Source: a bacterium | GTDB taxonomy: Bacteria > Patescibacteriota > CG2-30-54-11 > JBAXVQ01 | Reading direction: 5' to 3' | NCBI GenBank assembly: GCA_037128935.1 | Contig: JBAXVQ010000004.1 | Span: 1-58,541 of the forward strand | Length of the DNA stretch: 58,541 nt | Part shown: positions 1 to 58,541 of the stretch, piece by piece | Layout: each line of letters opens with the position of its first letter | Numbering within the stretch: the first letter of the stretch is position 1 | Translations under genes and position numbers: made by a program | Notes under the pieces: model-generated | Told to the model about the DNA's origin: nothing | Database searches by the model: none | What the model saw: only the letters and a program-made list of their open reading frames with translations

Positions 1-462
1 GGGGAGGGGTGGGAGTGGAATTTGCATATCAGCAATCATTTCCATCCGAACAGAGTCAACAGATGATTTTGCAGTCATCTGCATAATGCGATTGTAGAAG
101 TTATTACTAAAATAAAGGAAAAGAAAATACCCACTTATATGCTTAGAAAAATCGCTTATCTTATAAACTCTTTGATGAATATCGAATTTCCCATTGACGT
201 AATGAAATACTTTTCCCGTTCCTACACCATCTCCTGCTGTTAAAACAGACTCTCCATCATGAGAATAAGAATTAATTCTTTCAATTGTCTGCGAACGAAC
301 AAAAAAGGGAAATTTACCCTCTGGAATCCTATCTTGGGTGTTTTTCTTGCCTGTAGAAATTGATGCAATGTTTCTTATTAAATCAACTTCCCAATCTTCA
401 GGAATAATGCCAACTTCAGTTTGTTTGAAGCCTTCAGGGATTGTATTTGTAGTGTTGGTCAT
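1..462 (-). CDS. hsdS: Type I restriction-modification specificity subunit HsdS, N-terminal target-recognition domain; the 3' end lies beyond the window start
   Basis: Absent from the ORF track because there is no stop in the window. Reverse-strand translation from the ATG at 462 gives MTNTTNTIPEGFKQTEVGIIPEDWEVDLIRNIASISTGKKNTQDRIPEGKFPFFVRSQ...LTAGDGVGTGKVFHYVNGKFDIHQRVYKISDF...SSVDSVRMEMIADMQIPLPPLP. This is a typical HsdS TRD followed by the conserved IPLPPL central-region start. It lies directly downstream of hsdM. Confidence 0.8.
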   Translation of the reverse strand, partial: MTNTTNTIPEGFKQTEVGIIPEDWEVDLIRNIASISTGKKNTQDRIPEGKFPFFVRSQTIERINSYSHDGESVLTAGDGVGTGKVFHYVNGKFDIHQRVYKISDFSKHISGYFLFLYFSNNFYNRIMQMTAKSSVDSVRMEMIADMQIPLPPLP

Positions 463-543
463 GTTTGTTGGGGGCTCCTTGTGTTTGTGCTTCTGCGTCC
501 CCCGCGCACCTGCTCTCGCGGAACTAGGGGGGGAATTCAATCT

Positions 544-664
544 TCTGAATCTGGATTTACTTGATTATAGGATTAACAGGATGAAAACAAAATCCAGCAA
601 ATCCCCTAATCCTGCATACCCTCCCATCCTGTACATCCATTAATCCTGAAAATCCCGATTCAGA
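544..664. repeat. MITE-like 121-bp element with 15-bp terminal inverted repeats, in the hsdM-hsdS spacer
   Basis: Left end TCTGAATCTGGATTT (544-558). Reverse complement of the right end (650-664) is TCTGAATCGGGATTT, a 14/15 match. The interior is rich in ATCCTG/CAGGAT motifs. The region is non-coding; ORF 338-643 is an artefact. Confidence 0.45.
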
Positions 665-683
665 CATTCTTTTGGTTGTTTGT

Positions 684-3140
684 TCACACAGTAAACCCCA
701 TCTTTTGTAAGTGTTCTTCAACCTTCTTCGTCAACCCATCAACATCTTCGGCGAGTGCCGGTAACGGCTCTGCGTAGCGGTCAACTAGGTCTTTGATCCT
801 TCCTGCAAGTGTCTGAGATAGACGGTCAACCTCGCCGATAACCCGTGTGGATAACTCCTGCATCCATTTTTTCTCAACAACCAATGTCTTTATCTCCTCC
901 TCCGTGAAGGTCGGGTATTTCAGAATCACGTTTTTCTCCAACGCTGCTTCTGCATCTTTGATTGCTTTCTTCGTCTCAGCTTCTTGCTCAAACAGTCCGA
1001 GGTATTCTTGTAAGAGTGCCAACTCATCAGCATCTTCGGCACTGGTTTTTATTTCTTTGATTCGCTTTTGGACACTGGTCTTGCTTATTTTTTCATTGTC
1101 GGTCACTTCTGCGAGTAACCCTTCCTCACCAGCATGCTCATCTTTGAGTGTTTCCATCTGGGCAGCGATGTCTTCCAGCGTACCCGTTAGCGCGTCAATG
1201 GTTGCCTTTTCGTTGTTGAAATAGGTATCTATGACCAGGGAAACAGGGATAATACTGCCATCCAGTCCTTTGATACCTTCCACGTCTTTTTTCTTGGTTG
1301 CACCGTCTTTTTTCGTTGTCTCCGTAAACTGACGAGAAACTGTGTTGCCAATCATCCAGCCATCAACGGTGATGCTGTGGGTATCGTCCTGTATCGTCTC
1401 TTCCCAGTACTGCATCAGGTGTTGGTAAATATCGTAGGCATCAATCAGGTGGAGTTTGGCGTATGCATCGAGCAGGTCGCTAGAGAGCTTGTGAATAATA
1501 GCCTTGGGGTGGTCGGCTGTGGTTAGTGATTGCAAATAGGATGATGCAGCGGCTGCCCAGTCGGAGAAGGTCGCCATGACGCTGTTTCTAAACGCATCAA
1601 ATTCTTCGTGATTGAGAATCGTCTTCTTCACCTCATCGCTGCCAATCGTTACTTCTGAGTATCCAGAGCGAGCATGTTTGGTAAACAGGGAGCTTCTCAA
1701 CGTTGGGCAAATATCCCAGTAGGGAGATAAGGCGGTGATATCCGCGTTTGGGATTCCGCCTTGTAAATGTGCGGCTATGTCCTGCAGATCTTCCACTTCC
1801 TGCGTATCAATGTATCGGGGAAGGTTGAGGTTGTAGTCGTTCTTCTGGATTTCTTCGTTGCTGACAAATCGTGAGAATTTCGGTATTTCTGCCTGAGAGC
1901 CCCAGACATCAACAATTCTGCGAATATCCTGCTCACGGAGACGGTTTTTGTTGCCATCTTTCGTGCATCCCTTTGATGCGTCAATCATGAAAATCCCCGT
2001 ACGCCCCCCTGCCCCGGCTTTGTCGAGAACAATAATGGATGCAGGAATACCCGTGCCATAAAAAAGGTTGGCTGGTAGTCCGATTATTCCCTTGATATAG
2101 CCACGGGAAATAATGTTCTTCCTGATATCGCCTTCTGTATTGCCTCGAAAAAGCACACCATGTGGGAGGATCACGGCACCTTTCCCTGTGCTTTTCATTG
2201 ATTTGAGAATATGGAGCAGAAAGGCAAAGTCGCCATTTTTCTTTGGTGGAATACCAAATCCCTGAAATCGTTCAAATTTATCATTTTCTGGTTGGAACTC
2301 GGTGCTGAATCCCGTTCTCCAGGCTTTATAGGAAAATGGAGGATTGGCAACCACGTAGTCAAATGTTTTGAGCGACTCCTGTTCTGTGAAGAGTGGGCTG
2401 GAGAGCGTGCTTTGTCCTTTTTTGATGACCGCAGTTGGTTTGGAATGCAGCCACATGTTCAAGACAGCAAGTCCAGCGGTGGCATTATCAAGTTCTTGCC
2501 CATAGATTGTAATCCCTTTGTGGGCTTCATCGGAGACTTTGAGCAGGAGTGATCCACTACCACAGGCGGGGTCGTACACGGTCTGCATCATGCCTGTAGA
2601 CTGGTTGGCATCAATCACTTTGGCAATAATGCGGGACACTTCAGCAGGGGTATAAAACTGACCTTTGCTTTTTCCTGATTCCACGGCGAATTTCTTCATG
2701 AGAAATTCGTAGGCGTCGCCTAACAAGTCATCACCTTCTGCTTTGTTCTTGCTGAAGTCCAAGTCAGGATTTTCAAAAATAGCAATTAGTTTGGAGAGCC
2801 GGTCTTGCATCTCTTTCCCTTTTCCCAGCTTGTCTTCGTCATTGAAGTTCACTTCATCAATCACCCCTTGGAGACCGTTTGCTTCCGCTAAAGCGGTGAG
2901 TACTTTGTTGATGCCGTCACCTATATCCGTTTTGCCTTTTAGCCGTTGCAAGTCTGCAAAACTGCCCCCGTTTGGTACATCAACAATCTGGTTTTCCTTG
3001 CCTGCAAATTTATCGGAGACATACCGGACAAAGAGCAGTACCAAGACATAATCTTTGTACTGTGACGCATCCATACTGCCACGCAGTTCGTCACATGCCT
3101 GCCAGATGGAGCTGTAGAGATGAGATTTTTTGATTGCCAT
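684..3140 (-). CDS. hsdM: Type I restriction-modification DNA methyltransferase subunit HsdM (N6-adenine), long form with a coiled-coil C-terminal extension
   Basis: 818 aa. N-terminal HsdM helical domain (LYSSIWQACDELRGSMDASQYKDYVLVLLFVRYVSDKF). SAM motif I VYDPACGSGSLL. Catalytic motif IV VVANPPFS. An hsdS fragment lies downstream. Confidence 0.9.
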   Translation of the reverse strand: MAIKKSHLYSSIWQACDELRGSMDASQYKDYVLVLLFVRYVSDKFAGKENQIVDVPNGGSFADLQRLKGKTDIGDGINKVLTALAEANGLQGVIDEVNFNDEDKLGKGKEMQDRLSKLIAIFENPDLDFSKNKAEGDDLLGDAYEFLMKKFAVESGKSKGQFYTPAEVSRIIAKVIDANQSTGMMQTVYDPACGSGSLLLKVSDEAHKGITIYGQELDNATAGLAVLNMWLHSKPTAVIKKGQSTLSSPLFTEQESLKTFDYVVANPPFSYKAWRTGFSTEFQPENDKFERFQGFGIPPKKNGDFAFLLHILKSMKSTGKGAVILPHGVLFRGNTEGDIRKNIISRGYIKGIIGLPANLFYGTGIPASIIVLDKAGAGGRTGIFMIDASKGCTKDGNKNRLREQDIRRIVDVWGSQAEIPKFSRFVSNEEIQKNDYNLNLPRYIDTQEVEDLQDIAAHLQGGIPNADITALSPYWDICPTLRSSLFTKHARSGYSEVTIGSDEVKKTILNHEEFDAFRNSVMATFSDWAAAASSYLQSLTTADHPKAIIHKLSSDLLDAYAKLHLIDAYDIYQHLMQYWEETIQDDTHSITVDGWMIGNTVSRQFTETTKKDGATKKKDVEGIKGLDGSIIPVSLVIDTYFNNEKATIDALTGTLEDIAAQMETLKDEHAGEEGLLAEVTDNEKISKTSVQKRIKEIKTSAEDADELALLQEYLGLFEQEAETKKAIKDAEAALEKNVILKYPTFTEEEIKTLVVEKKWMQELSTRVIGEVDRLSQTLAGRIKDLVDRYAEPLPALAEDVDGLTKKVEEHLQKMGFTV

Positions 3141-3276
3141 AGGGTTTGTATTTCCAATGTCAGAGATGGGGTATGTTTAGTTTAACAGTTATTTTTTTTG
3201 TGCGGTGAAGACATCGACTTTCTATGCTACCATTGTTATAAAAGATACATGAACAACCCTACAAAGGAGCATCACA

Positions 3277-3906
3277 ATGGCAAAAAGGCAAAAAGCTACT
3301 GCAACACTACAACTAAAAATCGTTCTCGAACACACAGACCCATCCATCTTGCGGCAGGTTACCATACCTAACAACTTTACACTCCACGAGCTTCACCTCG
3401 TTATCCAGTCAGCATATAACTGGAAAAACTGTCATCTCCATATGTTCTATAAAGGCAAAAGAAGAGACACCATAGCCGCTGATATCAACTCGGACGGCTG
3501 GGGTGGAGAGGCAGATGAGGGAAGTCAGGACACCAAAAAAACTTTCGTAACAGACTTTTTGGGAAATGACAAAGAAATCTATTACGAATATGACCTCGGC
3601 GACAGCTGGAGTCACAGCATCAAACTGGAAAAAACACTACCCGAACCTACGACTAAGCCAAAACTCCTCAACGCCGAGAACTATGCCCCGGTAGAAGACT
3701 GTGGAGGTGACTGGGGATGGTATGAGAAGCTTGAATTCCTCGCCAACTACCCTAAAAAACCTACAGAAGATGATAAAGACCTACTTAACTGGTTGGCAGA
3801 ATTAATCCCTGAACTTGATAAAAAAAATCCCCGCACATTCAACCCTACCGAAATAAACAAATCAGAAATTGCAGCTAGGATAGAAAAGTACACAAAAATG
3901 AATTAG
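3277..3906 (+). CDS. Plasmid pRiA4b ORF-3-like (PF07929-type) protein
   Basis: 209 aa. The N-terminus LQLKIVLEHTDPSILRQVTIPNNFTLHELHLVIQSAYNWKNCHLHMFY matches the remembered family signature (YQLKVxL..xxPPIWRRxxVPxxxTLxxLHxxIQxxMGWxxxHLHxF). Confidence 0.65.
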   Translation: MAKRQKATATLQLKIVLEHTDPSILRQVTIPNNFTLHELHLVIQSAYNWKNCHLHMFYKGKRRDTIAADINSDGWGGEADEGSQDTKKTFVTDFLGNDKEIYYEYDLGDSWSHSIKLEKTLPEPTTKPKLLNAENYAPVEDCGGDWGWYEKLEFLANYPKKPTEDDKDLLNWLAELIPELDKKNPRTFNPTEINKSEIAARIEKYTKMN

Positions 3907-4094
3907 ATTTTTTAGTTTCCACTTTTTTCCGGAATAGGTCTCCTTTAGGACAACTGCTCGCACGGTGAGATGCCTGCTGCTGCATTAAGGCTTGGTATAT
4001 AGAACCCTGAAGTGTCATTACGAGCGAGTCTCCGAGCGTGGTAATCCCATCGGGCTCAATGCACCCCATGGGATTGCCACGTTGCAAAAGCCTT

Positions 4095-4166
4095 CGTTGG
4101 TTCAAGTGTTCTTTCACTTGAACCAGCTCCTTTGGGAGCATGTAATCTGCTGACAAAATGAGGGGT
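4095..4166 (-). repeat. Cassette-boundary repeat, copy A (truncated: first hairpin plus spacer only)
   Basis: cgttggttcaagtgttctttcacttgaaccagctcctttgggagcatgtaatctgctgacaaaatgagggg aligns with the first ~72 nt (plus-strand reading) of copies B-E, then diverges. Confidence 0.75.
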
Positions 4167-4198
4167 AATTTATTAGCCTTGTTATTCGGTATAAAGCA

Positions 4199-4432
4199 TT
4201 ATCTTGTTTTTATTATGCCTAAAAGTTCCAAAAGACCAAAAACAGATAAAATAAATCCACAAACAAAGCAGAAATATTGATTAAATTTTCTATATTTTTC
4301 TAATGATGCATTCTTTCCCCAGAAAGCTTGATAGAAATACTGTCGCCATTTTGACTTTACAATGGAGTTGGAAAACGATTTACAGAAGACCATAAAAATT
4401 AGTCCAACACCTATTGAAATAATCGCTGACAT
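4199..4432 (-). CDS. Small two-TM membrane protein (last cassette, second gene)
   Basis: 77 aa with two hydrophobic segments (IISIGVGLIFMVF and FCFVCGFILSVFGLLELLGI). No recognisable family. Confidence 0.4.
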   Translation of the reverse strand: MSAIISIGVGLIFMVFCKSFSNSIVKSKWRQYFYQAFWGKNASLEKYRKFNQYFCFVCGFILSVFGLLELLGIIKTR

Positions 4433-4548
4433 TTTGAAGACTCCTTATGACATTGCGGGAGTAGGTGTCTTAATAGCACCTGCTTCCGCATTGAGCAAGA
4501 TGGGCATAGCCCATCCTACGACTGTTAGTGCAACAATTTCTATCTTAC

Positions 4549-5004
4549 TCATGAGCTTTTTTCAGCATCATCTAGATTTTTTTGCCTGATAAAAGGCATA
4601 CGTTCCATTAGTGCATTGTCTGCTGATTGTTTTTGTACAATAGTGTCTTTGTATGCTGAATCAAAATCTTGGTATAGCTCTCCCCATGCTTGGTTTGTTA
4701 TGTCATTTTTTTCTGTTAAGGTGTTGGAATCATCTGTAAGAATACTTTTATTATTTATTAAGCAAATATTTACTGAGACAGGCCATCTTTTTACTGCAAA
4801 CAAAGAGTTATCACTATGCCGCGACGCAATTATAAGATGGTCGATATTCGTTGAATGCAGACCTAAATATACATCATTGTGTATTGGAGGGATAAGAGAA
4901 ATAAGCATGAAATTAGTATCTTTCAGATAGGTAATCTTCTTACTGAAAGTGCATTTTGTTGGATAGAAATGTTTAAGCTCACCTGAAGCGAGATAGTAAA
5001 ACAT
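4549..5004 (-). CDS. Hypothetical cassette protein (candidate orphan immunity protein)
   Basis: 151-aa ORF with AAGGAG 4 nt upstream of the ATG. It starts immediately after repeat copy B. No recognisable motifs. Confidence 0.5.
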   Translation of the reverse strand: MFYYLASGELKHFYPTKCTFSKKITYLKDTNFMLISLIPPIHNDVYLGLHSTNIDHLIIASRHSDNSLFAVKRWPVSVNICLINNKSILTDDSNTLTEKNDITNQAWGELYQDFDSAYKDTIVQKQSADNALMERMPFIRQKNLDDAEKSS

Positions 5005-5022
5005 AAGACTCCTTTTTTCTCT

Positions 5023-5127
5023 CTCCGTTGGTTAAAGTGTTCCTTCACTTGAACCAGCTCTTTTGCGAGCATGTATCCTGCTGACAAAATGGAGGGTTCA
5101 AGTCAGGGTAGACTTGAACCAACAAGG
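5023..5127 (-). repeat. Cassette-boundary repeat, copy B (105 bp)
   Basis: ctccgttggttaaagtgttccttcacttgaaccagctcttttgcgagcatgtatcctgctgacaaaatggagggttcaagtcagggtagacttgaaccaacaagg. Three mismatches to copy E. Confidence 0.9.
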
Positions 5128-5132
5128 CATAT

Positions 5133-5603
5133 TTATATAAATTTTGGCTTTAGCCATAATGTTGAAATCCATTCGTCTGTTATACCAGCAATGCAGTCAT
5201 TAGCAAACTCAACAAAAATGGTACTGGTATTCTCTTCTTTTTTCCAAAAAAATTTCACCCAACCACACTTTTCATCAAATGTAACCTTAAGATCACTTTC
5301 CTCAATAATTCTTATCCCTGTTCCTGCGTCAAGCTTAGCATCTGACAAAAAAAGGCCGCCCTTTTCTGATAAAGGTGGGGAAAGAGGTTCATTAATCCAA
5401 TCAGTATAACTAACCTCTCCATATAGTGATTTTACACGAATTGAGTTACTGCTCTTGATTTCAGAGCATAAATCTAGATACTCTCCAACCATGATTGATA
5501 CATCAGTAACTGCAGTTGGCTCGAAGTAAAAGAGTTTTTTACTCTTGTCGAAATAGAGCTGACCTTGGTTACACCTAGTTTGTTTATCAATAATAAATTG
5601 CAT
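5133..5603 (-). CDS. Hypothetical cassette protein (candidate orphan immunity protein)
   Basis: 156-aa ORF that fills the cassette between copies C and B. No recognisable family. Confidence 0.5.
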   Translation of the reverse strand: MQFIIDKQTRCNQGQLYFDKSKKLFYFEPTAVTDVSIMVGEYLDLCSEIKSSNSIRVKSLYGEVSYTDWINEPLSPPLSEKGGLFLSDAKLDAGTGIRIIEESDLKVTFDEKCGWVKFFWKKEENTSTIFVEFANDCIAGITDEWISTLWLKPKFI

Positions 5604-5697
5604 AGGAACTTTGAGTTACCGTTCAAGCATTTCCATAAGTCTCTCCACATCTCCATAAACCGCACTGTTTTCTACATTCACTGTAAAATCGTATTTC

Positions 5698-5800
5698 TCA
5701 GTTGGCTAAAGTGTTCCTTCACTTGAACCAGCACCTTTGTGAGATGTATTCTGCTGGCAAAATGATGGGTTCAAGTCAGGGAAGACTTGAACCAACAAGG
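5698..5800 (-). repeat. Cassette-boundary repeat, copy C (about 88% identical to copy E, 1-nt deletion)
   Basis: tcagttggctaaagtgttccttcacttgaaccagcacctttgtgagatgtattctgctggcaaaatgatgggttcaagtcagggaagacttgaaccaacaagg. Confidence 0.85.
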
Positions 5801-5815
5801 AGAGGGATATCGCAG

Positions 5816-6406
5816 CTACATTTGCTGTTTCTTCCATTCAACAGCTATTTTTTCAGCGTCTTTAAGCCATTGCATATTGGTATCTCTTTCGACATTGAAT
5901 ACACTAGCTGCTGATGGATGGTTATTCGTTGGAATGCCTAATAAATTTAAAATAGAACAATATGAAACATATGCAATGTCTTCAGACGGTGGATTTCTGA
6001 AAATACTAAGCAAATAATATAAATATTGAGGATTTTTTGTTCCTCTTAATAGTGATCCAATGCAACTTACACCTAATCTAGGATTTTGATAGTCGGGATT
6101 AAAAAATTCATCAGGATCAATAATTGGGCTTTCCTGAGAAAATCTAACAGATGTCTCTAAGTGATCTTGGCAATTCCAATGTAGGACTAGAACCATTAAC
6201 GATATATAGCGAATATCTGGATGGGGATGTGTTAGAAAGGACTCTACCAGTTTTTTTGCTAGTGGATACCGATCAGGGTTCACTTCATGGCCTAAAACAT
6301 GAATTGCTCTATACAGTTTTCTACTTTTTTCATCAAAGGGTTCTTCGGCTATTGTAATTAGATCATCAATGTATTCCAAAGGTGTTTTTTTTTCATACTT
6401 ATGCAT
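5816..6406 (-). CDS. Hypothetical cassette protein with HEAT/ARM-like helical repeats (candidate orphan immunity protein)
   Basis: 196 aa. Helical repeat-like segments (LAKKLVESFLTHPHPDIRYISLMVLVLHW). The ATG lies 11 nt after the CGGAG end of repeat copy D. Confidence 0.5.
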   Translation of the reverse strand: MHKYEKKTPLEYIDDLITIAEEPFDEKSRKLYRAIHVLGHEVNPDRYPLAKKLVESFLTHPHPDIRYISLMVLVLHWNCQDHLETSVRFSQESPIIDPDEFFNPDYQNPRLGVSCIGSLLRGTKNPQYLYYLLSIFRNPPSEDIAYVSYCSILNLLGIPTNNHPSAASVFNVERDTNMQWLKDAEKIAVEWKKQQM

Positions 6407-6417
6407 ACGAATTAACT

Positions 6418-6522
6418 CTCCGTTGGTTCAAGTGTTCACTTTCTTCAACCAACACCTTTGCGTACATGTATCCTGCTAACAAAATGATGGGTTTAAGTCA
6501 GAGAAGACTTGAACTAACAAAA
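6418..6522 (-). repeat. Cassette-boundary repeat, copy D (degenerate, about 80% identity)
   Basis: ctccgttggttcaagtgttcactttcttcaaccaacacctttgcgtacatgtatcctgctaacaaaatgatgggtttaagtcagagaagacttgaactaacaaaag. Confidence 0.8.
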
Positions 6523-6541
6523 GAAGGAATAGTTGTCTTTC

Positions 6542-7234
6542 TCAATGGTATTCATCTACTCGCCAAGGAGCCCAAAATGCAGGTTCTGCGACATTATCAA
6601 GGTGATTAATATAATCAATCACTTTTTTTGCATCTACATAACTATTAATTAAACCTTTTTCGTTTAGCTCAATATGAAGATCTTCAACGATATCTTTTTC
6701 TAGTCCATTACAGACATAAGAGTGAAATAGCATAATTTCATAACCCAATATGTCATAGCCTAAAAACTCCCCTTTTTTATCTAGAGGAATTTTATTAGAT
6801 AGTATTTGAACTATCCCTGAATATTTTTGGTTAGGTTTTGAATTCTGCAATTCTTCCTGTAACAAATTATTAGCAATTTTTTTTTCAATAGATATTCCAA
6901 CAATCTTTACATCTTGAAGATGTTTTAAAAATTTGGCTTTAAACTGTTTAGCAGACAATAAATTCATAAATACATTTGGCCAACCAATCAATCCACTACC
7001 TAATTGATTTGAAATTTCTAACAACATCTTATTAAAGTCCTCATCTTGAAGAGCTATTCTGTTCTGAATTGCTTTTTTTTCTGATTCCTGTTTAGACCCA
7101 GGAAGAAGAGCATCATTTGGATATAAATTCGCAAGACAGTTACTGATGGTATAAATTTGTTCATTTAAGTAGGGTTTATTAACTAAAGTTGGTTCGACTA
7201 AAAAATACCCACCTGAATAATAAATTTCAGACAT
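6542..7234 (-). CDS. Hypothetical protein, candidate immunity partner of the upstream toxin-tip-like ORF
   Basis: 230-aa ORF. AGGAG lies in the 11-nt gap after the stop of ORF 7246-7431 (ctaattAGGAGcgaagtaaATG). No recognisable family. Confidence 0.55.
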   Translation of the reverse strand: MSEIYYSGGYFLVEPTLVNKPYLNEQIYTISNCLANLYPNDALLPGSKQESEKKAIQNRIALQDEDFNKMLLEISNQLGSGLIGWPNVFMNLLSAKQFKAKFLKHLQDVKIVGISIEKKIANNLLQEELQNSKPNQKYSGIVQILSNKIPLDKKGEFLGYDILGYEIMLFHSYVCNGLEKDIVEDLHIELNEKGLINSYVDAKKVIDYINHLDNVAEPAFWAPWRVDEYH

Positions 7235-7245
7235 TTACTTCGCTC

Positions 7246-7431
7246 CTAATTAGAGGGGTCATTAGTATACCCAGGAGGCAAAGGACCTGGCTTATTAAGA
7301 ATTCGTTGCCCATATTCATTGTAATCGTAGTTATGTTCATGTGGTAATTCACCGTTGTGTGGTGGACTTCCCTCAAAGTCCTGTCTGGAAATCTGTTGCC
7401 CATTTTGATTGTAAAATGTTCTTGATCTCAC
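7246..7431 (-). CDS. Toxin-tip-like small ORF or orphan C-terminal fragment
   Basis: The track ORF starts at a GTG. The same frame stays open upstream to about 7600, through repeat copy E (…EPTEQSTTEIKSGTSQGGTTNNPNSIYEQLNSDGTVRSRTFYNQNGQQISRQDFEGSPPHNGELPHEHNYDYNEYGQ…). It has YD-like spacing and a PHEH motif. There is no ATG with a Shine-Dalgarno sequence. Confidence 0.3.
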   Translation of the reverse strand: MRSRTFYNQNGQQISRQDFEGSPPHNGELPHEHNYDYNEYGQRILNKPGPLPPGYTNDPSN

Positions 7432-7524
7432 TGTTCCGTCGCTGTTTAGCTGCTCGTAGATACTGTTGGGATTATTTGTTGTTCCACCTTGACTTGTCCC
7501 CGATTTGATCTCAGTGGTCGATTG

Positions 7525-7629
7525 CTCCGTTGGTTCAAGTGTTCCTTCACTTGAACCAGCTCTTTTGCGAGCATGTATCCTGCTGACAAAATGGAGGGTT
7601 CAAGTCAGGGAAGACTTGAACCAATAAGG
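7525..7629 (-). repeat. Cassette-boundary repeat, copy E (105 bp, best-preserved copy)
   Basis: ctccgttggttcaagtgttccttcacttgaaccagctcttttgcgagcatgtatcctgctgacaaaatggagggttcaagtcagggaagacttgaaccaataagg. Two perfect 10-bp-stem hairpins: GGTTCAAGTG-n6-CACTTGAACC and GGTTCAAGTC-n6-GACTTGAACC. Confidence 0.9.
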
Positions 7630-7709
7630 GGCTTCTTGTCACTTCTCATTGAATGAGATGGGCATAGCCCATCCTACAACAACCTAAAACTCACTAACCA
7701 TAACATTTA

Positions 7710-7952
7710 TTAGGCTTTTTTTGTTGCTGTAAAAATACTTTTTGAAGGTTTATTTGGGAACTTATTTTCAGTGAATTCACAGTATACATATGTGCCAGGC
7801 TTAAATTCCCATTCTTCAATTTGAGGGTCATAATCATCAGTAGGAAGTAATTGATAGATGTTATCTCTAATAGATAGCCCTTCTACTGGACGCCAAACTT
7901 CTGTCCCTTCATTTAACAATCTAATGAAAATAGTTTTTGTCTTAGTATTCAA
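7710..7952 (-). CDS. Candidate cognate immunity protein of the RHS toxin
   Basis: 80 aa. The TTG start overlaps the last 11 nt of the RHS gene. GGAG lies 6 nt upstream, inside the toxin coding sequence. This is the classical toxin-immunity translational coupling. Confidence 0.55.
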   Translation of the reverse strand: MNTKTKTIFIRLLNEGTEVWRPVEGLSIRDNIYQLLPTDDYDPQIEEWEFKPGTYVYCEFTENKFPNKPSKSIFTATKKA

Positions 7953-10900
7953 ATCCTTCTCCCCCTATATGTAAAATTTCATTAGTTACTGGATCCATTA
8001 CTATTGACTTTCCTGTCTCAACATCAACAAATCTAATAGCTGGATTTGATGGATTAATATTATTCACTGCAGGATAAGACATACCTTTTTGTATCGTGTT
8101 TTTGACCTGATCAAGTGTCCAATTTCTACTTTCCATTTGATTATTCCATTTTAGCTCTGATTTGTAGTCACCAAATTTAATTTCAGAGCTCTGAGATTGT
8201 GCCTTTTTAGTTAGTTCGGCAACATCTGACTGGCTTGTACTACTTGATTGGGTACTTACACTTTGATTTTCACTTTGTCCGTCCATTTTTAAACTCGACT
8301 TATCATCCTCCGGCATCTCACTTTGATTATTTCCAGCATTCCCACCTTCACTCGAGGGTTTCAGACTTTGATTACCTGAATCTACTTCTTCCTTCGCATT
8401 TGAAGGATTCGTTGATTTTGCTGAATCCTTGGTTGTACTTTCAACGACATCTGAAAGAGTTTCTCCATTGTTTGCAGCTGTCTGAATAATTGCCATCAGT
8501 TGTGGACTAAATTGTTCACTTACATCAATCGCCGCACATACAAGTAAACCTGCTATATAATATAAATCCCCTAGAGGAAGCGGGCCATCGGCAAATGTTG
8601 CCCACCACTGCGTAGCAGCCCATGTAGCTGCATAAGCTGAGTGTCCTGTAGGATCAGTATACTTTATTGGATTATTCAGAGCATAGGCATAACGATTGAA
8701 TGCTTGAGAATTGTTAGGACTAGGAATGATACTGTCTGTTTGCACAAACCTCCGAATCCTCGGATCATAATACCGTGCGCCGTAGTAGTAGAGACCGCTG
8801 ACTTTGTCGTGTCGTTGTCCTGTGAATTCGATGTCGATGTCTTGTTTGGTGCCGGTCTGTTCTTTGGTTTCTCCGTAGGGGTAATATTTGGTGCTGTTGA
8901 CTACAGCGCCGGTTTGGTCGGTGGTGAGGCTGCTGCTGCCGAGGTGGTCGTTATGGTAAAAGTATTTTTGGCCTTGATCGGTTTTTTCGCCGATGCGTTC
9001 TTTGTTGGCGTAGTAGTAGCTTTTGCTGCCCTTCCCTATTGTTACTTCGTAGCCTGAGTTTACGTAGTGCGTTACAACCCCATTTTCTACTTTCTTCACG
9101 CGATTTCCGGCGTAGTCGTAGGTCATTTCCATGATGACGGTGCCGTTGCGGGTGACTTTCTTGAGTTTGCCATCTGCGGTGTAGTCGTAACGGTCAGCGT
9201 CCCATCCTTGGGTCATGTTACCGTTGCGGTCGTAGATAAAATGCTGGTTGGTGGTGGCGGCTTGGGCGTTGGCTTTGGGGAGGAGGGAGGTGAGGATGTT
9301 GGATTGGGTATTCTGTTGTTGGGGTGCAGGTTTTGCTTGGCTGATGTTGCCTGTTGTGGTTGGAGTGGTTGTTGGGGCAATGGGGTATGTGGTTGAGGAT
9401 GGGATTGTGACATTTCCCAGTTGTGGGGATGAGACCTGCGGGCAGGTGGTTGTACCTAGGTAGCGGACGATGAAATAGTATGTTGTTGGCTGGTCGAGCG
9501 GAGCGAAGGTGATTGACTTGGTGAATTGCCCTGCTGCATCGGTTTGTACAGTAGCCAACATGTAGTAGCTATTGTTGCCGTCGGTGTTGTAGGCAATGGA
9601 GAGTGTTACATCTTTTCCTTCTGGGCTGTTTCCAGTGAATGTTGTGGCGTAGTTGTCTGTGGTGACTTGAATATCGATGGATGTGGGGCATGTGGTTTCT
9701 GGCTCTGAGGGCTGTGGAATTAAGACGTTTGTGTAGAGGATGCCAAGAGCAGCTAACGTGCTTACTCGAGTTGGTGAGTTTGTTGCGGTTCTCGTGTTGG
9801 TCGGTGTGATCGTGAAAGTACGGGTGAGTGTGTTGGTTGCTGTTCGGGTGAAGGTTTGGGTTGCGGTGAACGTGCGAGTGAGCGTTGGAGTAAACGTTCT
9901 TGTTGGAGTCGCTGTGAATGTACGGGTTGGGGTGTTCGTAAATGTTCGTGTAAATGTCTGCGTTGGGGTATTGGTGCGAGTGAATGTTGGTGTAAACGTT
10001 CTGGTTGGCGTTGGAGTGAATGTGCGAGTTGGGGTGTTGGTAAATGTTCTGGTAAATGTCTGCGTTGGGGTATTGGTGCGGGTGAATGTTGAAGTAAGCG
10101 TTCTTGTTGGTGTTGGAGTGAATGTCCGTGTTGGGGTATTGGTTGGTGTCCAAGTTGAGGTTGGGGTTGGGGTGTTCGTGCGGGTGAAGGTTGGTGTAGA
10201 GGTTCGGGTTGAGGTGGTTGTAAATATTCTGGTTGGAGTATTGGTTGGTGTTGGGGTATTTGTTCGAGAGGCAGTGTTTGTTGCGGTTCGGGTGAATGTT
10301 AACGTTGCGGTGAAGGTACGGGTGAAGGTGGGTGTGAAGGTTCTGGTTGGTGTCGCTGTGTTGGTGGGGGTGGCGGTATTGGTGAATGTTCTGGTAAATG
10401 TTGCAGTAGGTGTATTGGTTCGGGTGAAGGTGCGCGTTGGAGTGTTAGTGGAAGTCGCTGTATTGGTGAATGTTCTGGTGAATGTGGAGGTTGGCGTGTT
10501 GGTTGCTGTGCGGGTAAAGGTACTGGTAAATGTATTCGTTGCAGTTCGTGTTGGGGTTGGAGTAATCGTGTTAGTCCGTGTTGGCGTGTTTGTAGGTGTG
10601 TTGGTAGAAGTTCTGGTGGGCGTGTATGGAGTACCAGTTCTGGTCGATGTTGGAGTTGGGGTTTGCGTTTCCGGTGGAGTAGCTGTTGGAGAGTCAGCTG
10701 TTCCAATGTTTATCGAAGTAACTGCGTGTGGGCCTGCGGATTCTCCGTAGGTATATATTGCCTTTTCTTCAGTTCCGTTGACCGAAAGAATGTTACCAAT
10801 CGGGTCGTACTGGTAGTTTTCGCTTTTGCCTTTTGTTGAACGCCAGTCGGTTAATCGTTCTAGTGGATCATAGATAAATGTGCTGGTTTCCTGTGCTGGT

Positions 10901-13900
10901 GTGTCGGCGATGGCGAGGATATTTCCTACTGAGTCATAGGTGTAGTCAAACTGTTGAATGGTGTCTGTTTTGATCTGACGAAGGCGGAAATTTAATCCTT
11001 CTTCGGGGGTGTCGTTGTACTCGTATGATGTGCTTTTTCCGTTGGCAAATTGTTTGGTTTTGATCTTGCCGTTGGGGTAGTAGTCGATATTGGTTAGCAT
11101 GCCGCTGAGTGTTTTCACATCACCACGGCCGTTGAAGGTGTATTGGACAGCTTCACCATCGGGATATTTCTGGCTGATCACACGGTCGAGGCTGTCGTAG
11201 GTGCTTTCTGTGACGTATGCAGTGCTGTCGATGGTTTTGGTTTCTTTGATTGATCTCATGCGTTGATCGTAGGTGAAGGCGGTGCTGCCTGAGGGATCGG
11301 TAACTGAGGAAAGAGTGCCTTTGTATTGTTGGTCGTAGGTGTAGGTAATTTGGGAGCCGTCGGCAAGGTTTTTATGGATTGGTCGGTAGAGTTCGTCGTA
11401 GGTGGTGGTGTTGAGTTCACCTTTGGCATTGTTTTCTGAGAGCAGGTTACCAACTTTGTCGTAGCTGTAGTTCCAATTTCCCATGTCTGGATCATGCATC
11501 GAGATTTTGCGGTGCAGGGAGTCGTAGCCGATGGTGATGATGTTACCGTTGTGGTCTCTGGTGGTGGTGAGATCACCAAGAGGAGAGTAGGTGTATGTAG
11601 TGGTGTAGCGGTTATTTCCGTTGTGTTCGACAATGCTGGTAACTTTCTGCTGGGCGTTGAGGTAGAAGTCTTTTTCGATATTGTTTTCGTTGATTACGGT
11701 TTTTTTCCAGTGATCAAAGATGGTGCGAACCTGTCGGCCGTCTGGTTGAGTCAATGTTGTCTGACGTCCCATACAGTCGAAGGCGTTGGTGGTGAAAATA
11801 GTATCCGTTGGCGTGGTGTATGTTGCGGATGCAGGAACTAACAGCGGGACTCCTTGTTTGATTACTTTGCCGTTGAAATCGTAGAAGGAGTTCATCACGA
11901 TCTGTTGGGTAGGCGTTTCAGCTTCAGCTCTAGTTTGTAGCGTCTGTCCCAGTCCATCTGTCCATGTATAGGTATCGATAGTTCCAGGTTGTCCTGCCGT
12001 TTCTCGTTTGGAAACCATGGATCCTTCGGGGGCGTTGCCGTCGATGTAGTAGCTGTAGGATGTTGTGGGAAATTGCTCGGAGTCGTAAGGGAGGATGTCT
12101 TTTAGCTTTCTGCCAAACTGGTCGTAAATATAGCGCACAGTGATTCCGTTGGGATCAGTTGTGGAAAGGACATTTCCAGAGCCGTAGTCGTAGATTGTGG
12201 TGCTGGTAAATCCTCTTGCGTTTTTTTCTTCGGTTACATAGCGATGATAAACCGGATCATACGTTTTCCAGCTCGAGGTGCCCATAGGATCGATAACCTG
12301 AATGACGTTGCCGTAGGTGTCGTAGATGCTTTGTTTGACAGGGTTTTCTCCGCCTTCGAGCCATTGTTCTTTTTTCGTTTGATTGCCTCTGGTTGGTGGT
12401 TCACCATATGCAAGTCCATCGTAGCTGTAGAACGATTCGCTGATTTTAGTGGTTTTGTCCGAGCCGTAGAGCACAGATCGTTTTGCTGAACCAAGTATCC
12501 AAGCACTTTCGTTGTTGACGTACTCGTTCTCGGAATAGAGGTCATCAGCTGGGCTGTTGGTGTCACCAAGTGTTTCTGTTGTGAGTAGGTTGCCATAAAT
12601 ATCATATGCTGTGAATTTTGTTGTGCGTTGTTTGGGATTGGCTGCGACGCCATCGTAGGTAAAATCATCAACTTGGGTAAGTTGGCTGTTGTATATCCCT
12701 TCAGATACGGAACTGGTTAGTGTTGATAGAGAGCGTTTGAATGGGTTTCCGTTTTTGTCGTAGACCCAGCTTTCTTTTTTCTGACCTCGTCTAGCCATGT
12801 CTTGGTAATAATGATTTTCTGCTTTATTTCCGTCCTGATCAGTAACTACAACCTTTTCAAAACCAGCAAACTGTTTTTCCTGTCGATCGTAGAGCGCGTT
12901 GCTGTAGACATAGTTGGTTTTTACTTCTACCCTTTGTGGTCCGGTAATGCCGTTGTCTGTTAAGGTCTGGGAAACACACTGCATAGGGAAATTTACATCT
13001 TGATCGGTGTCGCTTCTTTGATACGTGTTGTAGGTCACGCCTGTGTTTTTACCACCTGTTGTTTTGATGCTGATCAGTTTTTCTTGTGATGGTGCGGTCT
13101 GGTTGGGGTATACATCCCACCAGCTTCCTGATGTTCCTTTGATAAGGCGAACATAGTCAGGGAGACCGTCGCTGTTAATATCCATCATGTCGGTTTGGGT
13201 GGATGAGGTGTCAATAACTCGAACTTCTTGAACACATGTTTTAAGACCATTTAATAAGCTGCACTGATTTATTGTAAGGGGTATATTCTGCTTAGTGTCT
13301 GCACTACTTCTTATTCCTGTAGAAAGATTGAGAGAAACGGTTGAGATGGAAGAAAAAGCCGTTCCATTGCCATAACTAAGTTGTATATTATGTGCAGGAA
13401 TATTTGCAATTAGGTAGTCTGGGTAACCATCGCCGTTCAAGTCAAAATAGTCTTTAGTAGTCGAAGATGCACCTATCCTTAGAAATTCACCAGGGTTAAC
13501 GGTTCTTGTTATTATTGGATCAAAGCCGTTGCCATTGTTCACTGATATTTCCCAATATCGTTTTCCGTAGATAACTTCCCCGTTTACAATACTGATTTCT
13601 ATAACGGTGTTTACCCAGTCGATCAGGCCATCATTATTGACATCCATTGGCATTGCTGCGGTATTTCCAGTGGGAATACCTTCGTAATAACGTTGTACTT
13701 GAGTCTGAAAGTCACCAGCCGGGGACCGAAAAGATATCAAACTTGATGATTGAGCAAGTAATGTCCCTGTTTTAAAACCATGTCCTGTGTTCAGATATAC
13801 TGTCCAACCTGCGTTTGTGCTTTCCACTGCATCTGCCAATCCATCACCATTTACATCAAATATATCTCTCGTTGTGTCACCATTGATCCATGTGCTTTCT

Positions 13901-15348
13901 CTGATGCCATCCCAAGTGAAGGGAACTGCCCATTGCACGGGTGTGGGAGCAAACCCCGATCCGGTATTGAGATATACGTCCCAATACAAACCTTTATACT
14001 CTATAAGATCAGGTTTTCGGTCGCCATCAATATCGAAAAAGTCTCGTGTAGCTTTGGCGAAAATTTCAATCCTGAATTCATCTGTTGGCAGTGGGATATT
14101 CCACGAAACTGGTGGTAAAAAATTACTTCCGCTATTTCTATAGACATCCCAGTGATCACCTTTCCTGACAACGTAATCAACTCGCCCATCGCCATCGATA
14201 TCCACACTCATCTGATTTCCTGTAAATGAGAATGTGTTTGTGCTAGATGTTCCTCCAGAGTTTGTGCCATCGGCATTGACCCAAGAGTACATTGTTTTGT
14301 CTGATGTGTTGGTTGAAAGGTGAATAGGTTTGTCAGTTGGACCGTTTTGAAACCACTGCTGTGCTGCACCGAATGTTGTAGCTGAAGTGTCGTAGTTAAA
14401 TTGTGTTGCAGGGAGAGCAGATGTCCCATCATTGCCAAACTCCGTTATTTTCTGGAGCAACGATCTTCCAGATACTGGGCTTGTTGAGTACTCTAGTTTG
14501 TATGAATTAACTCTTTTGCCATCAACGGTTACTCGCACCTCAGAAAGCCTTCTAGCTAGTCTGATCTTTGAGCCCTGATTGTAGTTGATTACTGAGTCGG
14601 GGCGGTCAGCTCCTTCTAATACAAAATCAATGATTCGTTTTTCTTCGTTGTTGTAGCGAATCTGTTTGGGGTAAATAGCTCCGATGTCGTTTGCTGTTGG
14701 GTTTTCTGCGTAGGAGTAAAATAGTTTGTTTCCGTTGGTGTCTTCTACCTGATCAAGACTCCATTTCCAAATCCAGTCTCTTGTTGAGGCTTTATGTTCT
14801 GAGTCAGCGTTGTAGCCAAACCGATAGGTAGTTCCGTCTTTTTTCTTTACAATCCAGTATTCACCCTTTTCGTTGCCTGTGCTGCCAGTAAGTTTCTGAA
14901 TCCAGAGATAGCTTTCGTTTTGGGTGTGGTAGCGGTTTTCTGATGGGACATAGATAAGTTTCTGACCGTCAAAACGGTAAAAGTCATCAGTAAGGTCATC
15001 GGGTGTGTAGTTTACATCCCTTTGAATCGCACTCGTTGAAAGTTGCCACCCCAAGCCAACTTCGCCTGCGTTTCCGCCACCACTGCTGTTGTAGCTGAGC
15101 CCAATACTTGGTGAAAGTCCATTTGTCCCAAGTGGGACGGAAAATGAGTAGCTGTAGGTCATCGAGCATGAAAACAAGTCTACGGAGTTTTCATTCTGTT
15201 TGCTTTCTGTTGGAGCTTTGGAGGAGTGATCGCTTTCTACTAACCCAGGGGAGTAGGCTGCAAAGACTTTTCCTGAAATGCCAAGTAGCAAGATCAATGT
15301 GGTAAAAACTTGCAAAAACAACTTTCGCATAATCACATACTCCTGCAT
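7942..15348 (-). CDS. Secreted SpvB / FG-GAP beta-propeller / RHS-YD repeat polymorphic toxin (Tc toxin BC-fusion-like) with RHS-associated core and a variable C-terminal toxin domain
   Basis: 2468 aa.
- Start and signal: the likely true start is MRKLFLQVFTTLILLLGISGKVFA at 15330, with AGGAG upstream, and it carries a signal peptide.
- SpvB-like N-terminus: SFSVPLGTNGLSPSIGLSYNSSGGGNAGEVGLGWQLS.
- Six FG-GAP/VCBS motifs: DIDGDGRVDYV, DIDGDRKPDLI, DVNGDGLADAV, DVNNDGLIDWV, DLNGDGYPDYL, DINSDGLPDYV.
- Many YD repeats: YDIYGNLL, YDTYGNVI, YDQFGRKL, and others.
- RHS core: YFYHNDHLGSSS…YYPYGE…FTGQRHDKVSGLYYYGARYYDPRIRRFVQTDS…NPIKYTDPTGH, ending near 8641.
- C-terminal tip of about 233 aa at 7942-8640, family unknown. 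Confidence 0.93.
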   Translation of the reverse strand: MQEYVIMRKLFLQVFTTLILLLGISGKVFAAYSPGLVESDHSSKAPTESKQNENSVDLFSCSMTYSYSFSVPLGTNGLSPSIGLSYNSSGGGNAGEVGLGWQLSTSAIQRDVNYTPDDLTDDFYRFDGQKLIYVPSENRYHTQNESYLWIQKLTGSTGNEKGEYWIVKKKDGTTYRFGYNADSEHKASTRDWIWKWSLDQVEDTNGNKLFYSYAENPTANDIGAIYPKQIRYNNEEKRIIDFVLEGADRPDSVINYNQGSKIRLARRLSEVRVTVDGKRVNSYKLEYSTSPVSGRSLLQKITEFGNDGTSALPATQFNYDTSATTFGAAQQWFQNGPTDKPIHLSTNTSDKTMYSWVNADGTNSGGTSSTNTFSFTGNQMSVDIDGDGRVDYVVRKGDHWDVYRNSGSNFLPPVSWNIPLPTDEFRIEIFAKATRDFFDIDGDRKPDLIEYKGLYWDVYLNTGSGFAPTPVQWAVPFTWDGIRESTWINGDTTRDIFDVNGDGLADAVESTNAGWTVYLNTGHGFKTGTLLAQSSSLISFRSPAGDFQTQVQRYYEGIPTGNTAAMPMDVNNDGLIDWVNTVIEISIVNGEVIYGKRYWEISVNNGNGFDPIITRTVNPGEFLRIGASSTTKDYFDLNGDGYPDYLIANIPAHNIQLSYGNGTAFSSISTVSLNLSTGIRSSADTKQNIPLTINQCSLLNGLKTCVQEVRVIDTSSTQTDMMDINSDGLPDYVRLIKGTSGSWWDVYPNQTAPSQEKLISIKTTGGKNTGVTYNTYQRSDTDQDVNFPMQCVSQTLTDNGITGPQRVEVKTNYVYSNALYDRQEKQFAGFEKVVVTDQDGNKAENHYYQDMARRGQKKESWVYDKNGNPFKRSLSTLTSSVSEGIYNSQLTQVDDFTYDGVAANPKQRTTKFTAYDIYGNLLTTETLGDTNSPADDLYSENEYVNNESAWILGSAKRSVLYGSDKTTKISESFYSYDGLAYGEPPTRGNQTKKEQWLEGGENPVKQSIYDTYGNVIQVIDPMGTSSWKTYDPVYHRYVTEEKNARGFTSTTIYDYGSGNVLSTTDPNGITVRYIYDQFGRKLKDILPYDSEQFPTTSYSYYIDGNAPEGSMVSKRETAGQPGTIDTYTWTDGLGQTLQTRAEAETPTQQIVMNSFYDFNGKVIKQGVPLLVPASATYTTPTDTIFTTNAFDCMGRQTTLTQPDGRQVRTIFDHWKKTVINENNIEKDFYLNAQQKVTSIVEHNGNNRYTTTYTYSPLGDLTTTRDHNGNIITIGYDSLHRKISMHDPDMGNWNYSYDKVGNLLSENNAKGELNTTTYDELYRPIHKNLADGSQITYTYDQQYKGTLSSVTDPSGSTAFTYDQRMRSIKETKTIDSTAYVTESTYDSLDRVISQKYPDGEAVQYTFNGRGDVKTLSGMLTNIDYYPNGKIKTKQFANGKSTSYEYNDTPEEGLNFRLRQIKTDTIQQFDYTYDSVGNILAIADTPAQETSTFIYDPLERLTDWRSTKGKSENYQYDPIGNILSVNGTEEKAIYTYGESAGPHAVTSINIGTADSPTATPPETQTPTPTSTRTGTPYTPTRTSTNTPTNTPTRTNTITPTPTRTATNTFTSTFTRTATNTPTSTFTRTFTNTATSTNTPTRTFTRTNTPTATFTRTFTNTATPTNTATPTRTFTPTFTRTFTATLTFTRTATNTASRTNTPTPTNTPTRIFTTTSTRTSTPTFTRTNTPTPTSTWTPTNTPTRTFTPTPTRTLTSTFTRTNTPTQTFTRTFTNTPTRTFTPTPTRTFTPTFTRTNTPTQTFTRTFTNTPTRTFTATPTRTFTPTLTRTFTATQTFTRTATNTLTRTFTITPTNTRTATNSPTRVSTLAALGILYTNVLIPQPSEPETTCPTSIDIQVTTDNYATTFTGNSPEGKDVTLSIAYNTDGNNSYYMLATVQTDAAGQFTKSITFAPLDQPTTYYFIVRYLGTTTCPQVSSPQLGNVTIPSSTTYPIAPTTTPTTTGNISQAKPAPQQQNTQSNILTSLLPKANAQAATTNQHFIYDRNGNMTQGWDADRYDYTADGKLKKVTRNGTVIMEMTYDYAGNRVKKVENGVVTHYVNSGYEVTIGKGSKSYYYANKERIGEKTDQGQKYFYHNDHLGSSSLTTDQTGAVVNSTKYYPYGETKEQTGTKQDIDIEFTGQRHDKVSGLYYYGARYYDPRIRRFVQTDSIIPSPNNSQAFNRYAYALNNPIKYTDPTGHSAYAATWAATQWWATFADGPLPLGDLYYIAGLLVCAAIDVSEQFSPQLMAIIQTAANNGETLSDVVESTTKDSAKSTNPSNAKEEVDSGNQSLKPSSEGGNAGNNQSEMPEDDKSSLKMDGQSENQSVSTQSSSTSQSDVAELTKKAQSQSSEIKFGDYKSELKWNNQMESRNWTLDQVKNTIQKGMSYPAVNNINPSNPAIRFVDVETGKSIVMDPVTNEILHIGGEGFEY
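9775..10700 (-). repeat. Imperfect tandem DNA repeats (about 102-bp register) encoding a ~310-aa Thr/Pro-rich (TPT/TFT/TRT) low-complexity tract inside the RHS gene
   Basis: For example, gtaaatgtctgcgttggggtattggtgcg(a/g)gtgaatgtt recurs at about 9951 and 10053. The protein reads …TPTNTPTRTFTRTNTPTQTFTRTFTNTPTRTFTPTPTRTF… Both strands give long artefactual ORFs. Confidence 0.85.
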
Positions 15349-15570
15349 ATATTAAAACATACATAGATGATAGGATTATTATAGTATATGATTGTCAACT
15401 TCTTTGCAACTTTTTCTTAACCTTGCATTCTGCTTTACATATACTGTACGTAACACTTTTTTATGGCAAAGTTTTTTGCTATTTTTTTACTATTTAAATT
15501 GACTAAATTTAATACTTATCCTTGAGATGCAAAATCTTGCGTCTCAACTTTGGATCATGATTTTAGCTAT

Positions 15571-17037
15571 CTATAACCCAATTAAATACTGATATATTTT
15601 CACCATCGCCAAACTGTCTAATCCGCAATATTTCAGTAGATCTTCACACCTTTTCTTCTGCTCTGTAGCAGTAAGCTTTCTATCAATCATTTCCCACCAA
15701 GAGAAAGAAGCTGCATTTCCGTTTTGAACCACCAATGATTTGTATGATACGTCAGGGACAAGCACTGGCAACACATTTTTTATTGAGCTACTGCCTTTAA
15801 ATCTCCTATCCACATACAATCCATCTTGAAAAATCCTCCGTAAGTCGTACATCCTGCTATTTACATCCTCTAGAAATGCTGTTCTATCCGGACACAACCG
15901 AGCTAACTCGTCGTTGCATCTTTTTTCAAACGACATGTTCCATGCAATAATGGTACCTGTTGCACCAATATGGCTTTGCAGAGTGTTAACCAACGCTGTA
16001 GAAGGGTCTTCGTTAGTAGTCGCTAAAAACTCTTTATGGTCTAGATTCCCGCTCTCTTCCAGAATATGCAATGAGTATTGAAACACTACCTGCTGGTATG
16101 CATGATATCCTTTGTATCGGGGAATTGCCGATGAAAACGTCTCATAATCGAGAAAATATAGTGGAAAAATCAGTTGCTGTAACTCATCTTTAATCTTTCT
16201 GCTATCAAATGAAACTGCTTTTTTCGTTATCGATTCCCAATGTCGTTTACTATCTTTTCTAGTCAAGTAAGACTCGGGGATATCTTTAATCAATAGCTGA
16301 TTCTTTTCAACCAATTCCAATAAATAATCATCATTTAGTTTTCCAGCAAGTTCATAGATGGATTCGTTCGGAATGTTGCCCCAACAGTACTCTTTGAAAA
16401 TACAGGGGTATGGGGAGTTACACTGTTTGAGGATCAGAACATTTGGCTCTTCGTTTTTTTTAAGTGTGCTCAGGGCATCTTCTACAAGTGCTGGCATATC
16501 TGGCATTATTACTTGCACTCTTTCAGAAACATCGGTAACGGTTTGCAACTTTTCTGGCTCAATATGAACTCCATCAAAAATGTACTCCTTATTGACGTGT
16601 ACGACATACACGCCTCCCACCGGAATATTCGCCTGCTGAAAACAATATACCTGAAATGCTAGGTCAAATAGGTGTTCTTCTTTTGCATTAGTTCCACTTT
16701 TCACTTCGTATATGTCCCACTTTTGTGTAGAACTGTTGTACTGAATAATGTCACAACGGCACTCAGTGTACTCGTTACGAATAACTGCTTGAAAGATTGT
16801 TGAAGCTGCAGAAGTAGGAAGGTTTTTCACTACTTCGTTATCACCATTTTCGGGTTGAGCAGAGATCACACCATCAGAAAATAGCTGATAGGCAAGCTTT
16901 TCAATGGTATATCCTTCCTCTTTGCGATACTTGGCTGCAATATCAAATTCTCCCTTAGGTAAAGCCTTATGATGGGCAAGCCAGAGAGCTTTTGAGCATT
17001 GTATATATTGTATAAAAGAGGTTTTAGTTAGCTTCAA
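15571..17037 (-). CDS. DUF2779-family protein: Cas4/RecB-like PD-(D/E)xK nuclease N-terminal half plus DEDD-like exonuclease C-terminal half (predicted)
   Basis: 488 aa.
- YIQCSKALWL N-terminus plus the C-x5-C-x5-C cluster CNSPYPCIFKEYC, a Cas4-like 1+3 cysteine pattern.
- WDIYEVKS (D..ExK).
- C-terminal half YFLDYETFSSAIPRYKGYHAYQQVVFQYSLH matches the remembered DUF2779 signature LDFET…P…PYQQxPFQxSxH.
- The start lies 9 nt after the mcrC stop. Confidence 0.7.
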   Translation of the reverse strand: MKLTKTSFIQYIQCSKALWLAHHKALPKGEFDIAAKYRKEEGYTIEKLAYQLFSDGVISAQPENGDNEVVKNLPTSAASTIFQAVIRNEYTECRCDIIQYNSSTQKWDIYEVKSGTNAKEEHLFDLAFQVYCFQQANIPVGGVYVVHVNKEYIFDGVHIEPEKLQTVTDVSERVQVIMPDMPALVEDALSTLKKNEEPNVLILKQCNSPYPCIFKEYCWGNIPNESIYELAGKLNDDYLLELVEKNQLLIKDIPESYLTRKDSKRHWESITKKAVSFDSRKIKDELQQLIFPLYFLDYETFSSAIPRYKGYHAYQQVVFQYSLHILEESGNLDHKEFLATTNEDPSTALVNTLQSHIGATGTIIAWNMSFEKRCNDELARLCPDRTAFLEDVNSRMYDLRRIFQDGLYVDRRFKGSSSIKNVLPVLVPDVSYKSLVVQNGNAASFSWWEMIDRKLTATEQKKRCEDLLKYCGLDSLAMVKIYQYLIGL

Positions 17038-17046
17038 AATCTGTAC

Positions 17047-18084
17047 TTAGTTGATTAAGGTGAGGAGGTCGTTGTGGATGAGTTGCCACTGTTGGTTTAG
17101 GTTTATTGTGCAAATGCGGATTTTGAAATTTTCAAATCGGTAGGAGTAACTGAAATCTTTGCCAACTGTGGGATAGAGTAAAATACCTGTTAGCGGTTTA
17201 TTGTTCTCTTTCGGACTGTTATGGAGGTAAGAAAACATCTGATAGAGGTTTCCCGAGTTGAACTTTTCCCCATATCCTCTCTTGTCATCAACAAGCCCCC
17301 CACGAGAATAGTATTTGGTGTCGATGATTATTTTCTGGTTTTCCGTTTCCAGAGATGTATCTGTGTTCATCGTTGGAAGATAGGTTATAAGGTCTTTGTC
17401 AGTCTCAGGAGAACAATTCCAACGAAAGCGTTTGCTGCCTACACACTGACAGCCTCCTTCTTTTGTGTAAAAATTTCGTACAAAGGCCTCGTAGAGCTTA
17501 CGCATTTTTTCTTCATCTCTAAGAAAATCAACAAAAGTAACCGCACCGTCCTCCTGATTTACCAACGAGTTCTCATAGATTAGCTGACAGATACTGATTA
17601 GCAGTCGATAAAATGAAGTATGTCTATGATAGTGAATTCTTTCAAAATGCTGTGCTGTAAGTTGAATATCCTGAACGTCTGAAAGATGGCGTTTGAGCTT
17701 TGCTAGTGGGTCTTTGGTCTTTTTCGAAACCTCTTTGCACCTCAAAAGATTGGCAATGGTTGCCTTGATAATCTGGTTTAATGGAACATTATAACTGAGT
17801 TCATCAAAGTCGCAATGCATCATAGCTTGCTGAGGTAGTAGTTTATTTATCGAGGAGGTAAAATTGATTTTGCCCCTTATTGCTGAACCTGCTTCAGAGT
17901 AATCAATATAACCTCTGTGCAATCCTTTTTTAAGCAAATAGGATAACCAGTTGCTGAGTACCATAGCACAAAGCTCGGCAACATTTCTCGCCTGTGATGC
18001 GTCGACTTGAACTATACCTTGCTTATCCAGCGTATTCCACGCATAGCAAAGGATGTAGTAGAGGTTTTGAATAGGAATGTTCAT
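17047..18084 (-). CDS. mcrC: McrC-like endonuclease subunit of a McrBC-type modification-dependent restriction system
   Basis: 345 aa, the same size as E. coli McrC. PD-(D/E)xK core …NTDTSLE…IIIDTKYY…LYQMFSYL. The start abuts the mcrB stop (18086/18084). Confidence 0.8.
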   Translation of the reverse strand: MNIPIQNLYYILCYAWNTLDKQGIVQVDASQARNVAELCAMVLSNWLSYLLKKGLHRGYIDYSEAGSAIRGKINFTSSINKLLPQQAMMHCDFDELSYNVPLNQIIKATIANLLRCKEVSKKTKDPLAKLKRHLSDVQDIQLTAQHFERIHYHRHTSFYRLLISICQLIYENSLVNQEDGAVTFVDFLRDEEKMRKLYEAFVRNFYTKEGGCQCVGSKRFRWNCSPETDKDLITYLPTMNTDTSLETENQKIIIDTKYYSRGGLVDDKRGYGEKFNSGNLYQMFSYLHNSPKENNKPLTGILLYPTVGKDFSYSYRFENFKIRICTINLNQQWQLIHNDLLTLIN

Positions 18085-18085
18085 G

Positions 18086-20050
18086 TTATTGCGTGAGGAT
18101 AGCCTTCATATCAACAACTTTAGCATTGTCATCAAACCAGTACTCTTCCAGTAAGGGTATAATTTCGCTTTCGACAACAGCGTTGTACCATTCTTCTTCT
18201 GTATAGACATGTGCGTCATAGGAGCAGAAATAACTATGTCCAATAGAAAAACCACTGCCAAGTTGGACATCTTTTTCAATCTCGCTGTTTAGTTCCTGAA
18301 GCTTTCTGGTGATTTTTTGTATTGTCTTTTCACTGACTTGTTTGCTTTGAAGAAAAGCGACGAACTTTTCATTGGCAAAGCATGGAGTAAGTGTAACAAA
18401 AGAAAAACGTCTCCTAAGTGCATAATCAACCATCGCCAGCGACCTGTCAGCCGTATTCATTGTCCCGATTATAAAAAGATTCTCAGGCACGAAAAATGTG
18501 TCTGTTTCTTCGTTGGAATACGTCAGTTGCAAAGCATACTCCTGACCTCGCTTGTCATTTTCAATGAGTAACATCAGTTCACCAAATATTTTACTCAGAT
18601 TTCCCCTATTAATCTCATCAATTATGAGTATAAATGGTTTTTCTGGCTGTTTTCTTGCACGTTCACAAATGTTATAAAAAATTCCATTTTTTAGATAGAA
18701 TGTTCCGTCGCTACTTGGGCGATACCCTTGAATAAAGTCTTCATAAGAATATGACTGATGAAACTGCACCATGGTGACTGCACTCAGATCTTTCTCACCC
18801 AATAAAGCATAGGCAAGACGTCTTGCAAAAAAAGTTTTTCCAACTCCAGGGGGACCTTGGAGGATTATGTTTTTCTTGTAGCTTAGCAATGAGCGGATGT
18901 CTCGCATTTTCTCATCGGAAATAAAGAGTTCTTCAGATGTTGGAATTTGAATTATTTCATCTGTGGGTAGGTTTTTCTTTATTCCTATAATGTTTAATAA
19001 GTTTGCTACATAATCAGGATAAGCTGTTAAGTCTGTAAATTTCTTGGTAACAAAATCAGAATCTACTTGCCATTCACCTGTTTTAAGCCATTTCACCTTC
19101 CTGACATGTTTGTAGTTAGCTTTTTTATCATCAAAGATGTAGTCCGATACAACTTCACCAATACCTAAAATAGTTCTTTTTCCTTGTTTTGCAAAAATGA
19201 AGTCCCCAACACGCAACTTATTCACAAACTGATCACATGCAAGTGTATTGTTTCGCTGATTTGTCTCTGATGGATACAATTGGTCGAAGAGTGGCTTCAT
19301 CTCATCTCTTGAATTAAAACTTGTGATATCTCCAAGCTTATCCCAGTCTAAACTTATTATTCCTTGACTTTTATAGTCATCCCACTGATGTTCATATGAA
19401 CCAGTTCCTATCACCCAATATTTTGAAGTAGAAGTCTGCTCTTTGACATCATATTTCTTATTTAGGTAGCTAAAAAACTGATCTAACTCAAGATTAAGGG
19501 GTAATAACGTTCTCTGCCCTATTACCCGAAGATATCTTTCCCTTACTGGACTAACTGCTTCGTTGAAATCAAGGAAATTTTTGGCATGATCGTTACTAGA
19601 GAGGTTTACTGGAATACCAAACAAGTGCAGTGCGAAAATATCTCTACTGTTAAACAGTACGAAATCGTCAGCAAATACATTTGCCAGTATTTCACTCAGT
19701 GAGCCTTTCCCAAAGCCTAAAATCTCATATTCCTTATCTGAGAAAATCTTGCTTACTCGAACTTCCAATGGATCTTTTCCATTTAGGAGATAGATAAATA
19801 CTTTCTTGTAGTGTTCAATTGGGTGATTTGGTCTTCCCACTGCTCTTTTTTTTGCCAGCGCCAAAGAATTAAAAGCATGGATATTGTTTCCAATTTGTTG
19901 CACATCTTCCCATTCTATCTTTTCTAACTTTTCTTTTTTGAAAAAACTCTGAAAGAAATCGTAATGCTTTTTTACTACTCCTTCAGTTTCTTTCAACCAA
20001 GTATCTGCAACTTCTTTATACTCCTGAAGGTATCCATCAAGTTTATCCAC
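18086..20050 (-). CDS. mcrB: McrB-like AAA+ GTPase subunit with extended N-terminal DNA-reader region (helical domain plus PUA/EVE-like module)
   Basis: 654 aa, GTG start. Walker A GPPGVGKTFFARRLA. McrB signature FILIIDEINRGNLSKIFGELMLLIE and IIGTMNTADRSLAMVDYALRRRF. The N-terminal ~370 aa includes YWVIGTGSYEHQWDDYKSQGIISLDWDKLGD…VGDFIFAKQGKRTILGIGEVVSDY…HVRKVKW. Confidence 0.88.
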   Translation of the reverse strand: MDKLDGYLQEYKEVADTWLKETEGVVKKHYDFFQSFFKKEKLEKIEWEDVQQIGNNIHAFNSLALAKKRAVGRPNHPIEHYKKVFIYLLNGKDPLEVRVSKIFSDKEYEILGFGKGSLSEILANVFADDFVLFNSRDIFALHLFGIPVNLSSNDHAKNFLDFNEAVSPVRERYLRVIGQRTLLPLNLELDQFFSYLNKKYDVKEQTSTSKYWVIGTGSYEHQWDDYKSQGIISLDWDKLGDITSFNSRDEMKPLFDQLYPSETNQRNNTLACDQFVNKLRVGDFIFAKQGKRTILGIGEVVSDYIFDDKKANYKHVRKVKWLKTGEWQVDSDFVTKKFTDLTAYPDYVANLLNIIGIKKNLPTDEIIQIPTSEELFISDEKMRDIRSLLSYKKNIILQGPPGVGKTFFARRLAYALLGEKDLSAVTMVQFHQSYSYEDFIQGYRPSSDGTFYLKNGIFYNICERARKQPEKPFILIIDEINRGNLSKIFGELMLLIENDKRGQEYALQLTYSNEETDTFFVPENLFIIGTMNTADRSLAMVDYALRRRFSFVTLTPCFANEKFVAFLQSKQVSEKTIQKITRKLQELNSEIEKDVQLGSGFSIGHSYFCSYDAHVYTEEEWYNAVVESEIIPLLEEYWFDDNAKVVDMKAILTQ

Positions 20051-20114
20051 TTATAGCTAACTCAAGAGTAAACCAAGTGCTATACTAGAACGAGTTAGTA
20101 AAAAGAAAAAACAA

Positions 20115-20444
20115 ATGGCATACAGTATCGATCTTAGAAAACGAGTAGTAACATTTGTGAACAACGGGGGCAGCAAAGCAGAGGCCGCAAGAAGATTCCA
20201 AATAAGTCTTTGGTGTGTACATGATTGGTGCACACGAACAAGTTTAAAACCAGCTCCAATGCACGGAAGACGAAGGAAGTTTTCTTGGGAAGCATTACAA
20301 CAGCACGTAGAAGAGTATCCATCAATGCTCATCAAAGAGAGAGCAGTGGTGTTTGGAGTTGCTGCAACAACTATTCTTAATGCCTTACAACAGATGCAAA
20401 TACGCTATAAAAAAAATGCTACGGTACAAAGAAAGAGACTATGA
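20115..20444 (+). CDS. IS630-family transposase, N-terminal HTH part (OrfA)
   Basis: MAYSIDLRKRVVTFVNNGGSKAEAARRFQISLWCVHDW is a typical IS630 HTH. It ends 28 nt after an A8 run (20409-20416). Confidence 0.8.
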   Translation: MAYSIDLRKRVVTFVNNGGSKAEAARRFQISLWCVHDWCTRTSLKPAPMHGRRRKFSWEALQQHVEEYPSMLIKERAVVFGVAATTILNALQQMQIRYKKNATVQRKRL

Positions 20445-20958
20445 ACAGCGTATACAGTATTTACAAGCCTTACGAGCATACATTACGGAGCAAGGGAGTG
20501 AGTATATTGTGTACATTGATGAAACAGGATTTGAGAAAGAAGGAGTAAATACTCACGGCTGGAGTAAGCAAGGGAAGCGACTCTACGGAGAACAGCCAAG
20601 CAACAGACGCCCAAGAACGAGTTTGGTTGCAGGAAAGTGGAACGAAACACTGCTCGCACCAGTGCTTTTTGCAGGAGTGATGGATGGTATATGGTTTCAT
20701 ACATGGTTGCAAGAACATCTACTCCCCGAGCTACCGGCACCATCACTCCTGATACTGGACAATGCACCATTCCACAAAAAGGCAGCAATACGCGCACAGC
20801 TTGAAGGGACACCTCATACGGTACTGTTTCTTCCACCATATTCCCCCGACTTCAACCCAATTGAACAAGTATTTGCCTGGATGAAGAACAAGCGCAAACA
20901 CGTTCCTGACATTTCTCTCGATGAACTCGTTTTGTCGTATGGTTCTTTTTTGAGTTAG
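20353..20958 (+). CDS. IS630-family transposase, DDE catalytic part (OrfB, +1 frame relative to OrfA)
   Basis: YIDETGF … ILDNAPFHK … PYSPDFNPIEQVFAWMK is the DD(34-35)E-type triad context of IS630/Tc1. A fused reading requires the loss of one A in the A8 run. Confidence 0.8.
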   Translation: MELLQQLFLMPYNRCKYAIKKMLRYKERDYEQRIQYLQALRAYITEQGSEYIVYIDETGFEKEGVNTHGWSKQGKRLYGEQPSNRRPRTSLVAGKWNETLLAPVLFAGVMDGIWFHTWLQEHLLPELPAPSLLILDNAPFHKKAAIRAQLEGTPHTVLFLPPYSPDFNPIEQVFAWMKNKRKHVPDISLDELVLSYGSFLS

Positions 20959-21175
20959 CTATAGTACTCCTTATTGGTTGTTGTTTATACTTTTTATCTC
21001 CATCACATTATAGGCAATACTCGAAATTAATTTAAATTTTCAAACAGTATATTGCTGTAACTGCCTTACAGAGGACTCTTTTATTTTGGTAAAGCTGCAT
21101 TTCTTCAACCTTGTTTCCTAAAAATACTTTCAATTCTTCACTTGCATTCTCTATCCCTGATGAAGCATTCAGTGC

Positions 21176-21208
21176 TACAAAAAGAAGGAGGCATCTACAA
21201 GATGCCTC
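21176..21208 (-). terminator. Rho-independent terminator downstream of 21260-21895
   Basis: Minus strand: GGAGGCATC-ttgta-GATGCCTCC followed by ttcttttg. Confidence 0.5.
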
Positions 21209-21259
21209 CAACGTGAGTGAATGGTTATTTAAATTGTACGGGACAAAAATCTTTGCTCC

Positions 21260-21895
21260 CTACTTCTTCTTATCGTAGAAAAAGATGCCCCAAATATTTT
21301 TTTCTCTGTACAGCGAGCTGAGTGGCTGACTCTTACCGCAGTTGCCTGGGCCGGAGTTGTTGACGAGGTATTCGCCGTTTTTCTTTCCGACGATTAGTAC
21401 GGCGTGTTGGTAACCGTTTTTGGTGATCCCCTGTAGGATTGCGGGCTTGCCAGCACGGAGAAACTCGTCAACTTTGGATTTTACTTCGTTGTCCCAACGG
21501 TTGCGGTACTGTGGATACACCCAGACTAGGTTTGGGGAGCCAACTGCTGCCCATTTCATATACTCACTTCCACCGTTTGCTTTCTTTACTTTTTCTGGTG
21601 TAGTGAAATTGGGACTGAAGGTGTTGTATAGCATTGTTCTAGCCATGAGATAGCATGGTCCAGAACGTTTTTGGCAAAAAAGTGGTGAGTTAGTTGTAGG
21701 AATATTATTGGGGTCTACACCAACGCTTTTTGCTGGTGCTTTTGTGGTTTGGGCAGTTTCACCTTTGGAGTAAAGCTGCTCTTTTAGCGAGGAAAATTTT
21801 TCTGCTGGAGCTGCGAGGGAGAGAGCGGGAATAAGTAGGAATGTTGCAACTAAAGCTGAGGTGATTTTTTTCATAGTGTGTGGTCCTCTGATCAT
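21260..21895 (-). CDS. Secreted protein, possible papain/C39-like cysteine peptidase fold
   Basis: 211 aa. Signal peptide MKKITSALVATFLLIPALSLAAP. A Cys (GPCYLMARTMLYN) and a distal His (NGYQHAVLIVG) have the spacing typical of C39-like peptidases. This is weak motif-only evidence. Confidence 0.4.
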   Translation of the reverse strand: MIRGPHTMKKITSALVATFLLIPALSLAAPAEKFSSLKEQLYSKGETAQTTKAPAKSVGVDPNNIPTTNSPLFCQKRSGPCYLMARTMLYNTFSPNFTTPEKVKKANGGSEYMKWAAVGSPNLVWVYPQYRNRWDNEVKSKVDEFLRAGKPAILQGITKNGYQHAVLIVGKKNGEYLVNNSGPGNCGKSQPLSSLYREKNIWGIFFYDKKK

Positions 21896-21944
21896 TATGT
21901 AGTGAAGGGAAATAGGGGTGATCTAGTAATGAACTGTTTGTTGA

Positions 21945-22430
21945 TTATTTGATAATTTTGAAGTAGTAAAGCGCATTGATAGCCGTGATTACTATCATTG
22001 TGAGAAAAATAGCACTGAGAAAAACGAGTATGACATGGGTCGAGGAGTATGTTACCGGATCAGATAGATTTTGCAAAGCCGGCTGCTGTGGCGGGGTTTT
22101 GATGGAGTCCATCACCGTGTTCTGAATCTCGACTTTTGCTTCTTTTTGCACTGGTGCGGTCACTGCATCCATTGCTACTGCTTCTGGTGATGTGTCGGGC
22201 ACTGCTGTGACAGGTGGTTGATTCTGGGTGAGGTCTATAATGTTTTCGCGAGGAACACCTGAGCGTTTGATCGGTGTTAGTGCGTAGCGAACTACTGGGC
22301 GTGGGTCATCAGATGGTGGAGCAGCAGGAATCGGTGCTTTTCTTTCTCTGGTTGCTCTTCGAGGTGTTTTTTTTGCAGCACTGTTAATAACTACTGCTGG
22401 CGTTTTTTTAGTTTTTGTTTTTGTTGGCAT
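21945..22430 (-). CDS. Pro/Thr-rich tail-anchored membrane protein, unknown function
   Basis: 161 aa. Basic N-terminus, C-terminal TM segment VILVFLSAIFLTMIVITAINALYYF. SD GTGAGG 7 nt upstream of the ATG. Confidence 0.55.
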   Translation of the reverse strand: MPTKTKTKKTPAVVINSAAKKTPRRATRERKAPIPAAPPSDDPRPVVRYALTPIKRSGVPRENIIDLTQNQPPVTAVPDTSPEAVAMDAVTAPVQKEAKVEIQNTVMDSIKTPPQQPALQNLSDPVTYSSTHVILVFLSAIFLTMIVITAINALYYFKIIK

Positions 22431-22567
22431 ATATCGACCTCACTAAATTTATCTAGTCAGTTTAGCAGGATTTTGTTGCTTTTGTCAAGCGGTGAAGCTA
22501 TCGCGGTGCACAAATTGTACAATATCTATCTACTACTTATAGTGCGTTTAATACTACCACAGAGATC

Positions 22568-22692
22568 GGGTATTCTTTGCCGACGCTATGCTGTCCCGCC
22601 AATACACTATACGTGCTACAAATGCCACAAAGACGGCATTTGTAGCACGTATAGAAAAACGGGAGGACAGATTTCGTCGGAGTATACTTCCC
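22568..22692. other. About 125-nt extended imperfect palindrome (candidate structured RNA or DNA cruciform) in a 434-bp intergenic region
   Basis: Perfect 19-bp stem TATACGTGCTACAAATGCC (22608-26) / GGCATTTGTAGCACGTATA (22635-53) with an 8-nt loop. This is followed by an 11x11-nt internal loop, CTGTCC/GGACAG, CCGACG/CGTCGG, and GGGTAT/ATAC..CCC. Confidence 0.35.
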
Positions 22693-22864
22693 AATCACAC
22701 GTTTGAATATGGTATATGAATACATGTTTTAAAATTGCACTTTATGTGTAAGTTATATTTTTTTGTGTAATTCATACCTTTCGAAGGAGAGAAAAAGCAT
22801 GTAGGCATCCTGCAAACCACCCGCTTGCCGTTGTCCGTGGGCGGACAACTGGCACGGTAAGCTT

Positions 22865-23686
22865 TTATTTCTCTTTATCCTGTTGTTCTCGTATTTTTTC
22901 CACAAATCGTTTGTAGTCATCTTTCCAGCGGTCAAAGGTGCCGAGGAGGTGTTCGAGTTTTTCTTCTAATTTGCTAAGATCTTTGGCGTTTTCGAATTTG
23001 CCGAATTCGTACTCAACCACGTCGTCGTATATTTTTTTGTTGAAAATACGGTAAATGTTTGCCAGATTGTACTTGTGAACGAGGTTGAGGCGGCCTTCTT
23101 TTTCCAGGCGGCGAACGCTGACCCATATGTTGGTTGTGGTGCATATGCCATATTTACCAAATTTGATGGCACGGTAGACGTAGTCGTTGTCTTCGTACAA
23201 TACTATTTTTTCGTCGAAGCCTCCTAAGCGGCGATGAAGACGGTTTGTTGTGAGAATGCAAAAACCTGGGATGTAGGGGTAGAATTTCTTGGTGGAGGTG
23301 TGGAGGAGGTTGGTGAAAAAGTAAAAGAGGTGATCGAGGTTCATTGAGGAAAGGGGGTAAATGGTTGTTGTGGTGATCTGGTAATACTTTTTATCAAATT
23401 CAGCGAGGAACTTTTCAAGGCAATCTTCGGGAAGGAGTACGTCGGCATCGAGAAATAGGAGGTATTTTCCTTTTGCAGCAGCGGCTCCGGCGTTTCTGCC
23501 AACGGCGGGCATGCCACCTTTCACTAGCTTGCAACCGAATTTTTTGGCGATTTCTTGAGTGCCATCCGATGAGTTGGCGTCTGCAACGATGATTTCGTAG
23601 TCGGTGTAGGTCTGTTTTTCGATAGAGAGGAGCAACTTGGGTAAATAGGTTGCTTCGTTTAGAGTTGGTATTACGATTGAAATCAT
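22865..23686 (-). CDS. Family 2 glycosyltransferase (GT-A, DPM/DPG-synthase-like)
   Basis: 273 aa. ISIVIPTLNEATYLPKLLLSIEKQTY, VADANSSDGT, FLDADV (DxD). Confidence 0.85.
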   Translation of the reverse strand: MISIVIPTLNEATYLPKLLLSIEKQTYTDYEIIVADANSSDGTQEIAKKFGCKLVKGGMPAVGRNAGAAAAKGKYLLFLDADVLLPEDCLEKFLAEFDKKYYQITTTTIYPLSSMNLDHLFYFFTNLLHTSTKKFYPYIPGFCILTTNRLHRRLGGFDEKIVLYEDNDYVYRAIKFGKYGICTTTNIWVSVRRLEKEGRLNLVHKYNLANIYRIFNKKIYDDVVEYEFGKFENAKDLSKLEEKLEHLLGTFDRWKDDYKRFVEKIREQQDKEK

Positions 23687-23692
23687 AAGATA

Positions 23693-24511
23693 TTATTTCT
23701 TAGGTTTTGCTTTTACCTTGGTTCTAAATTTTTTGTAGCCTGTCTGTTTGTTTGCTGCTTTGTCGAGGAATTTTTCGAGAAAGACTTCAACCTTGTTCAG
23801 GTCTTTGGTGTGTACTGCTTTTGGATCATATTCCTCTTCTTTCTTTTCTGTTGCCCCTTTGATAGCAAAAAGGCGTGGGAGATTGGTAAGTAGGTATTTA
23901 TTTATAAGGTTGAGTCGGCCTTCCTTTTCTAAGCGGCGGACGCTGACCCAGATGTTGGATGAGGTGCAAACGCCATATTTTCCAAATTTGATGGCACGGG
24001 TGGCGTAGTCGTGGTCTTCTGCTACGGTGAGTGATTCGTCAAATCCCCCGATCCGGCGGTGCATTCTTTCGGTAACAAAAACACAAGAGCCCGGCATGAA
24101 AGGGAAAAAGTTGTTGGTAGTTTTGTAGAAGGCGTTGCAGTAGTAGAAAAAAAGCTGATCGATGTTCAGATCAGAAAGAGGAAAAACCTGAGTTGTTGCA
24201 AGCTCATAAAAATTTTCATCAAATTCCTCAAGCGTTTTTTCCAGAAACTCTTCGGGCAAGATGACATCAGCGTCAAGAAAAAGCAAATATTCGCCTTTTG
24301 CAATAACTGCTCCTGCATTTCTCCCTGCAGATGGCTGACCGCCGTCAACAATAATGCAGTTAAATTTCTCGGCAATAGCACGAGTTGTGTCTGTGGAGTT
24401 TGCGTCAGCAATTATTATTTCAACGTCTTTGTAGGTTTGGCGTTCGATGGAGAGGAGAAGTTTTGGTAGAAAGCTTTCTTCGTTGAACGTTGGGATAATT
24501 ATCGAAATCAT
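23693..24511 (-). CDS. Family 2 glycosyltransferase, tandem paralog of 22865-23686
   Basis: 272 aa, collinear with its neighbour (ISIIIPTFNEESFLPKLLLSIERQTY, IADANSTDTT, FLDADV; roughly two-thirds identical by eye). Confidence 0.85.
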   Translation of the reverse strand: MISIIIPTFNEESFLPKLLLSIERQTYKDVEIIIADANSTDTTRAIAEKFNCIIVDGGQPSAGRNAGAVIAKGEYLLFLDADVILPEEFLEKTLEEFDENFYELATTQVFPLSDLNIDQLFFYYCNAFYKTTNNFFPFMPGSCVFVTERMHRRIGGFDESLTVAEDHDYATRAIKFGKYGVCTSSNIWVSVRRLEKEGRLNLINKYLLTNLPRLFAIKGATEKKEEEYDPKAVHTKDLNKVEVFLEKFLDKAANKQTGYKKFRTKVKAKPKK

Positions 24512-24596
24512 AAACGTACTACCTGATTGATTGTGTCTATTTTCTCAATTTTTTTCTATTTTTTCCAATACTCTTGAAGTAAATACCTTTCCCTTG

Positions 24597-24707
24597 TGTC
24601 ATCCTGAGGCATTTGTGAAGGATCTCTTCGAGTTGTGGTGGGCTTTCTATTTCCCTGATAGTGTTCGAAGAGATCCTTCGGCTTCGGGGACTTCGCTCAG
24701 GATGACA
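24597..24707. repeat. 111-bp palindromic MITE-like element (GTCATCCTGAG…CTCAGGATGAC type)
   Basis: Outer arms TGTCATCCTGAG (24597-608) / CTCAGGATGACA (24696-707). Inner arms GAAGGATCTCTTCGA (24617-31) / TCGAAGAGATCCTTC (24665-79). It produces the artefactual peptide ICHPERSPRSRRIS in ORF 24537-24725. Confidence 0.6.
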
Positions 24708-24797
24708 TATTGTTGCCTTGTTCACTTAACTGTAGTCATTGGCTTGTTTGTGTGCTCCAAACTCTTTATAGTTTTGTTGATACCGACTTTTGCAACC

Positions 24798-25283
24798 ATG
24801 GCTAAAGAAAAGCAAGAACAACCTGCAAAAAAGAAGCCTGCCCTCGTGCTTTTTGCGAGTAATCGTAAGGCATTGTTTAATTATGAAATTGTTGAGAAGA
24901 AAGAAGCTGGGATTGTGTTAACTGGTAGCGAAGTGAAATCTATTCGTAAGGGTCGAATCACGATTACCGAATCGTATGCAAAATTTATGAATGATGGGTT
25001 ATTTTTGATTAACGCGCATATTTCTCCTTATCAGTCTCATCAGAAAAATTTGAAAGACCCCTCCCCTACCCGTAGCCGTAAACTGCTACTGCATCAGAAT
25101 GAACTTGATCGTCTACTAGGGAAATCTCAAGAAAAGGGTCTGGCGCTGGTGCCTCTTTCTGTGTATTTGAAAAATAACAAAATCAAGATTGAGATAGGTG
25201 TTGGACGTGGCAAGAAGAAGCACGATAAACGAGAGTCAATCAAGAAGCGAGATGATGAGCGACGAATAAGACGAGAAGAATAA
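24798..25283 (+). CDS. smpB: SsrA-binding protein SmpB
   Basis: Start taken at MAKEKQEQPAKKKPALVLFASNRKALFNYEIVEKKEAGIVLTGSEVKSIRKG… (161 aa). Basic C-terminal tail. The 250-aa track ORF is an upstream over-extension through the palindromic repeat. Confidence 0.92.
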   Translation: MAKEKQEQPAKKKPALVLFASNRKALFNYEIVEKKEAGIVLTGSEVKSIRKGRITITESYAKFMNDGLFLINAHISPYQSHQKNLKDPSPTRSRKLLLHQNELDRLLGKSQEKGLALVPLSVYLKNNKIKIEIGVGRGKKKHDKRESIKKRDDERRIRREE

Positions 25284-25351
25284 TGTTGAGCATTTTGTAA
25301 TGCTTTTTTTTAGCTTACGTACTCTGGGACGAACTAATAAGGAGTTCTACC

Positions 25352-26341
25352 ATGAGAAAAACATTATTCATCGCAACTGCAGCACTAACTATTCTACTTT
25401 CAGGATCTGCACATGCAGTTGTTAGTCAACCAGCATTTCCAGATAATTCCAAGCAACCTCAAAACTTTTGGGCAAGTGGGTACCAGGCTAAGTGGATCAA
25501 TCAAACTTCAGCACACACGGATGATGAGTATTTTGATGTTCATCCAGGTGATCAGCTATTTGTTGAGGCGACCTTCCAAAACACTGGTGATGTCGAATGG
25601 TTCGGGAGTGTCAGTAATCCCTGTATTTCCATCTATAAAGACCCAAGGGTCACCAGTTCATGGACAGGTAAAGATACCTATGGAAGTAATAACTATGGCA
25701 CTAGTGAGTTTCAAGACCCTCTTTGGAATAGTCAGTACAACTTGGATTGCAAGACAGAAGGTGATGCACAAAAAGGTGGTTTTATGCAGTTTATTTTAGT
25801 TTTCTCTATCCCTGAGAATGCGCCAACTGGTTCTTTCCGTGAAGATATTACTATGTCTGCTGGTAACTATTGGGTTGCATCTGTACCTGAAACTGCTGAC
25901 CCTATCGGAGCAGCTCATATTTGGGTTGGTCTACATATAACACCCAGAGCTGCAGCAGAAAAACCTAGACTTATTGTTCCAATGGAAGCAAATCAGGATA
26001 TTTCTAAGCTGATTTCGCTTGAATATGACAAGAGCACTTGGCTTCTGAATAAGTATGGTACACTTGAGAACACGCGCATTCCTGAGTGTGTTGTTAACAC
26101 AACGTTTTCAAACTTTGGATATTATGGATTACCAACACGAGAGACTGCCGCAAGACCAGTTACTTTGTCTACAAAAAAAGCTCTGTATAAAGAACTGTAC
26201 TACAATTACCCCGAATTGATGCTTGCCTATACGTTCCCTGAATTGAACAATGAAGCTATTTCTCTATCAATAGCAACCAACGAGAACGATAGATCCTGTA
26301 TTACTCAAGCGGAAGATGTCATTCGTAGTGTAAGCTTCTAA
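25352..26341 (+). CDS. Secreted protein with an N-terminal ~190-aa domain shared with 43692-44762
   Basis: 329 aa. Signal peptide MRKTLFIATAALTILLSGSAHA. Shared domain ends FREDITMSAGNYWVASVPETADPIGAAHIWVGLHITP. Confidence 0.65.
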   Translation: MRKTLFIATAALTILLSGSAHAVVSQPAFPDNSKQPQNFWASGYQAKWINQTSAHTDDEYFDVHPGDQLFVEATFQNTGDVEWFGSVSNPCISIYKDPRVTSSWTGKDTYGSNNYGTSEFQDPLWNSQYNLDCKTEGDAQKGGFMQFILVFSIPENAPTGSFREDITMSAGNYWVASVPETADPIGAAHIWVGLHITPRAAAEKPRLIVPMEANQDISKLISLEYDKSTWLLNKYGTLENTRIPECVVNTTFSNFGYYGLPTRETAARPVTLSTKKALYKELYYNYPELMLAYTFPELNNEAISLSIATNENDRSCITQAEDVIRSVSF

Positions 26342-26355
26342 AGTGTAGTTTTTAG

Positions 26356-26390
26356 AAAAAGCCAGACTCAATGGAGTCTGGCTTTTTTTC
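26356..26390 (+). terminator. Rho-independent (bidirectional-looking) terminator
   Basis: aaaaaGCCAGACTCaatgGAGTCTGGCttttttt: 9-bp GC-rich stem, 4-nt loop, T7 tail, A5 on the other side. Confidence 0.8.
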
Positions 26391-26453
26391 ATCTGCTCTC
26401 ATGAACGGCGTCTTGACTTTTTTTCTTTTTTCGTATAGTATTCGGCTTACCTT

Positions 26454-26848
26454 GGGGATGTATTAGATTCGACAGGGTGGTGTACCTTAACAACTGCAAG
26501 CCGAGAGCCGATCGTTGTATCTCGTTAATCAAACAATGGTCACTTCTTATAAATGCTAAAACATTTACTTTTGAGCAAGCTCCTTACGAACTTGCTCTTG
26601 CTGCCTAGACTAGTCTAGTGCGCCGTTCATACCTTCTTTTCTCAAGTGGGCGGGTATGAGCGTAATACAGCTTGAGTGCACTGTTCCCGGGTGGGTGGAC
26701 TGGCAACAGTAAAGACTTTTCCATCTTGGATTCCGGTTATATCTGCCATGAGAATGACCGGTTTCGACACTTTTCTCGTGGACAAGCTTGTAGTAGTTGT
26801 TAAGTTCCTATCTTGGACAGGAGGGGCGGTTCCTCCTCATCTCCACCA
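26454..26848 (+). ncRNA. ssrA: tmRNA (SsrA)
   Basis: - 5' end GGGGATGTATTAGATTCGACAGGG.
- 3' end …GGAGGggcggttCCTCCTCATCTCCACCA.
- The acceptor stem GGGGAUG/CAUCUCC contains the G3:U70 alanine identity pair.
- Tag reading frame 26555-26608 is GCT AAA … GCT CTT GCT GCC TAG, giving AKTFTFEQAPYELALAA*.
- TTGACT (26413) with TATAGT/TAGTAT about 15-17 nt downstream.
- The T-loop (GGCGGTT) is non-canonical. Confidence 0.87.
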
Positions 26849-27121
26849 AATTTATTAATTTTTCTTTAGCAAAAACGCGTTTTTTGCTTTGCTATTAAGT
26901 TGTTAATTTGTGTTGTTTCTAGTGGCATCTCTTCCTGTAGAGACAATGGCATGCCTTGTCTACGCAGCGGGTTGGGAATAGTTACCTCAACATAGTCTAG
27001 ACCTACTAGGTTAGGGAAAAACTGGCAGGTCAGGAAGCGGGAGAAATACAGTGTTCCGCTTCATGATTGCAAAATGATTGAAATTTACTCACAATTTAGT
27101 TGCAGTTACATTCTGTCTTTC

Positions 27122-27355
27122 ATGTCTACTTTACTAATTCGAAATATTCCTCCTGCACTTTACAGCCAGCTTTCTGATTTGGCTTCCTGTTACTGTATAA
27201 GCATTTCCAAGCAAGCTGTTATTTCTCTTGCTGAGGGCTTGCGTGTTACGGTAGCTCATAAAGAACGGAGAAGGCGGATACTTTCTCAGATACCGGTAAA
27301 AACAGATGAAGCGAATGATACAGAAGCTGTGGTTCGTGAGGATAGATCTCGATGA
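27122..27355 (+). CDS. Ribbon-helix-helix (Arc/FitA/VapB-like) antitoxin-type protein, apparently without a partner toxin
   Basis: Start taken at MSTLLIRNIPPALYSQLSDLASCYCISISKQAVISLAEGL… The LxIRNhP…L…A pattern is typical of FitA-like RHH antitoxins. 77 aa. Confidence 0.45.
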   Translation: MSTLLIRNIPPALYSQLSDLASCYCISISKQAVISLAEGLRVTVAHKERRRRILSQIPVKTDEANDTEAVVREDRSR

Positions 27356-27483
27356 TTACTGTGTTTTTTCATGGAAATAGATGTCCCGACAAGTACCTAC
27401 TCTCACTATTTTACTTTATGTTTAATGACCAAAATTTTCTTTAAACACGAAACAACTCCATTTTTTATTTCATAGGATTCTTC

Positions 27484-28851
27484 ATGCAAAAACAACACGA
27501 ACACATCGACGGTCTTGAAATAAAAAAACTGGTCTACGAAGGCTTTGGGCTTGGGAATGGGGATGAGAAAAGTAAAACGGTGTTTGTGCGAAAGGCGTAT
27601 CCTGGGGATGTGGTGAATGTAGAGCTGTTCAAACGTAAACGAGCAAACGGTTGGGCAAATGTGTTGGAAGTTGTGAAGCCGTCACCAAGCAGAGTTGAGC
27701 CAAGATGTGTTCATTTCAAAGAATGTGGTGGTTGTCCTTGGCAGGGGCTAGAATACTCTGAGCAGTTGAGATGGAAGCAAACGATTATTCAAGAAGTGTT
27801 GGATTCCGTGGGGAAATTGAATGTGAAGATTGAACCGGTTCTTCCCTCTGGTGATACGTTTGGATTTAGGAATAAAGTTGAGCTTTCATTTGAGGCGGAT
27901 GAGCAGGGACATCCTTTCCTTGGCTTTCATAAACAAGGTAGCCATTGGGAAGTGTTGAATATTTCTATGTGTCCGATTCAGACGGAAATTGCTCAACGAG
28001 CAATGAAGCTGATACAAGATTTCTTTGCACAAACAACGTTGCCCGTGTACGAGTCTCGGGATAATAGCGGTTTTTTAAAGTCTTTCACGATTCGGTATAG
28101 TTTTTACACTGGTAAATTACTGTTTGGCATACTGACCAACATGGGGAACTTTCCTGAGTTTGATGATCTAGGAAATCTGTTGAAGAAAGAGCTTGGTGAT
28201 ACGTTTGCTGGCATACTTTGGTTTATTGAAAAGCAGGAGAAAGGTAAAGCTACCACTCGCGTTATTCAGGCACAAAAAGGTGATGATTTTCTTGAGGAGC
28301 AGGTGAACGGGATGTTGTTTACAATACCGGCTACCGCTTTTTTCCAAACTAATTCCCAGCAGGCGGAACAACTGGCAAAGGTCACTTTGGATTTTGCTGA
28401 TTTGCAGGCTGATGATACGTTAATCGATGTGTACTGTGGTTCTGGTTTTTTCACTCTTCAGGGTGCTATGAAGTGCAAGTCAGCAACTGGAATCGAACTT
28501 GAACCTGAGTTGATCTTGATGGCGGAGCAGAATGCGATAAAAAACTCTATTTCTAACGCTACTTTCCTTACTGGTAACTCCCGCCCAGTGCTTAAAACAT
28601 TTGTGCTCAATGAAAAGACGTTCTCTGTCTGCATCATCGATCCACCGCGATCTGGTCTTATCCCTAAAGTGGTTACGAGAATTGCCGCTCTTGCTCCAAA
28701 ACGAATTGTGTATGTGTCTTGCAATCCTGTGACATTTGCTAGAGACTGCCAACTGTTTGCTGAAGAGGGGTATCATTTGAAAAAAGTGCAGCCGGTAGAT
28801 ATGTTTCCACAGACGTATCATTGCGAGGTTGTGGGTCTACTGGAGCGGTAA
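27484..28851 (+). CDS. RumA/TrmA-family RNA (uracil-C5)-methyltransferase with TRAM domain and Fe-S cluster
   Basis: 455 aa. N-terminal TRAM-like region, Cys cluster CVHFKECGGCPWQ, SAM motif DVYCGSGFF, catalytic region IDPPRSG … YVSCNP. Confidence 0.87.
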   Translation: MQKQHEHIDGLEIKKLVYEGFGLGNGDEKSKTVFVRKAYPGDVVNVELFKRKRANGWANVLEVVKPSPSRVEPRCVHFKECGGCPWQGLEYSEQLRWKQTIIQEVLDSVGKLNVKIEPVLPSGDTFGFRNKVELSFEADEQGHPFLGFHKQGSHWEVLNISMCPIQTEIAQRAMKLIQDFFAQTTLPVYESRDNSGFLKSFTIRYSFYTGKLLFGILTNMGNFPEFDDLGNLLKKELGDTFAGILWFIEKQEKGKATTRVIQAQKGDDFLEEQVNGMLFTIPATAFFQTNSQQAEQLAKVTLDFADLQADDTLIDVYCGSGFFTLQGAMKCKSATGIELEPELILMAEQNAIKNSISNATFLTGNSRPVLKTFVLNEKTFSVCIIDPPRSGLIPKVVTRIAALAPKRIVYVSCNPVTFARDCQLFAEEGYHLKKVQPVDMFPQTYHCEVVGLLER

Positions 28852-29071
28852 CTGTGTTCCCAAAACATTACTACGCTCTCTTCTCCATAGAATTCCAATT
28901 TCTTCATAACAATTTATTAGACAGTCACACAGCTGTAAATACTTAGTTTAACAGCTAATAAACTGCAACAGTATTGACATTTCCCTCCACCTCTCCTAAT
29001 CAACGAATCTTGACTTAGCCTTCTTTATCGGCATACTGAAGCTATCGTGTAAAACAAATAGAGTATTTGGA

Positions 29072-29650
29072 TTGAAATCATTTACCCCACTTCGTACCTT
29101 TTTATTTTCGAGCTTATTCCATTTTCTTATTTTTTCTTTCTTTATCTATCTGCCCATCTTTCTTTCTCAACCTGGTGTGCTGGCAGCTCCTGTTGCTAGT
29201 ATTTCTGCTTTTCAACCGAAGATGGAGCACATGACTGTGACCTTATTGCCCCGCAGGATCCAGTTACAAAATACCAGTGCTGCGACTCTTGAAAATGCAC
29301 GTTTCTATTCAGTTGTTTACTCAATGTCTGGTGAGCAATTAGGAAGTTCGGAAATTGAAGTACTTCCGTCAGTCAATGCAGGACAACGGGTTTGGAATTC
29401 TTCTCAGTGGAAGATAAACTTTGCCCAGCCACTATCGCAGTATCGAGTGTGTTCATATTTACTTCTCTCTGATGGAACAACGGCTGATACATCGTGTCTT
29501 GCTTATAGTACGGTTCCAGTTTTAGGTTGGGGCGGGGGTTTGGCTTTTGTGCTTTGCTGTTTTCTTATGCTCTTGTTCGTGATGCGATCGAAGACATTGC
29601 AGAAAAAAATTCCCCAATATAGTTGCAATGAGCAGAAAAAACACAGATAG
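29072..29650 (+). CDS. Secreted protein with a C-terminal tripartite sorting-signal-like tail (candidate exosortase substrate)
   Basis: 192 aa, TTG start. Hydrophobic N-terminal signal. C-terminus TVPVLGWGGGLAFVLCCFLMLLFVMRSK… reads as motif, TM segment, basic patch. The last 129 nt overlap the convergent 837-aa gene, so the gene model is uncertain. Confidence 0.4.
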   Translation: MKSFTPLRTFLFSSLFHFLIFSFFIYLPIFLSQPGVLAAPVASISAFQPKMEHMTVTLLPRRIQLQNTSAATLENARFYSVVYSMSGEQLGSSEIEVLPSVNAGQRVWNSSQWKINFAQPLSQYRVCSYLLLSDGTTADTSCLAYSTVPVLGWGGGLAFVLCCFLMLLFVMRSKTLQKKIPQYSCNEQKKHR

Positions 29651-32035
29651 AGACACCATTCTTGAGCATTTTTGAAGCGTTGTATATTCATAGGTAAACG
29701 TTGGCGCACCTGCCTCTTCACCTATTGGGACTACGGTAACTCTTTCAAGTGTGGATATTTTTCTTTCTTCTGCAGTATTTTTCTCAATAAGATTTGGGGA
29801 ATAGGTGCTAGGAAAAATTTCATATCTTGGGGTGTTTGTGGCATTCCTAGCATTTACAGCAGATGAAGAGAGTTGCGGGAAGAGTGTCGTCAGAATTTTT
29901 TTTGTTGCATTATTATTGTTGTATAGAACATCATAGAAAAGATTTCCACCGACAACATACACTGTTTTTCCTCGAAATTGCTTCGTTCCTATCAGCGACA
30001 TTCTGTCACCGTTACTATTCAGATATGCACTTGTAGTATCCAGATTTTCTGGAAGTACTCCATTCCAAACGCCACCGTCTTGAGTGAATCGAATATTTTC
30101 CGTGCTACCGGTATAGTCAACACTAGTGCGATCAGTTGGCTTGATAGCAAAAGGTATCAGGGTGATTTGGAGTTCTTTTAGGGGTTCAGGGTCGTAGTAG
30201 GCATTATATGTTGGAAAATTGAGTACAATCTGATGTCCGTCTTTAGCAAGATACCGCTCGAGTAGGTCGGCAAAGTGTTGTTCATTTCTACTATACATAT
30301 GAGAGAGGATAAGCAGTTCAAACGAGTTGACCAGTGATTCGTCATAATCTTCAAGATAGGGAGAGCTCCCTACTAGGGCTCCAGGAAAGGCTTCACTGAT
30401 TGAACCTGGATTTTTCCCAATCACGAGAGTCGAAGCAGTTAAGGCTTTTGAAAAACTTTGTTGTTGATAATTTACCATCAGTGTTGATTCATTATTTTCA
30501 TAGGTTACAGTAAATCCGTTTTCTAGTAACATCCGTTTAAAATCGCTATCCTCGATTGAAAATCTTACGATGCCAATATCTAACATATCTAATCTTGCTA
30601 GTACGTACTCGTAGTTATGTTGTTTGATTGCATCGATAATGAGAGCAATTGAAGGGCCTTGATATGACGCCTCATATGCCCACCCAAGTGCACTCATTTT
30701 TTTTCCTATCGTTATTGGAAAGTATTCCGAAGCCGCCGTGGCTGGAACTAGCGATAAGTAATGCGTACTATTGGGAACTTCTGCCATTTTCTCGGCTATC
30801 TCTTTCTCATCTGCATATTCCGATGTCCTAATGAGACGAAGATAGTCTCCGTTGTCATAAACTACGACAAAGCAAATTCCAGCAAGAAGTATCCATCTGA
30901 ACAGATGGATTTTTTTTGTATTGATAAGCACTTCGACAGCACAACCGGAAAGTAGCGCTATTGTTAACGCAAGAATATTGAGGAACCGTTCGGGCAGAAG
31001 CAGATTACTCCAGGGAATCAGCTCATAAAACAGTGTGTTTGTTCCAAAAGAAAGTACAATGAGAATTATGGAAATTACTCCAATTAGTCTAATTTCCGGA
31101 TAGCGTTTTCCTTTATAAAAAGCACCAATTGCTGCTAAAGCAACAAGACTTATTCCGATATATATTGATTCAATCGAGCTATATCTCGTAAATGGGGTGA
31201 AAAGTGTAAGCGTGGTGGAGAATTGACTTAGTTTTTCAGGAGAAAGTATGTTGGAAAACCCCGGTAGTTCAGGAAATACATATGCTGGTACAATCCAGAA
31301 AAACGCTAACAGTATAGCCACAACGTAACTACATGCGAGTAACAATATTCTTTTTGGGCTTTCTCTAAATCTTGGAAAAAACGTAACTCCGACTGTTACG
31401 AGTATTACTATGGATAATAAGCCCTGCACTGCTTGCATTGTGTGTGCTAGTAATAGAATCCATGTGCTGCAAATTATAATAAGAAGCGTCCTGAGGGCTA
31501 CTTTTTTTTTCTGAATGAGAAACAAACTTTCAAAGAACAAAAACGGAAAGATAGCTATAAATAGTGCACGTGGCAAATTCCCCTCATCGAAGATTGTGCG
31601 GATGGTGTAGGGAAATATAACATAAATCAGGGCTGTGAAGAGTGCAGCGACTGGTGATAGCCAACGCCTACTGTACAGAAGCATGCTGACGCCACCGACT
31701 AAGAGTGCACCCACAGAGATTGCCTTATATACTACCGTTGCATTTCCAACAAACACCATCCCAGCTAGGCCAAGAAAATATACCAATGGGGGATAGTATC
31801 TCAATAGGTCGTGACCCAGATACCAGTCATTTGTCCAAGTCAGAATTGTTCCATTTTCTTTCCAGTTACTGTATAGCTGCTCCAGTTTGAAAATATGTCC
31901 CATGCTGTCAGACCCAAAGGGATAGAGTGAAGAACTGAGATAGTTGGCTACAATTGCTAACACTACTCCAACAAATACACCCACTACGGCAATTGTTACT
32001 AATTTTCTTTGCTTAGTATTATCTTCGTTTACCAT
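29522..32035 (-). CDS. Large polytopic membrane protein with extracytoplasmic C-terminal domain (XrtG-associated, GT-C / 6-pyruvoyl-tetrahydropterin-synthase-related-type membrane protein)
   Basis: 837 aa. About 12 TM segments in the first ~400 aa. The start codon overlaps the stop of the GT2 gene (shared coordinate 32035). The gene order matches the remembered TIGRFAM XrtG cassette. Confidence 0.55.
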   Translation of the reverse strand: MVNEDNTKQRKLVTIAVVGVFVGVVLAIVANYLSSSLYPFGSDSMGHIFKLEQLYSNWKENGTILTWTNDWYLGHDLLRYYPPLVYFLGLAGMVFVGNATVVYKAISVGALLVGGVSMLLYSRRWLSPVAALFTALIYVIFPYTIRTIFDEGNLPRALFIAIFPFLFFESLFLIQKKKVALRTLLIIICSTWILLLAHTMQAVQGLLSIVILVTVGVTFFPRFRESPKRILLLACSYVVAILLAFFWIVPAYVFPELPGFSNILSPEKLSQFSTTLTLFTPFTRYSSIESIYIGISLVALAAIGAFYKGKRYPEIRLIGVISIILIVLSFGTNTLFYELIPWSNLLLPERFLNILALTIALLSGCAVEVLINTKKIHLFRWILLAGICFVVVYDNGDYLRLIRTSEYADEKEIAEKMAEVPNSTHYLSLVPATAASEYFPITIGKKMSALGWAYEASYQGPSIALIIDAIKQHNYEYVLARLDMLDIGIVRFSIEDSDFKRMLLENGFTVTYENNESTLMVNYQQQSFSKALTASTLVIGKNPGSISEAFPGALVGSSPYLEDYDESLVNSFELLILSHMYSRNEQHFADLLERYLAKDGHQIVLNFPTYNAYYDPEPLKELQITLIPFAIKPTDRTSVDYTGSTENIRFTQDGGVWNGVLPENLDTTSAYLNSNGDRMSLIGTKQFRGKTVYVVGGNLFYDVLYNNNNATKKILTTLFPQLSSSAVNARNATNTPRYEIFPSTYSPNLIEKNTAEERKISTLERVTVVPIGEEAGAPTFTYEYTTLQKCSRMVSLSVFFLLIATILGNFFLQCLRSHHEQEHKKTAKHKSQTPAPT

Positions 32036-33435
32036 TAGTACTTTCCAATCACAAAATGCTCAAAAGCAAACGTAGAAATAATTACCAGTGGGATACCAAA
32101 TGCCATCGCTTTTTTTAAAATATGACCACGTTCGACAAATCGTATGATAGGACCAGTTCTTTCCCAAGCCGATTTCCCATCTATGTAGACACGAAGATAT
32201 CCTGAAAGTCTAAAAAAATACGCAATAAAGCGATAGAATGGCACGGTAATCAACATCCAAAAGTATTCACGAATGACCACTTTGGTTGATGACTGGCTAA
32301 TAGCGTACATACCAATAACTCGTAGCCCCTCAAGCAGAATATATGATACGTACATCAGTAAAACTGCATAAACAACCGTAACAAAGCTATAAAGATCGAC
32401 TTGAATAAACAGCAATATCATCGGGATCCAAAGTAGTCGAGCAAAACCAGCTGTATGGTCGGTGAAAAGTCTGAACGACAACAATCGCCTACCTCGAATA
32501 GGACATTTTTTTACTATTTCTTTGCAATATTTTCCTGAAACTTGGAGTTGACCTTGCCTCCAGCGTACTCGTTGTGAGTAAAGCTCGTCGAGGCTAATTA
32601 TTGGATCAACATAGACCAAGGCATTGTGTATGTATCCAATTTTTTTTCCAAGCATATGCAATTGCCATGTAATATCCATATCTTCAGCGAGTGTGTCATT
32701 TGGATAGGTCACCTGCTCAAATACTTCTTTTCTCATCATGCTAAAAGCGCCGGATAGTGTGAAAATTGAGTTGTTCAAGGACTGAAAATAACGCCCCAAG
32801 GCATATGCGTTGGTGTACTCAAAAAACTGTCCAATGGCCAAAAATCTTGGAATTGCTTTGGTTTTTATTGAGGCAATTAGTTCATGATCATGGTTCCAGG
32901 CAATTTCAATATTTCCGGTTGCAGCATCAATTTCGGGATTATTTTCAAAATACAAAACACTATTGAGTAGTGCATCTTTGGCTAGAACAACATCAGCATC
33001 CAAACAGATTATGTACTTTCCCTTCGCTTTTTCTATTCCGAGTGTTAGTGCATGTGCTTTCCCTTGGTTCACTACATACGTTTCCAAATGAACCGTCATT
33101 TTTTTGTTATGCAAAGCTTTCCAACGCGTTACTCTTGTGGCTGTCTTATCTCTACTTCCATCGTCGACAATGATTATTTCGTAACTTTCTTGAGGATATT
33201 TTTGCTTTATCAGCGTGTTTAAACAGCGTTGAATACCTTTTTCCTCATTATGTGCTGGAATCACTATGCTGATAAATGGTAGTAAAAATCGCTTATTTTT
33301 GGGTTTTCGTACTTTGTTTTTATAAAAGTGTATAAGTACTGCGAGTACTTTTATTGATGTTTTGAAATAATCAATCAGCACAATCAATACTACCCAAGGA
33401 AGCCAGATTACAATAAAAAGTACAATTTCATTCAT
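32035..33435 (-). CDS. Processive family 2 glycosyltransferase (cellulose/chitin/PNAG-synthase-like), exosortase-G-associated type
   Basis: 466 aa. ISIVIPAHNEE, VDDGSRD, LDADV, Q(R)xRW motif QRVRWRQG, and flanking TM helices. Confidence 0.85.
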   Translation of the reverse strand: MNEIVLFIVIWLPWVVLIVLIDYFKTSIKVLAVLIHFYKNKVRKPKNKRFLLPFISIVIPAHNEEKGIQRCLNTLIKQKYPQESYEIIIVDDGSRDKTATRVTRWKALHNKKMTVHLETYVVNQGKAHALTLGIEKAKGKYIICLDADVVLAKDALLNSVLYFENNPEIDAATGNIEIAWNHDHELIASIKTKAIPRFLAIGQFFEYTNAYALGRYFQSLNNSIFTLSGAFSMMRKEVFEQVTYPNDTLAEDMDITWQLHMLGKKIGYIHNALVYVDPIISLDELYSQRVRWRQGQLQVSGKYCKEIVKKCPIRGRRLLSFRLFTDHTAGFARLLWIPMILLFIQVDLYSFVTVVYAVLLMYVSYILLEGLRVIGMYAISQSSTKVVIREYFWMLITVPFYRFIAYFFRLSGYLRVYIDGKSAWERTGPIIRFVERGHILKKAMAFGIPLVIISTFAFEHFVIGKY

Positions 33436-33436
33436 T

Positions 33437-34033
33437 TTAGTGTGCCCGTACTTTTTTTCTGGTGAATAGGATGGTGTCCCGCGTAAGCATTGCGTAATAC
33501 AGAGCCATTACCATACAAAAAAAGAAAAGCCTAGCAACCACGGTGTGCATAATAAAAAGCACTTCACCCCCAAAATGAGCTACTGCTCCGACGATAATGA
33601 GTATTCTTAGAATATTTATGATGTAGATATAGAGTAGTCCTAATGCAATATATGCTACTTTAATTTCAATTTTCCAAAGAGGACAAAAACCCACAATAAT
33701 ACTAAAAATAGTCATTTCAAAGATACTTGAGCATTCCAATCCGATATCGAGAATAATTTTTTCTTTTGTAACTGTTTCGATAATTAGTAAATGGTTTTGC
33801 CAAATACTAGATGGAATACCTAGGATACTCGCCCAAAAAGCTGTGTGAGTACTTTCAATGGTCTGCATAAGTTCATACATTCCAAACGTTCTTAAAAGCA
33901 CCACCCCAATTATTAACGAAAATATACTTACTAGAAGAAAAACAGTGAAAAAGAAACGCTGAATTCGCAAGTAGAGTACTACTACAAGCGAGCAATAGAT
34001 AAATACTAGCGTTGGAATTAGTGTTTGAGACAT
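33437..34033 (-). CDS. xrtG: Small exosortase/archaeosortase-family transpeptidase (XrtG-like)
   Basis: 198 aa, polytopic. Candidate catalytic Cys in GLECSSIFEM, Arg in INILRILI, His in FIMHTVVARL, in the order of exosortase motifs. Sits 1 nt upstream of the GT2 gene. Confidence 0.6.
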   Translation of the reverse strand: MSQTLIPTLVFIYCSLVVVLYLRIQRFFFTVFLLVSIFSLIIGVVLLRTFGMYELMQTIESTHTAFWASILGIPSSIWQNHLLIIETVTKEKIILDIGLECSSIFEMTIFSIIVGFCPLWKIEIKVAYIALGLLYIYIINILRILIIVGAVAHFGGEVLFIMHTVVARLFFFCMVMALYYAMLTRDTILFTRKKVRAH

Positions 34034-34529
34034 TTTTCTTCTATTATATTTTTTATTTTTGTTAAGTATTCTTCACTAAACTTTTATTGCAAATTGTTAT
34101 TTTTTTTACAATTTATTTGTTAAGATATACTTTCTATTTTTTAATTCGACGCTATGATAATCGCTGTAAACGGCTTTACTGCGACGAGTACTTGCTGTGA
34201 TTTTGTTTTTCTCAATTCTTTGCACAACCACTTCCCTACTTTCTTCTTGATTAAAATATCTTGTTATCTTACTTGTTTTTTTGTGAAAAGTAAAGGGTTC
34301 TTATAGTGAGTACTCTCAGAGGGTTGCCACTCCGATGAAGCAGTATTCTGATGCAAAATTGATCAGGGGCTCAAAATCCCAAGATAAGCTGTGTCTCTAT
34401 CCCGTTCTTTGGCCCTATGAAGACTAGGAACATGATTGTGGCAGTGAATACGCACTTACAATGCGATTTATTGCAGCTCGCAGGGTGAACAGATACAATA
34501 GTAACCGTTACTGAATACAAACATTTCCT

Positions 34530-35828
34530 ATGAAAGACTTTTTTCGTTGGATGCAGCCTGGAATTGGCATAAAGCGCTGGGTTGTGATGATAGGTGCTGG
34601 GCTTATTTTTGTGTCGCTTGGGATAGCTATGTTATTAGTAAATTTCTATCGCACTGTAGGCTTTAGCGGCGTGGCTGGTGTATTTGCATATTATTCAACT
34701 GGTCAGTTTATCACTCGACCATGGCGTGCAGTTCTTTTGATTCTAGGTGGTGGTATTTTTGCTACTTACGGAACTTGGCACTTCCAAAGTGCTTTTTTAG
34801 AGCCATTTTTAACTCGAAGAGAAAAGCTTTTTGATACGCTACAACGATATTATAGAGCAAACCGTGGTCCAAGGATTGTTACCATAGGTGGCGGTACTGG
34901 GATGTCGCTGCTTCTGAGGGGTGTAAAAGAATATAGCAATTCAATTACCGCAATTGTTACTGTTGCTGATAGTGGTGGAAGTTCAGGCCGCTTGCGAAAA
35001 AATCTTGGTGTACTCCCACCTGGTGATATTCGGCAAAATATTATTGCTCTTTCTGATACTGAGTCGTTAATGGCCAAACTTTTTGACTACCGGTTTGAAG
35101 GCGACCGTTATGGCGAAGGACTTTCGTTAGAAGGGCAAAATTTTGGTAATCTTTTCTTGGTTGCGATGAATAATATTACTGGTGATTTTGCTAAAGCTGT
35201 AACCGAATCTTCAAGAATTTTAGCTATTAGAGGAAGGGTTTTGCCTTCTACTGTTACACCGATTACGCTTTGTGCTCGATTAAAAAACGGCGAAATTATC
35301 AGAGAAGAAGAGAATATCGATCTTGGAAAATTTGTGGCATCACCTATTGAAAAAGTTTTTCTAGAACCCGAAGCTCCAACAGCTCTTCCGGAGGCTGTGG
35401 ATGCTTTAAAAAAAGCAGAGATTATTATTCTCGGTCCTGGTGATCTCTACACCAGCATATTACCTAATTTATTGGTACCAGAGATCAGTGAAGCTATAAA
35501 ACAGTCTTCAGCTGTCAAATTTTTTGTTTGCAATGTTGCAAATAAGCCAACAGAAACTGCGAATTACAGTGTAAGTAGCTATTTGGAAACTTTTGTAAAA
35601 CACATAGGTGATCCTTTAGTACATTTTGTGTTGATCAATAACAATTTTGATAACCCACCTAGAAGAGAAACTACACCTTACGTAAAAATTGATCAGGAAA
35701 AATTTAAAGAGTATAGAAAAATAACGTTTGTGCAGGATGATTTTATCGAACCAACCTTTACTGTTCGTCATGATCCCAAAAAAGTTGCTTCGGCTATCAT
35801 GACCTTGTTTAAAGAGGTGAACTTTTAA
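34530..35828 (+). CDS. yvcK: YvcK/CofD-family (UPF0052, gluconeogenesis factor-like) protein with N-terminal membrane extension
   Basis: 432 aa. IVTIGGGTGMSLLLRGVK…TAIVTVADSGGSSGRLRKNLGVLPPGDIRQN. The first ~100 aa contain 2-3 hydrophobic helices. Confidence 0.82.
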   Translation: MKDFFRWMQPGIGIKRWVVMIGAGLIFVSLGIAMLLVNFYRTVGFSGVAGVFAYYSTGQFITRPWRAVLLILGGGIFATYGTWHFQSAFLEPFLTRREKLFDTLQRYYRANRGPRIVTIGGGTGMSLLLRGVKEYSNSITAIVTVADSGGSSGRLRKNLGVLPPGDIRQNIIALSDTESLMAKLFDYRFEGDRYGEGLSLEGQNFGNLFLVAMNNITGDFAKAVTESSRILAIRGRVLPSTVTPITLCARLKNGEIIREEENIDLGKFVASPIEKVFLEPEAPTALPEAVDALKKAEIIILGPGDLYTSILPNLLVPEISEAIKQSSAVKFFVCNVANKPTETANYSVSSYLETFVKHIGDPLVHFVLINNNFDNPPRRETTPYVKIDQEKFKEYRKITFVQDDFIEPTFTVRHDPKKVASAIMTLFKEVNF

Positions 35829-35874
35829 CTATTTCTTTTGTTCTTGCAGCCTTCTTCTGGAATCAGTAAGCTTA

Positions 35875-36591
35875 GTGGTAATGGAAATCGCAGGAGGACT
35901 TGTCATTAGTTCCAGCAAAAAAAAACAAACTACATCAAGAAAACCAGCTTCTGTAAAGCCAAAAAGTCAAAAGGCTTCGGTTAAAGAAGTTAAGTCTAAA
36001 GCTGTGCAGGATGCTATTGACGAAACGTTAACTGAGAAAATATCAGAAATACTTGCTGTGCATGAACCGAAGAAGCACCTTCTTTCACCTGGAAGAAGTG
36101 CATTTAACATTTTTTTCGTTGGCTGGGCTGTAACGATGGTTGATCAGATTACAAAGTTTTTGGCACTAGTGTTTCTTAAGCCAGTTGACCGTTTATCAGT
36201 ATTACTGTTTGATCTACGTTATGTTCAAAATACTGGTGCTGCTTTTGGAATTTTGCAAAACTCAACGCTGTTTCTAACGTTTATTTCTTTAGTGTTTGTT
36301 ACTGGGGCATTGAGCATTACAGTTATTCTCTCAGCAATGCCTAAGTCTGCACTGGCAAAAAGCATTCATCATTACACGCAACACCAGTTGGGAACTGCTG
36401 GGCTAGGATTAATTTTCGGTGGTGCTTTGGGCAATTTGCTAGATAGGACAATACGTGAGTATGTTATCGATTTTGTTGACTTTCGTGTCTGGCCAGTGTT
36501 TAATTTTGCAGACGCCTGCATTGTAGTGGGCATTATTTCCTTAGTCTGGGTATGGTACAAATATGATCAATCTAACAGTAAAAAAACCTAA
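35875..36591 (+). CDS. lspA: Lipoprotein signal peptidase II (LspA) with Lys/Ser-rich N-terminal extension
   Basis: 238 aa. VQNTGAAFGIL and FNFADACIVVG motifs, 4 TM segments. Confidence 0.85.
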   Translation: MVMEIAGGLVISSSKKKQTTSRKPASVKPKSQKASVKEVKSKAVQDAIDETLTEKISEILAVHEPKKHLLSPGRSAFNIFFVGWAVTMVDQITKFLALVFLKPVDRLSVLLFDLRYVQNTGAAFGILQNSTLFLTFISLVFVTGALSITVILSAMPKSALAKSIHHYTQHQLGTAGLGLIFGGALGNLLDRTIREYVIDFVDFRVWPVFNFADACIVVGIISLVWVWYKYDQSNSKKT

Positions 36592-37591
36592 GATAGCAAC
36601 TCTTGGTAGTCACACCGCTCTACAAATCCTCAAAGGCGCTAATGATGAAGGTTTTTCAACGATAGCAGTCTGTACTAAGGAGCAAGAGGCTATCTATCGT
36701 TCGTTATTTCCTATTGCGGATGAAATTATCGTTATCGATTCCTATCGCGACTTTTTTGATGTCGAAAAAAAGTTGATTGAAGAAAATGCAATAGTTATCC
36801 CTCACGGCTCTTTTGTCGCATATCTTAATCTCGAGGCTCATCAGAAAATGCAGGTGCCTTATTTTGGCAACAAGGATATTCTGAGGTGGGAATTTGATCG
36901 CAAGCAACAAAAACATTGGATGGCTGAAGCTGGCGTTATGTTGCCTCATGTATTTGAAAATCACGATGATATTGATCGTCCGATTATTGTAAAATTTTAT
37001 GGTGCTGGTGGTGGTAAAGGTTATTTTTTCGTTAAAAATAAAGAAGAGTTTCGCCGTGAAGTTGAGCTAAGAAAGCTTGATACCTCTCAAGTTATTTTGC
37101 AGGAATATATTGTTGGATGCCCGGTGTATATTCACTATTTTTATTCTTTGTTGGATGATCGTCTTGAGATAATGAGTCTTGATCGACGCTATGAGACTAA
37201 TGTTGATAGTTTAGGGCGTATCCCTTCAAGCAATCAAAAAGGTATGGAGCTTGATCCGTCATTTGTGGTAATTGGAAATACCCCATTGGTACTGAGAGAG
37301 TCGTTGCTTGGAAAGGTCTATGAAATGGGTAGGGCTGTTGTAGATGTTTCGAAAAAACTTTGCCCTCACAAGGGACTTTACGGTGCATTTTGTTTGGAAA
37401 CTGTTGCGACACCAGATCAAGATTTCTATGTTATTGAAATGTCTGCACGTATTGTTGCCGGAACAAACCTATGTATAAATGGATCTTATTATACTGATCT
37501 TGTTTACGATGTTCCGATGAGCACTGGTAGAAGAATCGCTTTAGAAATAAACAAGGCGATTGAGTTTGGTCGTCTGGATGAAATTGTATAG
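36563..37591 (+). CDS. purP: Archaeal-type FAICAR synthetase PurP (5-formaminoimidazole-4-carboxamide ribonucleotide synthetase), ATP-grasp
   Basis: 342 aa. IATLGSHTALQILKGANDEGFSTIAVC closely resembles the remembered M. jannaschii PurP N-terminus (IATLGSHTSLHILKGAKLEGFSTVCI). Confidence 0.78.
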   Translation: MINLTVKKPKIATLGSHTALQILKGANDEGFSTIAVCTKEQEAIYRSLFPIADEIIVIDSYRDFFDVEKKLIEENAIVIPHGSFVAYLNLEAHQKMQVPYFGNKDILRWEFDRKQQKHWMAEAGVMLPHVFENHDDIDRPIIVKFYGAGGGKGYFFVKNKEEFRREVELRKLDTSQVILQEYIVGCPVYIHYFYSLLDDRLEIMSLDRRYETNVDSLGRIPSSNQKGMELDPSFVVIGNTPLVLRESLLGKVYEMGRAVVDVSKKLCPHKGLYGAFCLETVATPDQDFYVIEMSARIVAGTNLCINGSYYTDLVYDVPMSTGRRIALEINKAIEFGRLDEIV

Positions 37592-37664
37592 TTTTGCGTT
37601 TTAACGTTGCGTTGTTATTTTTGAAGTTAAAAGGTGGTATAGTTTCTGATTACACGGTGTTTCT

Positions 37665-39467
37665 ATGAGCAAACAAAAAACAATTTTTCCCAACCTCTCT
37701 TGGCCCTCAACTTTTTTCGTGCTTTGTGTAATAGTTTTGCTAGGAATTGTTCTCCGTTGCTATGGATTGAACTTTGGATTGCCTGAATTTTATGACTATG
37801 ATGAACCATTTATGGTCGATGCAGCAATGAATATTGCTGCAGGCGATTTAAACCCTCACTACTTTAATTATCCGGCTTCTACTCTTATTTATCCTCTCGC
37901 TGGTTTGTATCGAAGCTATTATCAGATTGAGAAAACAACTGACAACACACTTTCTTTTTCTCTCTTTGCAAAACAACAAGAAATCGATCCATCACTTCTC
38001 TATTTGACTGGAAGGTCTCTTAGTCTGTTGTATAGTTTGGGAAGTATTTTGCTTTTATTTCTGCTGGGGAAACTAGTTTTTTCCAAGAGAGTTGGTTTAC
38101 TCTCCTCTTTCTTTTTAGCCATCTGTCCCTTGGCTGTCGAACGATCTAAAGTGATTCGGGTTGATAGTGCTTTGCTTTTTTTTCTTTTACTGCTGCTTTA
38201 CCTGTCTTTTCGCTACTACCAAACTGGCAAAGCTACCTATGCCTATCTCTCTGGTGCAGCTTTAGGTTTGTCTATAGCTTCAAAATACACTGGGATAGTA
38301 GGTGTTGTTGTTCTTGTTGCAGCACTTTTTCTTCGATGGCGAGAGAAAAACCCAAACAAAATACTTCATCATTTTTTGAGGGTAAGGGAGTTCTTTTTCG
38401 CTCTATTATCGGCTGTAGGGTTATTTCTAATTTCTTCTCCTTTTGTCATTATTGATCACGGTAAAGCTTTTGCTGACTTTTTTTATGAAGCGCGATGGCA
38501 TCAATTGGGGCATGACAGTTTGCCTGGAGTATGGAATTATCTTTGGTATCTGAGCGTTGCACTACCTCAGGCAATGGGTGGGTTTATAACTGTGTTCGGA
38601 ATGCTAGGTGTTGTCTTTGTTCTTTCGCAGTATAGAACAAAAACGATGGCTATTGTTCTACTTTTATTTGGCATCTTCTACTGGTTGTTTGTAGGTACAC
38701 TTCGATTGCAGTGGGTACATTGGATATTGCCAGTTGTACCTGTTCTCTGCCTTTTTGCTGCTTATTCTACCAGTATGTTTATCGATTGGCTGGAGAATAA
38801 ATTAGGTTGGATTACTATACCCATTCCTTTTGCGGTAGGATTATCGGCAAATGTCCATAGTAGTAACAGTGCTTCATTGATGTTGATCACGAAGACATCT
38901 GGAAAGCAAGCAATTTCAGATACATTTGACCAACTTGAAGAAAAAAGATTTTTTACTAGAAATATTCTTCTCACTTCTTTTTTTATTCTGCTTATCAGCT
39001 TAAATCCTGTGTATAGTTCTCTTGTTGATGGTTTTTCTAAATCTACAACTACTACACGAGAGTTAGCTGCGAACTGGATTGTGAATACTGTTCCTGTAGG
39101 TTCCAAGATTGGGAGAGAGATGTTTTCACCAATGCCTTCTAGCAACCTTTATAGCGTGTACTCACCTAATTTCTTAGCCTTCCATCCTATGAAATTTTAT
39201 CAGGAGAATAACTTTGATTACTTGATTTCTACTAGTTATCTCTATGAGCAGTTTGTTAAGGAAAATGCACTGTACCCAACCTATGTGGCTTTTTATGACG
39301 AGTTGTTTTCATCAGCAAAGCTTTCTGCTGAGTTTGCTTCGAATCCCCTGCCCGACACGGTTTGGAAGTTTCTGCTGAAAAAACCATCTTTAAAAAAAGT
39401 GGTTTATGGTTATGATATTAAGATTTATCGGCTTAAGGATAGGTCTTTGTCTTCACCACCTCTTTAA
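37665..39467 (+). CDS. ArnT/PMT-like GT-C membrane glycosyltransferase (GT39/GT83-type)
   Basis: 600 aa, more than 10 TM segments. The first loop carries the acidic motif FYDYDEPFMVDAA, typical of the DE/DD motif of GT-C enzymes. Confidence 0.78.
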   Translation: MSKQKTIFPNLSWPSTFFVLCVIVLLGIVLRCYGLNFGLPEFYDYDEPFMVDAAMNIAAGDLNPHYFNYPASTLIYPLAGLYRSYYQIEKTTDNTLSFSLFAKQQEIDPSLLYLTGRSLSLLYSLGSILLLFLLGKLVFSKRVGLLSSFFLAICPLAVERSKVIRVDSALLFFLLLLLYLSFRYYQTGKATYAYLSGAALGLSIASKYTGIVGVVVLVAALFLRWREKNPNKILHHFLRVREFFFALLSAVGLFLISSPFVIIDHGKAFADFFYEARWHQLGHDSLPGVWNYLWYLSVALPQAMGGFITVFGMLGVVFVLSQYRTKTMAIVLLLFGIFYWLFVGTLRLQWVHWILPVVPVLCLFAAYSTSMFIDWLENKLGWITIPIPFAVGLSANVHSSNSASLMLITKTSGKQAISDTFDQLEEKRFFTRNILLTSFFILLISLNPVYSSLVDGFSKSTTTTRELAANWIVNTVPVGSKIGREMFSPMPSSNLYSVYSPNFLAFHPMKFYQENNFDYLISTSYLYEQFVKENALYPTYVAFYDELFSSAKLSAEFASNPLPDTVWKFLLKKPSLKKVVYGYDIKIYRLKDRSLSSPPL

Positions 39468-39560
39468 TTTTCATCTTGATTGATTGTTCTTGGATTTTAC
39501 TTTTCCCTGTCTATCTTTTACCGTTGTGTATGTAGTTAATTTGCGAGGCTTTATCATAGT

Positions 39561-40694
39561 ATGAGTATCAACATCAGCGGATATTCTGCGAAAAACGTTA
39601 CTATTGGGGTTCTTGGCAGCCACTCTGCACTTGAAATTTCTTACGGAGCAAGGCAGGAAGGTTTGAGAAATCTCGTTGTTTCGCAAAAGGGTCGTGAGAA
39701 AACATATGCAACAACCTATGCAGCAAGATCGGTAAATGGTCGAGATTTTGGTTGCGTGGATGAGGTTTTAGTTTTAGACACATTCAAAGATATTTTGCTG
39801 CCACAGATTCAGCAGCAGATGTTGGACAGGCATGTTATTTTTGTTCCCCATCGCTCATTTGAAGTGTACGTATGCCAAGATAACTACGATGTTTTGTTTA
39901 ACCAGTTTCCGACACCGATGTTTGGGAATCGGGCAATCTTGGCTGCAGAGGAAAGAAATGCTGATCGCAATCAATACTTTCTTCTTGAAAAAGCTGGTAT
40001 CCCCTACCCCCAACAATTTACACAAGCAGATCAGATTGATCGGCTTGTAATTGTAAAAGTACCGGAATCGGAACGAAAGTTTGAACGAGGCTTTTTCTTT
40101 GCACATACGCCTGATGATTTTCGTCATAAGGTTGAAGGAATGCTTGATACAGGAAAATTAACTGAGAAAGAACTTGATGAGGCTGTGATTGAAGAGTTTA
40201 TTTTAGGCCCAACAGTAAACCTTAATTTCTTTTATTCTCCACTTGATAAACGACTTGAGCTGTTAGGAACTGATACGAGAAGGCAAACAAACCTCGATGG
40301 AATTCTTCGTCTTCCAGCAAGTCAGCAGATGGAGATTGCAAGGAACGGGATGAAGCCGAAATTTGAGGAAGCTGGGCATATTGCTTGCACAGTCCTAGAA
40401 TCAATGGTTGAGCAAATTTATGAGCTGGGTGAACGGTTTGTTGCAGCAGCAGCTGAGGAGTATGCTCCTGGGATAATTGGGCCTTTTGCTCTACAATGTG
40501 CGATCAAGTCAGGGCCACCAAAAAAAGAGTTGATTGTGTATGATGTTTCGCTTCGTGTTCCTGGTTCTCCAGGAATAAAAGCTACTCCGTATTCCGAGTA
40601 TCTTTGGGGTGAACCAGTAAGTATTGGGAGAAGGATTGCGATGGAGGTGAAAGAGGCGATGAGGAGGGATCAGTTGGGGATGGTGGTGACGTAG
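39561..40694 (+). CDS. purP: PurP paralog (archaeal-type FAICAR synthetase family)
   Basis: 377 aa. IGVLGSHSALEISYGARQEGLRNLVV… and ATP-grasp C-terminus …YDVSLRVPGSPG. Collinear with 36563-37591. Confidence 0.75.
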   Translation: MSINISGYSAKNVTIGVLGSHSALEISYGARQEGLRNLVVSQKGREKTYATTYAARSVNGRDFGCVDEVLVLDTFKDILLPQIQQQMLDRHVIFVPHRSFEVYVCQDNYDVLFNQFPTPMFGNRAILAAEERNADRNQYFLLEKAGIPYPQQFTQADQIDRLVIVKVPESERKFERGFFFAHTPDDFRHKVEGMLDTGKLTEKELDEAVIEEFILGPTVNLNFFYSPLDKRLELLGTDTRRQTNLDGILRLPASQQMEIARNGMKPKFEEAGHIACTVLESMVEQIYELGERFVAAAAEEYAPGIIGPFALQCAIKSGPPKKELIVYDVSLRVPGSPGIKATPYSEYLWGEPVSIGRRIAMEVKEAMRRDQLGMVVT

Positions 40695-40697
40695 TTG

Positions 40698-41876
40698 CTA
40701 GCTACCGACTGCTTTTGCAAGGACTTCACGGTAAAGCTTCTCTTGCATTTTTTGTTGTGCTCTTTCAAACCTAGTATTAATTTCTTCCGCTGTAAGTTGT
40801 ACATCTGGTTGGTACACCATTTTCAGCGTTGGTAAGCCATTAATTATGATAATATCTGCATCTGATATATTTTCGGAGGGATAAAATTTTAATGATGCAT
40901 ATGTTTTTTGTGCTAAGGTCGTGTCCGCTACAATCTCACCATTATGCGAACGCCCACAACGTGCAGTAAGAAATATCTCCTTGCATGTTGTTCCCTTCAA
41001 ATCTGCTAGGGTTTTATTAAACATCGCGTCAACGACTTTACGTTCATCTATTCCTTCAATGTCCAAAGTACCTCGAACCGTTGGATGAGTTGTTACTTTT
41101 CCAATTTCTAGCTTATCTCCACATTCAATAACGGATAGTGTTCCCAATACTTTCTCTTCACCTATAAACACATAGGTGTTTCTTTTTTGGAATTTTTCAT
41201 AGTCAAGTATTTCTGAAAATGGCACTCTAGGCTGTCTTTCTACTCCATATGAATGTACCAATAGATTCATGGCGCCCAATAATCTACCTAGCTCGTCGTC
41301 AGTTGGCTCGTCTCTGCTTGCTTGTAACTGGTTAAAAATCGGAACTACAAGACCATTTTCTATTACTGTGGCCCTTGCAGTTTTTACTGTTGGATCCCAA
41401 TCTCCCATTCCTGCTAACCAAGTTACTGCTCTTTGCATAATTGCCATATCGGCTACTTCAATATACCAATCTGGGGCATTTTGTTTTTGTAAATGCTCAT
41501 TGGTTTGTATTCTCTGGGCTTCTAAATACTGGTAACCTCGCTGCAGCTCTTCAAGACTAAGTATTGCCTTTTTATTTTGTCTTCTCCAGCTCTCTTCCTT
41601 TTTCTTTCTTATTTGAAATTTTTCTAGCGTTATTTTATCTAAAGCCCAAAACAAAATTTTACCTGTTTTCGTCAGTAACGCAGGATGATACATCAATCGT
41701 AAGTGCTGTTTTTCGAGAACAAAATGAAGGCGAATCGAAACTCGATTTAACAGATCTGTAACTACTTGTTGTTCACTTACTGGATTTACTTTGTCCTTAT
41801 TTCTTCTCTCTGCTAAATTAGCTCTCTCTTCTTCAGTGAGTGTTGAATTCACATTCTGTCCACGTATTTCAAACAT
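40698..41876 (-). CDS. Hypothetical protein (possible GNAT-like C-terminal fold)
   Basis: 392-aa ORF, convergent with purP. No confident motif. Confidence 0.5.
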   Translation of the reverse strand: MFEIRGQNVNSTLTEEERANLAERRNKDKVNPVSEQQVVTDLLNRVSIRLHFVLEKQHLRLMYHPALLTKTGKILFWALDKITLEKFQIRKKKEESWRRQNKKAILSLEELQRGYQYLEAQRIQTNEHLQKQNAPDWYIEVADMAIMQRAVTWLAGMGDWDPTVKTARATVIENGLVVPIFNQLQASRDEPTDDELGRLLGAMNLLVHSYGVERQPRVPFSEILDYEKFQKRNTYVFIGEEKVLGTLSVIECGDKLEIGKVTTHPTVRGTLDIEGIDERKVVDAMFNKTLADLKGTTCKEIFLTARCGRSHNGEIVADTTLAQKTYASLKFYPSENISDADIIIINGLPTLKMVYQPDVQLTAEEINTRFERAQQKMQEKLYREVLAKAVGS

Positions 41877-42109
41877 AATTTTAACTTTATCTCATAAGTC
41901 TCTATAACTTAGTAACGATTTATTTCATTATTTGTTATCTAAAATTTATATTTTAAAGTAAAATTTCAATACTAAAAAGCAAATATTTAAATATAATTGT
42001 TAATATATATTCCAACGAAATTATATCATCATCCAATTTGCCTACAAGGCACCTCTTCACTTACGATGGAGTAACAAGAAATAACAAAAACATGGGAGGC
42101 AAAAACATA

Positions 42110-42337
42110 ATGAATTTTATCATCATTGGTGTCATTGTTGTACTTGCAGGTATTGTTGTGCTTTTTTTAATATCCCGAGCCAAAACAAACGATGATCAAC
42201 AAACACAGTCAAGTCCGCCGATGAATGATTTTTCCGATACGGGTTTTGATAACCATACTTATGATGCATCTTTATCGAATGACTCAGATTTGGATGAAGA
42301 TGATGATGACCATAGAAAACCTGAGCACAATTCTTAA
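42110..42337 (+). CDS. Small single-TM protein with acidic C-terminal tail
   Basis: Start taken at MNFIIIGVIVVLAGIVVLFLISRAK, with GGAGG 10 nt upstream. The tail reads DSDLDEDDDDH. Confidence 0.5.
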   Translation: MNFIIIGVIVVLAGIVVLFLISRAKTNDDQQTQSSPPMNDFSDTGFDNHTYDASLSNDSDLDEDDDDHRKPEHNS

Positions 42338-42366
42338 CTTTCACATCATTAACCGGTACTTATTAT

Positions 42367-43644
42367 ATGCTTGACCTTGATTACATTCGACAGAATCCTG
42401 ACATTGTTCAGGAAAGTATTACTCGACGTAGATTAGGACTGGATGTTGCTGATTTCCTGAAGTATGACGCTGAGCGTCGAGATTTATTACAACGAGTCGA
42501 GGAATTGCGACGGTCTAGAAATACATGGAGTGAGCAAATTCCTAAACTTTCTAACGAAGAAAAGCCAAAAGCAATAGATGAAGTGCGCACTATAAAGTCT
42601 GTGTTAGCTGAACTTGAACCAAAACTTGAGACTGTTGAAACTGCATTTAAACGTTTTCACCGCGATATTCCAAATATTCTTTCACCTGATGTTCCTTTTG
42701 GTAAAGATGATACTGAAAACACAGAATTGCGCGTTTGGGGAAAGAAGCCTGATTTTGATTTCACACCCAAAGATCATTTAGAACTTGGAATCGCTTTGGA
42801 TTTGCTGGACTTTGAAAAAGCTACTTTAGTTACTGGAAGTAAGTTTTATTTTCTTAAGAATGAAGCCGTTCTTCTGCAGTTGGCTTTGCAACAATATGCT
42901 TTGGATTTGCTGCTAAAAGAGGGATTTTCTCCAATATACTCTCCGGTGTTGGCTAAAAATGAGATTCTTGATGGTGCTGGATTTAATCCTCGTGGGGAAG
43001 AAAAACAAATTTATGTTGTTGAAGAGGAAGATCTTTCTCTGATTGCAACTTCGGAAATTACTTTAAATGGTTATTTTGCTAATACTGTGCTGGAAGAGAA
43101 GGATTTGCCAATCAAGATGGTTGGAATTTCTGAATGTTATCGAAGAGAAGCGGGTAGTTGGGGACGCTTTTCTAAAGGTCTTTATAGAGTTCATCACTTT
43201 CTCAAAGTTGAAATGTTTATATTTTGCAAACCAGACCAGTCGGGCGAAATGCATGAGTATCTTCTCGGATTAGAGGAAAAAATTTACCAAGGGCTTGAAA
43301 TTCCATACCGTGTCGTGAATATTTGCGATGGAGATCTTGGAGCAGTGGCTTACAAAAAGTATGATCTAGAAGCGTGGATGCCAGGGCGTGACGGCGGTAG
43401 CTGGGGTGAAATCACTAGTTGCTCAAACTGTACTGATTACCAAGCTCGTAGGTTGAATATTAAATTTAAAGATGCAGGTGGGAATAAGCAACTGGTGCAT
43501 ACACTTAATGGAACAGCGATTGCGATGTCACGAACACCGATTGCAATTTTCGAAAATTTTCAACAGGCGGATGGTAGTATAAAAATTCCACCAGTTTTGC
43601 AGCAATATATGGGTGGTAGAACTGTTATTACTTCAAAAAATTAG
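42367..43644 (+). CDS. serS: Seryl-tRNA synthetase
   Basis: 425 aa. N-terminal coiled-coil arm. Class II motifs (ISECYRREAGS, GEITSCSNCTDYQARR, LNGTAIAMSRT). Confidence 0.93.
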   Translation: MLDLDYIRQNPDIVQESITRRRLGLDVADFLKYDAERRDLLQRVEELRRSRNTWSEQIPKLSNEEKPKAIDEVRTIKSVLAELEPKLETVETAFKRFHRDIPNILSPDVPFGKDDTENTELRVWGKKPDFDFTPKDHLELGIALDLLDFEKATLVTGSKFYFLKNEAVLLQLALQQYALDLLLKEGFSPIYSPVLAKNEILDGAGFNPRGEEKQIYVVEEEDLSLIATSEITLNGYFANTVLEEKDLPIKMVGISECYRREAGSWGRFSKGLYRVHHFLKVEMFIFCKPDQSGEMHEYLLGLEEKIYQGLEIPYRVVNICDGDLGAVAYKKYDLEAWMPGRDGGSWGEITSCSNCTDYQARRLNIKFKDAGGNKQLVHTLNGTAIAMSRTPIAIFENFQQADGSIKIPPVLQQYMGGRTVITSKN

Positions 43645-43691
43645 GCCTGTAAGCTTTTGTTGTTTGAAGCGTTATCACTGAATAGAACAGT

Positions 43692-44762
43692 ATGAAGGAT
43701 TATGCCATGAAGATTTTTCGTTTTTTTGTTCTTGTCATACTTGTTTTGTCCTTTTCTGTAGCATCAGCATCAGACTGGCAGAATCAGATTATCCTCAACC
43801 AACTTAAAAACATACTGACAATTCCATCAGGCAGGAAAGCCTTTCCTACTGTTTCTGTTTTTAATGACTCAACCGAAACCCTGTCGTTTGTTACAGATTT
43901 TCTTGATTGCGTAAAAAATGATGACGGGGCATTATCGTGTGATTTAACTAATCAGCCTGGTATTACTTTTTCTGATGTCACCCAGTTTGAAGATCGGCTT
44001 ACCGAAGAGCGATTTGTTATCGCGCCAGGTGAAGCGAAGTTGTTGCAATTGGGTATTGGCATACCAAGTGATTTTGTTGGAGATGCTCTCTATGGACGTG
44101 TTCGTTTTTCTACAAGAAGAACGTCTCCATCAGGTCAGCTAGTTGATTTTGAACTTTTTTCCACTTTTGAAATTGTAACTAAAGTTGATACTACCCCCAC
44201 TGCAACTGCTTCTCCGCCATCTTCCGTCACTTCTCGTGATGGTTTTTTTGCTGATAATTTTGAGGCAGAGTGGGTTTCTCAAACTCAACCTAAAAATGCG
44301 CTAACTCCTTCTTTTTTGCCACCAACTGGGTATTTTGAATTAAAGGAAAAAGAATCTGTTTTGATAGGAATTGTGATGAAAAACGTTGGAAAAGAGACTT
44401 GGAAAAAAGGTGATGTTACATTTGCCATTTACAAGGATATGAACGTTTTTTCTGCTCCAGCAGGTCTTGGCTATGATGATCCTACAAATGCAAATTTTGG
44501 AAAAAGCTACTTCTTCGATTCAACCTGGTTGTCGGAATACAGGATTGGCACATTAAATGAAACGATCGTTAAACCAGGGGAAAACGGTACATTTTCATTA
44601 CTTTTTCGTGCGCCTGATTATGTTATTGGTGGATCTTACAGAGAAGATATTTCCCTTGCTGCTGGAAAATACTGGATAAAAAATACAAAAAATGGTGATT
44701 CTCTTCATGTTGCTCATGTCTGGGTTGGACTCTATGCAAAAGTTCAAATCTGTTGTAGTTAA
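43692..44762 (+). CDS. Secreted protein; the C-terminal ~190-aa domain is paralogous to the N-terminal domain of 25352-26341
   Basis: 356 aa. Signal peptide …VLVILVLSFSVASA. C-terminal domain ends YREDISLAAGKYWIKNTKNGDSLHVAHVWVGLYAKV. Confidence 0.65.
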   Translation: MKDYAMKIFRFFVLVILVLSFSVASASDWQNQIILNQLKNILTIPSGRKAFPTVSVFNDSTETLSFVTDFLDCVKNDDGALSCDLTNQPGITFSDVTQFEDRLTEERFVIAPGEAKLLQLGIGIPSDFVGDALYGRVRFSTRRTSPSGQLVDFELFSTFEIVTKVDTTPTATASPPSSVTSRDGFFADNFEAEWVSQTQPKNALTPSFLPPTGYFELKEKESVLIGIVMKNVGKETWKKGDVTFAIYKDMNVFSAPAGLGYDDPTNANFGKSYFFDSTWLSEYRIGTLNETIVKPGENGTFSLLFRAPDYVIGGSYREDISLAAGKYWIKNTKNGDSLHVAHVWVGLYAKVQICCS

Positions 44763-44861
44763 CTTGTTTTTTCTCCTTAAGTATCGTTGAACTTGAAAAA
44801 AATAGAAAAATTTGGTAAACTGTTGTGAAATTCTTTATCTACAAACAAAAAGGAAAACTCA

Positions 44862-45632
44862 ATGGTACTTGAACTTATTGATTTGTCATTGGTTATTGCT
44901 GTTATAGTGGTCTTTGTGTTGCTATTTGTTGTGCTGGTGATGTTGAAGCGTCAACGGAAGTCTTTTGCTAACGCTTTAAAAGCTGAGTTGGAAAAAGATG
45001 CAGGACCTGAAGTCCCCTATGAACAAGTAAGCTTGGATACTTTGCAAGCTGTAATAAAACCTGAATCCGAGGATCAACCTCAACAGTTTATCGAACAACG
45101 GTACAAGATTTTTTCTAAACCAAATACTCAAGTCACTTTTAATGTTTTGGTCGATGATCAACCAGTTGCTACTGTGAAACCTGGATTTTTTTCATACACT
45201 TTTAACGAATCTGGTGACCACACGATAAAAGCTACTGTTGTTCAGCATCCAGCTGCAACTGTTGAGATAACTGTTTCTGTCGAAGCAATCGATCTTTCTA
45301 AAGTTCAACTTGGTTTGTTTAAGTCTGATCGAACTTATCGAACTGAAGTAGGATCAAACGATACGTATAATCTAGAACTTTATCCTGATCTTCCTCTGAA
45401 AGTAAACATCTATGCTGATGAAAAGTACTATGTTCAGGTTGATGGAACGGATTCTTTTCAATGCTCTTTTTCTGAGGCAGGTGAGCATTCACTTTATGCG
45501 GCGCTAGATCTCGATCAGAATGTGTACACAGATTATGTGAGGATCAATGTGGTTGATACCAGCTCGCAAGATACAGGGTCTTATGCAAGTCACGATACGT
45601 ATGGAAGCGATGATAGTGGGGATAATTATTAA
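44862..45632 (+). CDS. N-terminally anchored protein with two internal Ig-like repeats
   Basis: 256 aa. TM segment LSLVIAVIVVFVLLFVVLVML. Repeats: FNVLVDDQPVATVKPGFFSYTFNESGDHTIKATV and VNIYADEKYYVQVDGTDSFQCSFSEAGEHSLYAAL. Confidence 0.55.
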   Translation: MVLELIDLSLVIAVIVVFVLLFVVLVMLKRQRKSFANALKAELEKDAGPEVPYEQVSLDTLQAVIKPESEDQPQQFIEQRYKIFSKPNTQVTFNVLVDDQPVATVKPGFFSYTFNESGDHTIKATVVQHPAATVEITVSVEAIDLSKVQLGLFKSDRTYRTEVGSNDTYNLELYPDLPLKVNIYADEKYYVQVDGTDSFQCSFSEAGEHSLYAALDLDQNVYTDYVRINVVDTSSQDTGSYASHDTYGSDDSGDNY

Positions 45633-45636
45633 GTTG

Positions 45637-45963
45637 TTAGATTGTAACTGTTGGTGGATTGTTTTGTGAATGGTCTTGTTGAGGAATGCCTTCGATTGGC
45701 TGTTGCTGTATACTCTTTCTTTTCTCTTGCTCAAGCTTTTTTTCCATGCTCAACCTGTAGAGTAAATACCCTATTACAAGAACCAGTAGAGTCGGTAGAA
45801 TGTATACCAGCATTTGCCACAGCCACCCAAGTGTAAAAAAGGCAATCTTAAGTAGAGCCAGTAAAACAAATAGACCGACAAATATGCCCGCAAAAATTAG
45901 TATGATGAGAAAAATGTTTCTTTCGGGTTTTTGATCATCGTCGTTGTAGGTTCTGGGGAGCAT
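45637..45963 (-). CDS. Small membrane protein (3 TM segments)
   Basis: 108 aa. Hydrophobic core with a Gln-rich tail. Confidence 0.5.
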   Translation of the reverse strand: MLPRTYNDDDQKPERNIFLIILIFAGIFVGLFVLLALLKIAFFTLGWLWQMLVYILPTLLVLVIGYLLYRLSMEKKLEQEKRKSIQQQPIEGIPQQDHSQNNPPTVTI

Positions 45964-45989
45964 TTGAAATCCTTTGTAATTGTTTTGAG

Positions 45990-46235
45990 TTATCTTGCAC
46001 CTACGAAATAGCTGTCACTTCCTGACCAGTACACTACTGGAAAGCTGCTTCTTGTAACTGTCTCGATCACCATCACAGCCAGAGGTTCATATTCATAGAA
46101 TGTGTGGTAATATCCCTGCTCATCCGGTGCCGTGGCACACGTGTAACCTGGAACTCCACAGGTTACTTTAACCGGTAGCTGCCCAATGATTACTACGATG
46201 ATAACTATAATAATGGCAACTTTTTTTGTGCGCAT
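45990..46235 (-). CDS. Small exported or membrane-anchored protein
   Basis: 81 aa. N-terminal MRTKKVAIIIVIIVVIIGQLPV anchor. Confidence 0.45.
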   Translation of the reverse strand: MRTKKVAIIIVIIVVIIGQLPVKVTCGVPGYTCATAPDEQGYYHTFYEYEPLAVMVIETVTRSSFPVVYWSGSDSYFVGAR

Positions 46236-46380
46236 AGGTTCAACTTTGTATTCTCTGTTGTATTTTATCCCGTGTTACTCGCAAACCGCAATATAATTCA
46301 TACGTTTTGTGCATTGTATTGCAAATTGATACAGCAGGTATATACTAGTCTTCATAAGTAACGTAAACACAAGGTGTTTT

Positions 46381-47583
46381 ATGAAAAAAACTCTTATTGT
46401 ATCTGTGCTTCTTTCTGTGCTCATTACCTTTTTACTCACTGTACCTCTTACAACAGCGGCAACTTATTATTTCTTAAAGAACCTGCCAAATACAAAAAAT
46501 GTGGTCGATACGGCTACAGAAAATAAAACTGTTCAGGTGCTTAACGAGCAATCAGCAACAGTGGATGCTGTAAAAAAAACAGAGCCAGCTGTAGTAAGCG
46601 TGATTATTACGAAAGATCTTCCCGTGATGGAGCAATATTGGGACAGTCCTTTTGGATCTAATGATCCTTTCTATAACTTCCAGGTGCCAAGATATCGCCA
46701 AAATGGTACTCAAAAGCAAACAATCGGTGGTGGAACAGCTTTTTTTATTACTGCAGATGGTATGTTGCTGACAAACAAGCACGTTGTAAGCGATTCTAGT
46801 GCTGAATATACGGTACTGATGAATGACGAGAGAAAGTTACCGGCAAAAGTTTTGGCACAGGATCCGACAAATGATGTTGCCATTTTAAAAGTTGAAGGAA
46901 CAGGATTTCCTTTCATTCAGATCGCTGATTCTACCACTCTCCAGCTTGGGCAAGGGGTGATCGCTATTGGGAACTCATTAGGTGAGTTTAGAAATACTGT
47001 TAGTACCGGAGTTATTTCTGGTCTTTCAAGAACCATCACTGCTGGTATTCAATCTAGCGGCATGTCTGAGCAATTGTATGAAGTTATTCAGACGGATGCG
47101 GCTATCAACCCTGGGAATTCTGGTGGGCCGTTATTAAACATAGATGGAAGTGTTATTGGCATGAATACTGCGACCTCATCTGAAGGACAGAATATTGGCT
47201 TTGCTATTCCTATTGCTGAAGCAATGAAAGCAGTTGATTCGTATAATAAGAATGGGAAAATTGTCAAAACCTATCTTGGTGTTCGTTATAAATTTGTGAC
47301 AAAAGAGCTTCAGACTGCCAACAAATTACCATACGATTATGGCGTGCTGGTTCTCCGGGGTGAAACAGCAGCTGATGTAGCCGTAATTCCTGGCTCTCCA
47401 GCTGATAAAGCAGGTATTGTTGAAAATGATATTATTCTAGAGATTGATGGTAAGCAGGTTACCCAGGACAGCCCGCTTGCACCGATGATACAGAGACACA
47501 AACCAGGTGATGTTGTAAAACTGAAAGTGTATGACAAGGGACAGGAAAAAGATGTTGATGTTACGTTGGAAGAACAGAAGTAA
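46381..47583 (+). CDS. htrA: HtrA/DegP-family serine protease with one PDZ domain
   Basis: 400 aa. His (TNKHV), Asp (NDVAILKV), Ser (GNSGGPLLN). PDZ segment GSPADKAGIVENDIILEIDGKQV. Putative promoter TTGCAA (46319), 16 nt, TATACT (46341). Confidence 0.9.
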   Translation: MKKTLIVSVLLSVLITFLLTVPLTTAATYYFLKNLPNTKNVVDTATENKTVQVLNEQSATVDAVKKTEPAVVSVIITKDLPVMEQYWDSPFGSNDPFYNFQVPRYRQNGTQKQTIGGGTAFFITADGMLLTNKHVVSDSSAEYTVLMNDERKLPAKVLAQDPTNDVAILKVEGTGFPFIQIADSTTLQLGQGVIAIGNSLGEFRNTVSTGVISGLSRTITAGIQSSGMSEQLYEVIQTDAAINPGNSGGPLLNIDGSVIGMNTATSSEGQNIGFAIPIAEAMKAVDSYNKNGKIVKTYLGVRYKFVTKELQTANKLPYDYGVLVLRGETAADVAVIPGSPADKAGIVENDIILEIDGKQVTQDSPLAPMIQRHKPGDVVKLKVYDKGQEKDVDVTLEEQK

Positions 47584-49414
47584 TTTCCACCTCTCGCAGG
47601 TCTCTCAGAGAGTTGCATATATATATTTTCGTTGCACGAAATAGATCTTGTGGAAATAGTACTTTCTCTTGCAGTTCTCCTTTCTCTAAATAATATTGAC
47701 GGCAAACTCCAGCTAATAACCCTGATTTGATTGGTGGTGTGTATAGCTTCTTTTCGGTTTGAATGATAATGTTTGAAATTGCTCCTTCTGTCACCTCCCC
47801 ATGTTCGTTGGTAAACAGCACTTCTTCAAATCCTAGTGCTTTGTATTTTGCTAGTTCGCTATCGTAGAGTGTTCGGTTTGTGGTTTTGTGATAAAGAAAA
47901 AGATCTGAGGAGTTGACGTTTTGATCAGAAACAATCACCGAAAGTGGTTTAAGTGATTGTTGTGCCTCAAGAATGCTTGATGTAATTGTAATTTCCCCTT
48001 CTTTAGAAAGTAGCAATCGTATCCGATAGTATTCATCAGGAGTAAATAATTTTGCTTTTTTTGCTAATGCCTCTAAAACTGCTTTTTCTTTGAAAGCGAA
48101 ATCAAAATACTGTGCTGAATCTTTTAACCTTGCCAAATGAAGATTAAGTAGAACATACTGCCCGTTCCAAAGTATTGTTTCGATCAATGCAAATTCTTTT
48201 CTAGGTGGATCGGTGAAAAACTTTGCTTTGAGTAGCAGTTCTTCGTATTCTGACTGTGCTTCGGAGTCATGGACTACTCCACCGCCAGTGCCCATCTTTC
48301 CTCTCCCCTGCCCTAATTCAATTGTTCGTATTGCTACATTTAGGCATGCTCGCTGTTTTGGCCCGATGTAGCCAATTGCTCCGCAGTATACTCCGCGATC
48401 TCGTTTTTCAAGATTTGAGATTATTTCCATGGTGCGAATTTTCGGAGCTCCTGTAACCGAGCCGCATGGAAAAAGCGCTTTGAAAAGCGTTTCCCATGAG
48501 GTATCTGTTTTAAGTTTCGCGTTGATGATCGTGGTCATTTGCCACAGTGTGTCGAAGCGTTCGGTGCTGAATAAGTCTCTAACCTTAACTGAACCGTTTT
48601 CAGCAATTTTACCTAGATCGTTTCGCAGGAGATCAACGATCATGATATTCTCAGCATGCGACTTTGGATCCGTCTGAAGCTGCTTTGCAAGATCATTGTC
48701 TTCACTAGTCGTTCTTCCTCGATGGATAGTACCTTTCATTGGTTTTACCTCTATCTCAGCACCACTCCGTCTGAAAAAAAGCTCCGGAGAAAAAGAAAGA
48801 GTCCAATTAGTTCCAAACTTAATTAAGGCGCTGTACGCAACTGTTTGTTTTTGTCTTAATTCGGCAAATAAAGCTAATGGTGATCCTGAGAAATCGAAGT
48901 TGTATTCACTCGTATAATTAACTTGGTATGTGTCGCCATTTTCGAGATGCGACTTTATTTTTTCAAAGTGTTGTTTGTATTGTTCTTGTGATGTCGTCAA
49001 TCTGAGATTTTTTAATGTGTACGCCAGTGTCTTATTCTGTTTTTTGGTTTTAGGTAATTCTGGTGTCCATTGTTTTTTGATGTGATTGAATGTGTAAACC
49101 TGCTGAAATACGCCGATCTGTGCTAAAGGGGATATAAGTTGTCTTGTTTTTTTATTCTGATTTTTTGCATTTAACAACGCCCCTAACTCATAACTCCAAT
49201 ATCCTGCAAGATAGTTAGTGGTGCTAAGAGTTTCTATTTCCTTAAAGAAGTTGGAGACTTCATCTGGTTCATGCACTTCCAACTGCTGAAGAGGTTCTAG
49301 GAAAAGATAACTTTGAAAGTTTTCATCATCAACTTTCCCTGTTTCCAGTAGAATAGCTGTTTCTTGATCTTCCAGAAGTTGTATTAACTCTTCAAAAGGT
49401 AACTTGTTATTCAT
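47561..49414 (-). CDS. pabB: Aminodeoxychorismate synthase component I fused to a class-IV aminotransferase-like aminodeoxychorismate lyase (PabB-PabC fusion)
   Basis: 617 aa. Chorismate-binding domain (RGVYCGAIGYIGP, GTGGGVVHDSEAQSEYEELLLKAKF) followed by a ~210-aa fold-type IV domain (…FLYHKTTNRTLYD…). Confidence 0.82.
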   Translation of the reverse strand: MNNKLPFEELIQLLEDQETAILLETGKVDDENFQSYLFLEPLQQLEVHEPDEVSNFFKEIETLSTTNYLAGYWSYELGALLNAKNQNKKTRQLISPLAQIGVFQQVYTFNHIKKQWTPELPKTKKQNKTLAYTLKNLRLTTSQEQYKQHFEKIKSHLENGDTYQVNYTSEYNFDFSGSPLALFAELRQKQTVAYSALIKFGTNWTLSFSPELFFRRSGAEIEVKPMKGTIHRGRTTSEDNDLAKQLQTDPKSHAENIMIVDLLRNDLGKIAENGSVKVRDLFSTERFDTLWQMTTIINAKLKTDTSWETLFKALFPCGSVTGAPKIRTMEIISNLEKRDRGVYCGAIGYIGPKQRACLNVAIRTIELGQGRGKMGTGGGVVHDSEAQSEYEELLLKAKFFTDPPRKEFALIETILWNGQYVLLNLHLARLKDSAQYFDFAFKEKAVLEALAKKAKLFTPDEYYRIRLLLSKEGEITITSSILEAQQSLKPLSVIVSDQNVNSSDLFLYHKTTNRTLYDSELAKYKALGFEEVLFTNEHGEVTEGAISNIIIQTEKKLYTPPIKSGLLAGVCRQYYLEKGELQEKVLFPQDLFRATKIYICNSLRDLREVEITSVLPT

Positions 49415-49476
49415 TGCTCAAAGTACATTTATGACGCTACCATCACTATACCACCTTGAGACATCTCTTTGGTGTG

Positions 49477-49514
49477 AAAAAAAAACACCATACTAAAAAC
49501 TGAAGTATGGTGTT
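49477..49514 (-). terminator. Rho-independent terminator (second of a tandem pair)
   Basis: Minus strand: AACACCATAC-ttcagttttta-GTATGGTGTT followed by a further T7, giving a continuous T9 run that starts in the stem's last two residues. Confidence 0.7.
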
Positions 49515-49529
49515 GAAGTTTTGTATATT

Positions 49530-49556
49530 AAAAAAGCCACCCGGAGATCGGATGGC
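49530..49556 (-). terminator. Rho-independent terminator directly after the 30-codon ORF
   Basis: Minus strand: GCCATCCG-atctc-CGGGTGGC followed by T6. Confidence 0.65.
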
Positions 49557-49586
49557 TTTTCAGCAAGATCGATCTACTGGGTCTTT

Positions 49587-49679
49587 CTATTTCTTAGCTT
49601 TTTTTACTGCTCTTTTTTCTTTCAATGATTTTGTTGGTTTCTTCTTTTCTTGCTTTTTTGGTTTGCTTTTCTCGGCCAT
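49587..49679 (-). CDS. 30-aa lysine-rich small protein (unannotated mini-gene)
   Basis: Below the ORF-track cutoff. MAEKSKPKKQEKKKPTKSLKEKRAVKKAKK*. AAGGA 10 nt upstream. Possible TTGCAA-17-TACTAT promoter. Two terminators downstream. Confidence 0.4.
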   Translation of the reverse strand: MAEKSKPKKQEKKKPTKSLKEKRAVKKAKK

Positions 49680-49858
49680 GTTGAGGGTTTCCTTTTATGT
49701 TTTACTGACCTACGGTTATAGTAAATTTTATTTTGTAAAGTTGCAAGAACAATTTTTTTTATTTTTTATCTCAATTTTATTGTGCGTTTGACCTGTACTA
49801 TTTACTACAAATTTACACTAAACTGTTATTGTTACAAGAAAGAAATGAGCAACGAATA

Positions 49859-50308
49859 ATGTCAAAATTTAAAACTATTATTAGTCAAACCGAAAAAAAA
49901 CTATTCATACTTCTTTCGATTTATTTAGATTCTTATTTGCGTATTGCTCTAGCTGTTATTTACATTTGGTTTGGTGTTTTAAAACCATTTGGACTTTCCC
50001 CTGCTGATGCTCTTGCGAGAAAGACAATTACGTTTATCCCTGGTACTACCTTCGTCTGGATTTTAGCGTTTTGGGAAATTGCTATCGGAGTTCTTTTTCT
50101 TTTCAAACCGTTGACGAGAATAGCCGTCGTTGTCTTTTTCCTTCATTGTGCTGGAACTTTTCTGCCTCTTGCACTGTTGCCAAACGATACGTTTACCCAT
50201 TTTCCATACGCCTTCACACTTGAGGGGCAATATATTATAAAAAATCTGATGTCGATTGGTGTAGTTTTAGCGATTTGGGTTAGATATGTGCAGTCAAAAA
50301 AAAAGTAG
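49859..50308 (+). CDS. Four-TM membrane protein, unknown function
   Basis: Start taken at MSKFKTII. Hydrophobic helices throughout. Confidence 0.5.
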   Translation: MSKFKTIISQTEKKLFILLSIYLDSYLRIALAVIYIWFGVLKPFGLSPADALARKTITFIPGTTFVWILAFWEIAIGVLFLFKPLTRIAVVVFFLHCAGTFLPLALLPNDTFTHFPYAFTLEGQYIIKNLMSIGVVLAIWVRYVQSKKK

Positions 50309-50404
50309 CACAGCTTATCATTACTATTTTTTTCTACTTTTCAATTTTTTCTTTCTTTAGAATGTTGCTATACTTTTGGGCGAGTAAACCAATATTTATC
50401 ACTT

Positions 50405-51163
50405 ATGTCACAAACAACAACACAAAGTGCATCTCATCCCACTCTTACACAACGTATTGACGCTTGGTGGCTTACTTCTTTACTTATTTTGGTGGGTGGG
50501 TTGTTCGCTGTAGCGTACTTAACTTGGGCAGCGGTAATCGGGGTTAATTATGAATGGGGGCCATATGTTTCTCCTATTTACTCAACTCCTTTTATCCCTT
50601 CTTGGTGGAAACTTTCTCCGGCATTTATTCTTTTGTGGATTCCGGCTGGTTTTAGATTAACTTGTTACTACGGACGAAAAGCGTATTATAGAGCAGCTTT
50701 TGCAGATCCAGCTGAGTGTGCGGTGGAAGAACCATATCGAAAAAGCTTTAAGGGTGAGACTGCGTTTCCATTTGTAATGCAAAATCTTCATCGGTATTTT
50801 CTTTATTTTGCGTTGGCTTTAACTGGTCTACATTGGTTTGAGTTTTTTCAGTCTGTGTGGCATGGTGGTGCAATTTATTTTGGTGTAGGGACGGTAATTC
50901 TTTTGCTCGATACTTTGGCTTTAAGTATGTATGTTTTTAGTTGCCACTCTTTTCGCCACATGATTGGTGGTAAAGGTCGATGTTTTACCTGTCAGAAGTT
51001 TGGTAAAGCTAAGTTTAAGGTGTGGGCTAAAGTAACAATACTCAATGAATTTCATGGAAAATGGTTTTGGATCAGTCTGTATTCAATCATTATTGCTGAT
51101 CTATACGTGCGACTTCTCTCGATGGGAATTATTCCTTTTGATCCGCATTTTACTATTTTTTAG
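50405..51163 (+). CDS. Five-TM membrane protein, putative Sdh1-type succinate dehydrogenase membrane anchor (SdhC-like)
   Basis: 252 aa, 5 predicted TM segments. Cys/His cluster SCHSFRHMIGGKGRCFTCQKF. First gene of the operon that contains sdhA and sdhB. Confidence 0.45.
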   Translation: MSQTTTQSASHPTLTQRIDAWWLTSLLILVGGLFAVAYLTWAAVIGVNYEWGPYVSPIYSTPFIPSWWKLSPAFILLWIPAGFRLTCYYGRKAYYRAAFADPAECAVEEPYRKSFKGETAFPFVMQNLHRYFLYFALALTGLHWFEFFQSVWHGGAIYFGVGTVILLLDTLALSMYVFSCHSFRHMIGGKGRCFTCQKFGKAKFKVWAKVTILNEFHGKWFWISLYSIIIADLYVRLLSMGIIPFDPHFTIF

Positions 51164-51171
51164 TTTTTCCA

Positions 51172-51708
51172 ATGAGATATTTACCAGAGCTTTATTATTT
51201 TCAAGATAAGGCAGCGTTTCCTTTTCGTAAGGCTGTGCAGGTTACAGCTTCTGCTGTAACGGAGTTTTGCTCACACTATTCTCTTGAAGTTCTTGCTCCA
51301 AAAGAAAATGGTGACTGGATCCGTATAGGAGAACTTCCCAAAGATAGCGGCAATAAAAAGGAATTTATCGTTACCCAGTTGGAGTGGATTTTCCAGAATT
51401 CCTTTACTGAAGAGCTTTTTCGACTATACCTTGATGACAAACCTATTGAAACAAATGAATCGTTAAAATTTGGTCATCATGATGATACTTGCTGCTGGGA
51501 ACTTTCTCTTAGTGATGATGAGTTTAAGACTTTGCAGAGTGTTTGGGAAAAGCATGCTCTTCCAACTGATTTGTTTTACCCAGAGCATTTGGGTGTATGT
51601 GTGGAAAAAAAGCCAAAAATTTTTCTAGGTAAAGTTTTTTGGAAACTTGGTTTAAGATTTCAGAGATGCTACTCTCCAAAACAATGGGAAATTGCTAGTA
51701 AGCACTAA
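51172..51708 (+). CDS. Unknown-family protein A1 (HxDDTCCW motif), embedded in the sdh operon
   Basis: 178 aa. FGHHDDTCCWELSLSDDEFKTLQSVWEKHALPTDLFYPE … SPKQWEI. Sits 8 nt after the sdhC-like stop. Confidence 0.6.
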   Translation: MRYLPELYYFQDKAAFPFRKAVQVTASAVTEFCSHYSLEVLAPKENGDWIRIGELPKDSGNKKEFIVTQLEWIFQNSFTEELFRLYLDDKPIETNESLKFGHHDDTCCWELSLSDDEFKTLQSVWEKHALPTDLFYPEHLGVCVEKKPKIFLGKVFWKLGLRFQRCYSPKQWEIASKH

Positions 51709-51710
51709 TT

Positions 51711-52262
51711 ATGGACTATTCACCAGAGCTATTTTATTTCTTTGATCAGGAAGGTTTTCCTACACGTAAAGCTGTAACTGTTACTGCTATTGCGGTTGCT
51801 TCATTTTGTTCATATTACTATGCAAATGTTTTTACAATTGGTGATGTCCCCAAAGAAGGAAAACTTCCTCAAGATTCACAAGCACGTGAAAAACTAATCG
51901 AATCCATAATTTCATGGATCTATGGCGATTGTGCTTCTGAATCTGCTTTTGGGTTACACCTCTGGGAAAAACACCCTGATAGTGAAGATAATAGAAAGTT
52001 TGATCATCCTGACGATACGTGTTGTTGGGGATTAGAACTTACTGATTCTGAATTTAAAGCTGTGCAGGATGCATGGGTAAAAAATGACCTTCCTCTAGAT
52101 TTGTTTTATCCTACCGATTCACAGGTTACTATAGAGGTACCAAGAGTGCCACCAACAAATGTAGTGGATTGGTGCTTTCGAAAATTATTTAAAGTTTCTC
52201 CAATGGAAACCAAGAAGTTTTCGCCAAAGCAGTGGGAAATTGAGAAAGGGACAAATTTGTAA
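51711..52262 (+). CDS. Unknown-family protein A2, tandem paralog of A1
   Basis: 183 aa. FDHPDDTCCWGLELTDSEFKAVQDAWVKNDLPLDLFYPT … SPKQWEI. 2-nt gap after A1. Confidence 0.6.
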   Translation: MDYSPELFYFFDQEGFPTRKAVTVTAIAVASFCSYYYANVFTIGDVPKEGKLPQDSQAREKLIESIISWIYGDCASESAFGLHLWEKHPDSEDNRKFDHPDDTCCWGLELTDSEFKAVQDAWVKNDLPLDLFYPTDSQVTIEVPRVPPTNVVDWCFRKLFKVSPMETKKFSPKQWEIEKGTNL

Positions 52263-52263
52263 T

Positions 52264-52728
52264 ATGAGAATTTATAAAAAGACAGAGTATAATCTTATCT
52301 TATTTGTAGTTTTACTTCTAACTGGTTTTGGCAGTATTATTGGTTGTGTTAGTTACAATCCAGTTGCAATTTTTCCACTCCTGATTTTTTTCCTCGCTCT
52401 TGTATCTTTATCTTTTCCACTGCTGCTAGAAGCTGATGATAGTTATCTTTCACTCTCATGGGGTTGGTTTAATTGGCCTAAGAGATCTTTTGCATTGCAG
52501 GACATTGTTGTGTGTGAAGACGCTTCTGTTCCTTTCGATTGGCTGTATTTGAATTTATTTTATGTTTCTATTCCAATTACTAGACTAGACTTCAGAATAT
52601 ACTCGGTCAATTATTGGTCTGGTTATGTGAAATTATCTATGAAAGATGGTAAAACCATTTTTATTGGCACATCATCGTCAAAACGATTGGCTAATGAAAT
52701 TAATAAAAGAATTGTGGCACATAACTAG
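52264..52728 (+). CDS. Unknown-family membrane protein B1 (2 TM segments plus LSWGWFNWPK domain)
   Basis: Start taken at MRIYKK (ATG at 52264). LSLSWGWFNWPKRSFALQDIV … YVKLSMKDGKTIFIGTSSSKRLANEINKRI. Confidence 0.6.
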   Translation: MRIYKKTEYNLILFVVLLLTGFGSIIGCVSYNPVAIFPLLIFFLALVSLSFPLLLEADDSYLSLSWGWFNWPKRSFALQDIVVCEDASVPFDWLYLNLFYVSIPITRLDFRIYSVNYWSGYVKLSMKDGKTIFIGTSSSKRLANEINKRIVAHN

Positions 52729-52766
52729 CGTTTATCTAAACAATAAACTATGAGCGTTATCTAATA

Positions 52767-53246
52767 ATGAGTGATGAAACAATGACTACCTATAAACAAA
52801 CTCAATTTAATTTTTTTACTTTGCTGATACTAGCATTTTTCATTGTTGCTACAATAATTTTGAAGGCTGAATCTGATATACAAACTTTTTTTAGGGGACT
52901 TTTTCTTTTTTATACTTTTTTAGTTTCACTTTTCCCTATGAAAATTGAACTTGATAACAGTTTTGTAAATCTTTCTTGGGGTTGGTTTAATTGGCCAAAG
53001 AAATCTTTTTCTTTACACGATATTGTTACATACGAAGAGTTTTATAAAATTTACTGGCGATTTTTGAGGATTCGTTTTTCTTTTGGTTCTCATTTCATTA
53101 CTAAGCCTAGATTAAAAATTTACGCTATGAACCCATACTACTATGTGAAACTATCAATGAAAGATGGAAAAACAATCTTAGTCGGTACTTTGTCACCAAA
53201 AGAGTTGCTAAGTGAAATACATAAACGGATTGGAGCACCATTATAA
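52767..53246 (+). CDS. Unknown-family membrane protein B2, paralog of B1
   Basis: VNLSWGWFNWPKKSFSLHDIV … YVKLSMKDGKTILVGTLSPKELLSEIHKRI. Confidence 0.6.
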   Translation: MSDETMTTYKQTQFNFFTLLILAFFIVATIILKAESDIQTFFRGLFLFYTFLVSLFPMKIELDNSFVNLSWGWFNWPKKSFSLHDIVTYEEFYKIYWRFLRIRFSFGSHFITKPRLKIYAMNPYYYVKLSMKDGKTILVGTLSPKELLSEIHKRIGAPL

Positions 53247-53720
53247 ATGACAAACCAAGCTTCACATCGTAAATTAGAGAAAAAGATAGATAATTTTGAC
53301 ATGACTACTGTTAAACAAACTCAATTTAGTTTTTTTTATCTGCTAATGCTCTTTTTTTTAATTCTTTCTATTAAAATCTTCAAGCCTGAATCTGATGTTC
53401 AAGATTTTCTTTTTTTCTTTGTTTTTTGTTCAATTGCTCTAACCTTTCTTTCTCCTATGATAATTGAACTTGATAGTAGTGCTTTAAAACTATCATGGGG
53501 TTGGTTTGGGTGGTCGGAGAAATCTTTTTCTTTCCAAGATGTTGCTTCTTGTGAGGAGTTTTATAAGGCCTATTGGGGGGTTGCGATGTTTCACTTTTTT
53601 TACTATTCCTTCCCACTTTTTGAGTCCAATATACGAATTTATAGCCTGAACCCATTTTACTATGTCAAACTAGCTCTGAAAGATGGTAGGACAATTACTT
53701 TGTCGCCCCAAAATTGGTGA
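53247..53720 (+). CDS. Unknown-family membrane protein B3, paralog of B1/B2, with the 3' end frameshifted
   Basis: LKLSWGWFGWSEKSFSFQDV … YVKLALKDGRTITLSPQNW*. The conserved tail KLVNEINKRIGAHT* continues in the +1 frame to 53755. Confidence 0.55.
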   Translation: MTNQASHRKLEKKIDNFDMTTVKQTQFSFFYLLMLFFLILSIKIFKPESDVQDFLFFFVFCSIALTFLSPMIIELDSSALKLSWGWFGWSEKSFSFQDVASCEEFYKAYWGVAMFHFFYYSFPLFESNIRIYSLNPFYYVKLALKDGRTITLSPQNW

Positions 53721-53756
53721 ATGAAATAAACAAACGAATTGGAGCACATACATAAC

Positions 53757-55568
53757 ATGACTAACTACACTACCCATCAGTACGACATCGTCATCATCGG
53801 AGCTGGAGGTGCAGGGCTGCGTGCGGCTATTGAGTCTTCAGCTGATCCCTCGGTCAAGGTTGCTATTGTTTGTAAATCTCTCCTCGGGAAAGCCCATACA
53901 GTTATGGCGGAGGGCGGAGCGGCAGCGGCTCTTGGTAATGTGGATAGTGAAGACAATTGGCAGGTGCATTTCCGAGACACGATGAAGGGTGGGAAGATGT
54001 TGAATAACTGGCGTATGGCACAGATTCATGCACAGGAATCACCAGATCGTATACGTGAACTTGAGCAATGGGGTGCGGTTTTTGATAGAACGCCTGAAGG
54101 GTTAATCAGTCAAAGGCCTTTTGGTGGACATTCTTTCGCTCGACTGGCACACGTAGGTGATAGAACCGGTTTAGAAATGATTCGTACGCTTCAAGATCAC
54201 ACCGTGCATCAACGCGCTGATGTGTTTATGGAATATACGGTAACAAAACTACTGAAAGATGGGGATAGAGTTTCCGGTTTGCTTTCTTATGATCGAAATA
54301 CTGGGGACTTTCATGTGTTTAATGCGAAGGCTGTGGTGATGGCTACAGGTGGCTGCTGTCGCTGTTACCTTGTACAAACCAATTCTTGGGAAGGGACAGG
54401 TGATGGTCATGCATTAGCTTATGAGGCTGGAGCAGAGTTGATGGATATGGAGTTTTTGCAGTTCCACCCGACTGGAATGGTATGGCCACTGGGAGTAAAA
54501 GGGTTGTTGGTGACTGAAGGTGTGCGTGGAGATGGTGGAATTTTAAAAAATTCGGAAGGTGACCGGTTTATGTTTAAGTATATCCCTGATGCCTTCAAAA
54601 ATGACGTTGCAGATAACGAGGAAGAGGCAAACCGCTGGGCTCTTGGTGATCGGGCAAATAATCGTAAACCACCAGAATTGCTCACCAGAGACGTTGTTGC
54701 AAGAGCAATTAACACTGAAGTCAAAGCTGGAAGAGGAAGCGAGCATGGTGGTGTTATTTTGGATATTGCTTCCCAACGTGATCCTGAATTTATTCGTCGC
54801 AAGTTACCTAGTATGTACCATCAGTTTAAAGAGCTTGCTGGTGTTGATATCACCAAAGAAGCCATGGAAATTGGACCAACTGCTCACTATATTATGGGTG
54901 GTATTAAGGTAAATGCTGATACCTGTGAAAGTACTGTTCCGGGTCTTTTTGCTGCAGGCGAAGTAGCCGCTGGTTTACATGGGGCAAATAGACTTGGTGG
55001 AAATTCCCTTTCTGACTTAGTAGTTTTTGGCAAGCGAGCTGGCGAGTATGCTTTGAAATTGGCGAAGAGCAGCTCTTCTTTTCCTGCAATTCCTACACAA
55101 GTAATCGAACAGGCTATTTCTGAAGCAAGTACACCATTTTCTGAAAATCCTTCTGTAGGCGAGAATCCTTTTACCTTACAAAAGGAACTTCATGAGATCA
55201 TGGGCAGTTATTGCGGTATCATTCGCACCGATGCTGACATTAGAATTGGTATTAGCAAAATTGAGGAACTAAAAAAACGTGTCCCGAATTGTAAAGTTTC
55301 AAAAAATAAACAGCTAAATACAGGTTGGCATGCAGCTTTGGATATGAGACATTTGATAGTAGTAAGTGAAATGTTAGCTAGGGCCGCTCTGGAACGTACT
55401 GAGAGCCGCGGCGGACATACTCGTGAAGATTTCCCTGAGTACGATCCTGTACTCAGCAAACAGAATATCATTCTTAAAAAAGATGCTGCAGTGATGACTG
55501 TAAATCGTGTTCCTTTACCTGAAATGCCTACTGAATTACAAACAATTATTGCCGACCTTGATAAATAG
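53757..55568 (+). CDS. sdhA: Succinate dehydrogenase / fumarate reductase flavoprotein subunit
   Basis: Start taken at MTNYTTHQYDIVIIGAGGAGLRAA. FAD-attachment region HTVMAEGG, HPTG, and the active-site region ESRGGHTREDFP. Confidence 0.92.
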   Translation: MTNYTTHQYDIVIIGAGGAGLRAAIESSADPSVKVAIVCKSLLGKAHTVMAEGGAAAALGNVDSEDNWQVHFRDTMKGGKMLNNWRMAQIHAQESPDRIRELEQWGAVFDRTPEGLISQRPFGGHSFARLAHVGDRTGLEMIRTLQDHTVHQRADVFMEYTVTKLLKDGDRVSGLLSYDRNTGDFHVFNAKAVVMATGGCCRCYLVQTNSWEGTGDGHALAYEAGAELMDMEFLQFHPTGMVWPLGVKGLLVTEGVRGDGGILKNSEGDRFMFKYIPDAFKNDVADNEEEANRWALGDRANNRKPPELLTRDVVARAINTEVKAGRGSEHGGVILDIASQRDPEFIRRKLPSMYHQFKELAGVDITKEAMEIGPTAHYIMGGIKVNADTCESTVPGLFAAGEVAAGLHGANRLGGNSLSDLVVFGKRAGEYALKLAKSSSSFPAIPTQVIEQAISEASTPFSENPSVGENPFTLQKELHEIMGSYCGIIRTDADIRIGISKIEELKKRVPNCKVSKNKQLNTGWHAALDMRHLIVVSEMLARAALERTESRGGHTREDFPEYDPVLSKQNIILKKDAAVMTVNRVPLPEMPTELQTIIADLDK

Positions 55569-55585
55569 TTACTGAGGATTTTAAT

Positions 55586-56062
55586 ATGAAGAACATTTAT
55601 TATTTCTTTTCACTGTTTTTTCTACTGCTGATTGTCTCAGGTTGTTCTCCTACACCAGAGCAAAAACCAGCTGCCCCTGAGATAACAGTTATTCCTGTTT
55701 CACCACAAGCAAATCTTACACCGGCTGCAAGTGGCGAAATTTTGAAAGCGTATGCATCATCACCTAAAAAAAGTATTGTTGTTGAAAAATCAGCTGAGAA
55801 AGCTGTTAATTCTTTAGATGCGAGTGCTCAAAAACTGGTTACTGGTGGAACAGCAAAAGAACCCAATTATGTTGAATTTGTTGAAGATAGTGGCAACCGA
55901 GCACTTTTAACCTATTGCTCAACGCCAGTTGGGTGTCCGGTATTGATTATCATGAGGAAAGTGAACAATACTTGGGACGTGGAACGAGAGATAGATATGC
56001 GAACAAACACTACAGGATTTGACCCAACTAAGGATGATTGGGCAACTTACGATTTTAAATAG
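55586..56062 (+). CDS. Lipoprotein of unknown function between sdhA and sdhB
   Basis: 158 aa. Lipobox LLLIVSG|C. Confidence 0.65.
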   Translation: MKNIYYFFSLFFLLLIVSGCSPTPEQKPAAPEITVIPVSPQANLTPAASGEILKAYASSPKKSIVVEKSAEKAVNSLDASAQKLVTGGTAKEPNYVEFVEDSGNRALLTYCSTPVGCPVLIIMRKVNNTWDVEREIDMRTNTTGFDPTKDDWATYDFK

Positions 56063-56100
56063 TTTCAACACTTTCATTTTTTATAGTAAGGCATATTATC

Positions 56101-56832
56101 ATGCAAAAACGTCTGTTTAAAATCTTTCGAGGTACGCAGCAGAATGGCAAGCTAGTTGAGTATGAAACTGAAATTCCTGAAGGTATGGTTGTTCTTGATG
56201 CTATTCATCAAATCCAAGCGACGCAGGCACCGGATCTAGGTGTTCGTTGGAATTGTAAAGCTGGAAAATGTGGTTCTTGTAGTGCGGAAGTTAATGGGAA
56301 GCCTAAACTGATGTGTCTTTGTCGTGTGAAGGACTTGCCTCAGGATAAACCTATTACAGTTAGCCCATTGAAGGCATTTCCAGTGATTAAAGATCTTGTA
56401 ACTGATGTTTCTTGGAATTATTTGCAAAATAAACGAATTACCAAGTTCTCACCTGATGCGAACACGGACTGGAAAATGTTTCAGCATGATGTTGATCGGG
56501 TGCAGGAATTTCGCAAGTGTATTGAATGTTTTCTTTGTCAAAATGTCTGCCATGTGTTGAGAACGCACCAGAAACATGCTGATTTTTCAGGTCCACGTTT
56601 TTTTGTCAGAGCGGCTTCGCTCGATATGCACCCATTGGATAAGGCTAGTCGAATACAGTTTCTCAAGAAGAACGGTGGTTTGGGACTTTGTAATATTACC
56701 AAGTGTTGTACTGAAGTTTGTCCTGAATATATTCATATCACTGACAACGCCATCATCCCGATGAAAGAACGTGTTGCAGATAAATACTATGATCCGTTGA
56801 AGTGGTTGTTGGGGAAAATGACTGGGAAGTAG
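56101..56832 (+). CDS. sdhB: Succinate dehydrogenase / fumarate reductase iron-sulfur subunit
   Basis: 243 aa. 2Fe-2S CKAGKCGSCSAEVNG…C, 4Fe-4S CIECFLCQNVC, 3Fe-4S CNITKCCTEVCP. Confidence 0.92.
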   Translation: MQKRLFKIFRGTQQNGKLVEYETEIPEGMVVLDAIHQIQATQAPDLGVRWNCKAGKCGSCSAEVNGKPKLMCLCRVKDLPQDKPITVSPLKAFPVIKDLVTDVSWNYLQNKRITKFSPDANTDWKMFQHDVDRVQEFRKCIECFLCQNVCHVLRTHQKHADFSGPRFFVRAASLDMHPLDKASRIQFLKKNGGLGLCNITKCCTEVCPEYIHITDNAIIPMKERVADKYYDPLKWLLGKMTGK

Positions 56833-56878
56833 TTCAGTATACTGATTTTTTTCTGATCTTTAAGCTAGCGATCAAACT

Positions 56879-57286
56879 TTATTTGCAAAGTGCATCCTGA
56901 GGATGTTCACCACAGTAGGCTTGCTTTATTGAGTTTAGTCTTTCATTTTCTTGTGTTTGTTTATCAACTTCAGTTTCGAGATCACTACTTCTTGTTTGGC
57001 ATTCTTCTAGCTGTTTTTGATACAGATTTGGGTCTTGAACGGATTTTGCTGTGTATTTGTCTGCTGCATTTTGGTTGAATAACGTTGTTGAACCAAAGCC
57101 AAGAACAAACATAAGAACTAGCGTTACCGGCCAGAGAAATTTTTGTTGAGCATGGAAAAGAGCGAGTAATTCATCAGGTTGGAAGATCGCTTTCTCTTCC
57201 TTTACCTTGGTTTCTTGCTGATCAAGAAATTGTGGATACTCTGGTTGATTTTTCTTTTTTCTATCCTGTGGGTGGATAATTTTCAT
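56879..57286 (-). CDS. Single-TM coiled-coil protein with C-terminal C-x8-C motif (paralog pair, member 2)
   Basis: 135 aa. FQPDELLALFHAQQKFLWPVTLVLMFVLGFGS … YCGEHPQDALCK. Confidence 0.55.
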   Translation of the reverse strand: MKIIHPQDRKKKNQPEYPQFLDQQETKVKEEKAIFQPDELLALFHAQQKFLWPVTLVLMFVLGFGSTTLFNQNAADKYTAKSVQDPNLYQKQLEECQTRSSDLETEVDKQTQENERLNSIKQAYCGEHPQDALCK

Positions 57287-57297
57287 TGGTTTTCCTT

Positions 57298-57732
57298 TTA
57301 TTTTTTTGATGCGTTGCTTGTTTCTTTACAAAGGGTTAACTCTGGATGATCGAGGCACAGTAATTTTTTTAGTTCCCGAATTTGTTTTTCTTGTTGTAGG
57401 ATAGTGTCTTGTCCTTCTGCTTTTTCTCTTTCTATGATGTCGATTGTATTCTGATAGGCATCGCAAATATCTGCGCTTTCTGGTTGACGAAGCGTTTTAG
57501 CTTGGTAGTCTGTAGGTTGATTTAAAAAGGAGTTTGAAGAGAAACCGATCGTAAAAACAAGCACAAGTGAGAGTGGCCAGATGATTTTTTGTTTGTTTTT
57601 TAGAGATTGAAAAAGTTCTTCGGGGCTAAAAATGGCTTTGAGGTGATCGCTTTTTTCAGTTAGAGCATCAGTAGACTGTGTTTCGGAAGTCTGTTGTTGG
57701 GATTTTGGTTGTTGATTTTGGTCTTCTGGCAT
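57298..57732 (-). CDS. Single-TM coiled-coil protein with C-terminal C-x8-C motif (paralog pair, member 1)
   Basis: 144 aa. FSPEELFQSLKNKQKIIWPLSLVLVFTIGFSS … LCLDHPELTLCKE. Confidence 0.55.
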   Translation of the reverse strand: MPEDQNQQPKSQQQTSETQSTDALTEKSDHLKAIFSPEELFQSLKNKQKIIWPLSLVLVFTIGFSSNSFLNQPTDYQAKTLRQPESADICDAYQNTIDIIEREKAEGQDTILQQEKQIRELKKLLCLDHPELTLCKETSNASKK

Positions 57733-57917
57733 TTGTTTATAGTTTTATTAAATCTTAAAATTGTAGCAAGAAATGGCTTTACTGTCAATAGATTACGACT
57801 AACTATTAACAAATAATTTGTTTATATTTTCTAATTATATATCCTACTTTTTCTTTTAACCACTTACTTTATACTATTTTTTCACTTCATAATTTCATTA
57901 TTTCTCATTTATTACTC

Positions 57918-57946
57918 TTGACATAAAGACGTCTTTATGGTAAAAC
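57918..57946 (+). promoter_or_regulatory. Sigma-70-like promoter whose spacer is an 18-bp perfect palindrome (candidate operator)
   Basis: TTGACA (57918-23), 17 nt, TAAAAC (57941-46). CATAAAGACGTCTTTATG (57922-39) is a perfect inverted repeat. AGGAGG (57966-71) lies 8 nt before the ATG at 57980. Confidence 0.45.
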
Positions 57947-57979
57947 TGCATCAATCTTAATTCCCAGGAGGAATTGTTG

Positions 57980-58513
57980 ATGAGAAGATCAAGACCTTAT
58001 GATGGTGGAACTGCGTTACATAAACTTCGAATAGAGACCTCTCGACTAATTAATCCAAGGGCTATTAATGACCTTACTTCACTTAGCAATAATCCGAGTA
58101 CACCTCCTGAACAACTCTTAGTTGCAGCTTGGTATGCGGATCGGGCTAGTCGTAGATCCCGAAATCCTAACCCAGAAATAGCTGCAGCTAGACGAGCATG
58201 TGTTACTAGACTGAGAGATAATTACCCAACTACTGAATATATGACAGGCGTTATTTCTGACCTTACGAGTAGAAATGAGGATCGTCGTCTTGCTGCTGAG
58301 GGAGTGTTTCAAATTGCGTTTGAGGCTAATCCGGCTTCAACAGTTGCTGTTTTAGCTGAAATGAGTAGACCTTTTATTGATGGAAGTTCGTATCGTCGAG
58401 ATTATTATAGGGATAGAGAGCGAGTTGTAAGAGCTGCTAGTTTGCTACTAAGACAGGTAGAGCAATATGCTACTTTTAAAAACTTGTTAGGTAGTGTTAA
58501 CATAAAATCTTAA
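57980..58513 (+). CDS. Hypothetical helical protein
   Basis: 177 aa from the ATG at 57980 (track start is TTG at 57974). Strong SD. No recognisable family. Confidence 0.55.
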   Translation: MRRSRPYDGGTALHKLRIETSRLINPRAINDLTSLSNNPSTPPEQLLVAAWYADRASRRSRNPNPEIAAARRACVTRLRDNYPTTEYMTGVISDLTSRNEDRRLAAEGVFQIAFEANPASTVAVLAEMSRPFIDGSSYRRDYYRDRERVVRAASLLLRQVEQYATFKNLLGSVNIKS

Positions 58514-58541
58514 CAAGTAATGCAATCAATCCCAAAAAAAT

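Follow-up and report, generated by a model that had tools for sequence, protein, structure and literature searches.

A predicted dual-nuclease DUF2779 gene behind a standard McrBC module in a Patescibacteria genome: McrBC as a probably interchangeable upstream partner

The McrBC system of Escherichia coli K-12 belongs to the NxxD branch (Bell et al. 2024, PMC11090510), and it is encoded by two near-overlapping genes in the order mcrB-mcrC. Its McrB protein joins an AAA+ GTPase to a DUF3578/ADAM reader domain, and its McrC protein carries a nuclease with a D...DxK motif. Among the EVE fusions in defence, that with McrB has been described as the most frequent (Bell, Wolf and Koonin 2020, PMC7641849). 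The proteins of the DUF2779 family (PF11074) were classified as RNase H-like F.17 (Majorek et al. 2014, PMC3985635); their build from a Cas4-like domain and a DEDD domain has already been published (PMC3985635; PMC13621843), MMSYN1_0389 of JCVI-syn3.0 having the same build (PMC13621843), and the literature treats the family as a solo lineage of its own (PMC13621843). In the contig analysed here (JBAXVQ010000004.1, 58,541 nt, referred to in its full length as the window), a DUF2779 gene was found to follow mcrC directly, within a restriction/toxin island. The order and gaps of mcrB, mcrC and the DUF2779 gene given in the first-pass annotation agreed with the ORFs and with the sequences of the junctions (TAA, 1 nt, ATG between mcrB and mcrC; TAA, 9 nt, TTG between mcrC and the DUF2779 gene). 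The locus thus has the gene order and near-overlap of E. coli K-12, and it differs from it by the DUF2779 gene following mcrC and by an IS630-family element located between the Shine-Dalgarno sequence and the start codon of mcrB (Table 1).

Table 1. Positions of the genes and sequence features of the mcr region in the window
Feature	Positions	Strand	Description and basis
DUF2779 gene	15571-17037	minus	488 aa, TTG start; ORF list and family matches
mcrC	17047-18084	minus	345 aa, ATG start; McrB-binding N-terminus and PD-DxK nuclease; PF10117
mcrB	18086-20050	minus	654 aa, GTG start; McrB-type AAA+ GTPase; family matches, Foldseek
IS630-family element	20054-20961	plus	908 bp; termini, TA duplication, transposase frames
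IS630 transposase, HTH part	20115-20444	plus	first of two overlapping frames
IS630 transposase, DDE_3 part	20353-20958	plus	second of two overlapping frames
AAGGAG Shine-Dalgarno sequence of mcrB	20967-20972	minus	sequence read
Promoter-like site, candidate native mcrB promoter	21007-21036	minus	TTTAAA-18-TATAAT, 10/12, best of region; consensus match only
Intrinsic-terminator-like hairpin and T-run	21187-21209	minus	closes upstream gene 21260-21895

The McrB protein matched AAA_5 (E 1e-25) and the C-terminal half of the NCBIfam McrB model (E 5e-103), and its whole-protein NCBIfam score of 345 lay under the equivalog cut-off of 637 owing to its different N-terminus. Walker A (GPPGVGKT, 399), Walker B (DEINR, 478) and the NTAD signature (532) were found, as in the AAA+ GTPase of E. 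coli. When the AF2 model (pLDDT 88) was submitted to Foldseek, E. coli McrB (6hz4) was retrieved with an E-value of 1e-28, 55% identity over the AAA+ part and a TM-target of 0.87-0.91; the full-length model returned AAA+ matches only and nothing for the middle domain. The protein consists of a helical domain (1-200), a putative EVE/PUA-like alpha/beta domain (about 210-355) and the AAA+ domain (375-654); in place of the DUF3578/ADAM reader of E. coli it has a helical and an EVE-like domain. The all-helical residues 1-200 matched no family of the local library. For the PUA/EVE-like module that the first-pass annotation had placed in the N-terminus the evidence was weak and mixed: the predicted topology of the middle domain is EVE-like, PADLOC PDC-S02 matched it with an E-value of 4e-16, and many full-length homologues at 43-49% identity are annotated as EVE (PF01878), whereas the Pfam EVE match was weak (E 0.015) and neither a PDB profile search nor hhalign against a bona fide EVE segment reached significance. 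The same architecture was seen in homologues of about 670 aa, which share the helical, PUA-like and AAA+ layout of the EVE-McrB fusions; relatives of 810-820 aa carry an extra N-terminal EVE domain that the window protein does not have.

The McrC protein matched PF10117 with an E-value of 3e-36 and 125 bits (cut-off 23.9), and it scored 336 bits with the NCBIfam McrC equivalog, just below the cut-off of 338. Its nuclease residues (D242 and D255-x-K257), corresponding to the D...DxK nuclease of the E. coli protein, were invariant in 20 homologues. Judged by motifs and models, the two genes encode an ordinary type IV (modification-dependent) restriction module of the NxxD type, which is canonical and, without any third partner, complete; the understanding of McrBC is left unchanged by a standard system whose reader fusion is of a known kind and which the insertion sequence has probably silenced. 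McrC was found in only 3 of 401 Patescibacteria genomes, and this rarity indicates that the module was probably acquired horizontally.

The DUF2779 protein gave 142.1 bits with PF11074 (cut-off 23.3; E 1e-41, residues 294-418) and 29.5 bits with the Cas4 family PF01930 (cut-off 22.7; E 9e-7, residues 9-179). The motifs read in its two halves by the first-pass annotation were all present. A 1+3 cysteine pattern is formed by C14 and C206-x5-C212-x5-C218, and the D..ExK motif of the Cas4/AddB type by D96 and E111-x-K113. The second half, which had been called 3'-5' exonuclease-like, contains D297-Y-E299 (within FLDYET) and, with D398, Y470 and D474, the DEDDy set. Across 25 homologues the cysteines and the D/E/K and DEDDy residues were invariant or nearly so, D297, E299, D398, Y470 and D474 without exception; the window protein thus shares the D/E/K and DEDDy residues conserved in the family. 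With the AF2 model (pLDDT 89.8), Foldseek retrieved Cas4 (8d3l, E 6e-6) and, as lower matches, MGME1, RecE and AddAB, while RNase T and 3'hExo were matched weakly. The N-terminal half is thus predicted to be a Cas4-like Fe-S PD-(D/E)xK nuclease and the C-terminal half a DEDDy 3'-5' exonuclease-like domain. This dual-nuclease architecture is already known, and the window protein has the published two-domain build; all 4 cysteines are kept in it, whereas the Mycoplasma protein MMSYN1_0389 keeps 2 (PMC13621843). Fold, D...ExK motif and 1+3 cysteines of the N-terminal half are shared with CRISPR Cas4 and with end-processing nucleases of the AddB/RecB type, from which the DUF2779 protein differs in having no Cas1/Cas2 partner, no helicase domain and a fused DEDDy exonuclease. 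No Cas-like protein was found among the annotated ORFs of the window.

The single transcript proposed for the three genes fits what was found, as the spacing is tight enough and no terminator-like site lies between them. Upstream, the mcr transcription unit is bounded on its 5' side by the hairpin with its T-run, a predicted terminator. The number of promoter-like sites in the mcr region was not above that expected from shuffled sequences. The IS630-family element, present as a single copy in the assembly, entered a TA that lay downstream of the Shine-Dalgarno sequence of mcrB and upstream of its GTG. The element has terminal inverted repeats matching at 12 of 12 positions and is flanked by a TA duplication (20052-20053 and 20962-20963), and its direction of transcription diverges from that of mcrB. 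The frames were left intact and the ribosome-binding site was lost: the distance between the Shine-Dalgarno sequence and GTG is 6 nt in the reconstructed empty site and 914 bases now, and mcrB has come to lie 908 bp farther from its candidate promoter. Expression of the whole string, including the DUF2779 gene, is probably weakened, as far as the poorly known promoter logic of Patescibacteria allows it to be judged.

Neighbourhood statistics for DUF2779 were obtained in Patescibacteria, with 40 matched regions taken from other parts of these genomes as controls; they replaced a within-locus control (<3 kb against >6.5 kb from DUF2779), which was unusable as R-M genes occurred in both sets. An R-M methyltransferase or HsdR was present within 8 kb in 19 of 54 DUF2779 loci and in 0 of 40 controls (Fisher p = 9e-6), a count whose R-M seeds came mostly from DUF2779-proximal loci and which may carry a detection bias. 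The PADLOC scan, free of this bias, gave 348 matching families in 121 ORFs near DUF2779 against 30 in 122 control ORFs. In Patescibacteria, DUF2779 therefore sits preferentially in R-M-rich islands. A same-strand upstream gene at a distance of 30 nt or less was found in 60 of 125 loci. The partners in these coupled loci included ResIII (5), GmrSD (3), AAA_21 (3), HsdR-type (2), WYL (2) and Eco57I (1), and also the housekeeping genes sigma-70 (3), MreB and SAM synthetase; a large share of the upstream partners are housekeeping or unannotated genes. The 9-nt coupling of mcrC and DUF2779 is thus the family norm, whichever gene lies upstream. DUF2779 was detected in 60 of the 401 Patescibacteria genomes (15%), mostly as a single copy, and it is a widespread, autonomous gene. 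The reading preferred here, with a probability of roughly 0.6, is that the DUF2779 dual nuclease is portable, that a standard McrBC is here its upstream partner and could be exchanged for others, and that the three genes do not form a three-part machine. McrBC would then be one of many swappable partners and would not form the centre of an enzyme with three subunits.

The first-pass annotation had described the locus as a McrBC-type operon with DUF2779 as an additional third gene. In a dedicated three-component system of this kind DUF2779 would be a third subunit or obligate effector that processes the breaks made by McrC, and the gaps of 1 and 9 nt with an uninterrupted string of genes are what it would lead one to expect; tight spacing in compact genomes is, as a warning, not evidence of a dedicated multi-subunit system. 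The proposal did not survive the comparison of loci, which makes it very improbable. None of the 80 closest DUF2779 loci carries McrB or McrC, and McrC was absent from the 59 other DUF2779-bearing genomes of the Patescibacteria sample. In two other lineages, 15 genomes hold both McrC and DUF2779, and the genes are adjacent in none of them (0/12 in Saprospiraceae and 0/3 in the order of the Leptolinea locus L044, G403). When McrC was taken as the centre, 79 of 80 close relatives had no DUF2779 within the fetched flanks. The exception (L136) provides a second DUF2779-McrBC neighbourhood, in which DUF2779 lies upstream of McrBC after a resolvase gene, in the opposite gene order, with a gap of 199 nt and 29% identity to the window protein. 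The adjacency seen here does not recur in the loci compared, which is essentially what the first-pass annotation had named as refuting its proposal. The words Cas4, DEDD and exonuclease are also absent from the main text of the McrBC census paper, and McrB with McrC makes a complete canonical system by itself. On our own estimate, about 0.02 such neighbourhoods would be expected randomly among 80 McrC loci, against the two independent ones observed (the window and L136), and some functional affinity of DUF2779 for type IV restriction is therefore possible. When ORFs within 6 kb of DUF2779 were clustered over 80 loci, no family occurred in more than 10 loci, the best recurring neighbour family being found in 10 of 80.

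A link to defence might also be missing altogether. DUF2779 could be a general repair or recombination nuclease upstream of which an acquired mcrBC, later hit by IS630, landed by coincidence. Such a role would suit a mostly single-copy gene found in 60 of 401 genomes of the phylum and rare on viral contigs (14 loci), whose Mycoplasma relative in a minimal genome is quasi-essential (PMC13621843); with sigma-70, MreB and SAM synthetase among the tight upstream partners, a general role in DNA metabolism fits as well as one in defence. We nevertheless regard coincidence as unlikely, given how strongly R-M and defence genes are enriched near DUF2779 relative to matched regions of the same genomes. 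Its patchy presence (15%), together with 34% identity to a same-class relative (G072, which has no cysteine cluster) against up to 47% to relatives of other classes, fits mobile cargo better than a vertical repair gene, and resolvases recur in its neighbourhood (6 of 54 loci against 1 of 40 controls). The locus could instead be decaying, with an operon silenced by IS630, three genes on their way to pseudogenes and an arrangement without present function. The element does part the start codon of mcrB from its Shine-Dalgarno sequence and from the promoter-like site, and read-through from it is not expected because the transposase points away. This account appears highly unlikely in view of three intact frames in which every catalytic motif is present, of an element whose 12-bp termini are perfect and whose TA duplication is intact, both of which suggest a recent insertion, and of the possibility that mcrB is expressed from an outward promoter or by initiation independent of a Shine-Dalgarno sequence.

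If McrBC is an interchangeable partner, a generic activity of the DUF2779 protein may be considered. Its folds and residues indicate that it probably attacks free DNA ends of both polarities, with a Cas4-like head acting 5'-3' and a DEDDy head acting 3'-5'; attacking ends in this way, it could degrade the fragments produced by whichever DNA-cutting defence enzyme is co-expressed, in a putative clean-up role. It is possible, as a tentative extension, that DUF2779 is a portable, partner-agnostic exonuclease of dual polarity recruited in cis by Patescibacteria defence as the last gene of an operon, where it would finish off cleaved invader DNA. The partners under recruitment would comprise type I/III helicase-nucleases, type IIG enzymes, the type IV enzyme GmrSD and, here, McrBC. 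If true, DUF2779 would be no housekeeping nuclease; it would represent a widespread and so far undescribed class of accessory to restriction-based immunity. If the association with islands reflects function, restriction in bacteria with tiny genomes may commonly be a two-step process, in which a specific cut is followed by generic degradation of the ends by a nuclease expressed alongside. The useful result is the concentration of DUF2779 in restriction-rich islands and its coupling to an upstream gene that varies and in many cases encodes a restriction nuclease.

Two other roles or origins of DUF2779 were rejected. A phage origin was dismissed on the count of only 14 loci in 2.9 million viral contigs, and a simple replacement of RecBCD/AddAB on the finding that a PDDEXK_1 protein of about 1000 aa is also encoded in the host genome; such a protein was found in roughly two thirds of 45 DUF2779-bearing Patescibacteria genomes checked. 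In G072, the DUF2779 gene lies on a contig of 1974 bp, on which the ORF downstream is unrelated. In the window, homologues of the two unannotated genes upstream of the IS (21260-21895 and 21945-22430) and of the small genes that follow the RHS toxin were absent from every fetched DUF2779 or McrC locus, so that these genes do not belong to a shared cassette. GmrSD is a type IV enzyme, like McrBC, and its occurrence as the direct upstream partner in 3 of the 60 coupled loci counts toward an affinity for type IV restriction.

The first-pass annotation had placed three tightly spaced minus-strand ORFs at 15571-20050 of the window, and this arrangement was confirmed by the ORF coordinates, which are mechanical calls, and by the junction sequences. 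The mcrB/mcrC junction reads TAA-c-ATG, with a gap of 1 nt, and the mcrC/DUF2779 junction reads TAA-gtacagatt-TTG, with a gap of 9 nt. Given these gaps and the finding that no terminator-like site lies between the three genes, their co-transcription is plausible. Promoter-like sites across the mcr region did not outnumber those expected from shuffled sequence. The features of the region are listed in the table.

Features of the mcr region and its surroundings (window positions, or residues where stated)
Feature	Position	Strand	Remarks
HsdM	684-3140		
RHS / TcdB-like / FG-GAP repeat protein	7942-15348	minus	2468 aa; directly 3' of DUF2779
DUF2779 gene	15571-17037	minus	488 aa; TTG start
mcrC	17047-18084	minus	345 aa
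mcrB	18086-20050	minus	654 aa; GTG start
McrB helical domain	residues 1-200		
McrB alpha/beta domain	residues ~210-355		
IS630-family element	20054-20961		908 bp; 12/12 match between the termini; flanked on either side by the duplicated TA
IS630 transposase, HTH_Tnp_IS630 part	20115-20444		overlaps the DDE_3 frame
IS630 transposase, DDE_3 part	20353-20958		overlaps the HTH_Tnp_IS630 frame
211-aa gene	21260-21895	minus	N-terminus signal-peptide-like
161-aa gene	21945-22430	minus	Pro/Thr/Ala-rich; hydrophobic C-terminal stretch

The McrBC pair is conventional. The C-terminal half of McrB matched AAA_5 (E 1e-25) and the NCBIfam McrB model (E 5e-103), and it carries the GPPGVGKT and DEINR motifs together with the NTAD signature. 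The AlphaFold model of McrB (pLDDT 88) was aligned to the AAA+ domain of E. coli McrB with an E-value of 1e-28, 55% identity and a TM-target of 0.87-0.91. McrC scored 125 bits against PF10117 and 336 bits against the NCBIfam McrC equivalog, just under the cut-off of 338, and the residues D242 and D255-x-K257 are kept. Within the N-terminal part of McrB, no family of the local Pfam copy matched the helical domain, and sequence support for an EVE domain was weak (Pfam E 0.015; PADLOC PDC-S02 E 4e-16), with no significant result from the PDB profile search or hhalign. Full-length homologues of 43-49% identity are common; those of ~670 aa share the architecture of the window's McrB, whereas those of 810-820 aa, mainly from Bacillaceae, have one more EVE domain at the N-terminus. 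Among EVE fusions of defence systems, the one with McrB is the commonest (PMC7641849).

The IS630 element, present as a single copy in the assembly, has gone into a TA and precisely separates the AAGGAG Shine-Dalgarno sequence from the GTG of mcrB; its transposase is oriented away from mcrB. The two overlapping transposase frames suggest a frameshifted or programmed-frameshift gene. Leaving out the element gives TATAAT...AAGGAG-TACTAA-GTG, in which a -10-like box and a Shine-Dalgarno sequence precede the mcrB start at normal spacing, the box being a sequence match in a phylum whose promoter rules are uncertain. Because the frames of mcrB, mcrC and DUF2779 are all intact, the insertion looks recent. 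Judged from its position, it probably impairs the expression of mcrB, and by polarity that of mcrC and DUF2779 would be impaired too.

The DUF2779 protein had been described as a Cas4-like nuclease joined to an exonuclease, and this description held. PF11074 was matched at residues 294-418 (142 bits) and Cas4/DUF83 at residues 9-179 (29.5 bits); among 25 homologues, C14, D96, E111, K113, C212, D297, E299, D398, Y470 and D474 were invariant, and C206 and C218 nearly so. The confident structural model (pLDDT 89.8) matched Cas4 structures (8d3l, E 6e-6), MGME1 and RecE, and its second half matched RNase T and 3'hExo weakly. The Cas4-like plus DEDDy architecture is already known: in 2014 the fusion was classified with DUF83 as RNase H-like family F.17, a predicted 3'-5' exonuclease (PMC3985635), and in 2026 the quasi-essential MMSYN1_0389 of JCVI-syn3.0 was analysed as Cas4-like plus DEDDy (PMC13621843). 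The only other genome of the same class with a DUF2779 gene (L177, G072:C307, 675-1973) encodes a protein 34% identical to that of the window, with no cysteines at the position of the C-x5-C-x5-C cluster, whereas relatives from other classes reach 47% identity and keep the cluster. This pattern suggests that DUF2779 has been exchanged horizontally and that the Fe-S site has been lost in some lineages.

The proposal that the three genes constitute a new McrBC variant was not borne out. Among 401 Patescibacteria genomes (0.6-1.3 Mb), DUF2779 was found in 60 and McrC in 3, and the two occurred together in the window's genome only (2.1 Mb, 146 contigs). For the closest relatives of the window protein, drawn from 185,579 species genomes, neither McrC nor McrB was found in flanks of up to 10 kb on each side of DUF2779 (0/80 loci). 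Of 80 metagenomic loci built around the nearest McrC relatives, one had DUF2779. At this locus (L136), the DUF2779 gene is preceded by a resolvase gene and lies 199 nt upstream of an 813-aa EVE-McrB gene, and its product is only 29% identical to that of the window. DUF2779 was not near McrC in any of the 12 Saprospiraceae genomes carrying both genes, nor in the 3 such genomes from the order to which the Leptolinea locus (L044, G403) belongs. In all, the samples covered the closest relatives of the window protein and three lineages. From these counts, a specific association with McrBC does not recur beyond what is expected for two island-dwelling genes. The words Cas4, DEDD and exonuclease are absent from the main text of the McrBC census (Bell et al. 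2024, PMC11090510). What meets at the locus is of known kinds: a McrBC of putative EVE type, an insertion of IS630 and a DUF2779 gene.

L136 (metagenome contig Ga0210400_10000389, 1-13050) was the only other DUF2779-McrBC neighbourhood found. It is a defence island with the gene order Nmad3, a small serine resolvase, DUF2779, EVE-McrB, McrC, an unknown gene, a type IIG enzyme (MmeI/Eco57I-like, carrying a fused Schlafen AlbA_2 domain) and a helicase.

The 9-nt coupling of mcrC to DUF2779 is typical of the DUF2779 family and is not McrC-specific, since a same-strand upstream gene ending no more than 30 nt from the DUF2779 start was found at 60 of 125 loci, with diverse partners. The defence-type partners at these coupled loci were ResIII (5), GmrSD (3), AAA_21 (3), HsdR-type (2), WYL (2) and Eco57I (1), and sigma-70 (3), MreB and SAM synthetase represented housekeeping functions. 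The upstream-partner loci are L003-L082 and L178-L231; the GmrSD partners are type IV enzymes, the ResIII partners are of the helicase-nuclease type, and the AAA group of three comprises AAA_21/AAA_15 ATPases.

A broader link between DUF2779 and defence was supported in Patescibacteria. The comparison set 54 DUF2779 loci (8 kb each side) against 40 control regions, which were taken from the same genomes and contigs at a distance of 50 kb or more. HsdR or an R-M methyltransferase occurred at 19/54 of the former and 0/40 of the latter (Fisher p = 9e-6), with R-M seeds that came largely from the DUF2779 loci. An independent PADLOC scan free of this bias (~120 ORFs per set) matched 348 families near DUF2779, including type IIG, type II methyltransferase, type III and DrmMI models, versus 30 in the controls, which were mostly housekeeping cross-hits. 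DUF2779 is therefore strongly enriched in R-M-rich neighbourhoods of Patescibacteria, the R-M genes usually lying a few genes off and not adjacent. No neighbour family was conserved, the best being present in 10/80 loci, and the recurring neighbours included DNA methyltransferases, HsdR and serine recombinases.

McrBC would accordingly be one among many interchangeable upstream partners of DUF2779. The protein plausibly degrades free DNA ends with both polarities, an activity that would suit the finishing off of DNA after its cleavage by a restriction enzyme expressed alongside. DUF2779 may instead have a housekeeping repair role, as many of its upstream partners are not defence genes and its Mycoplasma relative is quasi-essential. 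As for a simple stand-in for AddAB/RecBCD, this role was not supported, given that a ~1000-aa PDDEXK_1 protein is also encoded in the window's genome (G000:C102:5322-6041, an ORF of 998 aa whose C-terminal domain is PDDEXK_1). Such a protein was found in most of the 45 DUF2779-bearing phylum genomes checked, and these ORFs, of about 950-1100 aa, are putatively AddA/AddB-like, as judged by the PDDEXK_1 domain.

The 211-aa and 161-aa genes upstream of the mcr unit had no Pfam match and no homologues in the fetched loci. An extreme GC skew, of up to +0.54, was observed at 9-12 kb of the window. Taken with HsdM, the whole stretch from 0 to 21 kb has the look of an island of toxin and restriction genes.
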